Notes under the pieces: model-generated | Databases searched by the model: none | The model's input: the letters and a program-made list of their open reading frames with translations, nothing else | What the model was told of the DNA's origin: nothing | Shown here: positions 1 through 33,365 of the stretch, in pieces | Position numbering within the stretch: the stretch's first letter is position 1 | Layout: each line of letters opens with the position of its first letter | IMG/VR virus record: IMGVR_UViG_3300045988_083077 | Length of the DNA stretch: 33,365 nt | From: a virus | Reading direction: 5' to 3' (one strand) | Made by a program: the position numbers and the translations under genes

Positions 1-55
1 TTTTTATAGTGGTGCGCCATGAGGGGCTCGAACCCCCAACCTACTGATTCGTAGT
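1..55. repeat. attL core direct repeat; bases 10..55 are a displaced 3-prime tRNA fragment on the minus strand, not an intact tRNA
   Basis: Exact 55/55 match to 33311..33365. The reverse complement of 10..55 reads anticodon loop, T arm, acceptor strand and CCA. Identity to a tRNA fold is lost at base 56, where the anticodon stem should continue. Confidence 0.9.
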
Positions 56-107
56 ATTTAAATAAATGGCTATTTATAAAGGTTTTTAGCGATTTAAACG
101 CATAGGG

Positions 108-1145
108 TCACACATCTGCAAGAATACGAGCTGCTTTTTCTAAATCGCTCATGTCGATGTGAGTGTAAATATTGGCAGTCATTCGTATGTCTGTATGGCC
201 CATCAGCTTTTGAGCTGTCCTGATATCAATCCCCTTTTTTGCAAGATTGGTGCAATATGTATGTCGCAGACAATACTGAACAATATCGCTTGCGAGTGGA
301 TAAGGAGGTATGGGTTTGTTCCGATAGACCTCGCATCCCATTGCAATGTTAATCTTATTCTTAAAAACTTCCCATGTTATTTGTCGGTAATTAACCTTAA
401 CCATCTTGTTTGTTCTAGTGTGGCATATATAATCATCAGCCTTTGTATCCTTGAATAAATCGTATAGCCATTGAGGAAGAGGAACGACACGATCGGCACT
501 TGCCGTTTTAGTCCCGCGAACATGTAGATAGTAGAATCTATCACGGACAATGATATCATTACCTTTGCAGTTATATGCCTCGCTTGGCCGACATCCACAA
601 TATAACATCATTAAGTACGCATAAAACTTGGTATCAGTCAAAGCGACTTTAGTAAAGTACTGCTGCTCTTCTTCCGTCAATGCTCTGCGCTTGAGTTTAA
701 AACCTGCAGGCTTTTCCAGGAACTCGGCAGGGTTGCTATTGATTAAGCCTTCCTGCACAGCTTTACCAAATATAAAGTTCATTGCTTGGTGAACCTTTGC
801 AATCTGTGATGATGACCTCCCGCGCTGACTATTGAGTACTTGCTGACAATGGAGTGGCTTGATAGATTTAAGCGAATACGATCCGATGATAGGGTCAATA
901 TTTGATTGGACGAGGTAAACAAAATTACGCTTAGTACGGTCAGAGCATTTTGTTTTATATGTTTCAATGCAGGTTTTAGACCAGGAAGTAAAGGACATAG
1001 ACGACTCTATGTACACATGACCCTTTTCCAATTCAAGTTTCCTGCGCTCCGCCTTTTGATACAACTCACGCTCGGTATCCGCGTATATTTGATAACGCTT
1101 TCCATCGAATGTAAACGAAGTCCTGAATTTATACTTCTTAGGCAT
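108..1145 (-). CDS. int: Phage tyrosine integrase (site-specific recombinase)
   Basis: 345-aa ORF. The C-terminal catalytic region LRHTYCTNLAKKGIDIRTAQKLMGHTDIRMTANIYTH shows H-x-x-R, H and Y. An upstream Arg box is present (CGCRPSEA). The gene lies directly beside the att repeat. Confidence 0.95.
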   Translation of the reverse strand: MPKKYKFRTSFTFDGKRYQIYADTERELYQKAERRKLELEKGHVYIESSMSFTSWSKTCIETYKTKCSDRTKRNFVYLVQSNIDPIIGSYSLKSIKPLHCQQVLNSQRGRSSSQIAKVHQAMNFIFGKAVQEGLINSNPAEFLEKPAGFKLKRRALTEEEQQYFTKVALTDTKFYAYLMMLYCGCRPSEAYNCKGNDIIVRDRFYYLHVRGTKTASADRVVPLPQWLYDLFKDTKADDYICHTRTNKMVKVNYRQITWEVFKNKINIAMGCEVYRNKPIPPYPLASDIVQYCLRHTYCTNLAKKGIDIRTAQKLMGHTDIRMTANIYTHIDMSDLEKAARILADV

Positions 1146-1244
1146 GATACACCTTTACTTTCTATAATATATTTTTGAGCAAAATCTTAATTAAAGAATT
1201 TTATAATTAATACTTTGAGCAAATTTTTAATTAAAAAATATTGA

Positions 1245-1267
1245 CCTGTTTCCATTTTGGAAACAGG
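1245..1267 (-). terminator. Hairpin terminator between the nuclease-like gene and the integrase gene
   Basis: Perfect 9-bp stem cctgtttcc / ggaaacagg with a 5-nt loop. On the minus strand an A/T-rich stretch with a T run follows a few bases later. Confidence 0.6.
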
Positions 1268-1291
1268 TGTGTCGTGAATGTGTTGTTATAA

Positions 1292-2041
1292 TTATGTAAC
1301 TTTCTTTTTAATAGCTTTTGATATTTTGCGTCTATACTCGGATGACTTTTCATCTTCTAGAGCATCTCGTTTGAGGACATCAGATACTAGCATCTGATAT
1401 ATCTCTTCGTTGGTCACCTTTGTATCAGCGGACACCTTTTTAAAGGTTCTTTTTATATAATTAATAACATCATCGGAAAGAATTATTTGAGCCAACATTG
1501 GAGGATTAACTAGTTTCTTTTGCACATGGTATTCGGTGAGCGAATTTCCATTTTTGCCGAGGGCTTCTTTAGAGAGCATGTATAGATAGCGAAGATGTTC
1601 GTTGTCAGTAGCTTTCAAATCATGAATATTGAACTCATATACAAGTTCATTATCTACAGGTTTACTAAAGATTATCCGATACACCTTCCATGTTTCTCCA
1701 TTAGTTAGCACAACCCAATCAATGCCAGCATTTGAACCATAATCGGTGGCCTGCTTAAGGTGATTATATTTTAAGTTAGTACCTATTGATTTGACCTCTA
1801 TTAGGAGTTTTACTTCTTCATTTAATCTTATTGCTAAATCACAAAAAGTCTTTTTTATAGCAAATTCAGATGTTATATCGTCATATTTGTCGTAACCAAA
1901 AATATCTGAAAGCATATCAACGATAATTGTGACAGTGTCACTTTCGTTCAGATCTTGCTTCTCTGCTTTAGTCAAAATGGGTTTGTACTTTTTTAACCCA
2001 TCTGCAAATCTTGATTTTACTTTAACTGGAACTGTTGCCAT
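1292..2041 (-). CDS. Stand-alone PD-(D/E)xK nuclease-fold protein resembling the type I restriction enzyme HsdR N-terminal domain (HSDR_N-like)
   Basis: 249-aa ORF. NESDTVTIIVDML...CDLAI...LLIEVKS...WVVLTNG matches the HSDR_N pattern, with D68 and E82-x-K84 as the nuclease-type core. It starts 3 nt after the repressor stop, so it is probably co-transcribed. Local G+C is low. Confidence 0.6.
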   Translation of the reverse strand: MATVPVKVKSRFADGLKKYKPILTKAEKQDLNESDTVTIIVDMLSDIFGYDKYDDITSEFAIKKTFCDLAIRLNEEVKLLIEVKSIGTNLKYNHLKQATDYGSNAGIDWVVLTNGETWKVYRIIFSKPVDNELVYEFNIHDLKATDNEHLRYLYMLSKEALGKNGNSLTEYHVQKKLVNPPMLAQIILSDDVINYIKRTFKKVSADTKVTNEEIYQMLVSDVLKRDALEDEKSSEYRRKISKAIKKKVT

Positions 2042-2043
2042 AA

Positions 2044-2490
2044 CTACCTCCTACTCAATATAAATTCCGTATATCGCAAAACATCGGCTATTTGTTCATC
2101 ACTCATAGATCTAAGATTATCCATGATGGCAAAGAATGAATCTTTATTTTGAGAAACACCTGCAGAGGAAGTAGACGAATCGTCGCAGTGGTCACAGGTG
2201 TTTGTTTTATGATTATTGTTATATAAATATTTGTTGTATGAACCACTGTCATTTAATAAAAATCCATCATTAATTAAATTCTGTTTAATATCCCATCCCA
2301 TTAAGTGGCTTGGTGTTGTTTTTAGGGCCTCTGCAAATTTTATGATTCGTGATTGTGTCATATCAACCATGCCGTTTTCAATCTTTGAAATCATTGTTTT
2401 ATCAGAATATCCGAGTTTAGCTGCGAGCTCGCTTTGTGTCAGTCCAAGTTGTAAGCGTCTATCCTTTATATTTTTATAAAGATCTAACAT
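2044..2490 (-). CDS. XRE-family HTH lysogeny repressor (cI-like), with no obvious S24 peptidase domain
   Basis: 148-aa ORF. The N-terminal RLQLGLTQSELAAKLGYSDKTMISKIENG is a classic XRE HTH. The gene is transcribed divergently from the early operon. Confidence 0.85.
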   Translation of the reverse strand: MLDLYKNIKDRRLQLGLTQSELAAKLGYSDKTMISKIENGMVDMTQSRIIKFAEALKTTPSHLMGWDIKQNLINDGFLLNDSGSYNKYLYNNNHKTNTCDHCDDSSTSSAGVSQNKDSFFAIMDNLRSMSDEQIADVLRYTEFILSRR

Positions 2491-2515
2491 ATTGAACCTC
2501 CTTTGAATTAGCTAT

Positions 2516-2544
2516 ATTATAATGGCTATTTATAAATAATTCAA
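2516..2544 (-). promoter_or_regulatory. Sigma-70-type promoter for the repressor operon
   Basis: The minus strand reads TTGAAT (2544..2539), a 17-nt spacer, then TATAAT (2521..2516), upstream of the repressor start at 2490. Confidence 0.65.
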
Positions 2545-2561
2545 CAAAATTGCATAAATAG

Positions 2562-2590
2562 TTGACACAACAAGCAACGAATGTTATAGT
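2562..2590 (+). promoter_or_regulatory. Sigma-70-type early (lytic) promoter
   Basis: TTGACA (2562..2567), a 17-nt spacer, then TATAGT (2585..2590), upstream of the Cro-like gene at 2623. Confidence 0.7.
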
Positions 2591-2605
2591 TGAATTAAAT
2601 TCAAC
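2589..2605. promoter_or_regulatory. Palindromic operator GTTGAATT-a-AATTCAAC overlapping the -10 of the early promoter
   Basis: Perfect 8-bp inverted arms around one central base. Related elements: right half-site AATTCAAC at 2538..2545, left half-site TTGAATTA at 2503..2510, and a 15/17 copy at 2829..2845. Confidence 0.65.
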
Positions 2606-2622
2606 AGAAAGAAGGGTTAACT

Positions 2623-2826
2623 ATGACTAATTTTAAATTACTACAAAAAGCAATAGACAGAAGTGGGATGACAATAACGACAATTGCTTATCGTTCAGGC
2701 ATACTAAGACCGACGCTATATAACAAACTTGCAGGTAAATGCGAATTCAAAGCGAGTGAAATTGTAAGCCTAACTGCATGTCTACACCTAACAAAAGATG
2801 AGCGAGATCAAATTTTTTTAAGCTAA
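2623..2826 (+). CDS. Small Cro-like or antirepressor-like HTH regulator
   Basis: 67-aa ORF with an RBS (gaagg). It is the first gene of the rightward operon opposite the repressor. The GMTITTIAYRSGILRPTLYNKLAG segment is HTH-like. Confidence 0.6.
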   Translation: MTNFKLLQKAIDRSGMTITTIAYRSGILRPTLYNKLAGKCEFKASEIVSLTACLHLTKDERDQIFLS

Positions 2827-2871
2827 ATGTTGAATAAAATGCAACTTTTAGATAAAAAGAGAGGGTGAATT

Positions 2872-3084
2872 ATGACAAAAACACAAATAGAAAAATGGCT
2901 CTCAAATGGAGTAAAGGGGAAGATGGTTATATCTGCAGAAAAAGTTGCGTTCTTAATGACTATGCGTAAAGAAGATGCGACAGAGCTATGTGAAGGGTGC
3001 AACTATGACAAGAGGAAAGGCAAGCGCAAATACTACTACATAGAGGATGTAGCTGAGAAACTCGCAGCAAGGAGAGGAATATAG
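2872..3084 (+). CDS. Hypothetical small protein, possibly an excisionase-like DNA-binding protein
   Basis: 70-aa ORF with a good RBS (agagggtg). Position after the cro-like gene and the basic KRKGKRKYYYIEDVAEKL tail suggest an Xis-like role. No firm motif was seen. Confidence 0.3.
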   Translation: MTKTQIEKWLSNGVKGKMVISAEKVAFLMTMRKEDATELCEGCNYDKRKGKRKYYYIEDVAEKLAARRGI

Positions 3085-3093
3085 GAGGACAGA

Positions 3094-3576
3094 ATGAAAA
3101 AGGTAATATATTTTGTTTTGACAATATCGCTAGTACTCGGATTGAACGCAATTGCGACAGCGATAGAGTTTCCAGGCATTAACGATAAGACGGAATTAAA
3201 AGATCCAGTTACGGTCGCAGAGCTAGAGAATGAGAATCACATCGAGCACACATCAAGGCAGTACGGATTAGATTCAAGAATTGTAAAAGCACTCATTGAA
3301 GAAGAGAGTGGATGGCTCGAAACAGCCGAAGGTGATGGAGGGAACTCAATCGGTCTAATGCAAATCCAGGAACGATGGCACAAGGATAGAATGCAAAGAC
3401 TAGGCGTGACCGACTTATACGATCCCAAACAAAATGTAAAAGTAGGTTGTGACATACTAGCTGAATTACTTGGCAAGTATGGGACCTATAAAGACGCACT
3501 GAGCGTCTACAACAGCGGTAATACCAAAGATGGAAAGCAATATGCGGAAAGGATTATGAAGAATGCAGGATTATAA
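3094..3576 (+). CDS. Secreted lytic transglycosylase (SLT domain) with an N-terminal signal peptide or membrane anchor
   Basis: 160-aa ORF. The hydrophobic N-terminus is MKKVIYFVLTISLVLGLNAIATA. SLT motifs are ALIEEESGW (catalytic Glu), GLMQI and YNSG. RBS is aggagg. Confidence 0.8.
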   Translation: MKKVIYFVLTISLVLGLNAIATAIEFPGINDKTELKDPVTVAELENENHIEHTSRQYGLDSRIVKALIEEESGWLETAEGDGGNSIGLMQIQERWHKDRMQRLGVTDLYDPKQNVKVGCDILAELLGKYGTYKDALSVYNSGNTKDGKQYAERIMKNAGL

Positions 3577-3934
3577 AGATTACGAGGGCAGGTGCAAATA
3601 CTGTGGTCACACAGAACTCATCTTGTCGGAATCTCAAGAACAAGCAGACGAGCATGTATCAAGGAAATGTTTATGCGAAGGAAGAGAAATCGAAGAACGC
3701 AGGAACAAATTAAACCAGGCAATCACAGAAATCACCAAAGCAGATGAGTACCTTAATCTCAGAGAGCTAGACGAAAACACGAAAGATCTAGTTCACGGAA
3801 TAGGAGAGATGGTACTCGACGAAAAAATCGAAAAGGCAAGCATCACTGTGCAGGGTAGCACAATCACCATCAAAGGTGGTTCGAAAATAAGAGTTTTGCG
3901 AAACGCAAAGACCACCGCACTAAAGGAAATTTAA
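3563..3934 (+). CDS. Hypothetical protein with an N-terminal CxxC motif
   Basis: 123-aa ORF overlapping the preceding gene end. CKYCGH plus CLC suggests a small zinc-binding element. Confidence 0.6.
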   Translation: MQDYKDYEGRCKYCGHTELILSESQEQADEHVSRKCLCEGREIEERRNKLNQAITEITKADEYLNLRELDENTKDLVHGIGEMVLDEKIEKASITVQGSTITIKGGSKIRVLRNAKTTALKEI

Positions 3935-4026
3935 CAAAGCTATCAATTGCCTCGTGGTTTTCAAATATTTTTCAAAAGGGGTTAGATATAAAACGACCGC
4001 GAGGCATTGATCATAAAGGAGTATTT

Positions 4027-4194
4027 ATGTACAGATTAAAAGTCACATTTCAAATTGAGCTGCCTGACGAGATAGCGACATCACCTGCAGAGTTAATTGA
4101 GATGTTTCACAACAACGAGTTCGTTTTAACAAAAGAGGATATTGTAGATGTGTCCGCAGTAAAAATCGAAAAGGAGAGAAGTGATTATGAGTGA
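4027..4194 (+). CDS. Small hypothetical protein (55 aa), below the ORF-track length cut-off
   Basis: Translated by hand: MYRLKVTFQIELPDEIATSPAELIEMFHNNEFVLTKEDIVDVSAVKIEKERSDYE. A strong RBS (aaaggag) lies 6 nt upstream. The ORF fills an otherwise empty gap and overlaps the next gene start. Confidence 0.55.
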   Translation: MYRLKVTFQIELPDEIATSPAELIEMFHNNEFVLTKEDIVDVSAVKIEKERSDYE

Positions 4195-4564
4195 TTTTAA
4201 AGGAGCACTTTTTCCAAAGCCGAAACGCAAAAAGAGAAAAAGGCTGATGAATGGCTACAAAGACAAAGCTGAGCGCGTTTGTAAGTATTGTGGCAGACCT
4301 TATGCAGAAAGGCATGAACTGTTTTATGGGCCACTAAGACAGACAAGCATTGAATTTGGATTTCAAATCGATGTGTGTCCTGAGCATCATAGATGGTTGC
4401 ATAGCGCAGAACCATCAGGAGTTGAAGAGCGCGACAGACTGCGTGCTGAAACTGAGAGAAAGTACATCGAGGATTTGATGACGGATGGATGTACTTTGGA
4501 AGAGGCGGTCGAAGCATGGATGCAGATCATTGGCAAGAACTATTGTGAGGAAATTAATCCATGA
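4187..4564 (+). CDS. Hypothetical zinc-binding, HNH-like protein of NinG/DUF968 type
   Basis: ATG at 4187 is preferred over GTG at 4181. A basic N-terminus (KPKRKKRKR) is followed by CKYCG...RHELFYG...VCPEHHRWLH, resembling small phage NinG/HNH-like proteins. The Cys pattern is partly degenerate. Confidence 0.4.
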   Translation: MSDFKGALFPKPKRKKRKRLMNGYKDKAERVCKYCGRPYAERHELFYGPLRQTSIEFGFQIDVCPEHHRWLHSAEPSGVEERDRLRAETERKYIEDLMTDGCTLEEAVEAWMQIIGKNYCEEINP

Positions 4565-4788
4565 ATTGCCCACTCTGCGGAATAAGTCATATGGAACAAA
4601 ATGTGTGGAGACAATGTCCGAAAGAACAAGAAACTGTATGTACAAGGTGTTGCAGGAAATGTGATCAATATAACGAAAGCATGCACAGATGTATGTACCA
4701 TTCGCATATGTCGACTTTTATAAAAGACAACAGAGACAATCCACACGAAATAGCACAAAGGATAATAAGGAATCTAAGAAATGAATAG
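4561..4788 (+). CDS. Cysteine-rich hypothetical protein
   Basis: 75-aa ORF with an ATGA overlap to the upstream gene. Multiple CxxC-type pairs are present (CPLCG, CTRCCRKC). Confidence 0.6.
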   Translation: MNCPLCGISHMEQNVWRQCPKEQETVCTRCCRKCDQYNESMHRCMYHSHMSTFIKDNRDNPHEIAQRIIRNLRNE

Positions 4789-5188
4789 TGTACACCTAAT
4801 AGGAAGGCTAACAAGAGACCCTGAGCTGAGATACACCACATCACAGATGGCAGTGGCAACATTCAGCATGGCAATAGATAGGCCTACTCGTGCCGATCGA
4901 GAGAAAGAGACGGACTTTCCACGTGTAACTGTATTTGGTAAGCAGGCAGAAAACTGCGAGAAATACTTAGCGAAAGGAATGATGGTTGCGATCCAGGGAA
5001 GACTGCAAACAGGCAGCTATACAAAGAAGAATGGCGACAAGGTATTCACCACTGATGTTGTTGCAGAGAGAGTCGAATTCATCGAGTGGAAAGATGCAAA
5101 ACAAAGCAATGGTACTGCAAAGGCAACATTTAATGACGATGATATTCCTGATGGATTCGAGCAGCTAAATGAAGATGTGCCATTTTAG
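4781..5188 (+). CDS. ssb: Single-stranded DNA-binding protein
   Basis: 135-aa ORF. The OB-fold signature is NSVHLIGRLTRDPELRYT...VTVFGKQAENCEKYLAKGMMVAIQGRLQT, with an acidic C-terminal tip DDDIPDGFEQLNEDVPF. Confidence 0.95.
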   Translation: MNSVHLIGRLTRDPELRYTTSQMAVATFSMAIDRPTRADREKETDFPRVTVFGKQAENCEKYLAKGMMVAIQGRLQTGSYTKKNGDKVFTTDVVAERVEFIEWKDAKQSNGTAKATFNDDDIPDGFEQLNEDVPF

Positions 5189-5199
5189 GAGGAATATTG

Positions 5200-5643
5200 A
5201 TGATAAAGAACAGCAAACTCTATGTCTACATTGAGTACGAGGAAACTGCAAAAGGAATCATAGTTCGAAATCATCACGATGGAGTTTCGATGCTAATAAG
5301 TAAGAAGAACACAGATCAAGAAATAAGGCAGTTCAAACAAGAAATCATAGATGACATAGTCGAACTTATGTCAAATGTCCACATTAAAGAATGCAAGGTA
5401 TGTCACAAAAAATACTACACACAGTATATGCAGCAACGCAACTGCTCAAAGAAATGTAGCGAAGAGGCACAAAGAGAAAGCGTACGCAGATGCTATCAGG
5501 CAACAAAAGAAAAGGAAAACATCGGAACGGCCTCAAACAATGAGAATCTCGACAGAGAAATAGCGGCCGCAGACGCAGAAGGCATTTCGTACGGAAAGCG
5601 AAAGGCACGCGAATTTGCGAAGACAGTAAGGGTAGAAATATGA
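5200..5643 (+). CDS. Hypothetical protein with a zinc-ribbon-like motif
   Basis: ATG at 5200 lies 7 nt after AGGAGG; the track start at 5197 is TTG. CKVCHKK...CSKKC is present. Confidence 0.65.
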   Translation: MIKNSKLYVYIEYEETAKGIIVRNHHDGVSMLISKKNTDQEIRQFKQEIIDDIVELMSNVHIKECKVCHKKYYTQYMQQRNCSKKCSEEAQRESVRRCYQATKEKENIGTASNNENLDREIAAADAEGISYGKRKAREFAKTVRVEI

Positions 5644-7194
5644 AATTCATTGATTTTTTTAGCGGTGTGGGGGGGTTCACGCATGGGATGGAACTTGCAG
5701 GACACGAGTGTATTGGTCACTGTGAGTTTGACAAGTATGCAGAAGCAAGCTATCGCTCAATGCACACTATCACAGAGGGTCAACGAGAATACTTGCTTAC
5801 CTTACCGCTCAGACAAAGACAGAAGGAGATTTTAAAGGATGAGTATCTTAATGGAGAATGGTACGCAAATGATGTTCGAAGAGTTATCGCAGACGACATA
5901 CCACGAGCAGAATGTTGGTGTTTTGGATTTCCCTGCCAGGACATTAGCATCGCAGGACACCAACACGGATTTAAAGGAAATCGCTCAAGCCTATTTTTTA
6001 GAATTACAAACCTTATTGAACAGCTCAAAGAGGAAGATAGACCCGACACCCTTTTCATTGAAAATGTTAAGAATCTACTTTCTGTTAATCGAGGACTCGA
6101 CTTCGCAAGACTTCTCGTTGAGTTGGACAAAATTGGGTACGATGCGGAGTGGGAAGTTATCAACTCGAAACACCATGGCGTCCCACAAAACCGCGAAAGA
6201 GTGTTTATTGTTGGACATCTTAGAGGAGCAGGTAGACGGGAAGTATTTCCTATCGAGAAAGCAGGCGGAGAAAATTGTATTAAGCAAATAGGTCTTATAG
6301 GGGGGGGTGAAACGAGATAATCCCAATCGTTACAGAGTTTACGATCGTGAGGGAATTGCTCCCTGCCTAACAAAATGTGGAGGTGGAGGCCTAGAGGCAT
6401 ATATAACACAACCATTTGGGGTTGTAAAGACAAGCAGCAAGCTGCAAGAACTCGAAATTGCAAACTGCTTGACAGCGAATGAGGATCGAGGGGTGTCAAA
6501 GCAAGGCCCATCAGGAACTGCAGTTGCTATACCACTAGCATTTTCAGAGCAGTTTGGTATAGACAAGTCATCAAAGGCACCTCAGAAAATAGACATAGCA
6601 AATTGTCTGCTTGCAAGGGAAGACAGCGGAGTAAAAACACACTCTGCAGAGGGAACAGCAATAGCAATTCCAGTCCTAACGCCTGAGCGAGAAAACAAGC
6701 GACAGAATGGACGAAGAATGAAAGAAGATGGCGAACCCTCTTTTACACTAACAGCACAAGACAGACATGGCGTTGCAATATCCGTGCAACCAAATGATAA
6801 AAGTGGGGTGGATGAAATCAAAATAAAGGAAGCTACAAAAAAAGGATATGCTCTTGCAGACAAGGGAGATAGCGTCAACCTCGCAGTACCAAATAGCACA
6901 ACAAGACGAGGAAGAGTAGGCGACAAAGTCGCGCAGACACTAGATACATCTTGCAATCAAGGAGTTGTAGTAGAGCTATACGATGACTGCAGTGTGTGGG
7001 CAACATGGAGCGAAAAATATAACTGCTATCTTGCAATAAGAAAACTAACACCACGCGAGTGCTTTAGATTGCAAGGTTGGGAGGACGAATATTTTGAAAG
7101 GGCAGAACAGCTAAACTCAAACAATCAACTATACAAGCAGGCAGGTAACGGAGTGACAGTTAATGTAATAAAACACATAGCAGAGAGGATGTAA
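5640..7194 (+). pseudogene. DNA (cytosine-5)-methyltransferase split into two ORFs (5640..6320 and 6307..7194) by a +1 frame offset at a G8 tract; either phase-OFF or a pseudogene
   Basis: The first ORF carries motif I FSGVGGF, motif IV GFPCQDIS, motif VI ENVKNL and motif VIII QNRERVFIVG. The second carries RKLTPRECFRLQGW and the motif X-like QAGNGVTVNV. Removing one G from 6300..6307 gives a continuous frame reading ...QIGLIGGVKRDNPNRYRVYDREGIAPCLT... Confidence 0.9.
6300..6307 (+). repeat. G8 homopolymer at the junction of the two C5-methyltransferase ORFs
   Basis: Counted directly: g at 6300 plus ggggggg at 6301..6307, followed by t. Confidence 0.95.
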
Positions 7195-7196
7195 AT

Positions 7197-7436
7197 ATGA
7201 AAGAAAGAGAAACCTTAAACGAATTCAAGCCAGGCGATTTATTTATATATCGAAATGGCGACAGATACGAAATAGGAAAGGTAAAGGGAATCAAGGATGA
7301 CACACATTGTTGGTGTTGGTATCACGAAGGCGAAACTGCAGCATCGACTTCCGTCGATGTAATGCACAAAATCATGAACGATTTTTGCATAAAGAAAACG
7401 AGCCTTGGTGGTGCAGCTGAAGAGGTGGAAGGATGA
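7197..7436 (+). CDS. Hypothetical protein
   Basis: 79-aa ORF with an RBS (agagagga). It is tightly packed between the methyltransferase and the YopX-like gene. Confidence 0.65.
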   Translation: MKERETLNEFKPGDLFIYRNGDRYEIGKVKGIKDDTHCWCWYHEGETAASTSVDVMHKIMNDFCIKKTSLGGAAEEVEG

Positions 7437-8092
7437 TTCCAAATTTTAGAGTATGGGATAAAAACTTTAAAAGAGTATGTCAGGTAGATTTTATAGACTG
7501 TCAAAGACAAATAGCAACATATCATATTAGCGAATTGGCAATCGTCACAAATCCAATAAAAAAGATTATCTTAATGCAATCAACAGGGTTAAAAGATTTC
7601 AACGGAGTAGAGATATACGAGGGGGACATATTGTTGAGCAAAGCATCGGAAAATCAAGAGGATTGGAAGAAATGGCAAGTACATTATGCAGATGGTCGGT
7701 TTTTAATTGACTACAAGCAAATTCCAAAGGACAAACGAAAACGAACCAACCTTGAACTAGAAGATTTATGCGAAGACAATATATGGCTTTATGGATTAGT
7801 AGTTATCGGCAACATATATGAAAGCACCTATCTAATTGAATCTATATTTGAACAAAGGAGAACCAAAATGTTTATGAATTTACCAAGTAGAGAAGTAGTT
7901 AAACAATTACGCGAGGAATACCCTGAAGGAACCAGGGTTAGGCTCATATCAATGCAGGATCCGTACGCACCACCAAGAGGAACAGAGGGAACTGTACAAG
8001 GGGTAGACGACGCAGGAGCCATCATGGTTGATTGGGACAACGGTAGTGGACTACACATTTTGTATGAAGTTGATTTATGCGAGAAGATATAG
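7433..8092 (+). CDS. YopX-family protein fused to a DUF4314-like C-terminal domain
   Basis: The N-terminal part FRVWDK...LMQSTGLKDFNGVEIYEGDIL...VIGNIYES is YopX-like. The C-terminal part EEYPEGTRVRLISMQDPYAPPRGTEGTVQGVDDAGAIMVDWDNGSGLHIL is DUF4314-like. An internal RBS plus ATG occurs at 7868. Confidence 0.65.
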   Translation: MIPNFRVWDKNFKRVCQVDFIDCQRQIATYHISELAIVTNPIKKIILMQSTGLKDFNGVEIYEGDILLSKASENQEDWKKWQVHYADGRFLIDYKQIPKDKRKRTNLELEDLCEDNIWLYGLVVIGNIYESTYLIESIFEQRRTKMFMNLPSREVVKQLREEYPEGTRVRLISMQDPYAPPRGTEGTVQGVDDAGAIMVDWDNGSGLHILYEVDLCEKI

Positions 8093-8112
8093 CAGTCGAA
8101 GAAAGGGAAACG

Positions 8113-8445
8113 ATGAAAAACGAAAACGAAACAGTGATTTACTTAAGCGGAAAGATAACAGGTCAGGCAAACTATAAAGAACTATTTGAAGAGGCAAAGA
8201 AAGATGCCGAGGACAAATTTCCAGGAGCAACAATAATCAATCCTGCAGAGATTAACCTTCCATCAATCTGCGATTGGGATGACTACATGAGCATTTGCCT
8301 GCGCCTGCTCGATAGAGCATGCATAATCTACATGCTAGACAATTGGTTGGAGAGCAAAGGTGCTCGCAAGGAATATATCACAGCCTTTCAAAAGGGAATA
8401 AAGGTATACTTCCAAACATACAGCAGGAGAATTGAAAATGAATAA
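8113..8445 (+). CDS. DUF4406-like protein (nucleoside 2-deoxyribosyltransferase-like fold)
   Basis: ATG at 8113 is preferred over the track start at 8077. VIYLSGKITGQANYKELFEEA...INPAE...ACIIYMLDNWLESKGARKEY matches the DUF4406 pattern. Confidence 0.55.
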   Translation: MKNENETVIYLSGKITGQANYKELFEEAKKDAEDKFPGATIINPAEINLPSICDWDDYMSICLRLLDRACIIYMLDNWLESKGARKEYITAFQKGIKVYFQTYSRRIENE

Positions 8446-8698
8446 AGAAATAGAGGCCCTTGTAAAAATAGAGCTTGAAGAGGCAAATAAGACACACCCA
8501 CAATTTAACAGCACCCACGAAGGGTACGCAGTCATCTTGGAAGAGACAGAAGAACTCGCCGAGGAGTCGGAAGAAATAGAAAAGATTATAAGGACGTGGT
8601 GGGCATATCTCCGCAAAGACGAAGATATAGACATACAAAAAAGACGAGTTGAAAAAATAAGAATCCATGCGGTCAATGCAGCAAAGGAAGCAATCTAG
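8438..8698 (+). CDS. Hypothetical all-alpha protein with an EExxE motif (weakly MazG-like)
   Basis: ATG at 8438 lies 7 nt after AGGAGA. HEGYAVILEETEELAEE resembles the metal-binding helix of small MazG-type NTP pyrophosphohydrolases. The ORF ends at a TAG that is followed by 11 further in-frame sense codons. Confidence 0.35.
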   Translation: MNKEIEALVKIELEEANKTHPQFNSTHEGYAVILEETEELAEESEEIEKIIRTWWAYLRKDEDIDIQKRRVEKIRIHAVNAAKEAI

Positions 8699-8828
8699 GT
8701 GATTGCGATGTGTGACAAGTTCAAGAATTTATAAAAACCTACATTATATATATAGGAAAAAAGACGAGCTCGTGTGAAGAGCATTGCAGCTCGATAAGAG
8801 TATTAGTAATAGAGGGAAAAAACGAGAG

Positions 8829-9647
8829 ATGGCCAAGATAAAACAAGTAGCTATAAAAGAGACATGCGTAGCAGGAAGAACTATTGAGCATGTCATTAAA
8901 CTTCCATCAGGATGTCATAAAGGAAAGAGGGCGCAAAGAATGAATGCCACACCCGAAAATGTAAAGAAAATAAACGACATCATAGCAGAGCGAAACTTTA
9001 GAAGATTAATCAATCATAATTTTGGATATGGATCAGGACACTACACACTAACATATGGCCATGATGAGCCAACACCTGCAGAGGCAAAGAAGCACCTCAA
9101 GAATTTTTTAAACAGACTCAAGTATGCAATGGGAGACGAGCTAAAGTGGATTGCTGTTACAGAATACGAAAATAAGCGAATCCATCACCATGTTATAATC
9201 AACACTTGCGATGCAGCCCTTATAAACAAGAAATGGGGCAAGGGATGGGTAAAGCCAACACTGTTTGATGACAGTGGGGATTATCACCTACTTGCAAACT
9301 ATTTGATAAAAGAGACACAGAAAACTTTTAGAGATGAAGATTGTCCAACTAAGCGCAGATATTCCTGCAGTCGAAATTTAGAGAAACCGATAGTTAAAAG
9401 AGAGCCAGTAAGTATTGCGGCTCTATTTGACGATCCAAAGGCAATCAAAGGTTATTATATAGCAAAAGACAGCATAAGGAGATACACACATCCTGTAACG
9501 GGACTTGATTACCTGGAATACACTGAGATAGCCTTGGACAAACCAAGAAAGTATAAGGTGTGGCCACGAGGAAAGACGGTCCGTGCAGAGGGACCTATAA
9601 AAATAAGAGAAAGGGAAAAGCAGCTTGGTATTGCCGAGCTCGGTTAG
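8829..9647 (+). CDS. HUH-superfamily Rep-like endonuclease (putative rolling-circle-type replication initiator)
   Basis: ATG at 8829 is preferred. Three ordered motifs are present: HYTLTY (motif 1-like), KRIHHHVIIN (HUH) and LANYLIKE (Y-x-x-K). Confidence 0.5.
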   Translation: MAKIKQVAIKETCVAGRTIEHVIKLPSGCHKGKRAQRMNATPENVKKINDIIAERNFRRLINHNFGYGSGHYTLTYGHDEPTPAEAKKHLKNFLNRLKYAMGDELKWIAVTEYENKRIHHHVIINTCDAALINKKWGKGWVKPTLFDDSGDYHLLANYLIKETQKTFRDEDCPTKRRYSCSRNLEKPIVKREPVSIAALFDDPKAIKGYYIAKDSIRRYTHPVTGLDYLEYTEIALDKPRKYKVWPRGKTVRAEGPIKIREREKQLGIAELG

Positions 9648-9653
9648 TGTGCA

Positions 9654-10043
9654 ATGAGAGATTACCAAAGGCAAAAGAATAACAAGTACAACCTGCCCAC
9701 AGAAGTGTATCATCAAACGGTATGGCAGATTAGAGATTATTATAGGCTCAAAGCAAAGGCGCAGGATATTCTTGACGAATGTGCAAAGCTATCTGACGGA
9801 CAACCACGAGGGACTGACATACAAGACATCGTTGCACAGAAGGTTATCAAAAGAGATGCATTCATCGAAAAGACGAGGGCAATCGAAAAGGCGCTCGACA
9901 CTATCCCATACGAATATCAAAATGGGGTATGGAATAGCATCTTATATTTTGAGAGGTATCCGCGTGATGCAGCAGTAAGCACATATGGATCATACAAGTC
10001 AAAGTTCATCTACAAGACAGCAGAGAACCTTAAATTGATTTAA
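9654..10043 (+). CDS. Putative late-gene transcriptional activator (RinA/ArpU/sigma-region-4-like)
   Basis: 129-aa ORF, the last before the packaging module. Size and position are typical for Gram-positive phage late activators. No strong motif was seen. Confidence 0.35.
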   Translation: MRDYQRQKNNKYNLPTEVYHQTVWQIRDYYRLKAKAQDILDECAKLSDGQPRGTDIQDIVAQKVIKRDAFIEKTRAIEKALDTIPYEYQNGVWNSILYFERYPRDAAVSTYGSYKSKFIYKTAENLKLI

Positions 10044-10176
10044 AATCAAAACTTCGGATACCAGGGAAAAAAAACAGTGTTATCATGATAGTGTGGAGTG
10101 TGACGGGATAAGGGCAACGGCACACCGCAATACATCTCTCAAACTAAAGTGTTTGAAACTCATAATTCACTAAGCA

Positions 10177-10206
10177 AAGGGCAGTTTTATAGCTGCCTTT
10201 TGTTTT
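10177..10206 (+). terminator. Rho-independent terminator-like hairpin upstream of the ParB-methyltransferase gene
   Basis: An aagggcag / ctgccttt stem with an 8-nt loop is followed by a T-rich tail. It lies inside the 5-prime extension of track ORF 10149..11087, which argues that the real start is ATG 10227. Confidence 0.55.
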
Positions 10207-10226
10207 GCTTATTTTCAGGAGAAGAA

Positions 10227-11415
10227 ATGAATTACAAAGAAATAGAAATCAGCAAGCTAATGCCATACGAGAACAATGCAAGAACGCACAGTGAGGCACA
10301 GCTAAATAGAATTGCAGAAAGCATAAGCGAGTTTGGATTCATCAATCCGATACTAATTGACAAGGAATACGGAATTATCGCAGGTCATGGAAGAATGATG
10401 GCAGCAAAACAACTCGGAATAGACAAGGTGCCTTGCTTATTTGTTGAGCATCTAAGTGAGGAACAGAAACGAGCATACATAATCGCAGACAATAAACTCG
10501 CACTAGACGCGGGATGGGATTACGACATACTCGAAAGCGAGATGAAAGCACTGCAGGAGATGGACTTTGATTTAGAGCTAACGGGTTTCACGGAAGATGA
10601 AATCGCAGGCATAATCAAACTAGGAACTGAAGAGGAATACGAGGACGACTTTGACCCTGAAGAGGCACTACCTGAAGAGGCAGTCACAAAGCCAGGAGAC
10701 ATATGGCAGATAGGAGAACATGTACTTGCATGTGGCGATAGTACGAACAACGAGGACATGAAGAGGCTTTTAGATGGCAGGGTGGTAGATTTAATAGTCA
10801 CAGATCCACCATACAATGTGGCATATGAAGGCAAGACAAAGGACAAACTGAAGATTCAAAACGACCATCAATCAACTGACGACTTCACAGCCTTCCTAGA
10901 GGCAGCGTTTAAAAACATGGCAGAATGGCTAAAACCTGGGGGGGGTGGTCTACATATGGCACGCAGACACGATGAGAAAGGCTTTTTTAGATGCAATAGA
11001 GCAGACAGACTTATCAGTACGAGAAGTGCTTGTTTGGGTAAAGAATACGATGGTTCTAGGACGACAAGATTACCATTGGCAGCATGAACCCTGCCTTTAC
11101 GGATGGAAAGAAGGAGCTGCACACTATTTTATCGATGACAGAACGCAGACAACAGTAATGCAGTACGACAAACCTGCAAAGAGCATAGAACATCCAACAA
11201 TGAAACCTATCGAGTTAATTGCAAAACAAATACAGAACAGCAGCAGAACAAACGAGATCGTTTTGGATCCATTTGGTGGAAGTGGCACAACTCTTATAGC
11301 ATGCGAACATCTGAAGAGGAAATGCTTAACCATGGAACTAGATCCAAGGTACTGTGATGTCATCGTAAAAAGATGGGAAGAACTAACGGGACAAAAAGCT
11401 GAAAGGCTAACATAA
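10227..11415 (+). pseudogene. ParB-like N-terminal domain fused to a beta-class N6-adenine/N4-cytosine DNA methyltransferase, split by a +1 frame offset at a G8 tract; either phase-OFF or a pseudogene
   Basis: The ParB/Srx-like part is PYENNARTHS...IIAGHGRMMAAKQLG. Catalytic motif IV is IVTDPPYNV. After the break comes the AdoMet motif VLDPFGGSGTTLIACE. Removing one G from 10938..10945 gives ...EWLKPGGVVYIWHADT... in a continuous frame. Confidence 0.9.
10938..10945 (+). repeat. G8 homopolymer at the junction of the two ParB-methyltransferase ORFs
   Basis: Counted directly: ggg at 10938..10940 plus ggggg at 10941..10945, followed by t. Confidence 0.95.
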
Positions 11416-11435
11416 AATGACGGAAGGAGGGCATT

Positions 11436-11891
11436 ATGGCAAAGGGCAAATATGATGAATGGCGAACCAAGGAAGGATTGTTAAAAATCGAGGGATGGGC
11501 GCGAGATGGACTTATAGATGAGCAGATAGCTCACAACATTGGAATATCGAGGAAAACGCTCAACGAATGGAAAAACAAATATAGTGACATTCGTAACGCC
11601 TTAAAAAAAGGCAAGGAAGTCGTAGACATCGAAGTCGAAAATGCGCTCCTCAAAAATGCACTTGGATATGACTATGAAGAGACAACGATAGAGGTCGATT
11701 CTAAAGGCAAAAAACGAAAGAAGATTATAACCAAGCATGTGCAGGGGGACACCACTGCGCAGATTTTTTGGTTAAGAAACAGAAAACCACACTTGTGGAG
11801 AGATACGCGTAACATCGCGGTAACTGCAGAGGATAGCACCAAACTCGATGCAATTATGACACAGTTGGGCGGTGAGGGCCTTGAAGAGTAA
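11436..11891 (+). CDS. terS: Terminase small subunit
   Basis: 151-aa ORF with a strong RBS (ggaaggagg). It has an HTH-like DEQIAHNIGISRKTLNEWKNKY segment, and TTAQIFWLRNRKPHLWRD is typical of Gram-positive phage small terminases. It lies directly upstream of terL. Confidence 0.8.
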   Translation: MAKGKYDEWRTKEGLLKIEGWARDGLIDEQIAHNIGISRKTLNEWKNKYSDIRNALKKGKEVVDIEVENALLKNALGYDYEETTIEVDSKGKKRKKIITKHVQGDTTAQIFWLRNRKPHLWRDTRNIAVTAEDSTKLDAIMTQLGGEGLEE

Positions 11892-13254
11892 CTTTCCATT
11901 GAGCCAAAAGTATATTGACTTTATCAACACCACAGAGGGGGTAAGTGCTGAGTTTCTAGAGGGGACTACAGCATCGGGAAAGACAACAGTTGGTGCATCT
12001 GTCAAGTTCATGCGAATGGTATCCAAAAGCAATCAAAAATTGCATATACTAGCAAGCACAACAATCGGAACTGCTGAGAAGAATATCATCAACCAGGATA
12101 ACGGAATCCTTGATGTACACAAGAACGCAGAGTACCGTGGAAATGGCGACAAGGAGAACAAACTATCTCACATAAGGTTTGAAGACAAGATTATCTATGT
12201 ATTAGGCTACAACGATGCACAGAAGTGGAAGTTAGCACTTGGAGGACAGTATGGCTGTGTGTTTATAGACGAGATAAACACAGCGAATATGGAATTCGTG
12301 CGAGAGGTATCAGTAAGAAACGAATATCTATTAGCGACACTCAATCCCGACAATCCTGCACTGCCTATATACAAAGAGTTTATAAACCATTCACGGCCGT
12401 TTAAAAAGTATAGAGCAGATGTGCCTGAAGAGATATTAAAAGAACTAGTAGAAACACCAATTCCAGGATGGAGGTATTGGTTTTTTAGTTTTAAAGATAA
12501 TGCAAGCCTCACTGAAGAGGCTATCGAAAAAAAGAAACAATCTGCACCGCCAGGGACAAAGTTATACAAAAACAAGATTCAAGGCTTGCGTGGAAGAGCA
12601 ACGGGCATCGTTTTTATTAACTTTGAGCAAAAGAAACACACCATCAAGGCAAGTTATATAAAAGAGCAAATAGAACGAGGAGAGGTCAAGTTTGCTCGTT
12701 TTACTGCGGGACTAGACACAGCTTACTCAAGCAAGAGCCCTGATACGATTTCGATGATATTTCAGGGCATAACAACAAAGGGTGTATTGATAACACTCGA
12801 TGAAGAGGTATACAACAACGCATCAGTAGACATACCAATCGCACCATCGGACACAGCAGAACGATTTGTAAAATTCCTCGAAAAGAACCGAAAGGAATGG
12901 GGGTTTGCTAAAGATGTGTTTGTGGACAGTGCGGACCAGGCAACATTGACGGAACTGAACAAATACAAGCGAACAAACGGAAGCATATATAACTTCATCG
13001 GTTCGTATAAAAAGACAAAGATTATAGACCGAATCAATCTGCAAATCGGATGGATAGCAAAGGGTTTATATCTTGTCTGCGACCACTGTATAGAACACTT
13101 AAAAGAGATAGACACATACAGTTGGGACGATAAGAAAGACATGCCTGAAGATGGAAACGACCACACAATCAATGCATCGCAGTATGCGTGGTTGCCATAC
13201 AAGGAAATCATCGGAAAGGAAGAAAGACAAAGTGGGATTGATGAATATGATTAA
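11872..13254 (+). CDS. terL: Terminase large subunit
   Basis: 460-aa ORF. Walker A-like GTTASGKTT and Walker B-like CVFIDEIN are present, with a C-terminal nuclease-type region. The GTG start overlaps the end of terS. Confidence 0.9.
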   Translation: MRALKSNFPLSQKYIDFINTTEGVSAEFLEGTTASGKTTVGASVKFMRMVSKSNQKLHILASTTIGTAEKNIINQDNGILDVHKNAEYRGNGDKENKLSHIRFEDKIIYVLGYNDAQKWKLALGGQYGCVFIDEINTANMEFVREVSVRNEYLLATLNPDNPALPIYKEFINHSRPFKKYRADVPEEILKELVETPIPGWRYWFFSFKDNASLTEEAIEKKKQSAPPGTKLYKNKIQGLRGRATGIVFINFEQKKHTIKASYIKEQIERGEVKFARFTAGLDTAYSSKSPDTISMIFQGITTKGVLITLDEEVYNNASVDIPIAPSDTAERFVKFLEKNRKEWGFAKDVFVDSADQATLTELNKYKRTNGSIYNFIGSYKKTKIIDRINLQIGWIAKGLYLVCDHCIEHLKEIDTYSWDDKKDMPEDGNDHTINASQYAWLPYKEIIGKEERQSGIDEYD

Positions 13255-14716
13255 AAATAGCTTAAGAAACTTTTTAGAAATCGAAGATGCAATGCCTGGA
13301 GTAATCAGGATAACTGCTGCAATGACATTTGAGGACAATGCGGCAAAGAACCGCATATGGTACAGAGGTGATGCATACGAGCTATCGCAACTATACACAC
13401 AGATTGCCACACCTAATGCAAGCGTGTCGTTTTGGGGAGCAAGGTCAACACCAGGGATGGAAATAAAAAGAGTACACACAGGACTGCCTGGTCTTATTGT
13501 GGACATGCTAACGAGCATTACTTTGACGGATCTAAACGCAATCGAAATCAAATCAAAAGACATCGAGGATAGATGGGAGCAAATAGCTGCGGAGAATAAC
13601 ATCAAGGAGGTACTCAAAGAGGCAACCAAAGAGGCGCTGTACATAGGCGATGGGGTATTCAAGATAGGGTTCGATCCTAAAATAAGCAAATTGCCAATCG
13701 TCGAGTGGGTGCCAGGGGACAGAGTGGAACTAATATTTAATCGCAAGCGACTCAAAGAGGTGATTGTAAAGACATTCTTTACAGAAGAAAGACACAACTA
13801 CACACTCATAGAGCGATATGGCTATGGTTATCTGAAAAACGAGTTATATCGCAATGAACAAACGGTAGATTTAAATAGCACGCAGTTCACGAGCACACTG
13901 TCGGATTACAAATTCGACGAAAACCTCATACTTGCTGTGCCTTTTAACATCTATGGCTCAAGCAAGTGGGAAGGAAGAGGACAGTCTATTTTTGACCGTA
14001 AAACAGACAGCTTTGATAGTTTGGATGAGGCATGGTCGCAATGGATGGATGCGTTAAGAGCGGGCAGGACAAGGGAGTATATTCCTGAATGCTTTTTGCC
14101 ACGCGATCCAAATACGGGCATGGTGATGAAACCTAACGCATTTGATAATCGCTTTATAAAGACCGACACAGACAACCGCGAGGGGGCGTCAAACAAGATA
14201 GAAATTGAACAGCCTGCAATTCCACACGATAGCTATTTGTCAACATACATCACAGCACTAGATCTAGCACTGCAAGGAATAGTCAGTCCGTCGACGCTTG
14301 GAATCGATGTTAAAAAGCTAGACAATGCAGAGGCACAGCGCGAAAAGGAAAAGGCGACACTATATACACGAGACGCAATCATTGAGGCACTGTCATCGTG
14401 CATACCAAAACTCGTCAATATGACAATTAACGCGGCTGCAGTGATGGAAAAGAAACCATTTGAAGAGGTGGAAGTCACAATCACATTTGGTGAATACGCA
14501 AATCCGTCATTTGAGTCGCAGGTGGAAACTATCGCAAAGGCAAAGTCAGGAGGCATTCTAAGTATAGAGGCAACAATCGAGGAACTATATGGCGATTCCA
14601 AAACAGAGGAATGGAAAGCACAAGAGGTGCAGAGGCTAAAAGCCGAGCAAGGGTTCATCGAACTAGACGAACCATCTGCAAACGAATCGCTTGATGGATT
14701 TGCAATAGAGGATTAA
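13241..14716 (+). CDS. Portal protein (SPP1 gp6-like)
   Basis: Long ORF immediately after terL. ATG 13241 (or 13247) is preferred over the track start at 13151, which lies deep inside terL. Size is about 490 aa. Confidence 0.85.
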   Translation: MNMIKNSLRNFLEIEDAMPGVIRITAAMTFEDNAAKNRIWYRGDAYELSQLYTQIATPNASVSFWGARSTPGMEIKRVHTGLPGLIVDMLTSITLTDLNAIEIKSKDIEDRWEQIAAENNIKEVLKEATKEALYIGDGVFKIGFDPKISKLPIVEWVPGDRVELIFNRKRLKEVIVKTFFTEERHNYTLIERYGYGYLKNELYRNEQTVDLNSTQFTSTLSDYKFDENLILAVPFNIYGSSKWEGRGQSIFDRKTDSFDSLDEAWSQWMDALRAGRTREYIPECFLPRDPNTGMVMKPNAFDNRFIKTDTDNREGASNKIEIEQPAIPHDSYLSTYITALDLALQGIVSPSTLGIDVKKLDNAEAQREKEKATLYTRDAIIEALSSCIPKLVNMTINAAAVMEKKPFEEVEVTITFGEYANPSFESQVETIAKAKSGGILSIEATIEELYGDSKTEEWKAQEVQRLKAEQGFIELDEPSANESLDGFAIED

Positions 14717-14719
14717 ACG

Positions 14720-14944
14720 ATGGTAATCGTACACATACTAAAGCGCGTATACCAAATGAGAAATGCAGAGGCAGAGGGATTGCTAAAGATAGCGTCCGAT
14801 TCTGTCTCTTTTGGTATTTACGCAGTCAGGAAGGACAATCAAATCCAAATGCTCAACATTAAATGCGAGAGCAAAACACAGCTCAAAGCAGAGATAAGGG
14901 CATGGAAGAGGCAAGGATACAAGGTATACAGCAATGGACTATGA
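14720..14944 (+). CDS. Hypothetical small protein between the portal and MuF genes
   Basis: 74-aa ORF with an RBS (agagga). It overlaps the next gene start. Confidence 0.6.
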   Translation: MVIVHILKRVYQMRNAEAEGLLKIASDSVSFGIYAVRKDNQIQMLNIKCESKTQLKAEIRAWKRQGYKVYSNGL

Positions 14945-16565
14945 TGTAGCAAGGTCACTCGCACGAATCGAGGACGATATCACAGCATCGCTTATAAGGA
15001 ATCTAAAGCACCATAGAGCGCAGGAAACTGAAGAGGGACTAGAGTGGGTGCAATGGCAAACAGTCCAACTGCAGGAATTAGACAAATTCAAACGCAAATA
15101 CGCAAAAAAACTAAATAAGGAATTCAAGCGAATCAATCCACACATAGACGAGGCAATCAACGAAGCGTTTAATCAAGGCAAGATGGATGAAGAGGTTGCA
15201 ATCCTGGAATCCATCAAAGAGGGAAAAGGAAAAGGCAAGGCATATCGAAGAGGTTCGTCCTTCTTTCAAAAGGACAACAAGATCGAGAAGATTATAAATG
15301 CAACCACAAACGATATGGAGAAGGCGGAATACGCAATCCTTCGAAGAGCGAACGATCAATATCGTAAGATCATATTTGATGCACAAATGTATGCAGCAAG
15401 TGGAGCGGGAACATACGAGAAGGCAATCGACATGGCAACCCACGACTTTTTGAGTGCAGGGATAAACTGCGTGCAGTACAAAAACGGAGCAAGGGTCAGT
15501 GTGTCAAAGTATGCTGAGATGGCCATAAGGACAGCAACAAAGAGAGCGTACTTACAAGGACAAGGTGAGATGCGCCAGGAGTGGGGCATAAGCACAGTCA
15601 TACTAAATAAGCGCACAAGTGCATGTCCATTGTGTGCGCCTTTTGTTGGCAAGGTATTTATTGACGATGTGTGGAGCGGAGGGACAAGCAAAGATGGAAA
15701 CTATCCTTTGCTTTCATCTGCTATTGCCGCAGGACTATATCATCCAAACTGTAAAGATTCGCACACGACATACTTTCCAGGGACAAGCACAAAGCCTGAG
15801 CATATCACAAGACGAGATCTAGTAAAGATGGTCAGTGAGGCAAAGCGGGAATCAAAAGCAACATACTGCGAACGACAAGCAGAAAGGTGTGGGAGACTTG
15901 CTAGGTATTCTTTAGACACAGACAAGCAAAAGACGTTTAATGCAAGAAAAGAAAAATGGAAAAAGGCAATTATCAACGAAAGAGTTGAAAACAATGCAGA
16001 TTTGGGTATAATAAAAAACATAACAATCGATGACATCTCGGAAATTAAAGAAATTTTAGCCGATAAATTCGGAGAAGATGTAGAGATAAAAAACGAGGTA
16101 ATGGATGCAATATATAATAGCCTTGCTAAATTTGATGGACTTGATTTTTATGGAGCAATCAGAGTAAAGCAATTAGAAAAAAACATCATGTTTCAAACAG
16201 ATTCTGAACAGTTTGGAACATGGGCCAAAAACGCATTTATAGTTAATAGAGAGGCCCTCAGAGGCAAATCGGTTAAAGAAATAGACAAAATGTTTAGAGA
16301 TACAGACCATACAGTGTGTAATTCTCTTGAAGACGCGGTTTATCACGAATATATGCATGCTCTGACGACAAAAAAAGTCATGTTTGCAAAATACGAACAA
16401 CTCTGCGAGGCTAAAGGGTATGAAGAAATTAGCAAAGTAGCTCAAAGCGATTTAGCGGAGACTATTGCAGAAATAGGGGTATTAAAAAAACAAGGTAAAT
16501 ATAACACAGTTTCTGAAAGAGGGAAAAAGCTATTTGAAGAAATTATAGGAGAAACAAAATGGTAA
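14934..16565 (+). CDS. Head-morphogenesis / minor capsid protein (SPP1 gp7 / Mu F family) with a C-terminal HExxH-containing extension
   Basis: The MuF-type core includes TSACPLCAPFVGKVF...LYHPNCKDSHTTY. A C-terminal extension of about 180 aa contains AVYHEYMHAL, with HEYMH encoded at 16344..16358. A marked G+C drop begins near 15900. Confidence 0.85.
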   Translation: MDYDVARSLARIEDDITASLIRNLKHHRAQETEEGLEWVQWQTVQLQELDKFKRKYAKKLNKEFKRINPHIDEAINEAFNQGKMDEEVAILESIKEGKGKGKAYRRGSSFFQKDNKIEKIINATTNDMEKAEYAILRRANDQYRKIIFDAQMYAASGAGTYEKAIDMATHDFLSAGINCVQYKNGARVSVSKYAEMAIRTATKRAYLQGQGEMRQEWGISTVILNKRTSACPLCAPFVGKVFIDDVWSGGTSKDGNYPLLSSAIAAGLYHPNCKDSHTTYFPGTSTKPEHITRRDLVKMVSEAKRESKATYCERQAERCGRLARYSLDTDKQKTFNARKEKWKKAIINERVENNADLGIIKNITIDDISEIKEILADKFGEDVEIKNEVMDAIYNSLAKFDGLDFYGAIRVKQLEKNIMFQTDSEQFGTWAKNAFIVNREALRGKSVKEIDKMFRDTDHTVCNSLEDAVYHEYMHALTTKKVMFAKYEQLCEAKGYEEISKVAQSDLAETIAEIGVLKKQGKYNTVSERGKKLFEEIIGETKW

Positions 16566-16813
16566 GAGTAGATCGATGTGGATTTTGTAAACACCGTTTG
16601 TCAGAAAAAGGAGAACGTTTTAAGTGCAAAGCATTTCCAGTTACAACGCCAAGGTACTTTTATGAGAATGGTGGAGAATGTGCTAATGGATATCGCTTTG
16701 AAGTAATACCAGAGAGAGAAGAGGAATATAAAAGCCTGTGGGAAAAAAAAGGAGAGTCTCACCCGCGCTTAGATCCTCCTATAATAGTAAATGAACGCGT
16801 ATCAATAGAATAA
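16559..16813 (+). CDS. Hypothetical small protein translationally coupled to the MuF gene (candidate partner or immunity protein)
   Basis: 84-aa ORF with a 7-nt overlap to the MuF stop and an AGGAG RBS. A CGFC motif is present. A terminator follows. Confidence 0.6.
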   Translation: MVRVDRCGFCKHRLSEKGERFKCKAFPVTTPRYFYENGGECANGYRFEVIPEREEEYKSLWEKKGESHPRLDPPIIVNERVSIE

Positions 16814-16836
16814 CTTGTAAAAAAAACAGTATATCA

Positions 16837-16862
16837 AGCATCGCATAGCGCGGTGCTTTTTT
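16837..16862 (+). terminator. Rho-independent terminator
   Basis: A 7-bp stem gcatcgc / gcggtgc (one G-U pair) with a 5-nt loop, followed by TTTTTT. Confidence 0.7.
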
Positions 16863-16882
16863 AGTGGAAAAAGGAGGATCAT

Positions 16883-17194
16883 ATGAAATTATCAGACACT
16901 ATCGACTTGATGAACAGCGCAGACTATAAGGACAGATTCTGTGCAGAGTACTATCAAACAATGGAACGCTACAACAAATTGCACAGGCTTGTAATCAAGC
17001 TAGAAGCAAAGACAGCAGAATTCACGCCAACGTGTGGCATAGATTTGCTCAAAAAGCAAAAGGCAGCTATGGGTGAGTATCTGTACTGCTTAGAGGTGAG
17101 GGCGGAAATCGAAGGAATCGATCTTATGAAAAAGCAGCCATGTCAGGAGAGACTGCACAATATCGGGGCAGGCGCTTTAGCTTCAGCAACATGA
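16883..17194 (+). CDS. Hypothetical protein
   Basis: 103-aa ORF with a strong RBS (aaaggagg). Confidence 0.7.
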   Translation: MKLSDTIDLMNSADYKDRFCAEYYQTMERYNKLHRLVIKLEAKTAEFTPTCGIDLLKKQKAAMGEYLYCLEVRAEIEGIDLMKKQPCQERLHNIGAGALASAT

Positions 17195-17231
17195 AATAAC
17201 AAAGATTATTTAGGATTAGGAGGAAGAAAAA

Positions 17232-17519
17232 ATGAAACACGAAGACTTTATAAAGCTATGCGCAAGAAAAGTCGCAGAATACGAAAACAGCAGAAAGGAC
17301 ATCAATGTCCAAATAGATCGTGACAATGTATTTTGCGTATGGTCATGCAAAACACTACAGAATAGTAAGTGCTTGATGTCTGCACCACATAAGGGTGCTA
17401 AGTATTACGAGTTTACATACAACGGAGACAAGCATGAAGTATACATGGATGTGTATAGCAAGGATATTAACATCCCATTTGCAGAGGACGGAACACAAAT
17501 CACAACAAGAATAAGATAA
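17232..17519 (+). CDS. Hypothetical protein
   Basis: 95-aa ORF with a strong RBS (taggagg). Confidence 0.7.
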   Translation: MKHEDFIKLCARKVAEYENSRKDINVQIDRDNVFCVWSCKTLQNSKCLMSAPHKGAKYYEFTYNGDKHEVYMDVYSKDINIPFAEDGTQITTRIR

Positions 17520-17523
17520 ACCA

Positions 17524-17548
17524 AGAAGGCACATAGCTTTCTTTTTTT
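17524..17548 (+). terminator. Rho-independent terminator
   Basis: A 7-bp stem agaaggc / gctttct (one G-U pair) with loop acata, followed by TTTTTT. Confidence 0.6.
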
Positions 17549-17573
17549 ATTGTCCGAAGACAGAAAACTACAC

Positions 17574-17650
17574 GGAGACACCGTGCAACAACTGAAGAGG
17601 GAGACACCCTTATAACTGAGAACGAGAGACACTCGAAAAACTGAAAGGAA
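17574..17650 (+). repeat. Three imperfect direct repeats (GAGACAC-N8/10-AACTGA) upstream of the scaffold/capsid operon
   Basis: The three units are ggagacaccgtgcaacaactgaagag, ggagacacccttataactgagaac and gagacactcgaaaaactgaaagg, arranged head to tail between a terminator and the scaffold gene. Confidence 0.7.
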
Positions 17651-17662
17651 AGGTATTTTAAA

Positions 17663-18262
17663 ATGGCAGATGGAATCAACACACAGAACCAGGCACAAGG
17701 CGATGGAAATCAGAATCAGGCAACACAGAACACAAATGCAGGAGTAAGCAATCAGGGAACAGCAAAGATTGACTTTGATTACGAAAAACTCGCAGGCATA
17801 GTAAGTGGAGCACAGACTGTGAAGGAAGAGGCGGTGTTAAAGAACTACTTTAAACAGCAGGGATTAAGTCAGGACGAAGTCACGCAGGCCATATCGCAGT
17901 TTAAGGCGCAAAAAGAAGCAAATACACCAAATGTACAAGACCTGCAGGAAAAACTAACACAGGCGCAGACAATGGCTCACGCAGCCCAAATAGACAGTGC
18001 ATTGCAGATTGCAGCCTTAAAAGGGAATGTAGAAATCAGCAACTTGCCTTATGTTTTAAAGCTAGTTGACAGAAGTACGCTCACCGTAGAATCTACAGAG
18101 GACGATTATATCGCTGCAGTGAACAAGGTTTTGGAAGATGTGCCAGCTCTCAAAAAGACAACAGATGAGCAGGGTGCAGGATTTCAGCAAGTAGGCGCAG
18201 GAGCAACGGGAGGTGCAAACACCTCGCAAGCTGATGCACTTAAAAAGATTTTTGGTAATTAG
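17663..18262 (+). CDS. Putative capsid scaffolding protein
   Basis: 199-aa ORF immediately upstream of the major capsid gene. It has a Q/N-rich N-terminus and a helical, low-complexity character. Confidence 0.55.
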   Translation: MADGINTQNQAQGDGNQNQATQNTNAGVSNQGTAKIDFDYEKLAGIVSGAQTVKEEAVLKNYFKQQGLSQDEVTQAISQFKAQKEANTPNVQDLQEKLTQAQTMAHAAQIDSALQIAALKGNVEISNLPYVLKLVDRSTLTVESTEDDYIAAVNKVLEDVPALKKTTDEQGAGFQQVGAGATGGANTSQADALKKIFGN

Positions 18263-18279
18263 AAAGAGAGGAATTTAAA

Positions 18280-19182
18280 ATGGCAGTATACAATTATGCA
18301 GAACAGTTTTCGACGGAGCTACAGCAGAAGTATTCAAGGGAGCAAACATCATATGCGCTTACGCAGTCAAACCCTGGAGTAAAGTTTTTGAATGCACAGA
18401 CAATCAAGCTCCCATCAATCACAGTTTCAGGCTATAAGGATCACAATCGTCAGGGAAGTGGATTCAATGCAGGAAACCTGACAAACGAGTGGGAGCCTAA
18501 GAAACTCACACACGACAGAGACATTGAGCTAAGAGTAGATCCTATGGACGTTGACGAGACAAACTTAGTGTTGGACATGGCAAACGTACAGAATGCGCTT
18601 GAAACAGATCAGACAATTCCTGAGAAGGACAAATACAACTTCTCAAAGCTCTATGCAGAAGCAAAGACTTATGCAGCAAACGGAGCAAGCATTGTCACAA
18701 CTGCACTCACAGCGGCAAATGTGCTTGATTGGTTTGACGAGGCAATGGAAAAGATGGACGATGAAAGTGTTCCATCAGAGGGCAGAATTCTATATGTGAC
18801 GCCCGCAGTGAGAAAGTTACTTAAGAGGGCAGATGGAATACAGAGAACGTTAGATGTAACATCTGGCAACAAGAACATCAACAGAAACGTACACAGCATC
18901 GATGATGTAGAAATCGTTAGCGTACCATCTGCTCGCATGAAGACAAAGTACAACTTCACAGAGGGGGCAGTTCCCGCACCTACAGCAAAGCAGATCAGAG
19001 CAATTCTAGTCCACCCTTCATGTGTAGTAGCGAGAGACAAGTATTCTTATATCAATGTATTCACGCCAGGGCACGATGCAAAGACAGCGGATTCATATTT
19101 GCTACAGAGCAGATTCTACATGGATCTATTCTTGATTAAAAACAAGGCAACAGGCGTTTGCATCAACGCAGAGGCAGAGTAG
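18280..19182 (+). CDS. Major capsid protein
   Basis: 300-aa ORF in the canonical position. The N-terminus AVYNYAEQFSTELQQKYSRE...IKLPSITVSGYKDHNR resembles major capsid proteins of Gram-positive siphophages. Confidence 0.8.
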   Translation: MAVYNYAEQFSTELQQKYSREQTSYALTQSNPGVKFLNAQTIKLPSITVSGYKDHNRQGSGFNAGNLTNEWEPKKLTHDRDIELRVDPMDVDETNLVLDMANVQNALETDQTIPEKDKYNFSKLYAEAKTYAANGASIVTTALTAANVLDWFDEAMEKMDDESVPSEGRILYVTPAVRKLLKRADGIQRTLDVTSGNKNINRNVHSIDDVEIVSVPSARMKTKYNFTEGAVPAPTAKQIRAILVHPSCVVARDKYSYINVFTPGHDAKTADSYLLQSRFYMDLFLIKNKATGVCINAEAE

Positions 19183-19192
19183 GAGGTAAGTC

Positions 19193-19459
19193 ATGATATA
19201 CGCAGAAAAAGATAACAAAGTCTATGTAATCAACGAAACAGAGAAGGACTACTATCTGAAAAGAGGGTTCAATCTTGTTGATGAGAGTGGCGAAACTATC
19301 GAATATGGAAAAGGCAACGAGCAGGCAATTGCAGCAGAACTCAAGGCAGAGAACGAAAAACTCAAGGCAGAGAACGAGGAGCTAAGGAAAGCAATCGAAA
19401 CTTCAGAAGAGGGAACTGCAGAGGCACCTGAAGAGGGAAAGAACACCTCGAAGAAATAA
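19193..19459 (+). CDS. Hypothetical coiled-coil protein
   Basis: 88-aa ORF with RBS aggagg. It contains an in-frame 21-nt tandem duplication (LKAENEK / LKAENEE). Confidence 0.65.
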   Translation: MIYAEKDNKVYVINETEKDYYLKRGFNLVDESGETIEYGKGNEQAIAAELKAENEKLKAENEELRKAIETSEEGTAEAPEEGKNTSKK

Positions 19460-19472
19460 GGGGGGTGATAGC

Positions 19473-19841
19473 ATGTATGTTGATAAAGAATATTATATCA
19501 ACACATATAGCGGCAAACTCCCTGCAGAGGAAGTACAAAGGTTCATTACAAGCGCAAGCGAGCACATTGATTCTTTGACATTTAATAGGATTAGAGGGTT
19601 GGGTTTTAATAGCCTGACCCTTTTTCAGCAAGAAAAAATAAAAAGGGCAGTTTGCAGGCTTGCAGATTTCGAGTACGAAAACGAAGATTTAATACAATCA
19701 GTATTAGCATCGTACAGCATTAATGGGGTGTCGATGTCTTTTGGCACATCATGGAATGTAATCGTACAAGATGGAGTGGCATTACCACGCGACATATATA
19801 GTCTGATAAAACAGACGGGATTAGCAAGGAAGGTGATCTAA
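19473..19841 (+). CDS. Putative head-tail connector (gp6-like adaptor)
   Basis: 122-aa ORF, the first of four small genes between the capsid and tail tube genes. Assigned by position and size. Confidence 0.5.
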   Translation: MYVDKEYYINTYSGKLPAEEVQRFITSASEHIDSLTFNRIRGLGFNSLTLFQQEKIKRAVCRLADFEYENEDLIQSVLASYSINGVSMSFGTSWNVIVQDGVALPRDIYSLIKQTGLARKVI

Positions 19842-19842
19842 A

Positions 19843-20181
19843 ATGAAATATCCATGCCTTGTAATGAAGAAGGTATGCACCACACCTATTCATTTAGAAA
19901 TTACGGAAGAGGGACTTACTGAAGAGGGAGCGCCTATTATGGCCGTCACAAAAGATCTAAAGTGCAACTATCAAGATGTGGCAAAGGAAATCCTAACAGC
20001 ACAGAAGAAGATAGTGCAAATTACAGGTTCGGCATATTTTCAAGGGGATATCGCTCCAGGGGTCGCAGTAATAACTAGTGGTATGGCCACTGTGCATGGG
20101 GAGGCGCGTAACATAGTATCAGGTATGAAAGCGCGTAATCCTGATGGGAGTGTTAATTACACGAGGATAGATTTGGAGTAA
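19843..20181 (+). CDS. Putative head-closure / head-tail joining protein
   Basis: 112-aa ORF in the connector gene block. Assigned by position. Confidence 0.4.
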   Translation: MKYPCLVMKKVCTTPIHLEITEEGLTEEGAPIMAVTKDLKCNYQDVAKEILTAQKKIVQITGSAYFQGDIAPGVAVITSGMATVHGEARNIVSGMKARNPDGSVNYTRIDLE

Positions 20182-20185
20182 ACAT

Positions 20186-20569
20186 ATGATGGTTGCAGAT
20201 TCTAAAGTGAGAATAGAGGGACCCGCAATTGCAAAGCTGAATAAAGCATCAATACAAGCGCTAGAAATGACCGCAGAGGCACTGCACACGGAAGTGGTGC
20301 AAGCGCAGGTCGTTCCAAGGCAATCAGGAAACCTGCAGAACGAATCCTTTTCGATTGATAGAGAGGCCGCAAAAGCAGGCGAGATTAACTTTATTCACAA
20401 CGCGGTATATGCGAGACGCCTTTATTATCATCCTGAATACAAATTTGACAAGAGCGAAAATCCAAACGCAAAGGGCAAATGGTATGGGGATTGGCTTCCA
20501 GGAGGCTCGAAGGAAAACTTCGCAACAAAGACATTTGCATCGTTTTATAAGAGATTAACGGGGGTTTAA
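20186..20569 (+). CDS. Putative HK97 gp10-like neck / minor capsid protein
   Basis: 127-aa ORF. The IQALEMTAEALHTEVVQAQVVPRQSGNLQNE segment resembles gp10-type proteins. Position supports the call. Confidence 0.45.
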   Translation: MMVADSKVRIEGPAIAKLNKASIQALEMTAEALHTEVVQAQVVPRQSGNLQNESFSIDREAAKAGEINFIHNAVYARRLYYHPEYKFDKSENPNAKGKWYGDWLPGGSKENFATKTFASFYKRLTGV

Positions 20570-20571
20570 AA

Positions 20572-20991
20572 ATGTTAGGATTAGCAGACATTAAAGATTG
20601 GCTCAAAACATTCAATGCAGCTAAGAACTACTATGTAGGAAAACTCGACAACAAGAAGGAGAGTTCAGTAGGGGTATATCAACGCAAAGACGAGCGTACT
20701 CCTAACATAGCAATTGGTGGCAGAGAAAATGCGAGTTTTGAGGTAAAATCAATCAGCATACTACTGCACTACAACAACAATGCTGTGGAGACAGAGAAGA
20801 GAGCAATGTACTTGTACAATCAAATCATGGAGCAAAGTAAAAGCGAGGTAGTGATTGGTAAGCACAGAATCAATGTGATTGAATTGCTACAGAACGAGCC
20901 GATTGATGTTGGAACAGATGACAATGGAATCTATGAGCGTGTCATAGAAATGAATTTATATTACGAGCTCAAAGAAAGAGAGGAAGAGTAA
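20572..20991 (+). CDS. Putative tail-completion protein
   Basis: 139-aa ORF immediately upstream of the major tail gene. Assigned by position. Confidence 0.45.
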   Translation: MLGLADIKDWLKTFNAAKNYYVGKLDNKKESSVGVYQRKDERTPNIAIGGRENASFEVKSISILLHYNNNAVETEKRAMYLYNQIMEQSKSEVVIGKHRINVIELLQNEPIDVGTDDNGIYERVIEMNLYYELKEREEE

Positions 20992-21464
20992 TGGCAAAGA
21001 AAACGGGAGTATATCCAGTATATGAGAACCAATTCCAGGTAAACACTGGTGCAGCGGCAAAGGCAGGCACAGATGGAAAGAGTGTGACTGGGGGTACATT
21101 TGTACAGATTGCAGACATGGAAAGTTTCTCCGTGTCGTTTGATAATGGTGTCGAGGAATGGAAACCTTTTGATCAAGAGGGATGGGCAAGGCGATTGATG
21201 ACAGCAAAGAGCGTGACTATCTCTGTAAGTGGCAAGAGAAATGTTGGAGATGCAGGGAACGACTATGTTGGTGGTCTTGCATTTAAGAGCGGAAGAGATG
21301 CAGAGGCAGACTTTCAGTGGACATTCCCTGATGGCACAAAAGTGGTATTCCTTGGAGCAGTGCTCAATATCAAGGAATTCGGAGCAGGCGACAGCACAAG
21401 CGTTGCACCACTTTCATTTGATGCAATGTCAAATGGCAAACCGATTGTTGTCCCTGCAGTATAG
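20991..21464 (+). CDS. Major tail (tube) protein
   Basis: 157-aa ORF directly upstream of the chaperone and tape-measure genes, followed by a strong terminator. Size and position are typical. Confidence 0.7.
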   Translation: MAKKTGVYPVYENQFQVNTGAAAKAGTDGKSVTGGTFVQIADMESFSVSFDNGVEEWKPFDQEGWARRLMTAKSVTISVSGKRNVGDAGNDYVGGLAFKSGRDAEADFQWTFPDGTKVVFLGAVLNIKEFGAGDSTSVAPLSFDAMSNGKPIVVPAV

Positions 21465-21477
21465 CAGGGGAATACTG

Positions 21478-21501
21478 AAGAGGGCGAAAGCCCTCTTTTT
21501 T
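21478..21501 (+). terminator. Rho-independent terminator with a GAAA tetraloop
   Basis: An 8-bp stem aagagggc / gccctctt with loop gaaa and a T6 tail. The same 24-nt sequence recurs at 32081..32104. Confidence 0.8.
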
Positions 21502-21525
21502 ATGCGTTTTTGAAACGAGGTAAAA

Positions 21526-21708
21526 ATGAGATATACAGCATTGATTACATTTATAGATGCAGAAACGGGCCACGAATATATGGCAGGGGATGTAGTAGAT
21601 ACATCAAAGATGAGCGAAAAACGAATCGATGAACTTGCTAGTGAGAACAATAGAGCAGGGATGCCGATTATAGTTGAAGAGGACGAGGAGGACGAATACG
21701 ATGGCTAA
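21526..21708 (+). CDS. Hypothetical small acidic protein
   Basis: 60-aa ORF with an RBS (acgaggt) and an acidic C-terminus EEDEEDEYDG. It overlaps the chaperone start. Confidence 0.55.
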   Translation: MRYTALITFIDAETGHEYMAGDVVDTSKMSEKRIDELASENNRAGMPIIVEEDEEDEYDG

Positions 21709-21991
21709 AATTATTGATATTACGGAAAAACTAAACTTTGATGAAAATCCAAGAATCAAAATAAAAAGCGTTGAGATAGAAGTTAATGCAGATGCAAGCA
21801 CGGTGTTGAAAATCATGCAAGCATCAGGCAAACCTGAAAAGGAGTCAATTCCTGAAATGTACGAGTTACTTTTTAGCTTGGAAGACAGAAAGAAAATCGA
21901 TAAACTAAAACTCAAATTCAAAGATTTCACAGCATTAATTGAAACAGCAATGGACAGTGTGGTAGGAGCAAACGATACAGTGGGGGAGTAG
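21701..21991 (+). CDS. Tail assembly chaperone (gpG-like)
   Basis: ATG at 21701 has RBS gaggagg. It occupies the canonical position upstream of the tape measure and ends just after a G5 run. Confidence 0.7.
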   Translation: MAKIIDITEKLNFDENPRIKIKSVEIEVNADASTVLKIMQASGKPEKESIPEMYELLFSLEDRKKIDKLKLKFKDFTALIETAMDSVVGANDTVGE

Positions 21992-22323
21992 ACGATCCAT
22001 ACTATGATTTAATAGAGGACTTCGACCTTATCATTTCCTCCATGCGAACGCAGTATGGACTATCTCTATATAGTGAGGAATTCAAAAGAATGAAATGGCC
22101 TGAATTTAAAGCACTACTTGCGGGATTGTCGGCCGAAACGCCACTTGGTCGTATAGTGCAAATACGAGCGGAGGAAGACCCTCAAATGCTCGAACATTTT
22201 TCGCCAGGGCAGCACAGAATACGAAATGAGTGGAGAAGTAGGCTTGCTCAATCAAAGACGGATGACGAACTAATGGCAGTTCTTGAAACTATAAAGAGCG
22301 CGTTTGTAGAGATGGCAAAGTAA
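21701..22323 (+). CDS. Predicted gpG-T-like fusion chaperone made by -1 frameshifting near 21982..21986 (the downstream part is Gp15-family-like)
   Basis: The frame of ORF 22042..22323 stays open upstream to at least 21961 and is -1 relative to the gpG-like frame. The two frames overlap at gtgggggagtag. RTQYGLSLYSEEFKRMKWPEFKALLAGL is typical of the phage Gp15/T segment. Confidence 0.55.
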
Positions 22324-22345
22324 AAAGCGAAGGGAGAGCAGATTA

Positions 22346-25300
22346 ATGCATAAGGTCGGAGATATAGCGTTAGGTTTGAAACTTGACAAAAAAGGATTTG
22401 AACGCGATTTGTCGTCAGTGACGGGTCTTGCCAAGAAAGCGGGAACTTTGATTGCGAGTGCTTTTGCTGTCAAAAAGCTGATTGATTTTAACAAGAAAGC
22501 AATACAGCTTGGATCAGATTTAGCAGAAGTACAAAATGTAGTTGATGTGGCATTTCCCGCGATGTCAAAACAAATAGATGACTTCGCGCAGAAGGCTGCA
22601 ACATCGTATGGCTTGTCGGAAACAATGGCGAAGAAGTACATCGGTACATTTGGAGCGATGAGCAAGGCATTCGGATTTGGGCAAAAGGAAGCATACGAGA
22701 TGTCAACTGCTTTAACGGGTCTTGCAGGCGATGTGGCATCGTTCTACAACATAAGTCAGGACGAGGCATACACAAAGCTCAAATCCGTGTTCACTGGTGA
22801 AACAGAAACACTAAAGGAACTTGGTGTAGTGATGACCCAAAGTGCTCTAGATCAATACGCAATGGCCAACGGATTTGGCAAGACTACTGCAGCTATGACA
22901 GAACAAGAGAAGGTGGCATTAAGATATAGATTTGTAATGGATCAATTATCGCTTGCATCGGGAGACTTTGCACGTACATCGGATGGATGGGCGAACCAGG
23001 TGAGAATATTAAAACTTCAAATGGAATCATTCATGGCAAGTGTAGGTCAGGGTCTTATTAATATATTCTCTCCTATTTTGAGGTGGATTAATGTATTGTT
23101 GAGCAAACTGATGACGCTTGGTAATGCATTTAAGGCCTTTACGGAACTTATTACGAAGAAAAAATCAACAAAGGGCTCAGGAATAGGGCAAGTAGCAAAA
23201 GACGCGGACAGCGCAAGCAGTGGACTTGAGAACGCAGCAGGTGGAGCAGATAGCCTTGGCAAAGCAGCAGATGGAGCAGGATCCTCAATAAAGAATGCGG
23301 CCAAAGAAATGAAAGCACTCATGGGATTTGATAAAATCAACAAGCTAGACGACCTTGCAGATAGTTCAGGTGGCGGCGGTGGATCGGGTGGTTCAGGAGG
23401 CAGTGGTGGAGGAGGCAGCACAAATCCACAAGGTGCAGATGTCGACATGGGGAAACTTGCCGAGGGCGACGGATTGTCAGAATATAGCAAGGGACTGCAG
23501 AGGGTCCTTGACTATCTGAACAGAATAAAAGATGCGTTTGCAGATGGATTTGAAGTGGGATTGAATGGTAATAGCCTCGCAAAGACATATGCAAACATAG
23601 AGAATATCAAACAAGCAATCATAGATATTTTTACAAGCAAAGAGGTTATTAGTGCAGCAGATACATTTGCAAGACACACGGCATTCAGTCTAGGAAGGAT
23701 TGTTGGCTCTGCTGCATCGATAGGCATTTCGATAGCAGAGAATATAACTGGCGCTGTAGCTCGCTATTTTGAGGGGAACTCAGATTTTATAAAAGAAAGC
23801 ATAGCGGGATGGTTCAGAGGTGCAACAAAGCTAGTTGATGTTGCAGGTGACGCGGCTGAGCTAATGGCAACGGTAGCGGAAGCATTAAAGTCGGAAGGTG
23901 CTGTAAAGCTGACATCGGCCATCGTGGAAATATTTGCAAATAGCTGGCTTGCATCCAAAGAAATAATGACAAAGATTGGTTCTGACATCGCATCAGCGGT
24001 TATTGAGCCATTCGCAAAGAACAAGGAAAGGTTCAAAAAGATCTTTGAGGATATTTTTGGTGCGCTTGGTAATGCAGCAGATAGTATTGCAAAGTCAATG
24101 ACTAATCTATGGGATACTATAAGAAAAGTATACGACGAGAAGATTGGACCTATGTGGCAATCAATCGAAAGTGGACTCACAAAGTTAGTGAGCAAAGTGT
24201 CGGATGTATGGGATAAGTATATAGGACCTGTAGTTTCAAAAATCGGAAGTGGCTTTGCAGAGATGTGGACAAACTATGTTTCACCTGCGTTGCAGAGTTT
24301 CGCACATCTAATTGGTGATGTAGCAGAATTAATAAAGGTGTTTTGGGAGACAACATTGCAACCCGTCTTATCATGGCTTATTGAGGTCCTTGGGCCAATC
24401 GTTGCAGCCCTCGTTGACACATGGTGGGGTCACTTAAAGAGTTTCTTTTCGGCAGCCGCACAGATGTTCAAGGGACTAATTGACATACTAAGAGGGGTTA
24501 TAGAATTCTTGACGGGAATATTCTCAGGAGATTGGCAGAAATGCTTTGAGGGCATAAAGCTGATGCTAGAGGGATTTAAGGAGTATATTCTAGGATTGTT
24601 CATGAAGATTTGGGCAGAAATTAAGGTCATATTCACACCCGTGATTTTATTCTTTAAGACAATATTCAATGCAGCAAGAGATCATATCAATGCAGCATTT
24701 GAATCAATTGGGACCTGGTTTAGTGATAAATGGACAGCAATTAAGAATGTATTTGCAATTGTACCTGAATGGTTCAAAAACATATTTAACACTGCATACG
24801 AAGCAGTGAAGAATGCTTTCAGTGGAATTGCGGGATTCTTCAGTGGCATATGGAATACAATCAAATCCACATTTACCCATGTAGGAACAATGGTCGGAAA
24901 TGCAATCGGTGGAGCAGTAAGATCGGTCATCAATGGTGTACTAGCAACTGTGGAAGGAACAATCAATCGAGGCATAGGATTGCTCAATGGAGCGATTAGA
25001 GTAATCAACAAACTGCCAGGAGTGAGAATTGGTGGATTTAGCACAGTAAGTTTGCCACGACTAGCACAAGGTGGATATGTCAAAGCAAATACACCACAGC
25101 TTGCAATGATTGGTGACAACATGCACTATGGCGAGATTGTGGCACCTGAAAACAAGTTGCTCGAAATGGCAAAGCAGGCGGCAGCACTTTCGCAGGGAGG
25201 AGACAACCGCGAAGTGGTAAAACTGCTTCAGCAACTTCTCAAGGCAGTAATGTCGCTAAACTTAACCCTCGACGGACGAAAGGTGACAAAGGAAATAGTG

Positions 25301-25354
25301 GAAATGATTAACAGCATCACAGTCAATACTGGCGAATGTCCGCTTATAGTTTAG
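22346..25354 (+). CDS. Tail tape measure protein
   Basis: 1002-aa ORF, helical and low-complexity with a Gly/Ser linker, in the canonical position after the chaperone pair. Confidence 0.9.
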   Translation: MHKVGDIALGLKLDKKGFERDLSSVTGLAKKAGTLIASAFAVKKLIDFNKKAIQLGSDLAEVQNVVDVAFPAMSKQIDDFAQKAATSYGLSETMAKKYIGTFGAMSKAFGFGQKEAYEMSTALTGLAGDVASFYNISQDEAYTKLKSVFTGETETLKELGVVMTQSALDQYAMANGFGKTTAAMTEQEKVALRYRFVMDQLSLASGDFARTSDGWANQVRILKLQMESFMASVGQGLINIFSPILRWINVLLSKLMTLGNAFKAFTELITKKKSTKGSGIGQVAKDADSASSGLENAAGGADSLGKAADGAGSSIKNAAKEMKALMGFDKINKLDDLADSSGGGGGSGGSGGSGGGGSTNPQGADVDMGKLAEGDGLSEYSKGLQRVLDYLNRIKDAFADGFEVGLNGNSLAKTYANIENIKQAIIDIFTSKEVISAADTFARHTAFSLGRIVGSAASIGISIAENITGAVARYFEGNSDFIKESIAGWFRGATKLVDVAGDAAELMATVAEALKSEGAVKLTSAIVEIFANSWLASKEIMTKIGSDIASAVIEPFAKNKERFKKIFEDIFGALGNAADSIAKSMTNLWDTIRKVYDEKIGPMWQSIESGLTKLVSKVSDVWDKYIGPVVSKIGSGFAEMWTNYVSPALQSFAHLIGDVAELIKVFWETTLQPVLSWLIEVLGPIVAALVDTWWGHLKSFFSAAAQMFKGLIDILRGVIEFLTGIFSGDWQKCFEGIKLMLEGFKEYILGLFMKIWAEIKVIFTPVILFFKTIFNAARDHINAAFESIGTWFSDKWTAIKNVFAIVPEWFKNIFNTAYEAVKNAFSGIAGFFSGIWNTIKSTFTHVGTMVGNAIGGAVRSVINGVLATVEGTINRGIGLLNGAIRVINKLPGVRIGGFSTVSLPRLAQGGYVKANTPQLAMIGDNMHYGEIVAPENKLLEMAKQAAALSQGGDNREVVKLLQQLLKAVMSLNLTLDGRKVTKEIVEMINSITVNTGECPLIV

Positions 25355-25363
25355 GAGGGCAGA

Positions 25364-25705
25364 ATGAACGAGATTACAATAAATGGAATAAGGCTCGCAT
25401 CCCCTGTGGAAATCACTGCAGCAGATGAGATCATATGGTCATCAAGCACGGGTCGTAGTGCAAGTGGAATCATGGCAGGTGATATCATCGCTGCAAAACG
25501 AAACATATCAATTAACTGGGGAATACTGACTCAAGCGGAATTAAATCAAATAAAAAACGCACTATCAGGAACCTTTTATCCGTGTGTGATTTTAGGCGAG
25601 ACACTGACGGTGTATCGTGGCACATTGCAGTATAACTTGCTCGGTACACTAAGCGATGGCGTGACTTATTACAAAAGCGCGTCCGTGTCTTTGATTCAGC
25701 AGTAA
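25364..25705 (+). CDS. Hypothetical tail-module protein in the position of a small distal tail component
   Basis: 113-aa ORF with RBS aggagg, immediately after the tape measure. Confidence 0.5.
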   Translation: MNEITINGIRLASPVEITAADEIIWSSSTGRSASGIMAGDIIAAKRNISINWGILTQAELNQIKNALSGTFYPCVILGETLTVYRGTLQYNLLGTLSDGVTYYKSASVSLIQQ

Positions 25706-25714
25706 GGAGCAATT

Positions 25715-28072
25715 ATGATTAGCACAAGCGCAGCTTATAAAACAGCGATAGACAACACAAGCAGGATGTTTGATTGCGAACTAGTCCTTAACGGACAAGC
25801 CTACACAAAGAAAGACATCGTTAGTTTCACACTTGAAGAGGGATTGGGTGGCGATAAACAGCTCCCTCTTGGTGGTGGCTATATAGCTGGACTAACAGTA
25901 AAAATAAAAAGGATAATCGAAGGACTGCAGGAGATGATGCCGAGCACTTTGGTTATTTCTGTAAGAAAGGACGATGGGAGTTACGAGCCGATTAAACTAG
26001 GCTCGTTTTTTGTCGTTGATGTAAAACTTGACAGAAACTCAAACTATACCGAAATAAAACTCGAAAATGAGTTTTGTAGGCTTAGTGGAAACTATGAATC
26101 ATCATTACAAATGCCAACATCGGCACGAGCAATCTTGCAAGAGATTGTACTAGCAACGGGAATACATACTGCAAATGGATTGTCGGTGCTTGACGATGTC
26201 ATAAGTACAATGCCCAAAAAGTGCAGTTATAGAGAGGCGATTGTATATATAGCACAGCTCAATGGTGCTTTTGCAATCTTTAACCGCGAAGGAAAACTTG
26301 ACTTTATAAAACTAAGGCAAAGTGGCAAGCACATCACAAAGGACATGTATAAGCCATCGGGATTAGTAAGAGGTGAGATTTTATATCGTTTCAGAGGCAT
26401 AGAAAACAAACTCGAAGACGAAAAGCAGATCATTACTGCAGGAAGCATAGATGGGACAGAACTAAAACTTACAAATCCATGGATGACACAACCAATACTA
26501 GATCAAGTATACAATCAATGTCGAGACTTAAATTACTATCCATACACACTAGAATGGAGGGGCGATCCTGCTTTAGAAGTGGGTGATTGGATCACAGCAG
26601 TATGGGGAGCAAACATAGAAATAGATGTTCCAATCATATCGCAGACACTAACATTTGATGGTGGACTAAGTTCCCACTGTAGTGCAGAGGGAAAGACACA
26701 ATCGCAGTCGTCATATCAATATAAAAGTCCACTGCAGAGGAAAATCGAATACATTGAAGAACTAGCCACATCACAAGGATTGATGTTCATGGACACAGAA
26801 GAACCGAAAAGTCCAAAGGACGGAGATATATGGTTTAAACCTGCAGGTGGTTATGTCGAACTATGGGAACATCAAGGTGGGCAGTGGGTCAAAAAGGCAG
26901 ATACCGCGGATGTAAAACAAATCGTAAACAAAATCAGCACAGACGAGGTGCTGACGAAAAAGATATCAACGGCAATTGCAAATGTGATTGAACTTAACGC
27001 AAAACATATCACTGCAGGCGATGTTGACCTACAGCGAATAAGAATAGTCGATGGAGACAAAGAAGTCCTCACTGTAAGAGATGGAAAACTAATCGTTAAT
27101 TTTGGAAAGGCATTGACTGATAGCATAGGACAAGAACTAAAGAAAGTTGTCAAGACGGGCGCAAGAAATCTCTATATAGAAAAGGCAACAACACGAGGAG
27201 TTCTTAACGAAGACGGATCGTTGAGTCCATCTGCAGAGGCAAACACAATGGTGAGTGATTTCATCGAGGTAAAAGACACTACTGCAATACAGCAGTGGAT
27301 TCCAAAGCCTGGACAAGTACAGCAATATAACCATTGGCTGAAGATTGCAGTATACGACAAGAACAAGGAATTTATAAGATTTGAGAACTTGCAAGATGAC
27401 ACAGACGGCACTGCAGTTCAAACATCGAATATTTTTGAGAAAAAAGAAAACGATGCATATATAAAGATATACAGCACTAACATAGAGGGGACAAAGACAA
27501 AAGTCGAACGAGGCACTTTGTACACAGATTGGACACCTGCACCCGAAGATGTGGAAGGGCAAATAATAAGCAATAGAGAAACCATAATCGAACAGATGAA
27601 TAATCAACTATTGCAATTACAAACCACTGCAGAGGGTCTTATAGCAGAAGCAATAAAAAGTAGGGTGTCTAAAACAGATTTTGGTAACTTTAGAGAGGAA
27701 GTGCAAAGCAAACTACAAATGCAAGCAGACAACCTCACGCTTACATATAGCGAAATACAAAAGGGCCTTGATGAAATTGGTGGATATATGTCTAATCAAC
27801 AACTATGGCTTAGAACTAGCGTCAAAGGTCTCGAAATAGGAAAGGTGGATTCTGAAGTAACAACACTATACACAAACGACGCATTGAAGTTTATGTACAA
27901 AGGGCAGGTAGTAGCTCAATTCACGAATGATTTTCTAGAGGTTCGTAATGTGGCTGTATCAGGACAGATGCGATATGGATCGCAATGGGCGACTAGGCTA
28001 GGGTCTGAAATAAGAAACAAGCAAGGCAAAACTGTTGGTAATACACTAAACGATGTATGGATAGGGGGTTAA
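25715..28072 (+). CDS. Tail-tip / baseplate hub protein (Tal-like minor structural protein)
   Basis: 785-aa ORF in the position of the tail-associated protein. The C-terminal half is coiled-coil or fibre-like. Confidence 0.55.
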   Translation: MISTSAAYKTAIDNTSRMFDCELVLNGQAYTKKDIVSFTLEEGLGGDKQLPLGGGYIAGLTVKIKRIIEGLQEMMPSTLVISVRKDDGSYEPIKLGSFFVVDVKLDRNSNYTEIKLENEFCRLSGNYESSLQMPTSARAILQEIVLATGIHTANGLSVLDDVISTMPKKCSYREAIVYIAQLNGAFAIFNREGKLDFIKLRQSGKHITKDMYKPSGLVRGEILYRFRGIENKLEDEKQIITAGSIDGTELKLTNPWMTQPILDQVYNQCRDLNYYPYTLEWRGDPALEVGDWITAVWGANIEIDVPIISQTLTFDGGLSSHCSAEGKTQSQSSYQYKSPLQRKIEYIEELATSQGLMFMDTEEPKSPKDGDIWFKPAGGYVELWEHQGGQWVKKADTADVKQIVNKISTDEVLTKKISTAIANVIELNAKHITAGDVDLQRIRIVDGDKEVLTVRDGKLIVNFGKALTDSIGQELKKVVKTGARNLYIEKATTRGVLNEDGSLSPSAEANTMVSDFIEVKDTTAIQQWIPKPGQVQQYNHWLKIAVYDKNKEFIRFENLQDDTDGTAVQTSNIFEKKENDAYIKIYSTNIEGTKTKVERGTLYTDWTPAPEDVEGQIISNRETIIEQMNNQLLQLQTTAEGLIAEAIKSRVSKTDFGNFREEVQSKLQMQADNLTLTYSEIQKGLDEIGGYMSNQQLWLRTSVKGLEIGKVDSEVTTLYTNDALKFMYKGQVVAQFTNDFLEVRNVAVSGQMRYGSQWATRLGSEIRNKQGKTVGNTLNDVWIGG

Positions 28073-28073
28073 T

Positions 28074-29870
28074 ATGGCGCGATATTACTTATCAATCGGC
28101 TTACAACAAGAATCTCAAAACATAGCAGGTAACTATTCAAGGGTGACAGTTTCAGTAGTAATTACTGCGAGTCCAGGTGCTTGGGCGCAATGGAACGGTG
28201 GATGTAGTGGCGCACTAGTCATTAATGGAGAATCACATCCATTCACATCGTCGTATTATATAAACGGATCAAGTCAGGTACTATATGCCACAACAGTTAC
28301 AGTGCCACACAACAGCGATGGAACAAAGACAGTGAGTGCATATGCGAGTTTTGATGCAAAACCATCATCGGTCGGTTGGTTGTCAGCTAGTAATGGACTC
28401 ACATTGTCGACAATTCCCCGAGGAAGCAAAACGGAAAGCATATCGGGAAGCGAATTTGGAGAAACATTCAAAATAAAGTGGACGCCTGCATCGGACACAT
28501 TCACTCACAGAGTATATTGGCATATTCTAACGGAGAAAGAACATCAATGGGTTTTAGTTGATACGGGTCTTATTAATCAATGTTCATTTAAAGTGCCAAT
28601 AGAACTATGCTCCAAAATACCAAGCGAAGGACAAACCACTTTGACTGTAAGTTTGGAGACATATGCAGGCGAAACAAAGATATGGGACGAGATTAAAACA
28701 TACACCATAAAGGTGCCTACTAGTGTTGTGCCGACAATCGAGTCAAAAACTATCACAGAGGGAAATTCTTCACTGCCTGGAGAGTTTTATGGACTATGGG
28801 TTCAAAGCATTTCACGGCCGAAGATAAACATCAATGCAAAAGGGATTTATGGTTCAACGATAAAATCCATAAAGACGACTTTTGAAGAGGCAAGCTATGA
28901 TGGGAATGAAGTTATTTTTAATCCAATCAAATCAGATGGACAAATAAAATCAAAAACGATAGTCACAGACAGCAGGGGAAGGACAACGGAATACATCCAC
29001 ACTTATAATGTCGTACCTTATCACGAGCCACAAATAAAAAGCCTAACATTTGCATTTTGCGATGTAAATGGACGACCCGATCCATCAGGCACATTTATAA
29101 AGATAACCACATCGGGAAATATCTCATCAGTAAAAAACACTAATTTGCGCGTACTTAATATCAAGTGGCGCAAACAAACATCGCAGAGTTTCTCAAGTAA
29201 AAATGTTCAAATCAATTCATACGAATTTGATACAAGTGCAGTCATAGGTGGCTTTGATCCAACACTAACATATGAAATTGCAGCGGAGCTATTTGATGCA
29301 CACGCGAAAAGCACAACATCAATGTTTACGGGTAAAATCGTTATTTCGAGATATCCAGGAGGAGACGGAGTAACATTTTTTGATGAGGCGACTGAAGAGG
29401 GACTTAACTGTAGAGGCGTTAGGTATGATCTAAGTGCAGACGAATTGGTGGCAATGCGAAATCTCACGGGCATACAGAGAGGACTAGTTGGACTTGGGAA
29501 AATTCTCAGCAAGTTGGGGTTTTGTATACCCATTCAAAAAACGAAAGAGGGACAGTTTGATGTAGTCAGGTATAGCGATGGATCGTGTCAAGCGTCGTGT
29601 CAAATAAAACAAATAACGCCAATTGCTATGGTACAGTGGAATTCTTGTTGGTGGAGATGGATTGGGAACCTATCTCTACCCGACAACCTTTTTAAAACGA
29701 TTAGCAATGTGCAGGTATCGGGCCATTGCAACGGAGGTGTGTACACATGTGGGTCATCAACAAATACAAAAGTGTTGCAAGTTATATTACTGATGCCAAC
29801 GCCTGCATGGGCCGCGAATCAAGTACCTGCAGAGTTGCCATTCATAAAAATAGACGGGAGGTATAAATAA
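28074..29870 (+). CDS. DUF859-like siphovirus minor structural protein (probable receptor-binding or baseplate protein)
   Basis: 598-aa ORF. The N-terminus YYLSIGLQQESQNIAGNYSRVTVSVVI...TVPHNSDGTKTV...LSTIPR matches the DUF859 pattern seen in Gram-positive siphophages. Confidence 0.6.
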   Translation: MARYYLSIGLQQESQNIAGNYSRVTVSVVITASPGAWAQWNGGCSGALVINGESHPFTSSYYINGSSQVLYATTVTVPHNSDGTKTVSAYASFDAKPSSVGWLSASNGLTLSTIPRGSKTESISGSEFGETFKIKWTPASDTFTHRVYWHILTEKEHQWVLVDTGLINQCSFKVPIELCSKIPSEGQTTLTVSLETYAGETKIWDEIKTYTIKVPTSVVPTIESKTITEGNSSLPGEFYGLWVQSISRPKININAKGIYGSTIKSIKTTFEEASYDGNEVIFNPIKSDGQIKSKTIVTDSRGRTTEYIHTYNVVPYHEPQIKSLTFAFCDVNGRPDPSGTFIKITTSGNISSVKNTNLRVLNIKWRKQTSQSFSSKNVQINSYEFDTSAVIGGFDPTLTYEIAAELFDAHAKSTTSMFTGKIVISRYPGGDGVTFFDEATEEGLNCRGVRYDLSADELVAMRNLTGIQRGLVGLGKILSKLGFCIPIQKTKEGQFDVVRYSDGSCQASCQIKQITPIAMVQWNSCWWRWIGNLSLPDNLFKTISNVQVSGHCNGGVYTCGSSTNTKVLQVILLMPTPAWAANQVPAELPFIKIDGRYK

Positions 29871-29871
29871 A

Positions 29872-30423
29872 ATGAAAGCACTCAACATTAACAAGACAGA
29901 TAGGGAAGAATACAAATTTACAGCGACAAGAGAGGATGGGAAGATTGTATTTGGAACTTTTGAAGAAAGGGATTTGACGAACATCATAAAGACGGTAGAA
30001 ACGACAAAGAATCTCGAAGAACAAAGATTGGAATCGCTCAATCGATTAATTAACTCGTTGCTAAAGCTAGAGAAAAATAAAAAGGCTGTCACATCAATGG
30101 TTGAAAGATGGCAAGTATGTTCTTATTATCCCTTAGGGCATTATGTAACATACAATGACAAACTTTATTTGTCGAGAAAGGAACACAACTCGACTTTTGA
30201 GAATATACCAGTCAACGATGGAGAATTATGGACAGAAGTAGAACTTGGAAATTCGTCCGACTATGATAATTGGTGGAAAAGTGCATCATATTGGGCAGCA
30301 GACAAAACATATAAGAAAGGCGACATGGTAATCTATTACAACAAACTATACAAATCGCTTAAAGACAAGAATGTATCAAATCCCGAGAAGAGTGATTGGG
30401 AACTAATCGAGAAGGATAAGTAA
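29872..30423 (+). CDS. Hypothetical tail-fibre-associated protein with two CBM5/12-like carbohydrate-binding repeats
   Basis: 183-aa ORF. The two repeats are W-x4-YYPLGHYVTYNDKLY...LW and W-x8-TYKKGDMVIYYNKLY...W. An N-terminal coiled-coil is present. Confidence 0.5.
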   Translation: MKALNINKTDREEYKFTATREDGKIVFGTFEERDLTNIIKTVETTKNLEEQRLESLNRLINSLLKLEKNKKAVTSMVERWQVCSYYPLGHYVTYNDKLYLSRKEHNSTFENIPVNDGELWTEVELGNSSDYDNWWKSASYWAADKTYKKGDMVIYYNKLYKSLKDKNVSNPEKSDWELIEKDK

Positions 30424-30434
30424 AGGAGTCAGGT

Positions 30435-30737
30435 ATGGAAAGAGCAATAATACTCGCAGTTTTCGCAAGCACGGGACTATGGAGTTTTATAAGCATGATA
30501 GTGCAGCGATACATGGAACGTAAGAGCGACTATGCCTTGATGATGCGTGGGTTAGGTCATGACAGAATCTGTAGTCTGGGAGAGTTTTACATCATGCGAG
30601 GCTATATAACGAGGGATGAATATGAAAATCTTGTCGACTATTTATATATCCCATATAAGGGACTAAAAGGCAACGGCACGGCCGAGAAGATTATAAACGA
30701 GGTAAAGCAGCTCCCACTCAAAGAAAGCAAAATATAA
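30435..30737 (+). CDS. Membrane-anchored hypothetical protein associated with the lysis cassette
   Basis: 100-aa ORF with RBS aaaggag. It has an N-terminal hydrophobic helix AIILAVFASTGLWSFISMIV followed by a soluble domain. Confidence 0.55.
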   Translation: MERAIILAVFASTGLWSFISMIVQRYMERKSDYALMMRGLGHDRICSLGEFYIMRGYITRDEYENLVDYLYIPYKGLKGNGTAEKIINEVKQLPLKESKI

Positions 30738-30749
30738 AATTGTCAAATG

Positions 30750-30772
30750 GGCAGCGAAATGCTGCCTTTTTT
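30750..30772 (+). terminator. Rho-independent terminator-like hairpin just upstream of the holin gene
   Basis: A 6-bp GC-rich stem ggcagc / gctgcc with loop gaaat, followed by TTTTTT. It lies inside the 5-prime extension of track ORF 30747..31007. Confidence 0.65.
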
Positions 30773-30791
30773 ATTTCAAGGAGGTAAAAAT

Positions 30792-31007
30792 ATGAAAAAC
30801 AGAGATTGGAAAGATTGGACAGTTAAAGCAGGAACACGAGCAGTTAAGACAGTAGCACAGACCGCAATCGCAACAATCGGAACAACAGCACTGCTGACAG
30901 ATGTCAATTGGACAGTAGTTGTAAGTGCATCCGCACTAGCAGGACTACTATCACTGCTAACAAGCGTTGCAGGATTGCCTGAACTAGACGAAAGCAAAGG
31001 AGAATAA
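30792..31007 (+). CDS. Holin
   Basis: ATG at 30792 lies after AGGAGG. The 71-aa protein has two hydrophobic segments (AVKTVAQTAIATIGTTALL and VVVSASALAGLLSLLTSVAGL) and a charged C-terminus. It lies immediately upstream of the endolysin. Confidence 0.75.
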   Translation: MKNRDWKDWTVKAGTRAVKTVAQTAIATIGTTALLTDVNWTVVVSASALAGLLSLLTSVAGLPELDESKGE

Positions 31008-31012
31008 ATCAC

Positions 31013-32071
31013 ATGAAAAAATTCGGAATAGACATTAGCACATGGCAGAGTGGATTCCCATACTACAGAGCACAGCAGGAGGGAGTCGAGTTTGCGATTT
31101 TGAGAGCAGGGTACTCAACCGCAAAAGACGCAGCATTTGACACACACTATGCATCACTTAAAGCACTAGGAGTTCCAGTTGGGGCATATTGGTATATGTA
31201 TGCGACAACACCTGCAGAGGCACTTGCAGAAGCAAGGACCTGCTTAAGCGTCATATCAGGAACGCAGCTCGAATATCCTGTGTATCTAGATCTTGAGGAT
31301 CCATCACTAAAGGAGCTCGGCAGAGAAACCCTCGATTCGCTCGTAAGGACATTTTGTGAAGAAATTGAGAGGAATGGATATTATGTAGGGGTGTACACGA
31401 ATATAGATTGGTATAACAACTATATCAGTGGGCATGAACTCAACCAAAAGTATGATTGGTGGATTGCCTCATGGGGTACGCAAGAACCGTCAGGACTCGA
31501 CTTCGGCATGTGGCAATTTGGTGGTTCAACAAACTTCTTGAGAAGCACGCAGGTGGCAGGAGTCACAACAGATCAGAATTACTGCTACAAGGACTATCCA
31601 AACATCATGATAGACCTTGGACTAAATGGATTTAGTCAGGGTGCGTCTGCAGTACTACCTACAACAGAACCAATGGTCACACCACCAACAACATCAAGTG
31701 ACCTATTTGCAGTTGGAGACAAGGTACAAGTTGTCCAGGCAGTGCAGTATAATGGAGAGCCATTTGTTGCTTACTTCTCAACATACGACGTAATCGAGGT
31801 AAATGGCGATCGTATCGTAATTGGCAAAGGTTCGGCAGTAACTGCGGCCGTTAGAGCATCGTCAATTATAAAGGTTGGGGCAGTAAGCACAGGTTCGATC
31901 GCAGCGGGCGACAAGGTAAAAGTATTAAATGCGATACAATACAATGGACAGCCTTTCACTGCGTACTATGACACATACGATGTCATAGAGGTTAGTGGCA
32001 ATCGTGTTGTGATTGGCAAAGGATCTATTGTTACCGCTGCGGTAAACAAAGCAAATCTCGTTGTGATATAA
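31013..32071 (+). CDS. Endolysin: GH25 muramidase domain plus two tandem cell-wall-binding repeats of about 57 aa
   Basis: The N-terminus FGIDISTWQSGF...VEFAILRAGYS...GAYWYMYA...VYLDLED is GH25-like. C-terminal repeats at 31703..32068 have the form GDKV-V--A-QYNG-PF-AY--TYDVIEV-G-R-VIGKGS-VTAAV. Confidence 0.9.
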   Translation: MKKFGIDISTWQSGFPYYRAQQEGVEFAILRAGYSTAKDAAFDTHYASLKALGVPVGAYWYMYATTPAEALAEARTCLSVISGTQLEYPVYLDLEDPSLKELGRETLDSLVRTFCEEIERNGYYVGVYTNIDWYNNYISGHELNQKYDWWIASWGTQEPSGLDFGMWQFGGSTNFLRSTQVAGVTTDQNYCYKDYPNIMIDLGLNGFSQGASAVLPTTEPMVTPPTTSSDLFAVGDKVQVVQAVQYNGEPFVAYFSTYDVIEVNGDRIVIGKGSAVTAAVRASSIIKVGAVSTGSIAAGDKVKVLNAIQYNGQPFTAYYDTYDVIEVSGNRVVIGKGSIVTAAVNKANLVVI

Positions 32072-32080
32072 TGGCAAGTA

Positions 32081-32105
32081 AAGAGGGCGAAAGCCCTCTT
32101 TTTTT
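32081..32105 (+). terminator. Rho-independent terminator with a GAAA tetraloop, a duplicate of the one at 21478..21501
   Basis: Same stem-loop aagagggc-gaaa-gccctctt with a T7 tail, directly after the endolysin stop. Confidence 0.8.
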
Positions 32106-32129
32106 ATTGAGAAAAATCAGACAAAAGAC

Positions 32130-32158
32130 TTGCAAAGGTACACATTGTAGTATATACT
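32130..32158 (+). promoter_or_regulatory. Sigma-70-type promoter of the moron operon
   Basis: TTGCAA (32130..32135), a 17-nt spacer, then TATACT (32153..32158), between a terminator and the next RBS. Confidence 0.6.
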
Positions 32159-32202
32159 ATATGTATAAGAACAAAGCACGAAGGTTTAAAAGGAGAGATA
32201 AA

Positions 32203-32400
32203 ATGAAAAATAATAAGAAGTACGAAGTATGGGCATTGCTAGACATTCACACAACAGGCATGAGAGAATGGTGCTTGCTAGAAACAGACAACCGTCTAGC
32301 AGCAGTACTCAAGGCTCGCGAAGAAAATTTTAAAAACAACAAAGGTGTGGAGATAAGAACGGCCGATGGAGATGGCAACTATAAGTGCATAGAATTTTAA
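32203..32400 (+). CDS. Small hypothetical protein (65 aa), paralogous to the C-terminal domain of the next gene
   Basis: ATG at 32203 lies after AAAGGAG. The upstream part of track ORF 32071..32400 covers a terminator and a promoter. KKYEVW...EW.LL.T...GVEIRT is shared with the protein encoded at 32471..32929. Confidence 0.65.
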   Translation: MKNNKKYEVWALLDIHTTGMREWCLLETDNRLAAVLKAREENFKNNKGVEIRTADGDGNYKCIEF

Positions 32401-32470
32401 TATAGTAAATAGAAAGTGAAAGGGGAGGTATTCCCCCTTTCGCTCGTTGTTAACTAGGAGGATAAACAAT

Positions 32471-32929
32471 ATGGAAAAGGGAAAATATACACACAAAGAT
32501 TTTAAAACAATGGTAAAACTAGTAGAACTTGAAGGGTATGAATATCGTTATAACAGTAACCTTGGTGAGCACGACTTTAAAGATACAGCAGCAGGGGAAA
32601 TAGTAAGTATTAAAGATTACGAAGGCAAAGAAGGTGGCAGTGATTGGGATAAAATCTGTGAGGCTATTTCTGAGTGGTTTGGTGAAATAATTCCAGGCAT
32701 TCACAAAAAATATGAAGTATGGCATTTATCGGATGCAGCAAACAACGGCTTTGCCGAAGAGTGGCTTATACTTGCAACTAATGATCTCAAAAAGGCAACT
32801 GAAGAGGCGAGGCATTTAAGAATGAAAATCAAAGGGAAAGAAGGAGTCGAGATAAGAACCGAGATTGATGATTCACAATTCGTATTAGATGGAATTAGCA
32901 ACTATGAATATAACAATGTACAATATTAG
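32471..32929 (+). CDS. Hypothetical protein (152 aa) whose C-terminal domain is paralogous to the preceding gene product
   Basis: ATG at 32471 lies after AGGAGG. The C-terminal HKKYEVWHLSDAANNGFAEEWLILATND...GVEIRTE aligns with the 65-aa protein. Confidence 0.65.
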   Translation: MEKGKYTHKDFKTMVKLVELEGYEYRYNSNLGEHDFKDTAAGEIVSIKDYEGKEGGSDWDKICEAISEWFGEIIPGIHKKYEVWHLSDAANNGFAEEWLILATNDLKKATEEARHLRMKIKGKEGVEIRTEIDDSQFVLDGISNYEYNNVQY

Positions 32930-32947
32930 AAACCAAAGAGGTAATAT

Positions 32948-33142
32948 ATGAACAAAACAGAAGATAATAACAAGATGAAAGAAATCCGAAAAATGACAGG
33001 GTATACGCAAGAGCAATTTGCTAAAGCATATGGAATACCGTATAGAACAATTAAAAGTTGGGAACTAGGAGACAGAGTACCTCCATCGTATGTTTTGAAT
33101 TTGCTTGAGTACAAAGTAAGTCACGATTTCAATAAAATGTAA
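32948..33142 (+). CDS. Small XRE-family HTH transcriptional regulator
   Basis: 64-aa ORF. MTGYTQEQFAKAYGIPYRTIKSWELGDRVPPSYVLNLL is a typical XRE HTH. Confidence 0.8.
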   Translation: MNKTEDNNKMKEIRKMTGYTQEQFAKAYGIPYRTIKSWELGDRVPPSYVLNLLEYKVSHDFNKM

Positions 33143-33152
33143 CAAAGGAATC

Positions 33153-33177
33153 AGGAGGGTTATCCCCTCCTTTTTTT
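33153..33177 (+). terminator. Rho-independent terminator ending the moron operon
   Basis: A 7-bp stem aggaggg / ccctcct with loop ttatc, followed by a T run. Confidence 0.75.
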
Positions 33178-33190
33178 ATTTAAAACAGAA

Positions 33191-33213
33191 GGGTGACACA
33201 CGGGGTGACACAC
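33191..33213 (+). promoter_or_regulatory. Two direct GGGTGACACAC repeats, candidate integrase arm-type binding sites
   Basis: gggtgacacac occurs at 33191..33201 and 33203..33213. A related gggtcacacat occurs at 105..115 in the same orientation next to attL. Confidence 0.4.
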
Positions 33214-33274
33214 TATTGGGGGTAAATGGGGGTATTTGGGACTAAAAAATAAAGAAATAAATAAAAACAAAAAA

Positions 33275-33315
33275 GCCTTGAAAAGTGTTAAAATACAGCA
33301 TTTTCAAGGCTTTTT
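33275..33315. terminator. Bidirectional hairpin terminator abutting attR; on the minus strand it follows the tRNA
   Basis: A 10-bp stem gccttgaaaa / ttttcaaggc with a 16-nt loop, flanked by an A run upstream and a T run downstream. Confidence 0.65.
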
Positions 33316-33365
33316 ATAGTGGTGCGCCATGAGGGGCTCGAACCCCCAACCTACTGATTCGTAGT
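33311..33365. repeat. attR core direct repeat
   Basis: Exact 55/55 match to 1..55. Confidence 0.9.
33320..33365 (-). tRNA. 3-prime part of a tRNA gene, read as tRNA-Arg (anticodon ACG); the 5-prime part lies beyond the window end
   Basis: The reverse complement reads a-CTACGAA (anticodon loop, ACG) - TCAGT - AGGTT (variable loop) - GGGGG TTCGAGC CCCTC (T arm) - ATGGCGC - A - CCA. The fold was built by hand. The window stops inside the anticodon stem. Confidence 0.7.

Follow-up and report, generated by a model that had tools for sequence, protein, structure and literature searches.

A stand-alone HsdR_N-type nuclease gene behind the repressor of a temperate phage: an apparent accessory cassette with a possible role in defence

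The window, i.e. the whole stretch of 33,365 nucleotides analysed here (IMG/VR record IMGVR_UViG_3300045988_083077), carries an integrase gene (int), a gene for a protein of 249 amino acids and a gene for an XRE repressor, all directed leftward and in the order already seen in a sequence-only reading of this DNA, and a cro-like gene of divergent transcription (Table 1). That reading had taken the middle gene to lack the HExxH protease motif, which its translation bears out, as does the absence of a Peptidase_M78 match in Pfam; for the repressor, described as devoid of an S24 domain, Pfam returned HTH_3 only. Seed HMMs detected no ORF with an M78 or S24 domain anywhere in the window. When 25 kb of the window was compared with 50,697 phage records by megablast, no match was found. 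In the integrated prophage L099, host genes lie directly beyond int.

Table 1. Genes, domains and predicted signals around the nuclease gene of the window
Feature	Position	Strand	Basis
int, tyrosine integrase	108..1145	-	ORF list; PF00589 at E 4.4e-18
Predicted intrinsic terminator after the nuclease gene	1234..1268	-	Consensus match and sequence reading
Putative mobile cassette ('moron'): Shine-Dalgarno, ORF and terminator	1244..2053	-	blastn breakpoints
HsdR_N-type PD-(D/E)xK nuclease gene, 249 aa	1292..2041	-	ORF list; PF13588
All-helical C-terminal domain, aa 141-249	1295..1621	-	AF2 model, conservation
Nuclease core, aa 30-140	1622..1954	-	Invariant columns, AF2 model
XRE/HTH_3 repressor, 148 aa, without S24 or M78 domain	2044..2490	-	Pfam search
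AGGAGG Shine-Dalgarno of the nuclease gene, within the final codons of the repressor	2047..2052	-	Direct reading
Promoter-like site of the repressor-nuclease operon: TTGAAT, 17 nt, TATAAT	2516..2544	-	10/12 consensus matches
Promoter-like site of the cro-like gene: TTGACA, 17 nt, TATAGT, extended TG	2562..2590	+	11/12 matches
Palindrome GTTGAATT-T-AATTCAAC, candidate operator	2589..2605	.	Motif search of the window
cro-like HTH gene, 67 aa, divergent transcription	2623..2826	+	phrog_4583 at E 6.9e-6

The repressor ends in a TAG at 2046-2044, which is followed by 'TT' and by the ATG of the nuclease gene at 2041; a start 3 nt after the stop, as formerly stated, is right for the ATG, which begins at the third base, but the actual gap is 2 nt. 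The Shine-Dalgarno sequence stands 5 nt ahead of this ATG, and ttaggaggtagttATG at this site is also present in L098 and L104. A scan of the junction of repressor and nuclease gene detected no terminator; a strong one follows both, 24 nt past the TAA of the nuclease gene, with a stem of 11 bp (five G-C pairs), a loop of 3 nt and a T-run. The 2-nt gap, the Shine-Dalgarno sequence inside the upstream gene and the terminator that comes only after both genes make co-transcription of the nuclease gene with the repressor probable, as had been supposed; int lies downstream of the terminator and is therefore probably a separate transcription unit. Promoter and terminator predictions are consensus matches only, and the region has no more promoter-like sites than expected from shuffling. 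A promoter of its own was not detected within the cassette (1244..2053). Besides the candidate operator palindrome, a further GTTGAATT half-site at 2538-2545 is also a candidate operator; the window holds three copies of GTTGAATT, all within 2538-2605, a notable clustering with a total count not above chance.

The nuclease gene is compact (750 bp). Its G+C content is 34.0%, equal to that of the XRE gene (34.0%) and close to that of the cro-like gene (34.8%), compared with 41.0% in int and 41.1% in the window; the region 1146-2826 is AT-rich as a whole, and the earlier view of this gene as the most AT-rich part of the window does not stand, whilst the value given for 1801..1860 was correct (23.3%). 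The C-terminal 50 residues of the 148-aa XRE protein are common to a different repressor of 182 aa (70% identity). A repressor-guided nuclease, an idea raised by this tail common to two repressor types, was judged unlikely, since S24 repressors lack the tail, a repressor is missing beside most homologues, and such a nuclease would target the prophage's own operators.

The 249-aa protein matches HSDR_N_2 (PF13588) over residues 41-123 at 33.3 bits, above the cut-off of 25, stays just below the cut-off for HSDR_N (PF04313; 24.7 versus 25.1) and matches MmeI_N weakly; a full-length match to phrog_17239 (E 1.7e-90) leads to a family labelled 'unknown function' in PHROGs. The motifs of the nuclease core are NESDT (residues 32-36), D68, E82-x-K84 and Q97xxxY101, and QxxxY is the mark of the RecB family. 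All 150 aligned relatives have D68, E82, K84, Q97 and Y101. The invariance of NESDT and of G106-N114 among these 150 stems in part from the search patterns, so the active site was rechecked on an unbiased set of 105 representatives, where D68, E82 and K84 are kept in 102-103 and the five residues, taken singly, in 100-103. The HsdR-type signature read from the letters and the conservation of the catalytic residues are both upheld by these results.

In the AF2 model (pLDDT 88 overall), strands at residues 69-73, 76-83, 109-113, 117-124 and 130-138 build a restriction-endonuclease-like α/β fold, and the blocks of the core have a pLDDT of 85-97, except for residues 61-70 (66). Every Foldseek match is a PD-(D/E)xK protein, but the matches are weak (E 5.7e-3 to 0.2), with the nuclease domains of DrdV (7lo5) and HsdR (3h1t) near the top of the list. 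The profile and structure searches once proposed for this protein have therefore given a Pfam match above the cut-off, a modelled nuclease fold and weak Foldseek matches. The stretch of about 100 residues that had been described as a K/E-rich helical tail is helical, but it is not a mere tail: it is modelled as a folded, conserved domain with helices at 147-244 (pLDDT mostly 73-95), in which K224 and R225 are nearly invariant. This domain has no Pfam family and only a weak match to phrog_11628; folded alone (window 1295-1624) it reached a pLDDT of 52 and was for this reason left out of the fold search.

PDB sequence searches with the 249-aa protein and with a 35-sequence profile returned nothing meaningful, NCBIfam has no family for it, none of the 5027 models of PADLOC-DB v2 matches it at E<=1, and neither a match to an ATPase family nor SF2 helicase/translocase domains were found. 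A literature search brought up no publication on this nuclease family. HSDR_N, HSDR_N_2 and EcoR124I have been grouped together in the PD-(D/E)xK superfamily (Steczkiewicz et al. 2012, PMC3424549). The N-terminal domain of HsdR (EcoR124I, 2w00; V. vulnificus, 3h1t) and the Type IIL enzymes MmeI and DrdV (7lo5) belong to the same PF13588/PF04313 families, and their nuclease domains have the same motif set, with D, E-x-K about 14 residues on, and QxxxY. Unlike HsdR and DrdV, the window protein stands alone at 249 aa, lacks an SF2 translocase and any methyltransferase or specificity subunit, and is distinguished by a helical C-terminal domain of its own and by NESDT, an additional invariant helix. 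Homologues occur fused to RAMA, DUF4268, DUF5655 and TerD. The dN/dS of the nuclease gene against sibling copies is 0.05-0.08, which points to strong purifying selection, and two sibling phages (L187 and L196) have a stop at codon 19, which shows that the gene is dispensable.

Comparison with related phages gave sharp edges to the segment that holds the gene. L103 is 100% identical to the window over 2053..1244 only (blastn), and the terminator is the downstream edge of this common block; the cassette is thus fully identical in otherwise diverged phages, the early regions of which are only 85% identical. L098 and L101 are 99.85% identical to the window over 2053..10 and carry a different immunity region in place of 2054-2861, and L105 is 90.7% identical over 2053..1282, after which a different integrase follows. 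The identical protein is found downstream of two unrelated repressors, the 148-aa XRE and the 182-aa HTH protein, and LexA-like HTH+S24 repressors precede the copies that are 92% and 80% identical to it; an identical or near-identical gene stands, altogether, behind three repressor types and ahead of differing neighbours. Judged from these breakpoints, the nuclease gene is a discrete exchangeable cassette in an otherwise conserved phage backbone.

The neighbourhood counts for 74 viral loci, and those for regulators near the cellular homologues, are lower bounds, because a crude ORF caller and seed HMMs were used; among the IMG/VR relatives, the homologue has an HTH/S24 regulator on its own strand at -1 or -2 in at least 30 of 74 loci, and an integrase follows within four genes downstream in at least 19. 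The immediate upstream neighbour of the cellular homologues is an HTH_3 gene in only six of 66 cases (five with S24) and mostly unrelated in the rest. The viral relatives with such linkage to a repressor or integrase range from 94% to 38% identity. In Thermus phage Riverbug, a LexA-like regulator is followed after 4 nt by the homologue, with int further on, and oral phages have the order S24 repressor, homologue, variable cargo (PemK-like, SLFN_AlbA_2+HATPase_c_4, Abi_2) and int. The position directly behind the repressor recurs across unrelated phages.

In cells, the family is patchy across phyla, with one archaeon, at 45-55% identity. Of the cellular homologues, which come from more than 12 phyla, about 80% are solitary genes that have neither a repressor nor an integrase in the vicinity and lie in heterogeneous, housekeeping-looking surroundings. 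The counter-case named in the sequence-only reading, scattered genes with no prophage association, therefore applies to these 80% but not to the viral homologues. Defence-like genes are immediate neighbours in about seven of 128 cellular cases (about 5%; PADLOC), which, given the heterogeneous surroundings, makes the classic defence-island signal too weak to count in favour of defence. Genes for hsdM or hsdS are absent near the gene in the window and do not recur among the 128 neighbours. Six cellular homologues from four phyla are tightly paired with an Ion_trans ion-channel gene, and in four loci (L019, L023, L064 and L080) the homologue stands directly after an ImmA-like Peptidase_M78 gene and ahead of a recombinase, so both genes co-exist there.

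The best reading of the locus, to which we would commit about half of our confidence, is that of a single-gene nuclease expressed in the lysogen for defence or superinfection exclusion and carried as an accessory cassette. Defence had been one of two alternatives offered for the gene, the other being an induction sensor or antirepressor, and on the sequence comparisons it is the one that appears to fit best. A part in the lysogeny switch is unlikely; most likely the gene is an accessory that shields the host bacterium from attack by other phages.

We infer expression in the lysogen, nuclease activity, a defence role and the substrate along the following lines. The gene would be an accessory cassette (moron) of a temperate phage of about 33.4 kb from a human oral bacterium; it would borrow the repressor promoter, with translation coupled to the repressor ORF, so that the nuclease would be made in the lysogen, and its own terminator would insulate int. 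The product, a predicted stand-alone RecB/HsdR-type PD-(D/E)xK nuclease domain joined to the conserved helical domain, would most likely work without partner proteins, as a Mg2+-dependent nuclease against foreign DNA that enters the cell, with defence or superinfection exclusion for lysogen and prophage as the outcome, as with the repressor-downstream bstA and rexAB. Since the gene is found alone in more than 12 phyla without a methyltransferase or ATPase partner, self-sparing would probably depend on a universal property of invading DNA rather than on sequence-specific restriction, and the cue may be free linear ends or intermediates of replication or recombination, by analogy with other QxxxY (RecB-family) nucleases. 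Against defence stand the 45-55% identity across phyla, which is unusually high for a defence nuclease, the absence of a PADLOC match and the weak defence-island signal in cells.

Several known systems resemble parts of this arrangement. Shedu (SduA, DUF4263) and similar systems are likewise one-protein PD-(D/E)xK defences without a methylase, but the window protein has no PADLOC Shedu match even at E<=1 and differs in domain family and accessory domain; an end-sensing model has reportedly been proposed for Shedu. The bstA gene of the Salmonella prophage BTP1 is a single accessory gene just downstream of the repressor, is presumed to use the repressor promoter, has its own terminator and occurs behind diverse repressors (PMC8585504). 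The window gene is alike in its repressor-downstream position, own terminator and diverse repressors, but the proteins are unrelated (no common family detected, no PADLOC match): BstA binds DNA, acts by abortive infection and is accompanied by aba, a self-immunity element. [quoted passage not shown]

Among the other explanations, a part in DNA metabolism, either as a repair, recombination or excision-accessory nuclease of the prophage or as a housekeeping nuclease that phages picked up, would suit the RecB-family chemistry, the high conservation, the adjoining int and the many solitary homologues in housekeeping-like contexts. We regard it as rather unlikely: the family was found in only 487 of 185,579 species genomes, a count limited by the search pattern, which argues against a housekeeping gene, the terminator separates the gene from int, homologues occur with tyrosine or serine recombinases alike or with no recombinase, and the codon-19 stops show the gene to be dispensable.

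The cellular pairs with Ion_trans recall lambda RexAB, the lysogen-expressed exclusion genes that are co-transcribed with cI. The likeness of the window locus to RexAB is one of arrangement; Rex is a two-component system, and the window has no channel gene and no sequence similarity to it, but the six paired homologues echo its sensor-plus-channel logic. A conserved sensor of foreign DNA built on the nuclease fold and plugged into differing outputs, alone behind prophage repressors and with Ion_trans as a Rex-like pair, is in our view an unlikely but conceivable description of the family.

The discrete cassette with its sharp edges, its 100% identity in phages with early regions at 85%, the patchy distribution across phyla and the nonsense alleles would also be expected of a selfish, free-standing homing-type endonuclease, which would cut nuclease-free repressor-int junctions and be copied in by repair without benefit to the lysogen. 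We think this quite improbable, as empty-site alleles were not found (in each of the 10 places listed, from 22 contigs read, the nuclease gene comes after this exact 148-aa XRE protein), the heterogeneous cellular contexts have no one conserved target in common, and the very strong purifying selection and cross-phylum conservation are atypical of homing nucleases; moreover, the identical block in L098 includes int, which fits ordinary modular recombination.

Less probable still is an induction sensor or antirepressor, in which the nuclease-fold protein would replace ImmA or S24 and inactivate the XRE repressor, e.g., on sensing DNA damage. The gene order and strand between repressor and int are those of ImmR/ImmA (XRE and Peptidase_M78), and the window combines a repressor without S24 with no detected M78 or S24 ORF. 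However, the family is not obligately paired with XRE: the identical protein accompanies two unrelated repressors, its 80-92% copies go with self-cleaving HTH+S24 repressors, and most homologues have no repressor nearby. In addition, the cassette boundary at 2053 leaves out the repressor, and nonsense alleles occur in otherwise similar phages. Neither the view of the gene as a stand-in for ImmA nor that of a new sensor or antirepressor serving an S24-less repressor is supported: in four loci a homologue co-exists with an ImmA-like M78 gene, and the cellular homologues are mostly solitary.

We give equally little credence to a toxin with XRE as its type II antitoxin, or to a restriction endonuclease guarded by the phage C5-methyltransferase (5640..7194). 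In favour are the matches of XRE to HipB, HigA and MqsA-type antitoxin models, which are weak and below cut-offs, and the DNA_methylase gene 3.6 kb away. Against these readings, a cro-like gene of divergent transcription and candidate operators accompany XRE, as they would a true immunity repressor, the methylase gene belongs to the rightward lytic operon, and most loci have the nuclease without XRE or methylase. A type II toxin-antitoxin pair was set aside on the lack of a conserved two-gene co-occurrence (HTH_3 upstream in only 6/66, and solitary loci), and a split restriction-modification system because the methylase, frameshifted at a G8 run in the window, is also frameshifted in the integrated prophage L099, with the nuclease intact.

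In these Clostridia-type phages, the interval from repressor to int is a cargo hotspot, with PemK-like, Abi_2, Schlafen/AlbA_2-ATPase and Bro-N genes in relatives, and a gene in the 'ImmA slot' need not be part of the lysogeny switch. Should the family be a sensor of foreign DNA, it would represent a new and very widespread single-gene immunity module keyed to a universal feature, e.g., free ends. If the preferred reading, a lysogen-expressed nuclease for defence, is true, the gene belongs to an uncatalogued single-gene anti-phage nuclease family that PADLOC v2 lacks and that is found in temperate phages of human oral and gut microbiota, in a Thermus phage and in bacteria from more than 12 phyla.

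The 249-aa protein encoded behind the repressor is an HsdR_N-type PD-(D/E)xK domain protein by sequence, motifs and fold. HSDR_N_2 (PF13588) matches aa 41-123 with 33.3 bits against a cut-off of 25 in Pfam, HSDR_N scores slightly below its cut-off and MmeI_N is weak. The whole protein is covered by phrog_17239 (‘unknown function’; PHROGs, E 1.7e-90), and no match was found in NCBIfam or to any of the PADLOC families. The AF2 model, built from a 35-sequence alignment, is confident (pLDDT 88.3, pTM 0.72): two helices at the N-terminus precede an alpha/beta core (strands 69-73, 76-83, 109-113, 117-124 and 130-138), and residues 147-244 form a helical domain. Foldseek matches in the PDB are weak but are PD-(D/E)xK proteins; the Type IIL enzyme DrdV ranks first (E 5.7e-3, prob 0.98), and lower down come an HsdR fragment (3h1t) and Cas4. 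The one strong match in BFVD is an uncultured-phage ‘HsdR N-terminal domain’ protein (E 2.8e-8). Residues D68, E82, K84, Q97 and Y101 show no variation across 150 relatives and are retained in 100-103 of 105 sequences of a set gathered without motif patterns. Their D-14-ExK-13-QxxxY spacing is characteristic of the RecB/HsdR nuclease group. EcoR124I has been grouped together with HSDR_N and HSDR_N_2 (PMC3424549). Profile and structure searches thus uphold the HsdR N-terminal nuclease fold proposed in the sequence-only reading.

The C-terminal domain has no match to any known family, and alone it gave a poor predicted model. In longer family members (P0121, P0137, P0184, P0213 and P0254) the nuclease module is fused to other domains, TerD N-terminally and DUF4268, RAMA or DUF5655 C-terminally. 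Identity as an HsdR subunit was rejected (no translocase in the protein, no hsdM or hsdS nearby), as were identity with ImmA and membership of a TA pair.

The leftward order of int, nuclease gene and XRE repressor was confirmed, and HTH_3 was the sole Pfam match of the 148-aa repressor, with Peptidase_S24 and M78 absent, as had been anticipated for S24. On the minus strand the repressor gene ends in ...AGT AGG AGG TAG, followed by TT and the ATG of the nuclease gene; a perfect AGGAGG therefore lies within the last repressor codons, 5 nt upstream of this ATG. This junction contains no terminator-like site. A hairpin with an 11-bp stem and a T-run is located 24 nt past the TAA stop of the nuclease gene, and int lies downstream of this terminator. 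Two good promoter-like sites (10/12 and 11/12 consensus matches) are present in the 132-nt divergent region, where all three window copies of GTTGAATT cluster and the palindrome GTTGAATT-T-AATTCAAC overlaps the -10 of the rightward promoter-like site; these copies are likely candidate operators of the XRE repressor. The low G+C reported for 1801..1860 (23%) was reproduced (23.3%). The nuclease gene is indeed AT-rich (34.0% G+C), but it does not stand out alone: the whole immunity block is AT-rich (repressor 34.0%, cro-like gene 34.8%), compared with 41.0% in int and 41.1% in the window overall.

Positions of features in the window and in related phage contigs
Feature	Position	Direction	Remark
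int, 345 aa	108..1145	leftward	Pfam Phage_integrase
Terminator hairpin	1268..1244	leftward
Nuclease gene, 249 aa	1292..2041	leftward	HSDR_N_2 (PF13588)
Codon-19 nonsense allele	L187:3450-3576, L196:914-1040		corresponds to window ~1985-1987
XRE repressor, 148 aa	2044..2490	leftward	Pfam HTH_3
Common repressor tail	2044-2193; L098:7782-7934		repressor aa 99-148
GTTGAATT copies	2538-2605		divergent promoter region
Palindrome	2589-2605
cro-like HTH gene, 67 aa	2623..2826	opposite to the three leftward genes
C5 DNA-methyltransferase gene	5640..7194	plus strand	G8 run at 6300-6307
Variable cargo	L002-L009, 6750-8900; L018:2450-2845		between nuclease gene and int
SocA_Panacea-domain gene	L098:10607-11059; L187:6071-6447		near attP

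In sibling oral phages of ~33.4 kb the exact 249-aa protein is found behind either the 148-aa XRE protein (L099, L100) or a 182-aa HTH protein (L098, L101-L103). Behind HTH+S24 repressors there are copies with 92% identity (L104; repressor of 213 aa) and with 80% identity (repressors of 213-223 aa). By blastn, window 2053..10 has a 99.85% match in L098 and L101, where the immunity region 2054-2861 is replaced. In L103, 100% identity is confined to 2053..1244, comprising SD, ORF and terminator hairpin, and another related phage (L105) keeps 2053..1282 followed by a different integrase. These breakpoints and the exchange of repressors indicate that the nuclease gene is a discrete cassette, independent of any one repressor. 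The 148- and 182-aa repressors have unrelated HTH parts and a common 50-aa C-terminal tail (70% identity). In L098 the spacer before the SD contains the remnant of an S24 repressor gene, a 3’ end that no longer codes there but still does in L104; the tight 2-nt junction of the window therefore arose recently, by fusion of the XRE 3’ end to the cassette SD. Tail and relic record serial replacement of immunity genes ahead of a fixed cassette. The proposal that the nuclease gene stands in for ImmA was not supported: four cellular loci (L019, L023, L064 and L080) have the order HTH, ImmA-like M78, nuclease gene, recombinase, so the nuclease is found in addition to ImmA, not in its place.

Relatives were found on 127 IMG/VR contigs, 74 of which were analysed for neighbourhoods. 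In at least 30 of these 74 loci a co-directional HTH or HTH+S24 regulator occupies position -1 or -2, often at a distance of 3-30 nt, and an integrase lies no more than four genes downstream in at least 19; such linked cases range from 94% to 38% identity. Thermus phage Riverbug, with a homologue 35.6% identical over full length, has the order LexA-like regulator, 4-nt gap, homologue, one gene, integrase. In related oral phages the interval from nuclease gene to int is filled with changing cargo (a 252-aa PemK_toxin-like protein, SLFN_AlbA_2+HATPase_c_4, Abi_2 and Bro-N/PDC-S13-like genes), as is usual for a hotspot of accessory genes.

The window resembles an almost complete genome of a ~33.4-kb phage. 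Three sibling contigs (L098, L100, L101) measure 33,418-33,427 nt, and other assemblies are circular permutations in which int adjoins the lysis module. In the 90.8-kb contig L099 the phage is integrated in a human oral bacterium, beside genes for Peptidase_M20, isochorismatase, a sigma54 activator and FBPase_2. No similar phage was present among 50,697 GenBank phage records. The methyltransferase gene, a single 532-aa ORF in L098 and L102, is broken at the G8 run into two ORFs (226 aa and 295 aa), as it also is in L099 and L100; either phase variation at poly-G or an assembly error that recurs could account for this. The stretch from int to the lysis module is a second variable accessory region, with a SocA_Panacea-domain gene in some siblings and, in window-type siblings (L100), genes for a 64-aa HTH protein and a 152-aa protein at this position.

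The family is moderately large, with 1665 matches in a 90%-clustered database and 2118 representative clusters at E<=1e-3 in a 50%-clustered library, 176 of them at E<=1e-30. Relatives occur in 487 genomes (one-genome-per-species data), among them Bacillota, Bacteroidota, Planctomycetota, Verrucomicrobiota, Cyanobacteria, Chloroflexota, Acidobacteriota, Leptospira, CPR lineages and a Methanoperedens archaeon, and identity to the window protein is still 45-55% across these phyla. A distribution this patchy, combined with such high conservation, speaks for horizontal transfer. In the 75 best cellular loci, the directly upstream neighbour is an HTH_3 protein in 6/66 (5 with S24) and Peptidase_M78 in 4/66, the directly downstream one a tyrosine integrase in 6/62 and a serine recombinase in 2/62; seed HMMs place a recombinase within a few genes downstream in ~15/75, nearly all Bacillota. 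The remaining immediate neighbours are heterogeneous, and one relative (53% identical) is solitary, between CN_hydrolase and GATase genes. Pairing with an HTH or HTH+S24 regulator is frequent in the viral contigs, unlike in these cellular loci. Defence-model matches are few among immediate cellular neighbours (~7/128), and the defence-island signal of the family outside phages is weak. Six of the 75 homologues, spread over four phyla, form tight same-strand pairs (gaps -23 to +40 nt) with a 232-265-aa Ion_trans/Ion_trans_2 channel gene, located upstream in L021, L027 and L055 and downstream in L037, L054 and L094. Such pairs may represent a Rex-like form of the system with two genes.

The dN/dS of the nuclease gene against sibling copies is 0.05-0.08, which corresponds to strong purifying selection. 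Two independent metagenome contigs of otherwise similar phages (L187, L196) have a TAC-to-TAA stop at codon 19. The gene is thus functional yet dispensable.

Its most likely function, to which we give about an even chance, would be that of a defence or superinfection-exclusion nuclease. A role in phage or host DNA metabolism is unlikely. It is likewise unlikely that the family acts as a foreign-DNA sensor able to work with different effectors after the manner of Rex, a reading prompted by the six tight pairs with a channel gene across phyla, and a selfish homing-type endonuclease is improbable. For a toxin or half of a split R-M system the chances are slim, and the R-M version is at odds with the frameshift in the phage methylase of the integrated prophage L099. 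The earlier suggestion of an induction sensor or antirepressor is very hard to sustain, given the swapping of repressors in front of the same protein, its presence alongside S24 repressors and ImmA, the solitary homologues and the natural null alleles.

Lysogen-expressed accessory genes behind a repressor are of a well-known kind; the present nuclease family has not been described before in such a repressor-linked role. The data are consistent with a moron that uses the repressor promoter, transcription from which would yield a stand-alone HsdR/RecB-type nuclease in the lysogen. Because the family occurs alone in many phyla, without methylase or ATPase, and carries a RecB-type QxxxY motif, this nuclease may tell invading DNA by a universal feature, e.g., free ends or replication intermediates.

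Follow-up and report, generated by a model that had tools for sequence, protein, structure and literature searches.

Length-variable poly-G tracts suggest phase variation of two orphan DNA methyltransferase genes in a temperate phage of the human mouth

Most descriptions of phase-variable DNA methyltransferases concern Type I and Type III systems in pathogenic bacteria, and many of the phasevarion enzymes use tetra- or pentanucleotide repeats. Among the phasevarions covered by the articles cited here are the Type III mod and Type I hsdM/hsdS methyltransferases of Haemophilus, Neisseria, Helicobacter, Moraxella and Streptococcus suis (PMC5909438, PMC7383803, PMC13076061). A 2026 review gives PamA as an example of a phage methylase and lists no phase variation for it (PMC13076061). 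In Campylobacter, a run of at least seven G residues has served as the length cut-off for phase-variable loci (PMC6321876). Contingency loci of phages have been argued for experimentally only recently, in virulent coliphages, where poly-A runs are found in agt and rIIA of T2/T4 and where the ON/OFF state of T2 agt trades the Type IV system TgvAB against McrA/BC (preprint PMC12633550). The same preprint mentions two poly-G cases, the receptor-binding genes of Campylobacter Fletchervirus phages and a methylase gene in Bordetella phage BPP-1, and states that the latter tract had been noted without further study.

Here we analysed a 33,365-nt stretch of phage DNA (the window) that carries two DNA methyltransferase genes, M1 and M2, in which three G tracts, T1 to T3, are found (Table 1). 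All three reach the Campylobacter cut-off; at G7 to G8 they lie at the short end among known phase-variable tracts. On the basis of sequence comparison, we consider it likely that T1-T3 are hypermutable simple-sequence repeats, acting as contingency loci that switch two orphan DNA methyltransferases ON and OFF.

Table 1 Features of the two methyltransferase genes in the window
Feature	Position	Strand	Basis or description
M1, C5 cytosine DNA methyltransferase gene	5640..7194	+	ORFs, repaired translation, Pfam PF00145
T1, G7 tract	5669..5675	+	in frame, G-G of motif I (GTG GGG GGG)
T2, G8 tract	6300..6307	+	start of M1 variable (target-recognition) region; one G in excess, frame break
Upstream M1 fragment	5640..6320	+	226 aa, motifs I-VIII, stop TAA 6318-6320
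Downstream M1 fragment	6307..7194	+	+1 frame, 295 aa, variable region and motifs IX-X
M2, ParB_N-fused N6/N4 DNA methyltransferase gene	10227..11415	+	ORFs, repaired translation, Pfam
T3, G8 tract	10938..10945	+	in M2 (L-K-P-G-G-V), one G in excess
Upstream M2 fragment	10227..11087	+	286 aa: ParB_N, methylase up to T3, 49-residue out-of-frame tail
Downstream M2 fragment	10945..11415	+	+1 frame, 156 aa, with motif I FGGSGTT

A preliminary description of this DNA had claimed that the window holds only three G or C runs of seven or more and that all of them fall inside its two methyltransferase genes. An exact scan returned T1, T2 and T3 as the only such runs, all within these two genes, and no run of more than five C was found in the 33,365 nt. 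Only four G runs reached a length of six, the fourth being a G6 at 19460-19465 between an ORF end at 19459 and an ATG at 19473, which had correctly been named as the longest G run elsewhere. The homopolymers said to sit in intact frames, A8 at 16743-16750 and T7 at 5654-5660, are both present and their frames are open, and T1 is in frame as described, encoding S-G-V-G-G-F of motif I. A comparison with chance gave a divided answer. As the two methylase genes make up 8.2% of the window, the probability that all three runs would lie in them by chance is 5.6e-4, a striking placement; the number of runs is only modestly unusual, since 0.43-1.07 runs of at least seven were expected depending on the model, against three observed (Poisson P 0.01-0.09), and 0.08-0.27 runs of at least eight, against two observed (Poisson P 0.003-0.03). 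Of the Gly codons GGG is used least (13%), and among 49 Gly-Gly dipeptides it is only at the three tracts that GGG-GGG pairs are used.

In the window M1 is interrupted at T2 and M2 at T3. Removal of one G from T2, which restores G7, fuses the two M1 reading frames into a 517-aa protein matching PF00145 (E = 6e-60), in which motifs I, IV (PCQ), VI (ENV), VIII, IX and X of C5 methyltransferases follow each other in order (FSGVGG, GFPCQ, ENV, QNRERVF, RECFRLQGW and GNGV); its variable region is modular and has an internal duplication. Removal of one G from T3 likewise joins the two M2 frames into a 395-aa protein in which an N-terminal ParB-like domain (ParB_N, PF02195, E = 2.7e-9) is fused to an N6_N4_Mtase domain (PF01555, E = 5e-35) with the sequences DPPYN and FGGSGTT. 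The 286-aa product of M2 is encoded in identical form by other public contigs, and the M2 alleles of 395, 286, 249 and 248 aa in the protein database correspond to G7, G8, G9 and G6 at T3, the three frameshifted alleles being about as numerous as the intact one. Automatic annotation of such copies gives fragments, namely a ‘ParB-like protein’ or ‘hypothetical protein’ and a short methylase piece, and therefore hides an intact, switchable gene.

Tract lengths were compared among 39 related metagenome contigs. T1 was G7 in 28, G8 in two and G6 in one, and was interrupted in 4/39 by synonymous or near-synonymous changes (AGGAGGA, GGGGGGT, GTGGGGG). T2 was G7 in 12, G8 in 11 and G6 in one; in the other 15 of the 39 contigs it was not found, the variable region being different or the site not covered. 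At T3, G7 was found in 22, G6 in nine, G8 in seven and G9 in one. Out-of-frame lengths were far rarer at T1 (3/31 copies) than at T2 (12/24) or T3 (17/39) even though G7 is ON at all three, and this contrast counts against the reading as contingency loci. Together these out-of-frame lengths account for 32/94 tract observations, whereas the A7, A8 and T7 control runs of these contigs changed once in 134 observations (Fisher P = 3e-13) and the length of G5 runs changed in 0/98 comparisons. The preliminary description had argued that A and T homopolymers of similar length in intact frames speak against a generic homopolymer error, and had read the G tracts as slippage-prone contingency loci concentrated in DNA-modification genes; the near-fixed A/T runs agree with the former and the G6-G9 variation among independent assemblies with the latter.

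Differences were also found between nearly identical genomes, with the caveat that some of these near-clonal pairs may represent one sample or one person assembled twice. Contigs L279 and L280 each have no mismatch to the window (over 17,429 and 19,152 nt, respectively) and differ only in G6 versus G8 at T3, and contigs L277 and L284 have no mismatch over 16,942 nt and carry G8 and G9 at the tract. On a tree of 37 genomes T3 needs at least 14 changes, where random shuffles give 14.5, so its length carries no phylogenetic signal; nearest neighbours agreed at T3 in 16/37 cases, against 14.4 expected, and pairs at 0.04-0.2% divergence were often unlike. These comparisons show that tract lengths change in both directions and far faster than substitutions accumulate in the rest of the genome. 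The tracts vary independently of one another, and M1 and M2 are therefore found in all four ON/OFF combinations among natural copies. With the tract reset to G7, all 15 complete M2-OFF copies, the window included, again encoded 395 aa, and 13/15 tract-OFF copies of M1 again encoded the whole protein, of 429-519 aa depending on the allele. The reading in the preliminary description is thus supported by natural variation among related phages, with variable tracts, near-identical genomes that are unlike at the tract, and OFF copies that are otherwise intact. At the T3 site 223 more distant M2 homologues mostly have G-A-V, with G runs of at most five and a G tract in none of them, and the tracts of the present lineage are thus derived and lineage-specific.

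The locus therefore shows the features by which phase-variable loci are recognised: a mutable simple-sequence repeat inside the coding sequence, recurrent length differences between otherwise near-identical genomes, and a length change that toggles an intact and a truncated reading frame. Several other explanations were weighed. Miscounting of G homopolymers during sequencing or assembly, in genes that are truly intact everywhere, is very improbable. The data are all metagenome assemblies, some of low coverage (3-5x), one contig (L192) has A/T-run indels typical of long-read error, and two near-clonal pairs are possibly re-assemblies of one sample; yet the A7, A8, T7 and G5 runs are stable in the same contigs. 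One-way inflation of G7 to G8 by the platform, which had been raised at the outset, is contradicted by the occurrence of G6 and G9 and by the uninflated G7 at 5669 in the same assembly, the changes going both ways without a fixed inflation. A length-driven artefact would not make T1 (G7) vary much less than T2 and T3 in the same assemblies. Moreover, the window (a 33,365-nt JGI/IMG contig) and the same sequence in a 33,374-nt ENA scaffold (L185) agree at G7/G8/G8, and T2 and T3 are out of frame in 44-50% of consensus sequences from several studies and assemblers, a share far above the Illumina homopolymer error for 7- to 8-mers.

It also seems unlikely, although less so, that T1-T3 are hot spots of mutation without adaptive value, at which frameshifts pile up because slippage is easiest there, in dispensable methylase genes that a prophage does not need and that are heading to pseudogenes. 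Some copies carry irreversible nonsense mutations (C24* in M1 of L272, a W* change in M2 of L190), which indicates that loss of the methylase genes is tolerated and that the tracts could therefore be partly non-adaptive. A T8 frameshift breaks M1 in L282, about half of the T2-bearing copies have M1 out of frame, and selection for tract purity gave no significant signal, as about half of the four-fold sites of M2 are polymorphic and two invariant GGG codons thus have P ~0.25. Against decay stands the placement of three tracts in two genes of the same function, with no comparable G/C run elsewhere in the 33 kb and, in the related loci scanned, a single G7 in a ribosome-binding site as the only run of seven or more outside T1, T2 and T3. 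Nearly all OFF alleles are undamaged apart from the tract and hence look young or reversible, one and the same backbone is found with G6 and with G8, and the intact G7, despite at least 14 independent changes, is still the commonest length at T1 and T3. In this lineage the T3 tract has replaced the G-A-V of the homologues using the rarest Gly codon, and the phage looks active, its assembly being circular.

Two further proposals would make the G8 alleles functional. M1 could be a two-subunit C5 methylase (motifs I-VIII in one chain, the variable region and motifs IX-X in the other), with T2 toggling a fused and a split enzyme rather than ON and OFF, and naturally split C5 methylases such as M.AquI exist. 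In favour of this, T2 falls where the variable region begins, about 20 residues past motif VIII, and the two M1 ORFs share an overlap of 14 nt. G8 and G7 have nearly equal frequencies at T2 (11 versus 12, with one G6), and within this gene frame loss is much more frequent at T2 (12/24) than at T1 (3/31). The sole start candidate of the downstream ORF is, however, a GTG directly 3' of the G run without a spaced ribosome-binding site, one allele is G6, one T2-OFF allele also has a nonsense codon, and nothing comparable is seen for T1 or T3, so that we give a split enzyme very little credence. Programmed recoding, by which full-length protein would be made from G8 through +1 ribosomal frameshifting or transcriptional slippage, is scarcely credible. 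Re-pairing of a tRNA-Gly in the +1 frame is conceivable within the G run, and homopolymers can make RNA polymerase slip, so that OFF alleles plausibly allow some leaky expression; but programmed sites keep the shifted configuration, whereas here the in-frame G7 is the commonest length at T1 and T3, and G6 and G9 alleles would need a different shift. The A site at the shift point has neither a stop nor a rare codon, the next stops being 5 codons past T2 and 49 codons past T3, and the tracts thus lack both the conserved shifted state and the stimulatory A-site codon or stop of a programmed ribosomal frameshift site.

We therefore return to the switching of two methylases by their own G tracts. 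Slipped-strand gain or loss of single G residues during replication would switch both genes, with G7 as the ON length at each tract and G6, G8 and G9 as OFF lengths, and the window would accordingly represent a state with M1 OFF through T2 and M2 OFF through T3. The changes are probably reversible, with indirect support from the lack of other damage in OFF alleles and from the lengthening as well as shortening of the tracts. OFF alleles would be expected to abolish methylation, and the arrangement may amount to bet-hedging: methylated phage or lysogen DNA would escape classical restriction, while unmethylated DNA would escape methylation-dependent (Type IV) nucleases or spare the cost of methylating the lysogen chromosome. 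Taken as a single joint claim, a three-switch, four-state epigenetic bet-hedging device in a widespread temperate phage of the human mouth remains tentative, and we rate it at somewhat under an even chance. If it were true, an m5C and an m6A/m4C methylase would switch at about 100-1000 times the per-site substitution rate, each burst or lysogen population would hold all methylation states, the phage would escape both classical and methylation-dependent restriction, and an uncultured Gram-positive commensal would, through the integrated phage, come under a phage-borne phasevarion. The locus offers a testable system for asking whether phages hedge between the two kinds of restriction and whether prophages can impose switchable epigenomes on commensals.

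The carrier is a temperate phage of an uncultured human-mouth bacterium, a Gram-positive commensal, and is very common in public metagenome assemblies, human oral ones included (a neighbouring protein is indexed in 689 assembly-collection blocks). Phages of Streptococcus, Ruminococcus and Clostridium carry M2 homologues with 50-53% identity, and Lachnospiraceae phages carry M1 homologues with 42-51% identity. Both genes resemble the orphan methyltransferases that phages employ to counter host restriction, among them the ParB-methylase fusions that are common in prophages, in protein family and in lying within the replication module, before the terminase gene; multispecific C5 enzymes of this kind are known from the Bacillus phages SPbeta and phi3T. 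No nuclease partner adjoins M1 or M2, and no res, hsdR or hsdS is present among the neighbours (SSB, YopX, DUF4406, replication initiator and packaging genes).

The locus belongs with the known phase-variable bacterial methylases and phage contingency loci, and provides a natural-population example in a temperate phage with both orphan methylases under poly-G control. It resembles the phasevarions in having a repeat in a methyltransferase gene that shifts the frame, which there makes methylation stochastically ON or OFF (PMC5909438, PMC7383803, PMC13076061). Phasevarions are, however, Type I or III restriction-modification loci on bacterial chromosomes, whereas here a temperate phage bears orphan Type II-like enzymes, a C5 methylase and a ParB-fused N6/N4 methylase, whose two genes contain three tracts; with the domains PF00145 and ParB_N plus PF01555 these enzymes fall outside the phasevarions in the strict sense. 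The cj0031 Type IIG group of Campylobacter likewise has G tracts of at least seven in the methylase frame, with strain-variable length (PMC6321876). That group is chromosomal with tracts usually of G8-G13, in contrast to the phage-borne tracts described here, for which only G7 is ON. Its Campylobacter host is not known to possess mismatch repair. With T2 agt the locus shares a hypermutable homopolymer in a phage DNA-modification gene, and the hypothesised trade-off between classical and methylation-dependent restriction, put forward in the preliminary description, has its experimental precedent there (PMC12633550). T2 is a virulent coliphage with a poly-A run and experimental evidence, whereas the present phage is temperate and uncultured and its poly-G tracts vary naturally among metagenomes.

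An exact scan of both strands of the window showed that C runs did not exceed five nucleotides and that only four G runs reached six or more, three of them lying in the two DNA methyltransferase genes, M1 and M2, and designated here T1, T2 and T3. This agreed with the preliminary description, according to which these three were the only G or C runs of seven or more and all fell inside the methyltransferase genes, the longest G run elsewhere was a G6 in an intergenic ribosome-binding site, and two A/T runs (A8 at 16743-16750 and T7 at 5654-5660) sat in intact frames; the scan placed both of the latter within open frames. Runs of seven to eight A or T are common in the window, with ten A runs and five T runs. 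Chance expectations were obtained from analytic Markov models and a mononucleotide shuffle, a shuffle test having been proposed in the preliminary description. The numerical excess of long G runs was modest, since three runs of at least seven were observed against 0.43-1.07 expected (P ~0.01-0.09) and two runs of at least eight against 0.08-0.27 (P ~0.003-0.03). Placement in the methylase genes was the stronger signal: M1 and M2 make up 8.2% of the window and contain three of the three runs of seven or more (P = 5.6e-4). GGG is the rarest glycine codon (13%), and among 49 Gly-Gly dipeptides GGG-GGG pairs occurred only in the three tracts.

Methylase genes, G runs and control runs of the window, with lengths of T1-T3 and the control runs in 39 related contigs (window excluded)
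Feature	Position (nt)	Location or assignment	Copies in relatives	Out of frame or unchanged
M1	5640-7194	C5 cytosine methyltransferase (PF00145, E = 6e-60)		
M2	10227-11415	ParB_N + N6/N4 methyltransferase (PF02195, PF01555)		
T1, G7	5669-5675	in M1	G6 1, G7 28, G8 2, G9 0; interrupted 4; not found 4	out of frame 3/31
T2, G8	6300-6307	in M1	G6 1, G7 12, G8 11, G9 0; not found 15	out of frame 12/24
T3, G8	10938-10945	in M2	G6 9, G7 22, G8 7, G9 1	out of frame 17/39
G6	19460-19465	ribosome-binding region before ATG at 19473	G5 7, G6 6, G7 1	
Control A8	10067	intergenic		unchanged 38/38
Control A7	11603	coding		unchanged 37/37
Control A7	6837	inside M1		unchanged 26/26 (pure copies)
Control T7	5654	inside M1		unchanged 32/33
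Dam-like gene (PF02086)	L269 6910-7701; L271 6916-7707; L273 6910-7701; L292 2131-2922; L293; L295	in relatives		

Both methylase genes are out of frame in the window by one extra G. T1 is in frame and codes for the G-G of motif I (S-G-V-G-G-F) of the C5 enzyme. T2 lies about 20 residues past motif VIII, where the variable region begins; as G8 it reads GGG GGG GGT GAA ACG AGA TAA, with a stop at 6320, and from 6307 onwards the remainder of M1 (the variable region, motif IX and motif X) is found in the +1 frame. Removal of one G (or addition of two) at T2 gave a complete 517-aa enzyme with all catalytic motifs. Similarly, T3 codes for L-K-P-G-G-V and as G8 leads into a 49-residue tail ending at 11087, while the +1 frame carries the remainder of M2 from 10945 on, its AdoMet motif FGGSGTT included; one G fewer (or two more) restored a complete 395-aa enzyme with all catalytic motifs. 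G7 is the in-frame (ON) length at all three tracts, the frame-shifting lengths (G6, G8 and G9) being referred to as OFF.

The variable region of M1 (window 6310-7000) is modular, with alleles of 413 to 532 aa among relatives, and T2 was confined to one of its allele families. It contains an internal duplication, IANCLTANEDRGV...GTAVAIP and IANCLLAREDSGV...GTAIAIP, and may resemble the multispecific C5 methylases of phages, which have more than one target-recognition module. The T7 run within M1 lies 8 nt upstream of T1, and its lengthening to T8 breaks M1 at that point in one related contig (L282). Directly after M1, some relatives carry a third, Dam-like methyltransferase that is absent from the window, and this gene has no G run of seven or more.

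Tract lengths were counted in contigs from metagenome records, ENA assemblies and Logan assemblies, which were reached via M2, via the 286-aa M2 fragment of the window (L186 only) or via neighbouring phage proteins independent of tract state. IMG/VR loci were excluded because several were identical to ENA contigs, and contigs in which T2 was not found either had another variable region or did not cover it. Overall, 32/94 G-tract lengths were out of frame, compared with 1/134 for the control runs (Fisher P = 3e-13). A broader scan of 30 of the contigs showed no length change for G5 (0/98 comparisons), A7 (0/97) or T6 (0/185); an intergenic T7 at 17542-17548 ranged from T6 to T8 among relatives. 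No comparable G or C run lay elsewhere in the window, and every G or C run of seven or more in the scanned related loci was T1, T2 or T3, bar one G7 at the ribosome-binding site at 19460. The run at this site is intergenic and has no frame effect, its length altering the spacing between ribosome-binding site and start codon. The protein database gave a matching picture for M2, in which close relatives formed clusters of 395 aa (113 sequences), 286 aa (43 + 12) and 248-249 aa with some of 286 aa (59), and their C-terminal ends were exactly those predicted from G7, G8, G6 and G9.

Tract length differed between genomes that were near-identical elsewhere. L279 is an integrated copy in an oral-metagenome contig of 90.8 kb, and L280 is a circularly permuted contig of 33.4 kb; they showed zero mismatches to the window over 17,429 and 19,152 nt, respectively, the sole difference in either alignment being a 2-nt deletion in T3 (G6 versus G8). 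Likewise, contigs L277 and L284 had no mismatch over 16,942 nt and differed as G8 and G9, and L285, seven substitutions in 15.3 kb from this pair, had G6 at T1. On a neighbour-joining tree of 37 tips, built from the 2.2 kb surrounding T3 after masking of the tract itself, at least 14 changes of T3 length were required, compared with 14.5 for random shuffles. T3 length agreed between nearest neighbours in 16/37 cases, where 14.4 were expected (P = 0.36), and it differed in several pairs whose divergence was just 0.04-0.2%. As a rough inference, the tract may change at several hundred to a thousand times the substitution rate of an average site.

At the site of T3, 223 more distant M2 homologues (at most 58% identity) read mostly G-A-V and similar, with G runs of no more than five, and M1 homologues of about 65% identity have TGGGGGT in place of T1. 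Since long G runs are lacking in these distant homologues, the tracts are derived features of this phage lineage, made with its rarest glycine codon. The two GGG codons of T3 were invariant in 29 sequences in which 50% of four-fold sites were polymorphic, which gave no significant sign that selection keeps T3 pure (P ~0.25).

Resetting the tract to G7 in silico restored full 395-aa M2 in 15/15 complete OFF copies, the window included, and full-length M1 (429-519 aa by allele) in 13/15 tract-OFF copies; one of the non-restored M1 copies, L269, was an artefact of the repair, which altered its interrupted T1. All four combinations of M1 and M2 ON and OFF were found among relatives. OFF copies thus disrupted appear mostly not to be decaying. 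Some alleles are nevertheless broken outside the tracts: M1 of L272 has a nonsense codon at codon 24 together with G8 at T2, M2 of L190 has one in place of a Trp codon three residues before T3, and M1 of L282 is disrupted by its T8 frameshift. These lesions show that the phage can at times do without the methylase genes, which are sometimes irreversibly lost. A different pattern was seen in L192 (BNJS01001321.1, a 285-kb contig), whose M2 has three +1 insertions in A/T runs with T3 at G7; these look like long-read homopolymer error rather than biology, and frame calls from this contig therefore carry little weight.

Sequencing or assembly error fits these data poorly. The control runs were stable, length changes went in both directions, T1 was less variable than either T2 or T3 within the same assemblies, and the window's sequence came out alike in two assemblies; with only 1/134 control A/T runs changed, the earlier doubt about a generic homopolymer-error explanation was borne out. 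Given the nonsense alleles, simple decay of the genes at mutational hot spots may be part of the explanation, but it does not account for three derived tracts in two genes of one function or for OFF alleles that are otherwise intact. Programmed frameshifting, in which the shifted lengths would be translated through, is unlikely because T1 and T3 most often had the in-frame length and the shifts seen included -1 as well as +1 states.

The tracts did not vary equally, T1 being more rarely out of frame than T2 or T3 (Fisher P ~0.002-0.003). This could reflect either an effect of sequence context on slippage or some function retained by the T2 'OFF' state. A split yet active C5 enzyme in the G8 state of T2 is possible and would account for the off-frame excess of T2 over T1 (P = 0.002), although the downstream M1 ORF has no credible ribosome-binding site. 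Slipped-strand contingency tracts remain the best-supported reading. Frame breaks lie at the tracts, tract variation is specific, recurrent, bidirectional and independent, and OFF alleles are otherwise intact, so that the slippage-prone contingency loci of the preliminary description are supported at the level of mechanism. We propose that slipped-strand mispairing at the three poly-G tracts would toggle two orphan methylases, with switching reversible within a clone and OFF states presumably free of methylation. Such switching would be expected to carry a benefit, most plausibly, as first proposed, that methylated DNA could evade classical restriction, while unmethylated DNA might evade methylation-dependent nucleases or spare the lysogen a cost.

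The window, a 33,365-nt JGI/IMG contig, is identical over 20,861 nt to an ENA scaffold from human metagenome sample SAMEA2738158. Positions 1-55 and 33311-33365 form an identical 55-nt repeat and L280 reads straight across the junction; the window is therefore an entire phage genome, circular and ~33.3 kb long. Read on the minus strand, this repeat resembles a tRNA 3' end (T-arm GGTTCGAGCCCC plus CCA) and is on this ground probably the attP core; with ARAGORN, neither the window ends nor attL of L279 yielded a whole tRNA. A 249-aa protein encoded in the lysogeny module between integrase and repressor (window 1292-2041, minus strand) has a nuclease-like domain resembling the N-terminus of Type I restriction HsdR (PF13588) and may serve the prophage as a nuclease or in defence; PADLOC returned no defence-system match for it or other early genes. 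Integrated relatives were found in 50-285 kb contigs adjoining a Peptidase_M20 or class-3 FBPase (FBPase_2) gene, and part of the source samples were labelled human oral metagenome. The phage is very common, as the index of the assembly collection has one neighbouring phage protein in 689 blocks. M2 had no match above 55% identity, and no close relative in any representative, when compared with one genome per GTDB species, and megablast of window 5400-11500 against GenBank phages gave no match. The 99% matches of the host-flank M20 peptidase were metagenome proteins, the best named ones being 'Firmicutes bacterium' (67%) and Anaerovoracaceae (61%), which points to an uncultured oral member of the Bacillota as the host.

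Phase-variable methylases are well known, usually from bacterial Type I and Type III loci (PMC5909438, PMC7383803, PMC13076061), with poly-G examples in Campylobacter (PMC6321876). Hypermutable phage tracts have been reported in receptor-binding genes of Campylobacter phages and in T-even phages (PMC12633550). The DNA-modification gene agt of phage T2 contains poly-A tracts that switch the phage between TgvAB sensitivity and McrA/BC sensitivity, an experimental precedent for the proposed restriction trade-off (preprint PMC12633550); a methylase-gene tract of Bordetella phage BPP-1 is described in one sentence of the same preprint as an unstudied note. Two further candidates were rejected. The homopolymeric tracts described in the paper on the Campylobacter prophage CJIE1 lie in host genes and not in the prophage methylase. 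The M2 homologue (50% identity) of Streptococcus phage Javan492, an S. pyogenes prophage (L297, MK448960.1 14220-15386), is annotated as two CDS split near residue 311, which is not a T3-equivalent site; its tblastn match was a single in-frame piece, and the split is an unrelated interruption. The window locus would work like the phase-variable bacterial methylases and phage tracts; it differs from a strict phasevarion, which would be a Type I or Type III system governing a regulon, in being of neither type. New here are a temperate phage with three tracts in two orphan methylases that belong to different classes, a host that is an uncultured Gram-positive oral bacterium, and evidence at population scale, with 44-50% of copies out of frame at the best-sampled tracts, T2 and T3.

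Follow-up and report, generated by a model that had tools for sequence, protein, structure and literature searches.

Two DNA methyltransferase genes of a temperate phage are each split by a frameshift that falls in a run of eight guanines, and the poly-G tracts in these genes are very probably genuine hypermutable loci that give rise to heritable ON and OFF states of the encoded enzymes. The DNA analyzed here, hereafter the window, is the complete stretch of 33,365 nucleotides deposited as IMG/VR record IMGVR_UViG_3300045988_083077. We focus on the gene for a predicted N6-adenine/N4-cytosine methyltransferase with an N-terminal ParB_N domain (N6 gene) and refer to the gene for a C5-cytosine methyltransferase, which lies about 4.6 kb upstream, as the C5 gene. 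The coordinates of the relevant features are compiled in Table 1.

In the window, the N6 gene is represented by two reading frames, designated 0 and +1, which overlap across the run of eight G. Shortening the run by one G (G7) fuses both frames to a single ORF of 395 aa with the junction ...AEWLKPGGVVYIWHADT..., and lengthening it by two G (G10) yields an ORF of 396 aa. Tract lengths of G7 and G10 are hence in frame and G6, G8 and G9 out of frame. In the ON state, the tract encodes Gly238-Gly239 and provides the first base of the codon for Val240. A first-pass annotation of this DNA had proposed the +1 offset, the junction at the G8 run and the correction to G7, all of which hold for the ORFs and the repaired translation.

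The domain assignment of the same annotation, a ParB domain joined to a DPPY methylase, was confirmed by Pfam searches with the repaired protein, which matched PF02195 (ParB_N) at residues 4-86 (2.7e-9) and PF01555 (N6_N4_Mtase) at residues 187-380, the latter over positions 1-220 of the 221-position profile (5e-35). The protein further aligns end to end with phrog_498 'DNA methyltransferase' (6e-173) and is recognized by PADLOC as MTase_II (PDLC03229, 1e-139). Its nearest solved structures in the PDB are DpnA-like N6-adenine, N4-cytosine and CcrM methyltransferases, and the relatives of the ParB_N portion among PDB chains are Spo0J/ParB proteins. The DPPY motif precedes the FGGSGTT motif, as in beta-class enzymes, and this order together with the full-length profile match places the protein in that family. 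No restriction gene was found next to the N6 gene, whose neighbors are a replication initiator of the rolling-circle type, an unknown protein of 129 aa and the small terminase subunit gene terS, and the methyltransferase is therefore considered an orphan enzyme.

Table 1. Positions in the window of the two methyltransferase genes, their poly-G tracts and neighboring features
Feature	Position	Strand	Remark
Integrase gene	108..1145	-	Opens the window
C5 cytosine DNA methyltransferase gene, frameshifted (OFF)	5640..7194	+	PF00145, 6e-60; G7 at tract C5b gives 517 aa
Split frames of the C5 gene at G8	5640..6320 and 6307..7194	+	PF00145
Poly-G tract C5a, G7, in frame	5669..5675	+	Inside motif I (FSGVGGF)
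Poly-G tract C5b, G8 (OFF)	6300..6307	+	G6/G7/G8 in relatives, G9 in protein database
Terminator-like hairpin, directly 5' of the N6 gene start	10172..10205	+	Consensus match only
ParB_N + beta-class N6A/N4C DNA methyltransferase gene (N6 gene), frameshifted (OFF)	10227..11415	+	Pfam, phrog_498, PADLOC
Upstream frame of the N6 gene at G8	10227..11087	+	286 aa; ParB_N + DPPY half, without AdoMet motif I
ParB_N (ParB/Srx-like) domain	10236..10484	+	Pfam; Spo0J/ParB PDB chains
GHGR motif within ParB_N	10383..10394	+	
DPPY catalytic motif IV	10803..10814	+	aa 193; N-terminal to motif I
Poly-G tract of the N6 gene, G8 (OFF)	10938..10945	+	Length varies among relatives
Downstream (+1) frame of the N6 gene	10945..11415	+	C-terminal catalytic half including FGGSGTT; joined to the enzyme only when ON
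FGGSGTT motif	11272..11292	+	aa 349
Small terminase subunit gene (terS), directly downstream of the N6 gene	11436..11891	+	phrog_309, 4e-64

The annotation had described the N6 gene as switched off. This description fits the predicted methylation activity but not the product as a whole, as the ParB_N and DPPY half would still be made in the OFF state; the ParB_N domain is present in the ON and OFF products alike. The exact upstream protein of the window also occurs in other assemblies. The window's own copy of this fragment, a JGI gene call (P0138), is annotated as 'ParB-like chromosome segregation protein Spo0J'.

The parallel that had been drawn with the upstream C5 gene stands as well, given that the G8 run of tract C5b splits this PF00145 gene in the same manner. 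Its second tract, C5a, is in frame in the window and is found as G8, and thus frameshifted, in two relatives (L001 and L181). For C5b, a G9 product of 223 aa is on record, and the 226-aa fragment that results from G8 forms a cluster with 46 members. With both C5b and the N6 tract at G8, the state of the window is OFF/OFF. All four combinations of C5 and N6 states were seen among the relatives, in a small and non-independent sample that was partly selected for tract state. Some relatives contain a third, Dam-like methyltransferase, whose gene has no G or C run of five or more.

We determined the length of the N6 tract in 27 related contigs that were taken regardless of tract state, comprising 10 from IMG/VR, 6 from metagenomes (further distinct contigs, taken as short-read, from a pattern scan), 10 from a look-up with TerS, and the window itself. 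Two error-rich long-read contigs with many 1-nt indels (L175 and L178) were left out of this count. The tract is G7 in 19 contigs, G6 in four and G8 in four. On the gene tree, the OFF states appear in scattered places and require at least seven independent events in the 27 sequences. An association of the OFF state with unit-length (~33 kb) contigs was not significant (8/24 vs 1/15, p=0.12). The protein databases reflect the same polymorphism: next to a main cluster of 113 distinct full-length sequences, fragment clusters of 43 and 12 sequences consist mostly of the 286-aa G8 product, and a further cluster of 59 contains a mixture of 248-, 249-, 286- and 110-aa forms corresponding to G6, G9, G8 and nonsense alleles, with the C termini ...KPGGWSTYGTQTR and ...KPGGGWSTYGTQTR identifying the 248- and 249-aa forms as G6 and G9. 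According to the first-pass annotation, its reading would fail if orthologues had no homopolymer at this position and G8 were peculiar to this assembly. The opposite was found, in that orthologues carry the tract and G8 recurs, alongside G6, G7 and G9, in numerous assemblies that are independent of each other.

To judge whether these genes are maintained, we considered the integrity of the OFF alleles and the constraint on the coding sequence. When reset to G7, all of the complete OFF alleles (18/18) give an intact ORF of 395 aa. Across 31 alleles with a pS of about 0.19, pN/pS amounts to 0.10 for the part before the N6 tract and to 0.075 for the part after it. Constraint on the half that requires the ON state for its translation is thus as strong as on the rest of the gene, and these values indicate that the N6 enzyme is maintained. 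As far as can be read from the alleles, intact OFF alleles combined with such constraint point to a functional gene that has apparently been switched off repeatedly and transiently, and not to a pseudogene. Nonsense alleles do exist, namely a TGG to TAG change in L006 and L177 as well as the 110-aa forms, which shows that the phage can, at least in some cases, do without the enzyme.

The distribution of G runs within the window departs from chance. The window contains three G runs of at least seven, all of which lie inside the two methyltransferase genes that together make up 8.2% of its length (p ~6e-4), and no C run of six or more. None of the three falls into a tail gene, so that a tract of the receptor-binding type is not present in the window. 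Dinucleotide shuffles of the window predict 1.33 G7 windows as compared to five observed. GGG is the rarest glycine codon in the ORFs of the window (13.7%).

A possible but rather unlikely explanation for these observations is that the tracts are neutral mutational hot spots, at which slippage is real but the OFF state is a transient, neutral or mildly deleterious loss and switchability itself is unselected. The N6 nonsense alleles are in line with this, as is the C5 allele of some relatives, which has a different sequence and no tract at the position of C5b; moreover, the allele of the window is on record in OFF forms only (N6 at G8 and G6, C5 at G8). Apart from its length, the N6 tract (GGG GGG GTG, within P-G-G-V) is invariant in the 31 alleles, and since codons 238-245 are invariant as an entire block, the conservation of synonymous sites in the tract is not statistically compelling, which likewise leaves the neutral explanation standing. 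Four observations speak against it. Firstly, GGG-GGG is used for three of the eight Gly-Gly pairs in the methyltransferases as compared to none of the 39 pairs in the 31 other ORFs (Fisher p=0.0035), that is, the three tracts are confined to methyltransferase genes. Secondly, a G run of six or more at the aligned site is present in 0/147 homologues with 39-59% identity, which mostly read PGAV and not PGGV, and the N6 tract is therefore derived. Thirdly, independent poly-G tracts occur in other lineages of ParB-methyltransferases: L062 and L064 harbor an in-frame G14 just before the DPPY motif, and L158, a metagenome-assembled genome of Endozoicomonas, harbors a frameshifted G10 just after ParB_N. 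No length variants of the G14 lineage were seen among the only two contigs that exist, both of which are G14. Fourthly, a single synonymous change would stabilize this constrained gene, yet not one of the 31 alleles carries an interrupted tract. In all three ParB-methyltransferase lineages the tract lies downstream of ParB_N, and for this reason the OFF products of all three would be predicted to keep this domain; with three cases, the shared placement may be taken as a hint. Taken together, codon choice, derived origin, convergence and the lack of stabilizing synonymous changes appear to favor selected switchability, and the shortness of the tract and the fact that nonsense alleles are tolerated leave room for neutrality.

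Homopolymers are a known source of sequencing error, and the tract could in principle be G7 throughout with G6, G8 and G9 being miscalls, as the many 1-nt indels of the long-read contigs L175 and L178 might suggest. Near-identical genomes make such an artefact improbable. In L192, the prophage is integrated in a contig of 90.8 kb; L193, from another assembly, is circularly permuted and has a length of 33.4 kb. Over 11,138 and 11,147 nt, respectively, both agree with the window with 0 mismatches, except that they have G6 instead of G8, and L193 is identical to the window over a further 9,948 nt. The G8 of the window is itself found in L194/L195 and in a third run, L196, so that each of these two non-G7 states was recovered from independent assemblies, and a single identical G8 fragment is present on 22 contigs from many studies. 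We further compared contig pairs with at least 99.8% identity that contain any gap. Between L172 (G7) and L206 (G8) the N6 tract is the sole gap, and between L197 (G7) and L198 (G8) the C5b tract is the sole gap; gaps outside the tracts were seen only when L192 was compared with L193, at their host/att junction end. As a control, the A8 run at 10067..10074, situated 870 nt upstream of the N6 tract and longer than G7, is unchanged in 24/24 contigs, and the A7/T7 runs at 5654, 6837, 11603 and 12527 show no indel change in contigs taken as short-read, in which uncompensated indels occur almost only at the G tracts. Because the A8, A7 and T7 runs are stable, the instability is specific to the G tracts. 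Short-read consensus error rates are far below 30%, whereas about 30% of the contigs are non-G7. Three features expected of a contingency locus are thus found together, namely an intragenic repeat that sets the reading frame, length polymorphism in near-identical genomes and recurrent OFF alleles that are otherwise intact.

A still smaller probability has to be assigned to programmed recoding, in which G8 would be the intended arrangement and +1 ribosomal frameshifting or transcriptional slippage would yield the full-length enzyme. The overlap of the two N6 frames across the tract would permit this, and homopolymer runs can promote slippage of polymerases and ribosomes, as established for A/T runs. 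At recoding sites, however, orthologues share one constant out-of-frame arrangement. In the N6 gene both OFF frames occur and the in-frame G7 is the majority state among the unselected relatives (19/27), which renders programmed recoding unlikely. Transcriptional slippage may still make the OFF alleles somewhat leaky. Least probable of all is that the window is a decaying prophage gathering frameshifts. Two genes of the 33-kb element are indeed frameshifted, but the lesions coincide exactly with its only two G8 runs, the other long ORFs from the integrase through the lysis genes are all open, the OFF alleles have no secondary lesions and the same sequence occurs as the unit-length, circularly permuted contig L193.

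From the integrase gene, the window proceeds via lysogeny control and SSB to the two methyltransferases and the replication initiator, and from there to the genes for terminase, portal, head, tail and lysis. The same 55 nt stand at its start and at its end, and in L192 the prophage joins the host DNA at about window position 10; the window therefore represents one unit-length genome of a temperate phage bounded by the att core. ARAGORN found no tRNA at the att site, neither in the window nor at the junction of L192, and PADLOC returned no match for the HSDR_N_2 protein. The N6 gene adjoins terS and heads the packaging module. A terminator-like hairpin directly upstream suggests that the N6 gene comes first in its transcription unit, which would continue into terS and terL.

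In public human metagenomes this phage is very common, with its TerS protein indexed in 607 blocks. A distant blastn search against GenBank phages revealed no close relatives, the only matches being 66-73% identical over a quarter of the gene, and among the GTDB species-representative genomes the phage was not found either, with relatives of at most 55% identity only. The host flank of L192 shows a Firmicutes-type holB-PSP1...abrB arrangement and encodes a class 3 FBPase with 73-74% identity to proteins of Anaerovoracaceae, which is a hint at the family level. On the basis of this flank and the similarity of the FBPase, the host is probably a human-associated bacterium of the Clostridia type.

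How might such tracts operate? The mechanism with the best support is slipped-strand mispairing, in which strand slippage during replication would add or remove a G in the tract. A G7 tract would allow read-through and yield the active 395-aa enzyme, and G6, G8 or G9 would shift the frame after Gly239, whereby ParB_N and DPPY would be kept and the AdoMet-binding half would be lost. Owing to this loss, the OFF product would be unable to methylate DNA. The C5 gene contains two such tracts as well, and a mixture of epigenetic types would therefore make up the phage population. We infer that within a lineage the tracts slip often and in a reversible manner, although the rate of switching may be modest because classical phase-variable tracts are longer than G7.

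From the location of the N6 gene, directly 5' of terS, and that of the C5 gene, in the early/replication region, both enzymes presumably act during lytic growth and would methylate the DNA of the progeny. In the ON state, methylation would protect from classical restriction-modification and at the same time carry the cost of exposure to methylation-dependent (Type IV) restriction, or another cost, from which the OFF state would escape. Judging from gene position and general knowledge, there is somewhat less than an even chance that the mixed states are selected as a form of bet-hedging. Tentatively, one may go further and envision three independent poly-G switches in two orphan methyltransferases, by which one temperate phage would produce virions with up to four different methylation states, some of them pre-adapted to hosts with classical and others to hosts with methylation-dependent restriction; other ParB-methyltransferase lineages would have converged on this design (G14, G10).

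Methyltransferases switched by simple sequence repeats are well known from phasevarions, in which Type III mod or Type I hsdM/hsdS genes of Haemophilus, Neisseria, Helicobacter, Moraxella and Streptococcus suis vary in phase (PMC5909438, PMC7383803, PMC8125046). The phage genes resemble these systems in that slippage of an intragenic repeat would turn a methyltransferase ON or OFF and in that several independent switches per genome are possible. In contrast to the chromosomal Type I and III systems, the phage enzymes are orphan, Type II-like proteins, a ParB-fused N6A/N4C and a C5 methyltransferase, with no res or hsd partners beside their genes, and they do not belong to Type I or III. Their tracts moreover reside in the lytic modules of a temperate phage, and control of a regulon is a feature of phasevarions.

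Hypermutable poly-G tracts have also been described in the Fletchervirus phages of Campylobacter (Sorensen et al. 2021, Cell Rep 35:109214, cited in PMC11959909 and PMC12823448), and a 2025 review calls the use of phase variation by phages 'exceptional', the receptor-binding proteins of Campylobacter phages being its single example (PMC11959909). There too, poly-G tracts inside phage genes create subpopulations of virions, which are phenotypic in nature; the tracts are located in receptor-binding protein genes of virulent phages, whose host is itself rich in poly-G tracts. The tracts described here differ in their location, as they belong to genes for DNA modification in a temperate phage of Clostridia-type bacteria, and in their effect, as they would alter the epigenetic state of the DNA and not adsorption.

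Orphan methyltransferases of phages serve restriction protection or host reprogramming, an example being the Dam-like PamA of a Staphylococcus aureus prophage, which is listed in a 2026 review of prokaryotic methyltransferases (PMC13076061); the searched passages of this review mention no repeat-switched phage enzyme. By its full-length match, the N6 protein belongs to the same family as the phrog_498 ParB-methyltransferases, and its gene lies beside the terminase as in Streptococcus Javan prophages. We also considered the 'DNA modification methylase (x2)' of Streptococcus Javan447 as a parallel and rejected it, as it is split by an ordinary stop codon in the C-terminal region and not by a homopolymer. 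Frameshifts in short homopolymers are documented for tracts in Mycobacterium tuberculosis (PMC10334774) and in a general survey (PMC2831843). Similar to the tracts studied here, coding runs of about 7-9 G/C give recurrent and reversible frameshifts with homoplasy across isolates, but the cases of the M. tuberculosis type concern chromosomal metabolic and regulatory genes and not phage methyltransferases. A full-text literature search in a limited collection did not find a report of a repeat-switched methyltransferase encoded by a phage. Hence, repeat-switched methyltransferases and poly-G switching in phages are each known, and their combination is new within the literature searched.

Annotation pipelines label the split genes as fragments of a 'ParB-like protein' or a 'hypothetical protein', as a result of which gut-virome catalogues under-count functional methyltransferases. 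Bacterial epigenetics gives a central place to phase-variable methyltransferases, which have been described as chromosomal Type I and III enzymes. If the tracts are selected switches, phages would also randomize the modification state of their own DNA, and this would affect host range, the outcome of encounters with classical as opposed to Type IV restriction, and the methylation-based assignment of hosts in metagenomics.

Long poly-G tracts are also found in unrelated ParB-methyltransferase genes (~50% identity), where they occupy different positions and lie in each case downstream of the ParB_N domain (table). The N6 methyltransferase moreover possesses independent nonsense alleles. In the related contigs L006 and L177, a TGG codon 15 nt upstream of the tract is changed to TAG (aligned to window ~10923..10925), and the other nonsense alleles are represented by 110-aa truncations on six contigs. 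A further G run, a G6 at window 19460..19465, is located in the ribosome-binding region of the ORF at 19473..19841, the upstream sequence of which reads AAGGGGGGTGA, followed by 7 nt and the ATG. This run is a G5 in the related contigs L002 and L173 and may represent another length-variable G run that alters the spacing of the ribosome-binding site.

The window begins and ends with the same 55-nt sequence (1..55 and 33311..33365), which includes a stretch resembling the 3′ end of a tRNA; ARAGORN identified no complete tRNA at these ends. The prophage/host junction of L192, a prophage integrated in a 90.8-kb contig, lies at about 11100..11140 of that contig and maps to window position ~10. The terminal repeat appears to be the att core; the window is a single unit-length prophage. 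When clustered proteins were compared for the length of their longest contig, this was unit-length (about 33 kb) for 8 of 24 OFF fragments and for 1 of 15 ON proteins, a difference that is not significant (p=0.12). The host flank of L192 is Firmicutes-like, whereas the C5 methyltransferase G8 fragment P0318 (WP_315456226.1) is assigned by NCBI to 'uncultured Prevotella sp.', a label that probably stems from a mis-binned phage contig.

The interval between integrase and repressor is a frequent site of prophage-expressed defence genes. In the window, these two genes flank a 249-aa protein with an HSDR_N_2 domain, for which PADLOC returned no match.

Features of the window and of related or homologue-bearing contigs
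Feature	Location	Strand	Remark
HSDR_N_2 domain protein	window 1292..2041	-	PD-(D/E)XK nuclease-like
Nonsense alleles, N6 methyltransferase	L006/L177		also proteins P0154, P0156
G14 tract, ParB-methyltransferase gene	L062 1554..1567		in-frame
G14 tract, ParB-methyltransferase gene	L064 6525..6538		in-frame
G10 tract, ParB-methyltransferase gene	L158 419..428		frameshifted; Endozoicomonas MAG
Dam-like methyltransferase	L186 5131..5922		PF02086
Dam-like methyltransferase	L187 5190..5981		PF02086
Dam-like methyltransferase	L189 5129..5920		PF02086
Dam-like methyltransferase	L200 2337..3128		PF02086

The variable region of the C5 methyltransferase (window 6500..6760) encodes an internal repeat of ~25 aa, IANCLTANEDRGVSKQGPSGTAVAIP / IANCLLAREDSGVKTHSAEGTAIAIP, which is reminiscent of the tandem target-recognition domains of multispecific phage C5 methyltransferases, and the alleles of the relatives (517-534 aa) differ in this region. 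Some relatives harbor a third, Dam-like methyltransferase of 263 aa between the C5 methyltransferase and YopX genes. This gene contains no G or C run of at least 5 nt in the relatives, and the Dam-like methyltransferase would therefore be constitutive.

Follow-up and report, generated by a model that had tools for sequence, protein, structure and literature searches.

The locus described here raises the question of why a phage head protein should end in what looks like a metallopeptidase, where this ending came from, and what the small gene overlapping its stop codon contributes. The DNA analysed (33,365 nt in all, referred to below as the window; IMGVR_UViG_3300045988_083077) belongs to a temperate siphophage with an integrase (108..1145), an HTH repressor (2044..2490) and a GH25 lysin; its source was the gut. 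In all sister loci the portal gene (13151..14716, + strand; PF05133 SPP1_portal, E 1.5e-5) is found at the same place. After a single 74-aa ORF it is followed by the gene in question (14934..16565, + strand), which encodes a protein of 543 aa that matches the minor head protein family phrog_581 (E 1.8e-70) and for which a homologue search returned more than 6,000 homologues.

The N-terminal part of this protein is a Phage_min_cap2 domain (aa 9-318; 14958..15887, + strand; PF06152, E 7.1e-38), the predicted head anchor, and PF06152 corresponds to the 'MuF2' branch of the MuF superfamily as defined by Jamet et al. 2017 (PMC5576092). The initial annotation had described an SPP1 gp7/Mu F domain here; the superfamily was correct, but the Pfam family is PF06152 and not PF04233 (Phage_Mu_F). 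Its proposal of a separate C-terminal domain also held, except that this part starts at aa 333 (nt 15929) and not at about aa 360. The N-part (14934..15928) has a G+C content of 44.7% and a GC3 of 44%, compared with 33.4% and 28% in the C-part (15929..16565) and with 41.1% in the window as a whole, and the shift coincides to the base with the point where homology to sister phages breaks off. The G+C values counted earlier by hand were reproduced exactly (32.5% at 16021..16140; 50.0% at 15421..15480), and the C-terminus, at 33% against 45%, does not have the composition of the backbone. Even lower G+C, down to 32%, is reached elsewhere in the window, in the lysogeny module near 1100..2400.

To locate the origin of the C-part, we compared the locus with its relatives. 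Three sister phages (L001-L003) are about 98% identical to the window up to position 15928 and again from 17217; in blastn, homology to them ends at 15928, and in a three-way alignment the nearest relative switches at 15928/15929. The left recombination junction (15928..15929) thus lies just after the conserved SLDTDKQ codons, and the right junction (17216..17217), where backbone homology resumes, just before the ribosome binding site of a DUF6275 gene (17232..17519). The replaced block (15929..17216) covers two further genes. Its first unit (15929..16882, + strand; 33-38% G+C) consists of the part coding for aa 333-543, a small ORF and an intergenic region with a terminator-like hairpin. In the MuF N-part, the nucleotide identity between the window and the three sisters is 98.3-98.5%, whereas their C-terminus is an unrelated, JAB-like domain with no similarity to the cassette of the window. 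A fourth relative (L004) shows the opposite pattern: it is 86.9% identical in the N-part and 87-93% in the flanks, compared with 97-98.6% across the first unit and 98.6% in the cassette. Because the sisters match the window in the N-part and L004 matches it in the cassette, the phylogenies are incongruent and the cassette was swapped recently, as had been suspected from composition. It is clear that this unit entered the backbone by recent recombination at the MuF core's conserved end and took the place of a JAB-like module.

Exchange at this point is not confined to the closest phages. Among the 118 nearest homologues we found 20 unrelated C-terminal clusters, including ADP-ribosyltransferases (ART) and other Pfam-annotated domains, which agrees with the earlier view of MuF proteins as carriers of variable C-termini, and conservation of the C-terminal part jointly with the core in all relatives was not seen. 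Conversely, the C-terminal domain of the window and its small ORF travel as a pair and were found behind three different N-termini (Phage_Mu_F, Phage_min_cap2 and VG15), after an ART domain, and with the domain as a standalone gene.

The second swapped unit (16883..17194, + strand) encodes a 103-aa protein of the Sequestin family (PF21825, E 1.4e-17), a candidate anti-Thoeris nucleotide sponge according to the function described for this family (bioRxiv 10.1101/2025.07.12.664507). The sister phages carry a DUF4406 gene in the same slot. A sponge of this type in an adjoining variable slot points to a hotspot of counter-defence genes in this stretch of the head module.

The C-terminal domain itself had been proposed to be of the zincin type on account of an HExxH motif. 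The motif is encoded exactly where it had been placed, as HEYMH (H471, E472 and H475; 16344..16358, + strand; translation, CACGAATATATGCAT), and a second motif, AETIAE, supplies E509 and E513 in an E-x3-E arrangement (16458..16472, + strand) as candidate third zinc ligand and supporting glutamate. In an alignment of 94 sequences with a median identity of about 33%, all five residues are 100% conserved. Of the 149 top homologues, 146 have an intact HExxH, 145 of them together with E-x3-E, and three carry degraded motifs (HKCGH, HEIGY and HEYGN). With such conservation, HExxH is not a chance motif. An AlphaFold2 model of the C-terminus (pLDDT 77.7 overall, with blocks of 80-95 across the core) predicts a zincin-like metallopeptidase core at aa 387-543 (16092..16562, + strand) in the order helix, three strands, helix, HExxH helix, helix, Glu helix; in the numbering of the model, HEYMH lies on helix 128-142 and E509/E513 on helix 170-182. 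Both an invariant motif and a predicted zincin fold were thus found.

In Foldseek searches, this core matched predicted viral metalloproteases or minor capsid proteins in BFVD, with E-values down to 3e-12. The best PDB match was anthrax lethal factor at a sub-threshold E of 0.06 (probability 0.8, TM 0.39-0.43), and a profile search of the PDB likewise placed lethal factor first (2l0r) at a sub-threshold HMM E of 0.068, with the catalytic motifs aligned. The HExxH and AExxAE motifs of lethal factor (AEFFAE; ATLF PF07737; 4dv8, 2l0r) align residue for residue with those of the window protein. The matches remain below threshold (E 0.06-0.07), and a domain of about 160 aa here stands against a much larger multi-domain toxin. 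The modelled domain also resembles the zincin-like MPTase domains described by Iyer et al. 2017 (PMC5512222): the core in both combines a three-stranded sheet with a helix at the N-terminus and with helices that bear HExxH and the Glu, both are phage-borne and occur in fusions with MuF and ART domains, and both are remotely linked to lethal factor, PDB entry 4dv8 coming top in both analyses. It differs from the other MuF2-borne HExxH clusters, which have an Asp after the motif (HExxHxxD/HExxHxD); here E-x3-E is found instead.

The HMM and structure searches called for by the initial annotation gave a divided answer, with a zincin-like fold on one side and no match to the MPTase-PolyVal and SprT/WLM families on the other. 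The window protein matched no MPTase or peptidase family in Pfam at E <= 1, among them MPTase-PolyVal, ATLF, SprT-like/WLM and Peptidase_M78, M90 and M91, and its C-terminal region gave no significant match in Pfam, NCBIfam or PDB sequence searches. When 14 members of the zincin family were scanned, each peptidase family was matched by at most one of them (ATLF, E 0.0019; M90, 0.0075; WLM, 0.0084). We considered a prohead-maturation protease and rejected it, as no protease family of Pfam was matched and the domain is replaced by a JAB-like one in near-identical phages.

The family is nevertheless large. The C-terminus alone as a query in a word-indexed protein search returned only 1-3 matches, and an exhaustive HMM profile search was needed; it yielded 774 clusters at 50% identity, in all of which the domain is C-terminal. 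Among 50,697 GenBank phage records, neither megablast of 13151..19182 nor tblastn with the zincin domain (that of the window and that of a central family member) gave a match. Close relatives were not found in a scan of genome contigs with the full protein, and a scan of such contigs with the alignment of the zincin domain gave two MAGs only, one of a Clostridia bacterium, the other of a Ruminococcus sp. All known members of the family come from metagenomes and MAG prophages.

The small ORF of the first unit (16559..16813, + strand) begins 7 nt inside the end of the zincin gene, is preceded by a Shine-Dalgarno sequence (AGGAG) and encodes an 84-aa protein with four conserved cysteines, below called the 4-Cys protein, a candidate inhibitor or immunity protein. 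The residues C7, C10, K11, C23, A25, P27, P31, E40, C41, G44 and E48 are conserved. Modelled alone by single-sequence AlphaFold, it folded poorly (pLDDT 46.6). A search of Rfam for known RNAs found none in the window. Inside the zincin coding sequence we noticed a near-consensus promoter sequence of the sigma-A/70 type, TTGAAA-16 nt-TATAAT (15985..16012, + strand), which matches the consensus at 11 of 12 positions and whose -10 box overlaps the G358-I359-I360 codons. In the window, the only ORF downstream of it with a Shine-Dalgarno sequence is the 4-Cys ORF. Of 17 divergent loci, 14 have a match of at least 10/12 at a distance of 529-588 nt upstream of the small ORF and three lack one; L038 has one as well. 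With a background of 15 matches per 121.6 kb, the binomial probability of this positioning is ~1e-24, the loci not being fully independent. An extended -10 TG is present in 11 of the 14 promoter-bearing loci. The boxes persist although the peptides that they encode (T-Y-N, D-K-I, S-T-I and others) and their codon phases differ.

Downstream of the small ORF, a terminator-like hairpin with a 9-bp stem and a T-run (16836..16865, + strand) closes the first unit. It is common to the zincin and JAB-like cassettes and is their sole similarity, and 14 of 21 loci have a comparable hairpin 3' of the small ORF. The 4-Cys gene thus appears to be flanked by a predicted promoter and terminator within the late operon, in the manner of a moron. 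In transcripts starting at the embedded promoter, the small ORF would be preceded by about 540 nt of protease-coding RNA that is not translated, an unusual arrangement.

It might be that the peptidase does not act on the host at all, and that its targets are the polypeptide to which it belongs, for example at a linker site near IIK[SN]I..DD, or other head proteins. Such a cut would free the module, or an effector upstream of it, from the MuF anchor in the capsid or after ejection, and the 4-Cys protein would hold the protease inactive until assembly. Iyer et al. 2017 propose such a role for the zincin MPTases of polyvalent proteins (PMC5512222). The invariable position of the domain at the extreme C-terminus is consistent with it, as are members of the type MuF-ART-zincin, in which the protease comes last and may serve for processing instead of acting as an effector, and a BFVD match annotated as 'capsid maturation protease'. 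Additionally, at 94% the conservation of K361, which lies about 110 residues upstream of HExxH, is unusually high for a linker residue. However, the embedded -10 box accounts, at the DNA level, for at least part of the conservation of the IIK segment; as a purely protein motif it was partly rejected, since the same DNA boxes encode other peptides in other codon phases. Most members, including the window protein, have only the protease itself to release. Finally, the domain is replaced by a JAB-like one in the sisters and by ART or other domains in distant relatives, so it is dispensable for head assembly. On this evidence we regard autoprocessing as rather unlikely, while giving it some weight.

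A further question is whether the 4-Cys protein restrains the protease. It could instead be a positive partner, such as a zinc or folding chaperone or a substrate adaptor, or an unrelated hitch-hiking prophage gene, for instance a zinc-ribbon regulator or a lysogenic-conversion factor. Four conserved cysteines are typical of zinc ribbons, which are often nucleic-acid binders, and a gene with its own predicted promoter and terminator resembles a phage moron. The protein matched none of the known immunity families; its one match, phrog_33375, has no known function, and the copy in the window carries an additional tail of 35 residues. The genetic linkage speaks against such readings. In all 31 informative fetched loci, that is, those in which both genes are visible, the 4-Cys ORF lies at -13 to +6 nt from the zincin gene, and a reciprocal search agrees. 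This strict pairing with one protease family holds across the three N-terminal contexts and the standalone genes, the ORF is missing behind other C-terminal types (L001, L007), and the stop and start codons of the pair overlap. In one locus (L032) an orphan 4-Cys gene is retained behind a different MuF toxin and small-ORF pair, and a chromosomal remnant (L035) combines a truncated zincin with an intact 4-Cys gene; judged by their gene order, these copies appear to behave like displaced immunity genes, for which such retention is classic. A mirror-tree comparison did not discriminate (r 0.54 for zincin against small ORF, 0.57 for zincin against N-terminus). Taken together, a role other than inhibition seems improbable to us.

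It is very improbable that the C-terminus is catalytically dead or purely structural, perhaps as a spacer inside the capsid or as a DNA-binding piece, with HExxH serving metal-dependent folding only: the lack of a matching curated peptidase family and the three degraded homologues would fit this, but the five catalytic-type residues are invariant at such low identity, the general-base Glu is kept besides the metal ligands and a dedicated partner gene is tightly linked.

The explanation that we favour on balance, with a confidence somewhat above even for the whole, is that the last ~210 aa are a lethal-factor-like gluzincin metallopeptidase, predicted to be active, acting as a mobile effector module, and that they form part of a self-contained mobile unit composed of a putative internal promoter, the protease sequence, the translationally coupled 4-Cys gene and a terminator. 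The full-length MuF-zincin fusion would be made in lytic growth, its MuF part would anchor it in the procapsid near the portal, and it would leave the capsid together with the DNA, as MuF-fused effectors are thought to be injected by phages. In the newly infected cell, the zincin would then act on host proteins and/or its own linker. The 4-Cys protein would be the cognate inhibitor or immunity protein, and the embedded promoter would allow its synthesis independently of the late operon, also from the prophage; we propose that producer cells and lysogens are protected by such independent expression.

A broader version of this proposal is more tentative, and we hold it as a possibility that falls somewhat short of even: MuF cassettes could be autonomous moron-like units with a promoter inside the effector coding sequence, and constitutive 4-Cys protein from the prophage would immunise the lysogen. 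Protease arriving with virions of related phages may then be neutralised, with full-length protease made only in the lytic cycle, and promoter, protease, immunity gene and terminator may move jointly between unrelated head-protein genes.

Several features of the locus are those of the MuF toxins surveyed by Jamet et al. 2017 (PMC5576092), which usually have a small putative immunity ORF downstream and of which 20% of 191 contain metallopeptidase domains. These are the MuF2 N-terminus, the position of the gene after the portal gene, the temperate Firmicutes phage, the variable C-terminal domain and the small ORF directly downstream. Unlike those toxins, the C-terminus in the window matches no curated toxin or peptidase family, and it would therefore count as an extension without known domain by the criteria of that study. 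The text of that study contains neither the word promoter nor the word recombination and does not describe the 4-Cys partner family.

Among MuF toxins, only Apk2, a (p)ppApp synthetase, and Bxa, an ADP-ribosyltransferase, have been characterised (PMC11699363), both with experimentally tested adjacent immunity proteins (PMC11699363, PMC10083569). With them the locus shares a MuF head-targeting domain joined to an enzyme domain, a small adjacent ORF and co-occurrence of the partner across relatives. Their small adjacent ORFs neutralise the enzyme, as we infer for the ORF in the window. Unlike in Apk2 and Bxa, the enzymatic domain is a predicted zincin peptidase, and there is no enzymatic second immunity gene. 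The MuF2-zincin protein and its partner would thus be a further example of the phage-delivered MuF polymorphic-toxin design, with putative activity, packaging and immunity.

In the operons of E-type colicins, the immunity gene has its own promoter inside the toxin gene. Similarly to these operons and to morons, the promoter predicted here is embedded in upstream toxin sequence and could express a protective gene constitutively; unlike in them, it is separated by ~540 nt from the small ORF downstream and sits at the mobile module's 5' edge.

The locus defines a large unannotated protease family together with a dedicated small partner. If the broader, moron-like version of the proposal is true, the two would form the first protease-inhibitor pair among MuF proteins, and the 4-Cys proteins would be a new class of zincin inhibitors. 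A coding-embedded promoter that is kept through different codons is a testable case of dual coding and regulatory constraint, and it may explain how prophages express the immunity genes that go with phage-borne toxins. The near-isogenic natural phages, which differ mainly in 15929..17216, with the zincin unit in the window and the JAB-like unit in its sisters, offer a clean system for capsid-delivered protease action and lysogen protection.

The window looks like a complete genome of a temperate siphophage. It codes for a tyrosine integrase, an HTH repressor, methylases, a Rep protein, a candidate large terminase without a Pfam match, a tail module and a GH25 lysin, and ORFs of about 200 aa and 300 aa occupy the scaffold and major-capsid positions, respectively. 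Its relatives have clostridial hosts, among them Blautia, Ruminococcus and Eubacteriales MAGs. Two neighbouring ORFs, 5640..6320 and 6307..7194 (+ strand), each match the C-5 cytosine DNA methylase family PF00145, one over its N-terminal half and the other over its C-terminal part; they represent either a split or frameshifted methylase gene or a protein with an insertion. The genes at 8784..9647 and 10149..11087 (+) code for a Rep-like protein (REP_ORF2-G2P, with a weak match to a relaxase nuclease domain) and a ParB_N domain fused to a partial N6/N4 methylase; the latter gene is intact (395 aa) in some sister contigs and split in others.

The portal gene (13151..14716) is followed by a 74-aa ORF and then by the MuF gene (14934..16565, +; 543 aa). 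The 74-aa ORF (14720..14944, +; phrog_25639, function unknown) overlaps the MuF start and is kept in all sister phages, and its DNA is 91–92% identical to that of the JAB-type sisters (L001–L003, see below), less than that of the flanking genes (96–98%). The entire 543-aa MuF protein matches phrog_581, 'minor head protein', and in a Pfam search residues 9–318 matched Phage_min_cap2 (PF06152, E 7e-38), which is the 'MuF2' of the MuF superfamily in Jamet et al. 2017 (PMC5576092). The initial annotation had assigned this part to the SPP1 gp7/Mu F domain; membership of the superfamily is upheld, whereas PF04233 (Phage_Mu_F) itself gave no direct match.

The nearest homologues of the MuF gene, about 60 clusters of 552-aa proteins, are 90% identical to it over only the first 70% of the protein. 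Their C-terminus is different, with an HNHPNS...PSRDD motif and weak matches to Prok-JAB and RadC (E 0.02–0.04). Three sister phages with this JAB-like C-terminus (L001–L003) align with the window at 96–97% as far as nt 15928 and at 94–98% from nt 17217, and between these points no alignment was obtained except for a short stretch around a terminator-like hairpin. The MuF N-part (14934..15928) is 98.3–98.5% identical to the three sisters and 86.9% to a more distant phage, L004, which carries the same zincin unit. The sequences that follow have no similarity to the sisters, apart from the hairpin stretch in the intergenic region, and are highly similar to L004: the zincin coding part (15929..16565) 98.6%, a small ORF (16559..16813) 97.6%, the intergenic region (16814..16882) 97.1% and a third gene (16883..17216) 91.7%. 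The flanks are 90–99% identical to the sisters and 88–94% to L004. This incongruence shows a recent recombinational replacement, as the initial annotation had proposed. The left junction lies immediately 3' of the codons for the conserved SLDTDKQ and the right one just 5' of the ribosome-binding site of the DUF6275 gene. The replacement looks like two units, 15929..16882 and 16883..17216, divided by the shared hairpin. MuF C-termini are also polymorphic more widely: the 118 nearest MuF2 homologues fall into 20 unrelated C-terminal clusters. Among them are ADP-ribosyltransferases (ART) and further zincin clades in which an Asp stands a little way past the motif (HExxHxxD or HExxHxD); the latter clades were not detected by the HMM of the window's zincin family.

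The second unit contains a 103-aa ORF (16883..17194, +) matching PF21825 (crAss001_48/Sequestin, E 1.4e-17), a family recently shown to sequester 3'cADPR and thereby block type I Thoeris (bioRxiv 10.1101/2025.07.12.664507). Its place is taken in the three JAB-type sisters by a DUF4406 protein and in other loci by HNH endonucleases or Sequestin-like genes, and the position right after the MuF cassette thus appears to be a variable counter-defence slot.

The G+C values counted by hand in the initial annotation proved exact (32.5% at 16021..16140; 50% at 15421..15480). The N-part of the gene has a G+C content of 44.7% (GC3 44%) and the C-part (15929..16565) 33.4% (GC3 28%), with 41.1% for the whole window. 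In every MuF locus examined, whatever the G+C of the phage, the GC3 of the C-terminal 615 nt was 8–45 points below that of the N-part (for example 36% vs 79% in locus L029 and 35% vs 80% in L007). Low G+C is a general trait of MuF C-terminal cassettes, be they zincin, JAB-like or other HExxH types, which suggests an AT-rich cassette pool common to phages of different G+C and circulating among them.

The zincin motif HEYMH is coded by 16344..16358. H471, E472, H475, E509 and E513 were invariant in alignments of 10, 14, 76 and 94 sequences, and N438 (98%), K361 (94%), D506 (91%) and S500 (90%) nearly so; full-length relatives of 42–50% identity retain both HExxH and the downstream AExxAE. When 1.84 billion cluster representatives were searched exhaustively with a profile, 774 proteins reached E ≤ 1e-3 and 132 reached E ≤ 1e-30; the domain was C-terminal in 150 of the 150 matches listed. 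HExxH and E-x3-E were complete in 145 of the 149 best homologues; one had HExxH with E-x3-D and three a degraded HExxH. In the AlphaFold2 model (14-sequence alignment; pLDDT 77.7, pTM 0.78), the well-predicted core runs helix, three strands, helix, HExxH helix, helix, E509/E513 helix, the same topology as that of the zincin MPTases of Iyer et al. 2017 (PMC5512222). Foldseek matched it to predicted viral structures (E 3e-12, TM 0.74) labelled Matrixin, minor capsid protein, Metalloprotease or Lethal factor. In the PDB, anthrax lethal factor was best but short of significance (4dv8; E 0.06, probability 0.8), and it likewise came first in a profile search of PDB sequences (2l0r, E 0.068), where its HEFGH pairs with the family HExxH and its AEFFAE with AExxAE. 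Pfam and NCBIfam searches of the window's C-terminal domain matched no family, the MPTase-PolyVal and SprT/WLM families suggested for comparison included; single family members gave weak matches to ATLF (0.0019), M90 (0.0075) and WLM (0.0084). On motif, fold and lethal factor matches, we treat the domain as a putative zincin of the lethal-factor-like type, outside any curated family. No relative was found by tblastn in 50,697 GenBank phage records.

Directly after the zincin lies an 84-aa ORF (16559..16813, +), overlapping the MuF stop codon by 7 nt and preceded by the Shine-Dalgarno sequence AGGAG. Its homologues (52–84 aa) share C7, C10, K11, C23, A25, P27, P31, E40, C41, G44 and E48, a set that resembles a zinc ribbon with four Cys. 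The protein matched no Pfam family, five of 11 members matched phrog_33375 (function not known), and the fold predicted for it alone was poor (single-sequence AlphaFold, pLDDT 46.6). A zincin-domain search of viral contigs gave 10 loci, all with the 4-Cys ORF directly 3'. The reverse search, with the small ORF as query, added 12 loci: 10 with the zincin domain directly 5', one ending at the contig edge and one orphan. In an HMM census the two genes were spaced at -13 to +6 nt in all 31 fetched loci showing both (about 20 non-redundant). The pair was found with three kinds of N-terminus (Phage_Mu_F, Phage_min_cap2 and VG15), on the C-terminal side of an ART domain in proteins of 734 aa, and with a standalone 209-aa zincin gene; other C-terminal types carry other small ORFs (L001, L007). 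Mirror-tree correlations were r 0.54 for zincin and small ORF and r 0.57 for zincin and N-terminus. Many zincin-family proteins (L011–L017 and others; window 16540..16558) end in Gly-Gly or Gly-Gly-Gly (…IGGI, …TTGGG, …FLGG), and the GGA/GGN codons serve also as the Shine-Dalgarno of the overlapping 4-Cys ORF, apparently a second place in the cassette where coding and regulation constrain the same DNA.

Two orphan 4-Cys genes have the look of displaced immunity genes. The one in L032 lies 3' of a gene for a MuF1 protein whose HExxH domain is of another type and which has a 61-aa ORF of its own; this 4-Cys gene is 79% identical to that of L030 (flanks 66%, C-termini unrelated). The other, intact and of 84 aa, is on a bacterial chromosome (L035), beside ribosomal protein genes and together with a zincin fragment truncated to 135 aa. 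This non-phage islet (4847..5663, Eubacteriales MAG, near rpsI/rplM; 29% G+C vs 34% for the locus) also holds a 59-aa HTH-like ORF, and the fragment, P0121, retains the catalytic helices and has lost the sheet.

A predicted promoter, TTGAAA-16 nt-TATAAT (15985..16012, +; 11/12 match), lies within the zincin coding part, 56 nt past the left junction and 547 nt 5' of the small ORF. The + strand of the window has just two matches of at least 11/12, against a mean of 0.41 in shuffled sequence. The other, TTGACA-17 nt-TATAGT (2562..2590, +), is a sigma-70-type match just beyond the divergently oriented HTH repressor gene (2044..2490, −), and early lytic transcription from the genetic switch probably starts there. 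Of 17 divergent loci, 14 have a match of at least 10/12 at 529–588 nt 5' of the small ORF, as does L038. With a background of 15 matches per 121.6 kb, the binomial P is ~1e-24, the loci representing roughly ten lineages and not being fully independent. The −35 box is read in two codon phases as V-[EDA]-N, I-D-N, L-E-N, L-[TQ]-N, L-T-G or L-V-R, and the −10 box as G-I-I, D-I-I, D-K-I, G-K-I, G-I-M, T-Y-N or S-T-I, so the constraint acts on DNA and not on protein. The Ser, Asn or Thr codon before the −10 box always ends in T, so that 11 of 14 loci have an extended −10 (TGn), and conservation of the peptide IIK[SN]I is partly accounted for by the embedded −10. Two other cassettes also have promoter-like sites, that of L032 at its 5' edge and the JAB type immediately 5' of its small ORF.

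Between the predicted promoter and the hairpin, the 4-Cys ORF is the sole ORF of any length preceded by a Shine-Dalgarno sequence. The hairpin, AAGCATCGC-ATAGC-GCGGTGCTT (16836..16858, +) with a T-run to 16865, stands in the middle of the head-gene operon, and 14 of 21 loci have a similar hairpin 3' of the small ORF. Predicted promoter, cargo and putative terminator together give the first unit the anatomy of a moron. Since the hairpin (window 16836..16865; L001 about 7845..7880) is the only sequence common to the zincin and JAB cassettes, it may be a recombination anchor between two swappable units.

By analogy with SPP1 gp7 and Mu F (literature summarised in PMC5512222 and PMC5576092), the MuF part would take the fusion to the procapsid, and the zincin would be an effector leaving the capsid together with the DNA. 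The 4-Cys protein would be its cognate inhibitor or immunity protein, whose synthesis would depend on translational coupling during lytic growth and, in the lysogen, on the embedded promoter. This joint reading is the best supported, and we lean slightly towards it. The main rival, an autoprocessing protease that releases itself or an upstream ART domain from its anchor, seems rather unlikely as the explanation, and the two are compatible. Three-part proteins of MuF1, ADP-ribosyltransferase (PF03496) and C-terminal zincin were seen in L038 (567..2771), P0159 and P0247; the 4-Cys ORF still comes next, the embedded promoter keeps its distance, and the ART domain has no apparent small ORF of its own.

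MuF polymorphic toxins with downstream small ORFs are already known, with metallopeptidases in 20% of 191 (PMC5576092), as are polyvalent proteins in which a zincin MPTase is joined to MuF and ART domains (PMC5512222); experimental proof of MuF-toxin immunity is confined to Apk2 and Bxa (PMC11699363). The present locus belongs to the same kind as an additional member. Its zincin protease family, the 4-Cys partner, the coding-embedded promoter and the base-resolved swap of a MuF cassette between near-identical phages appear to be new to this literature (PMC5576092, PMC5512222, PMC11699363).
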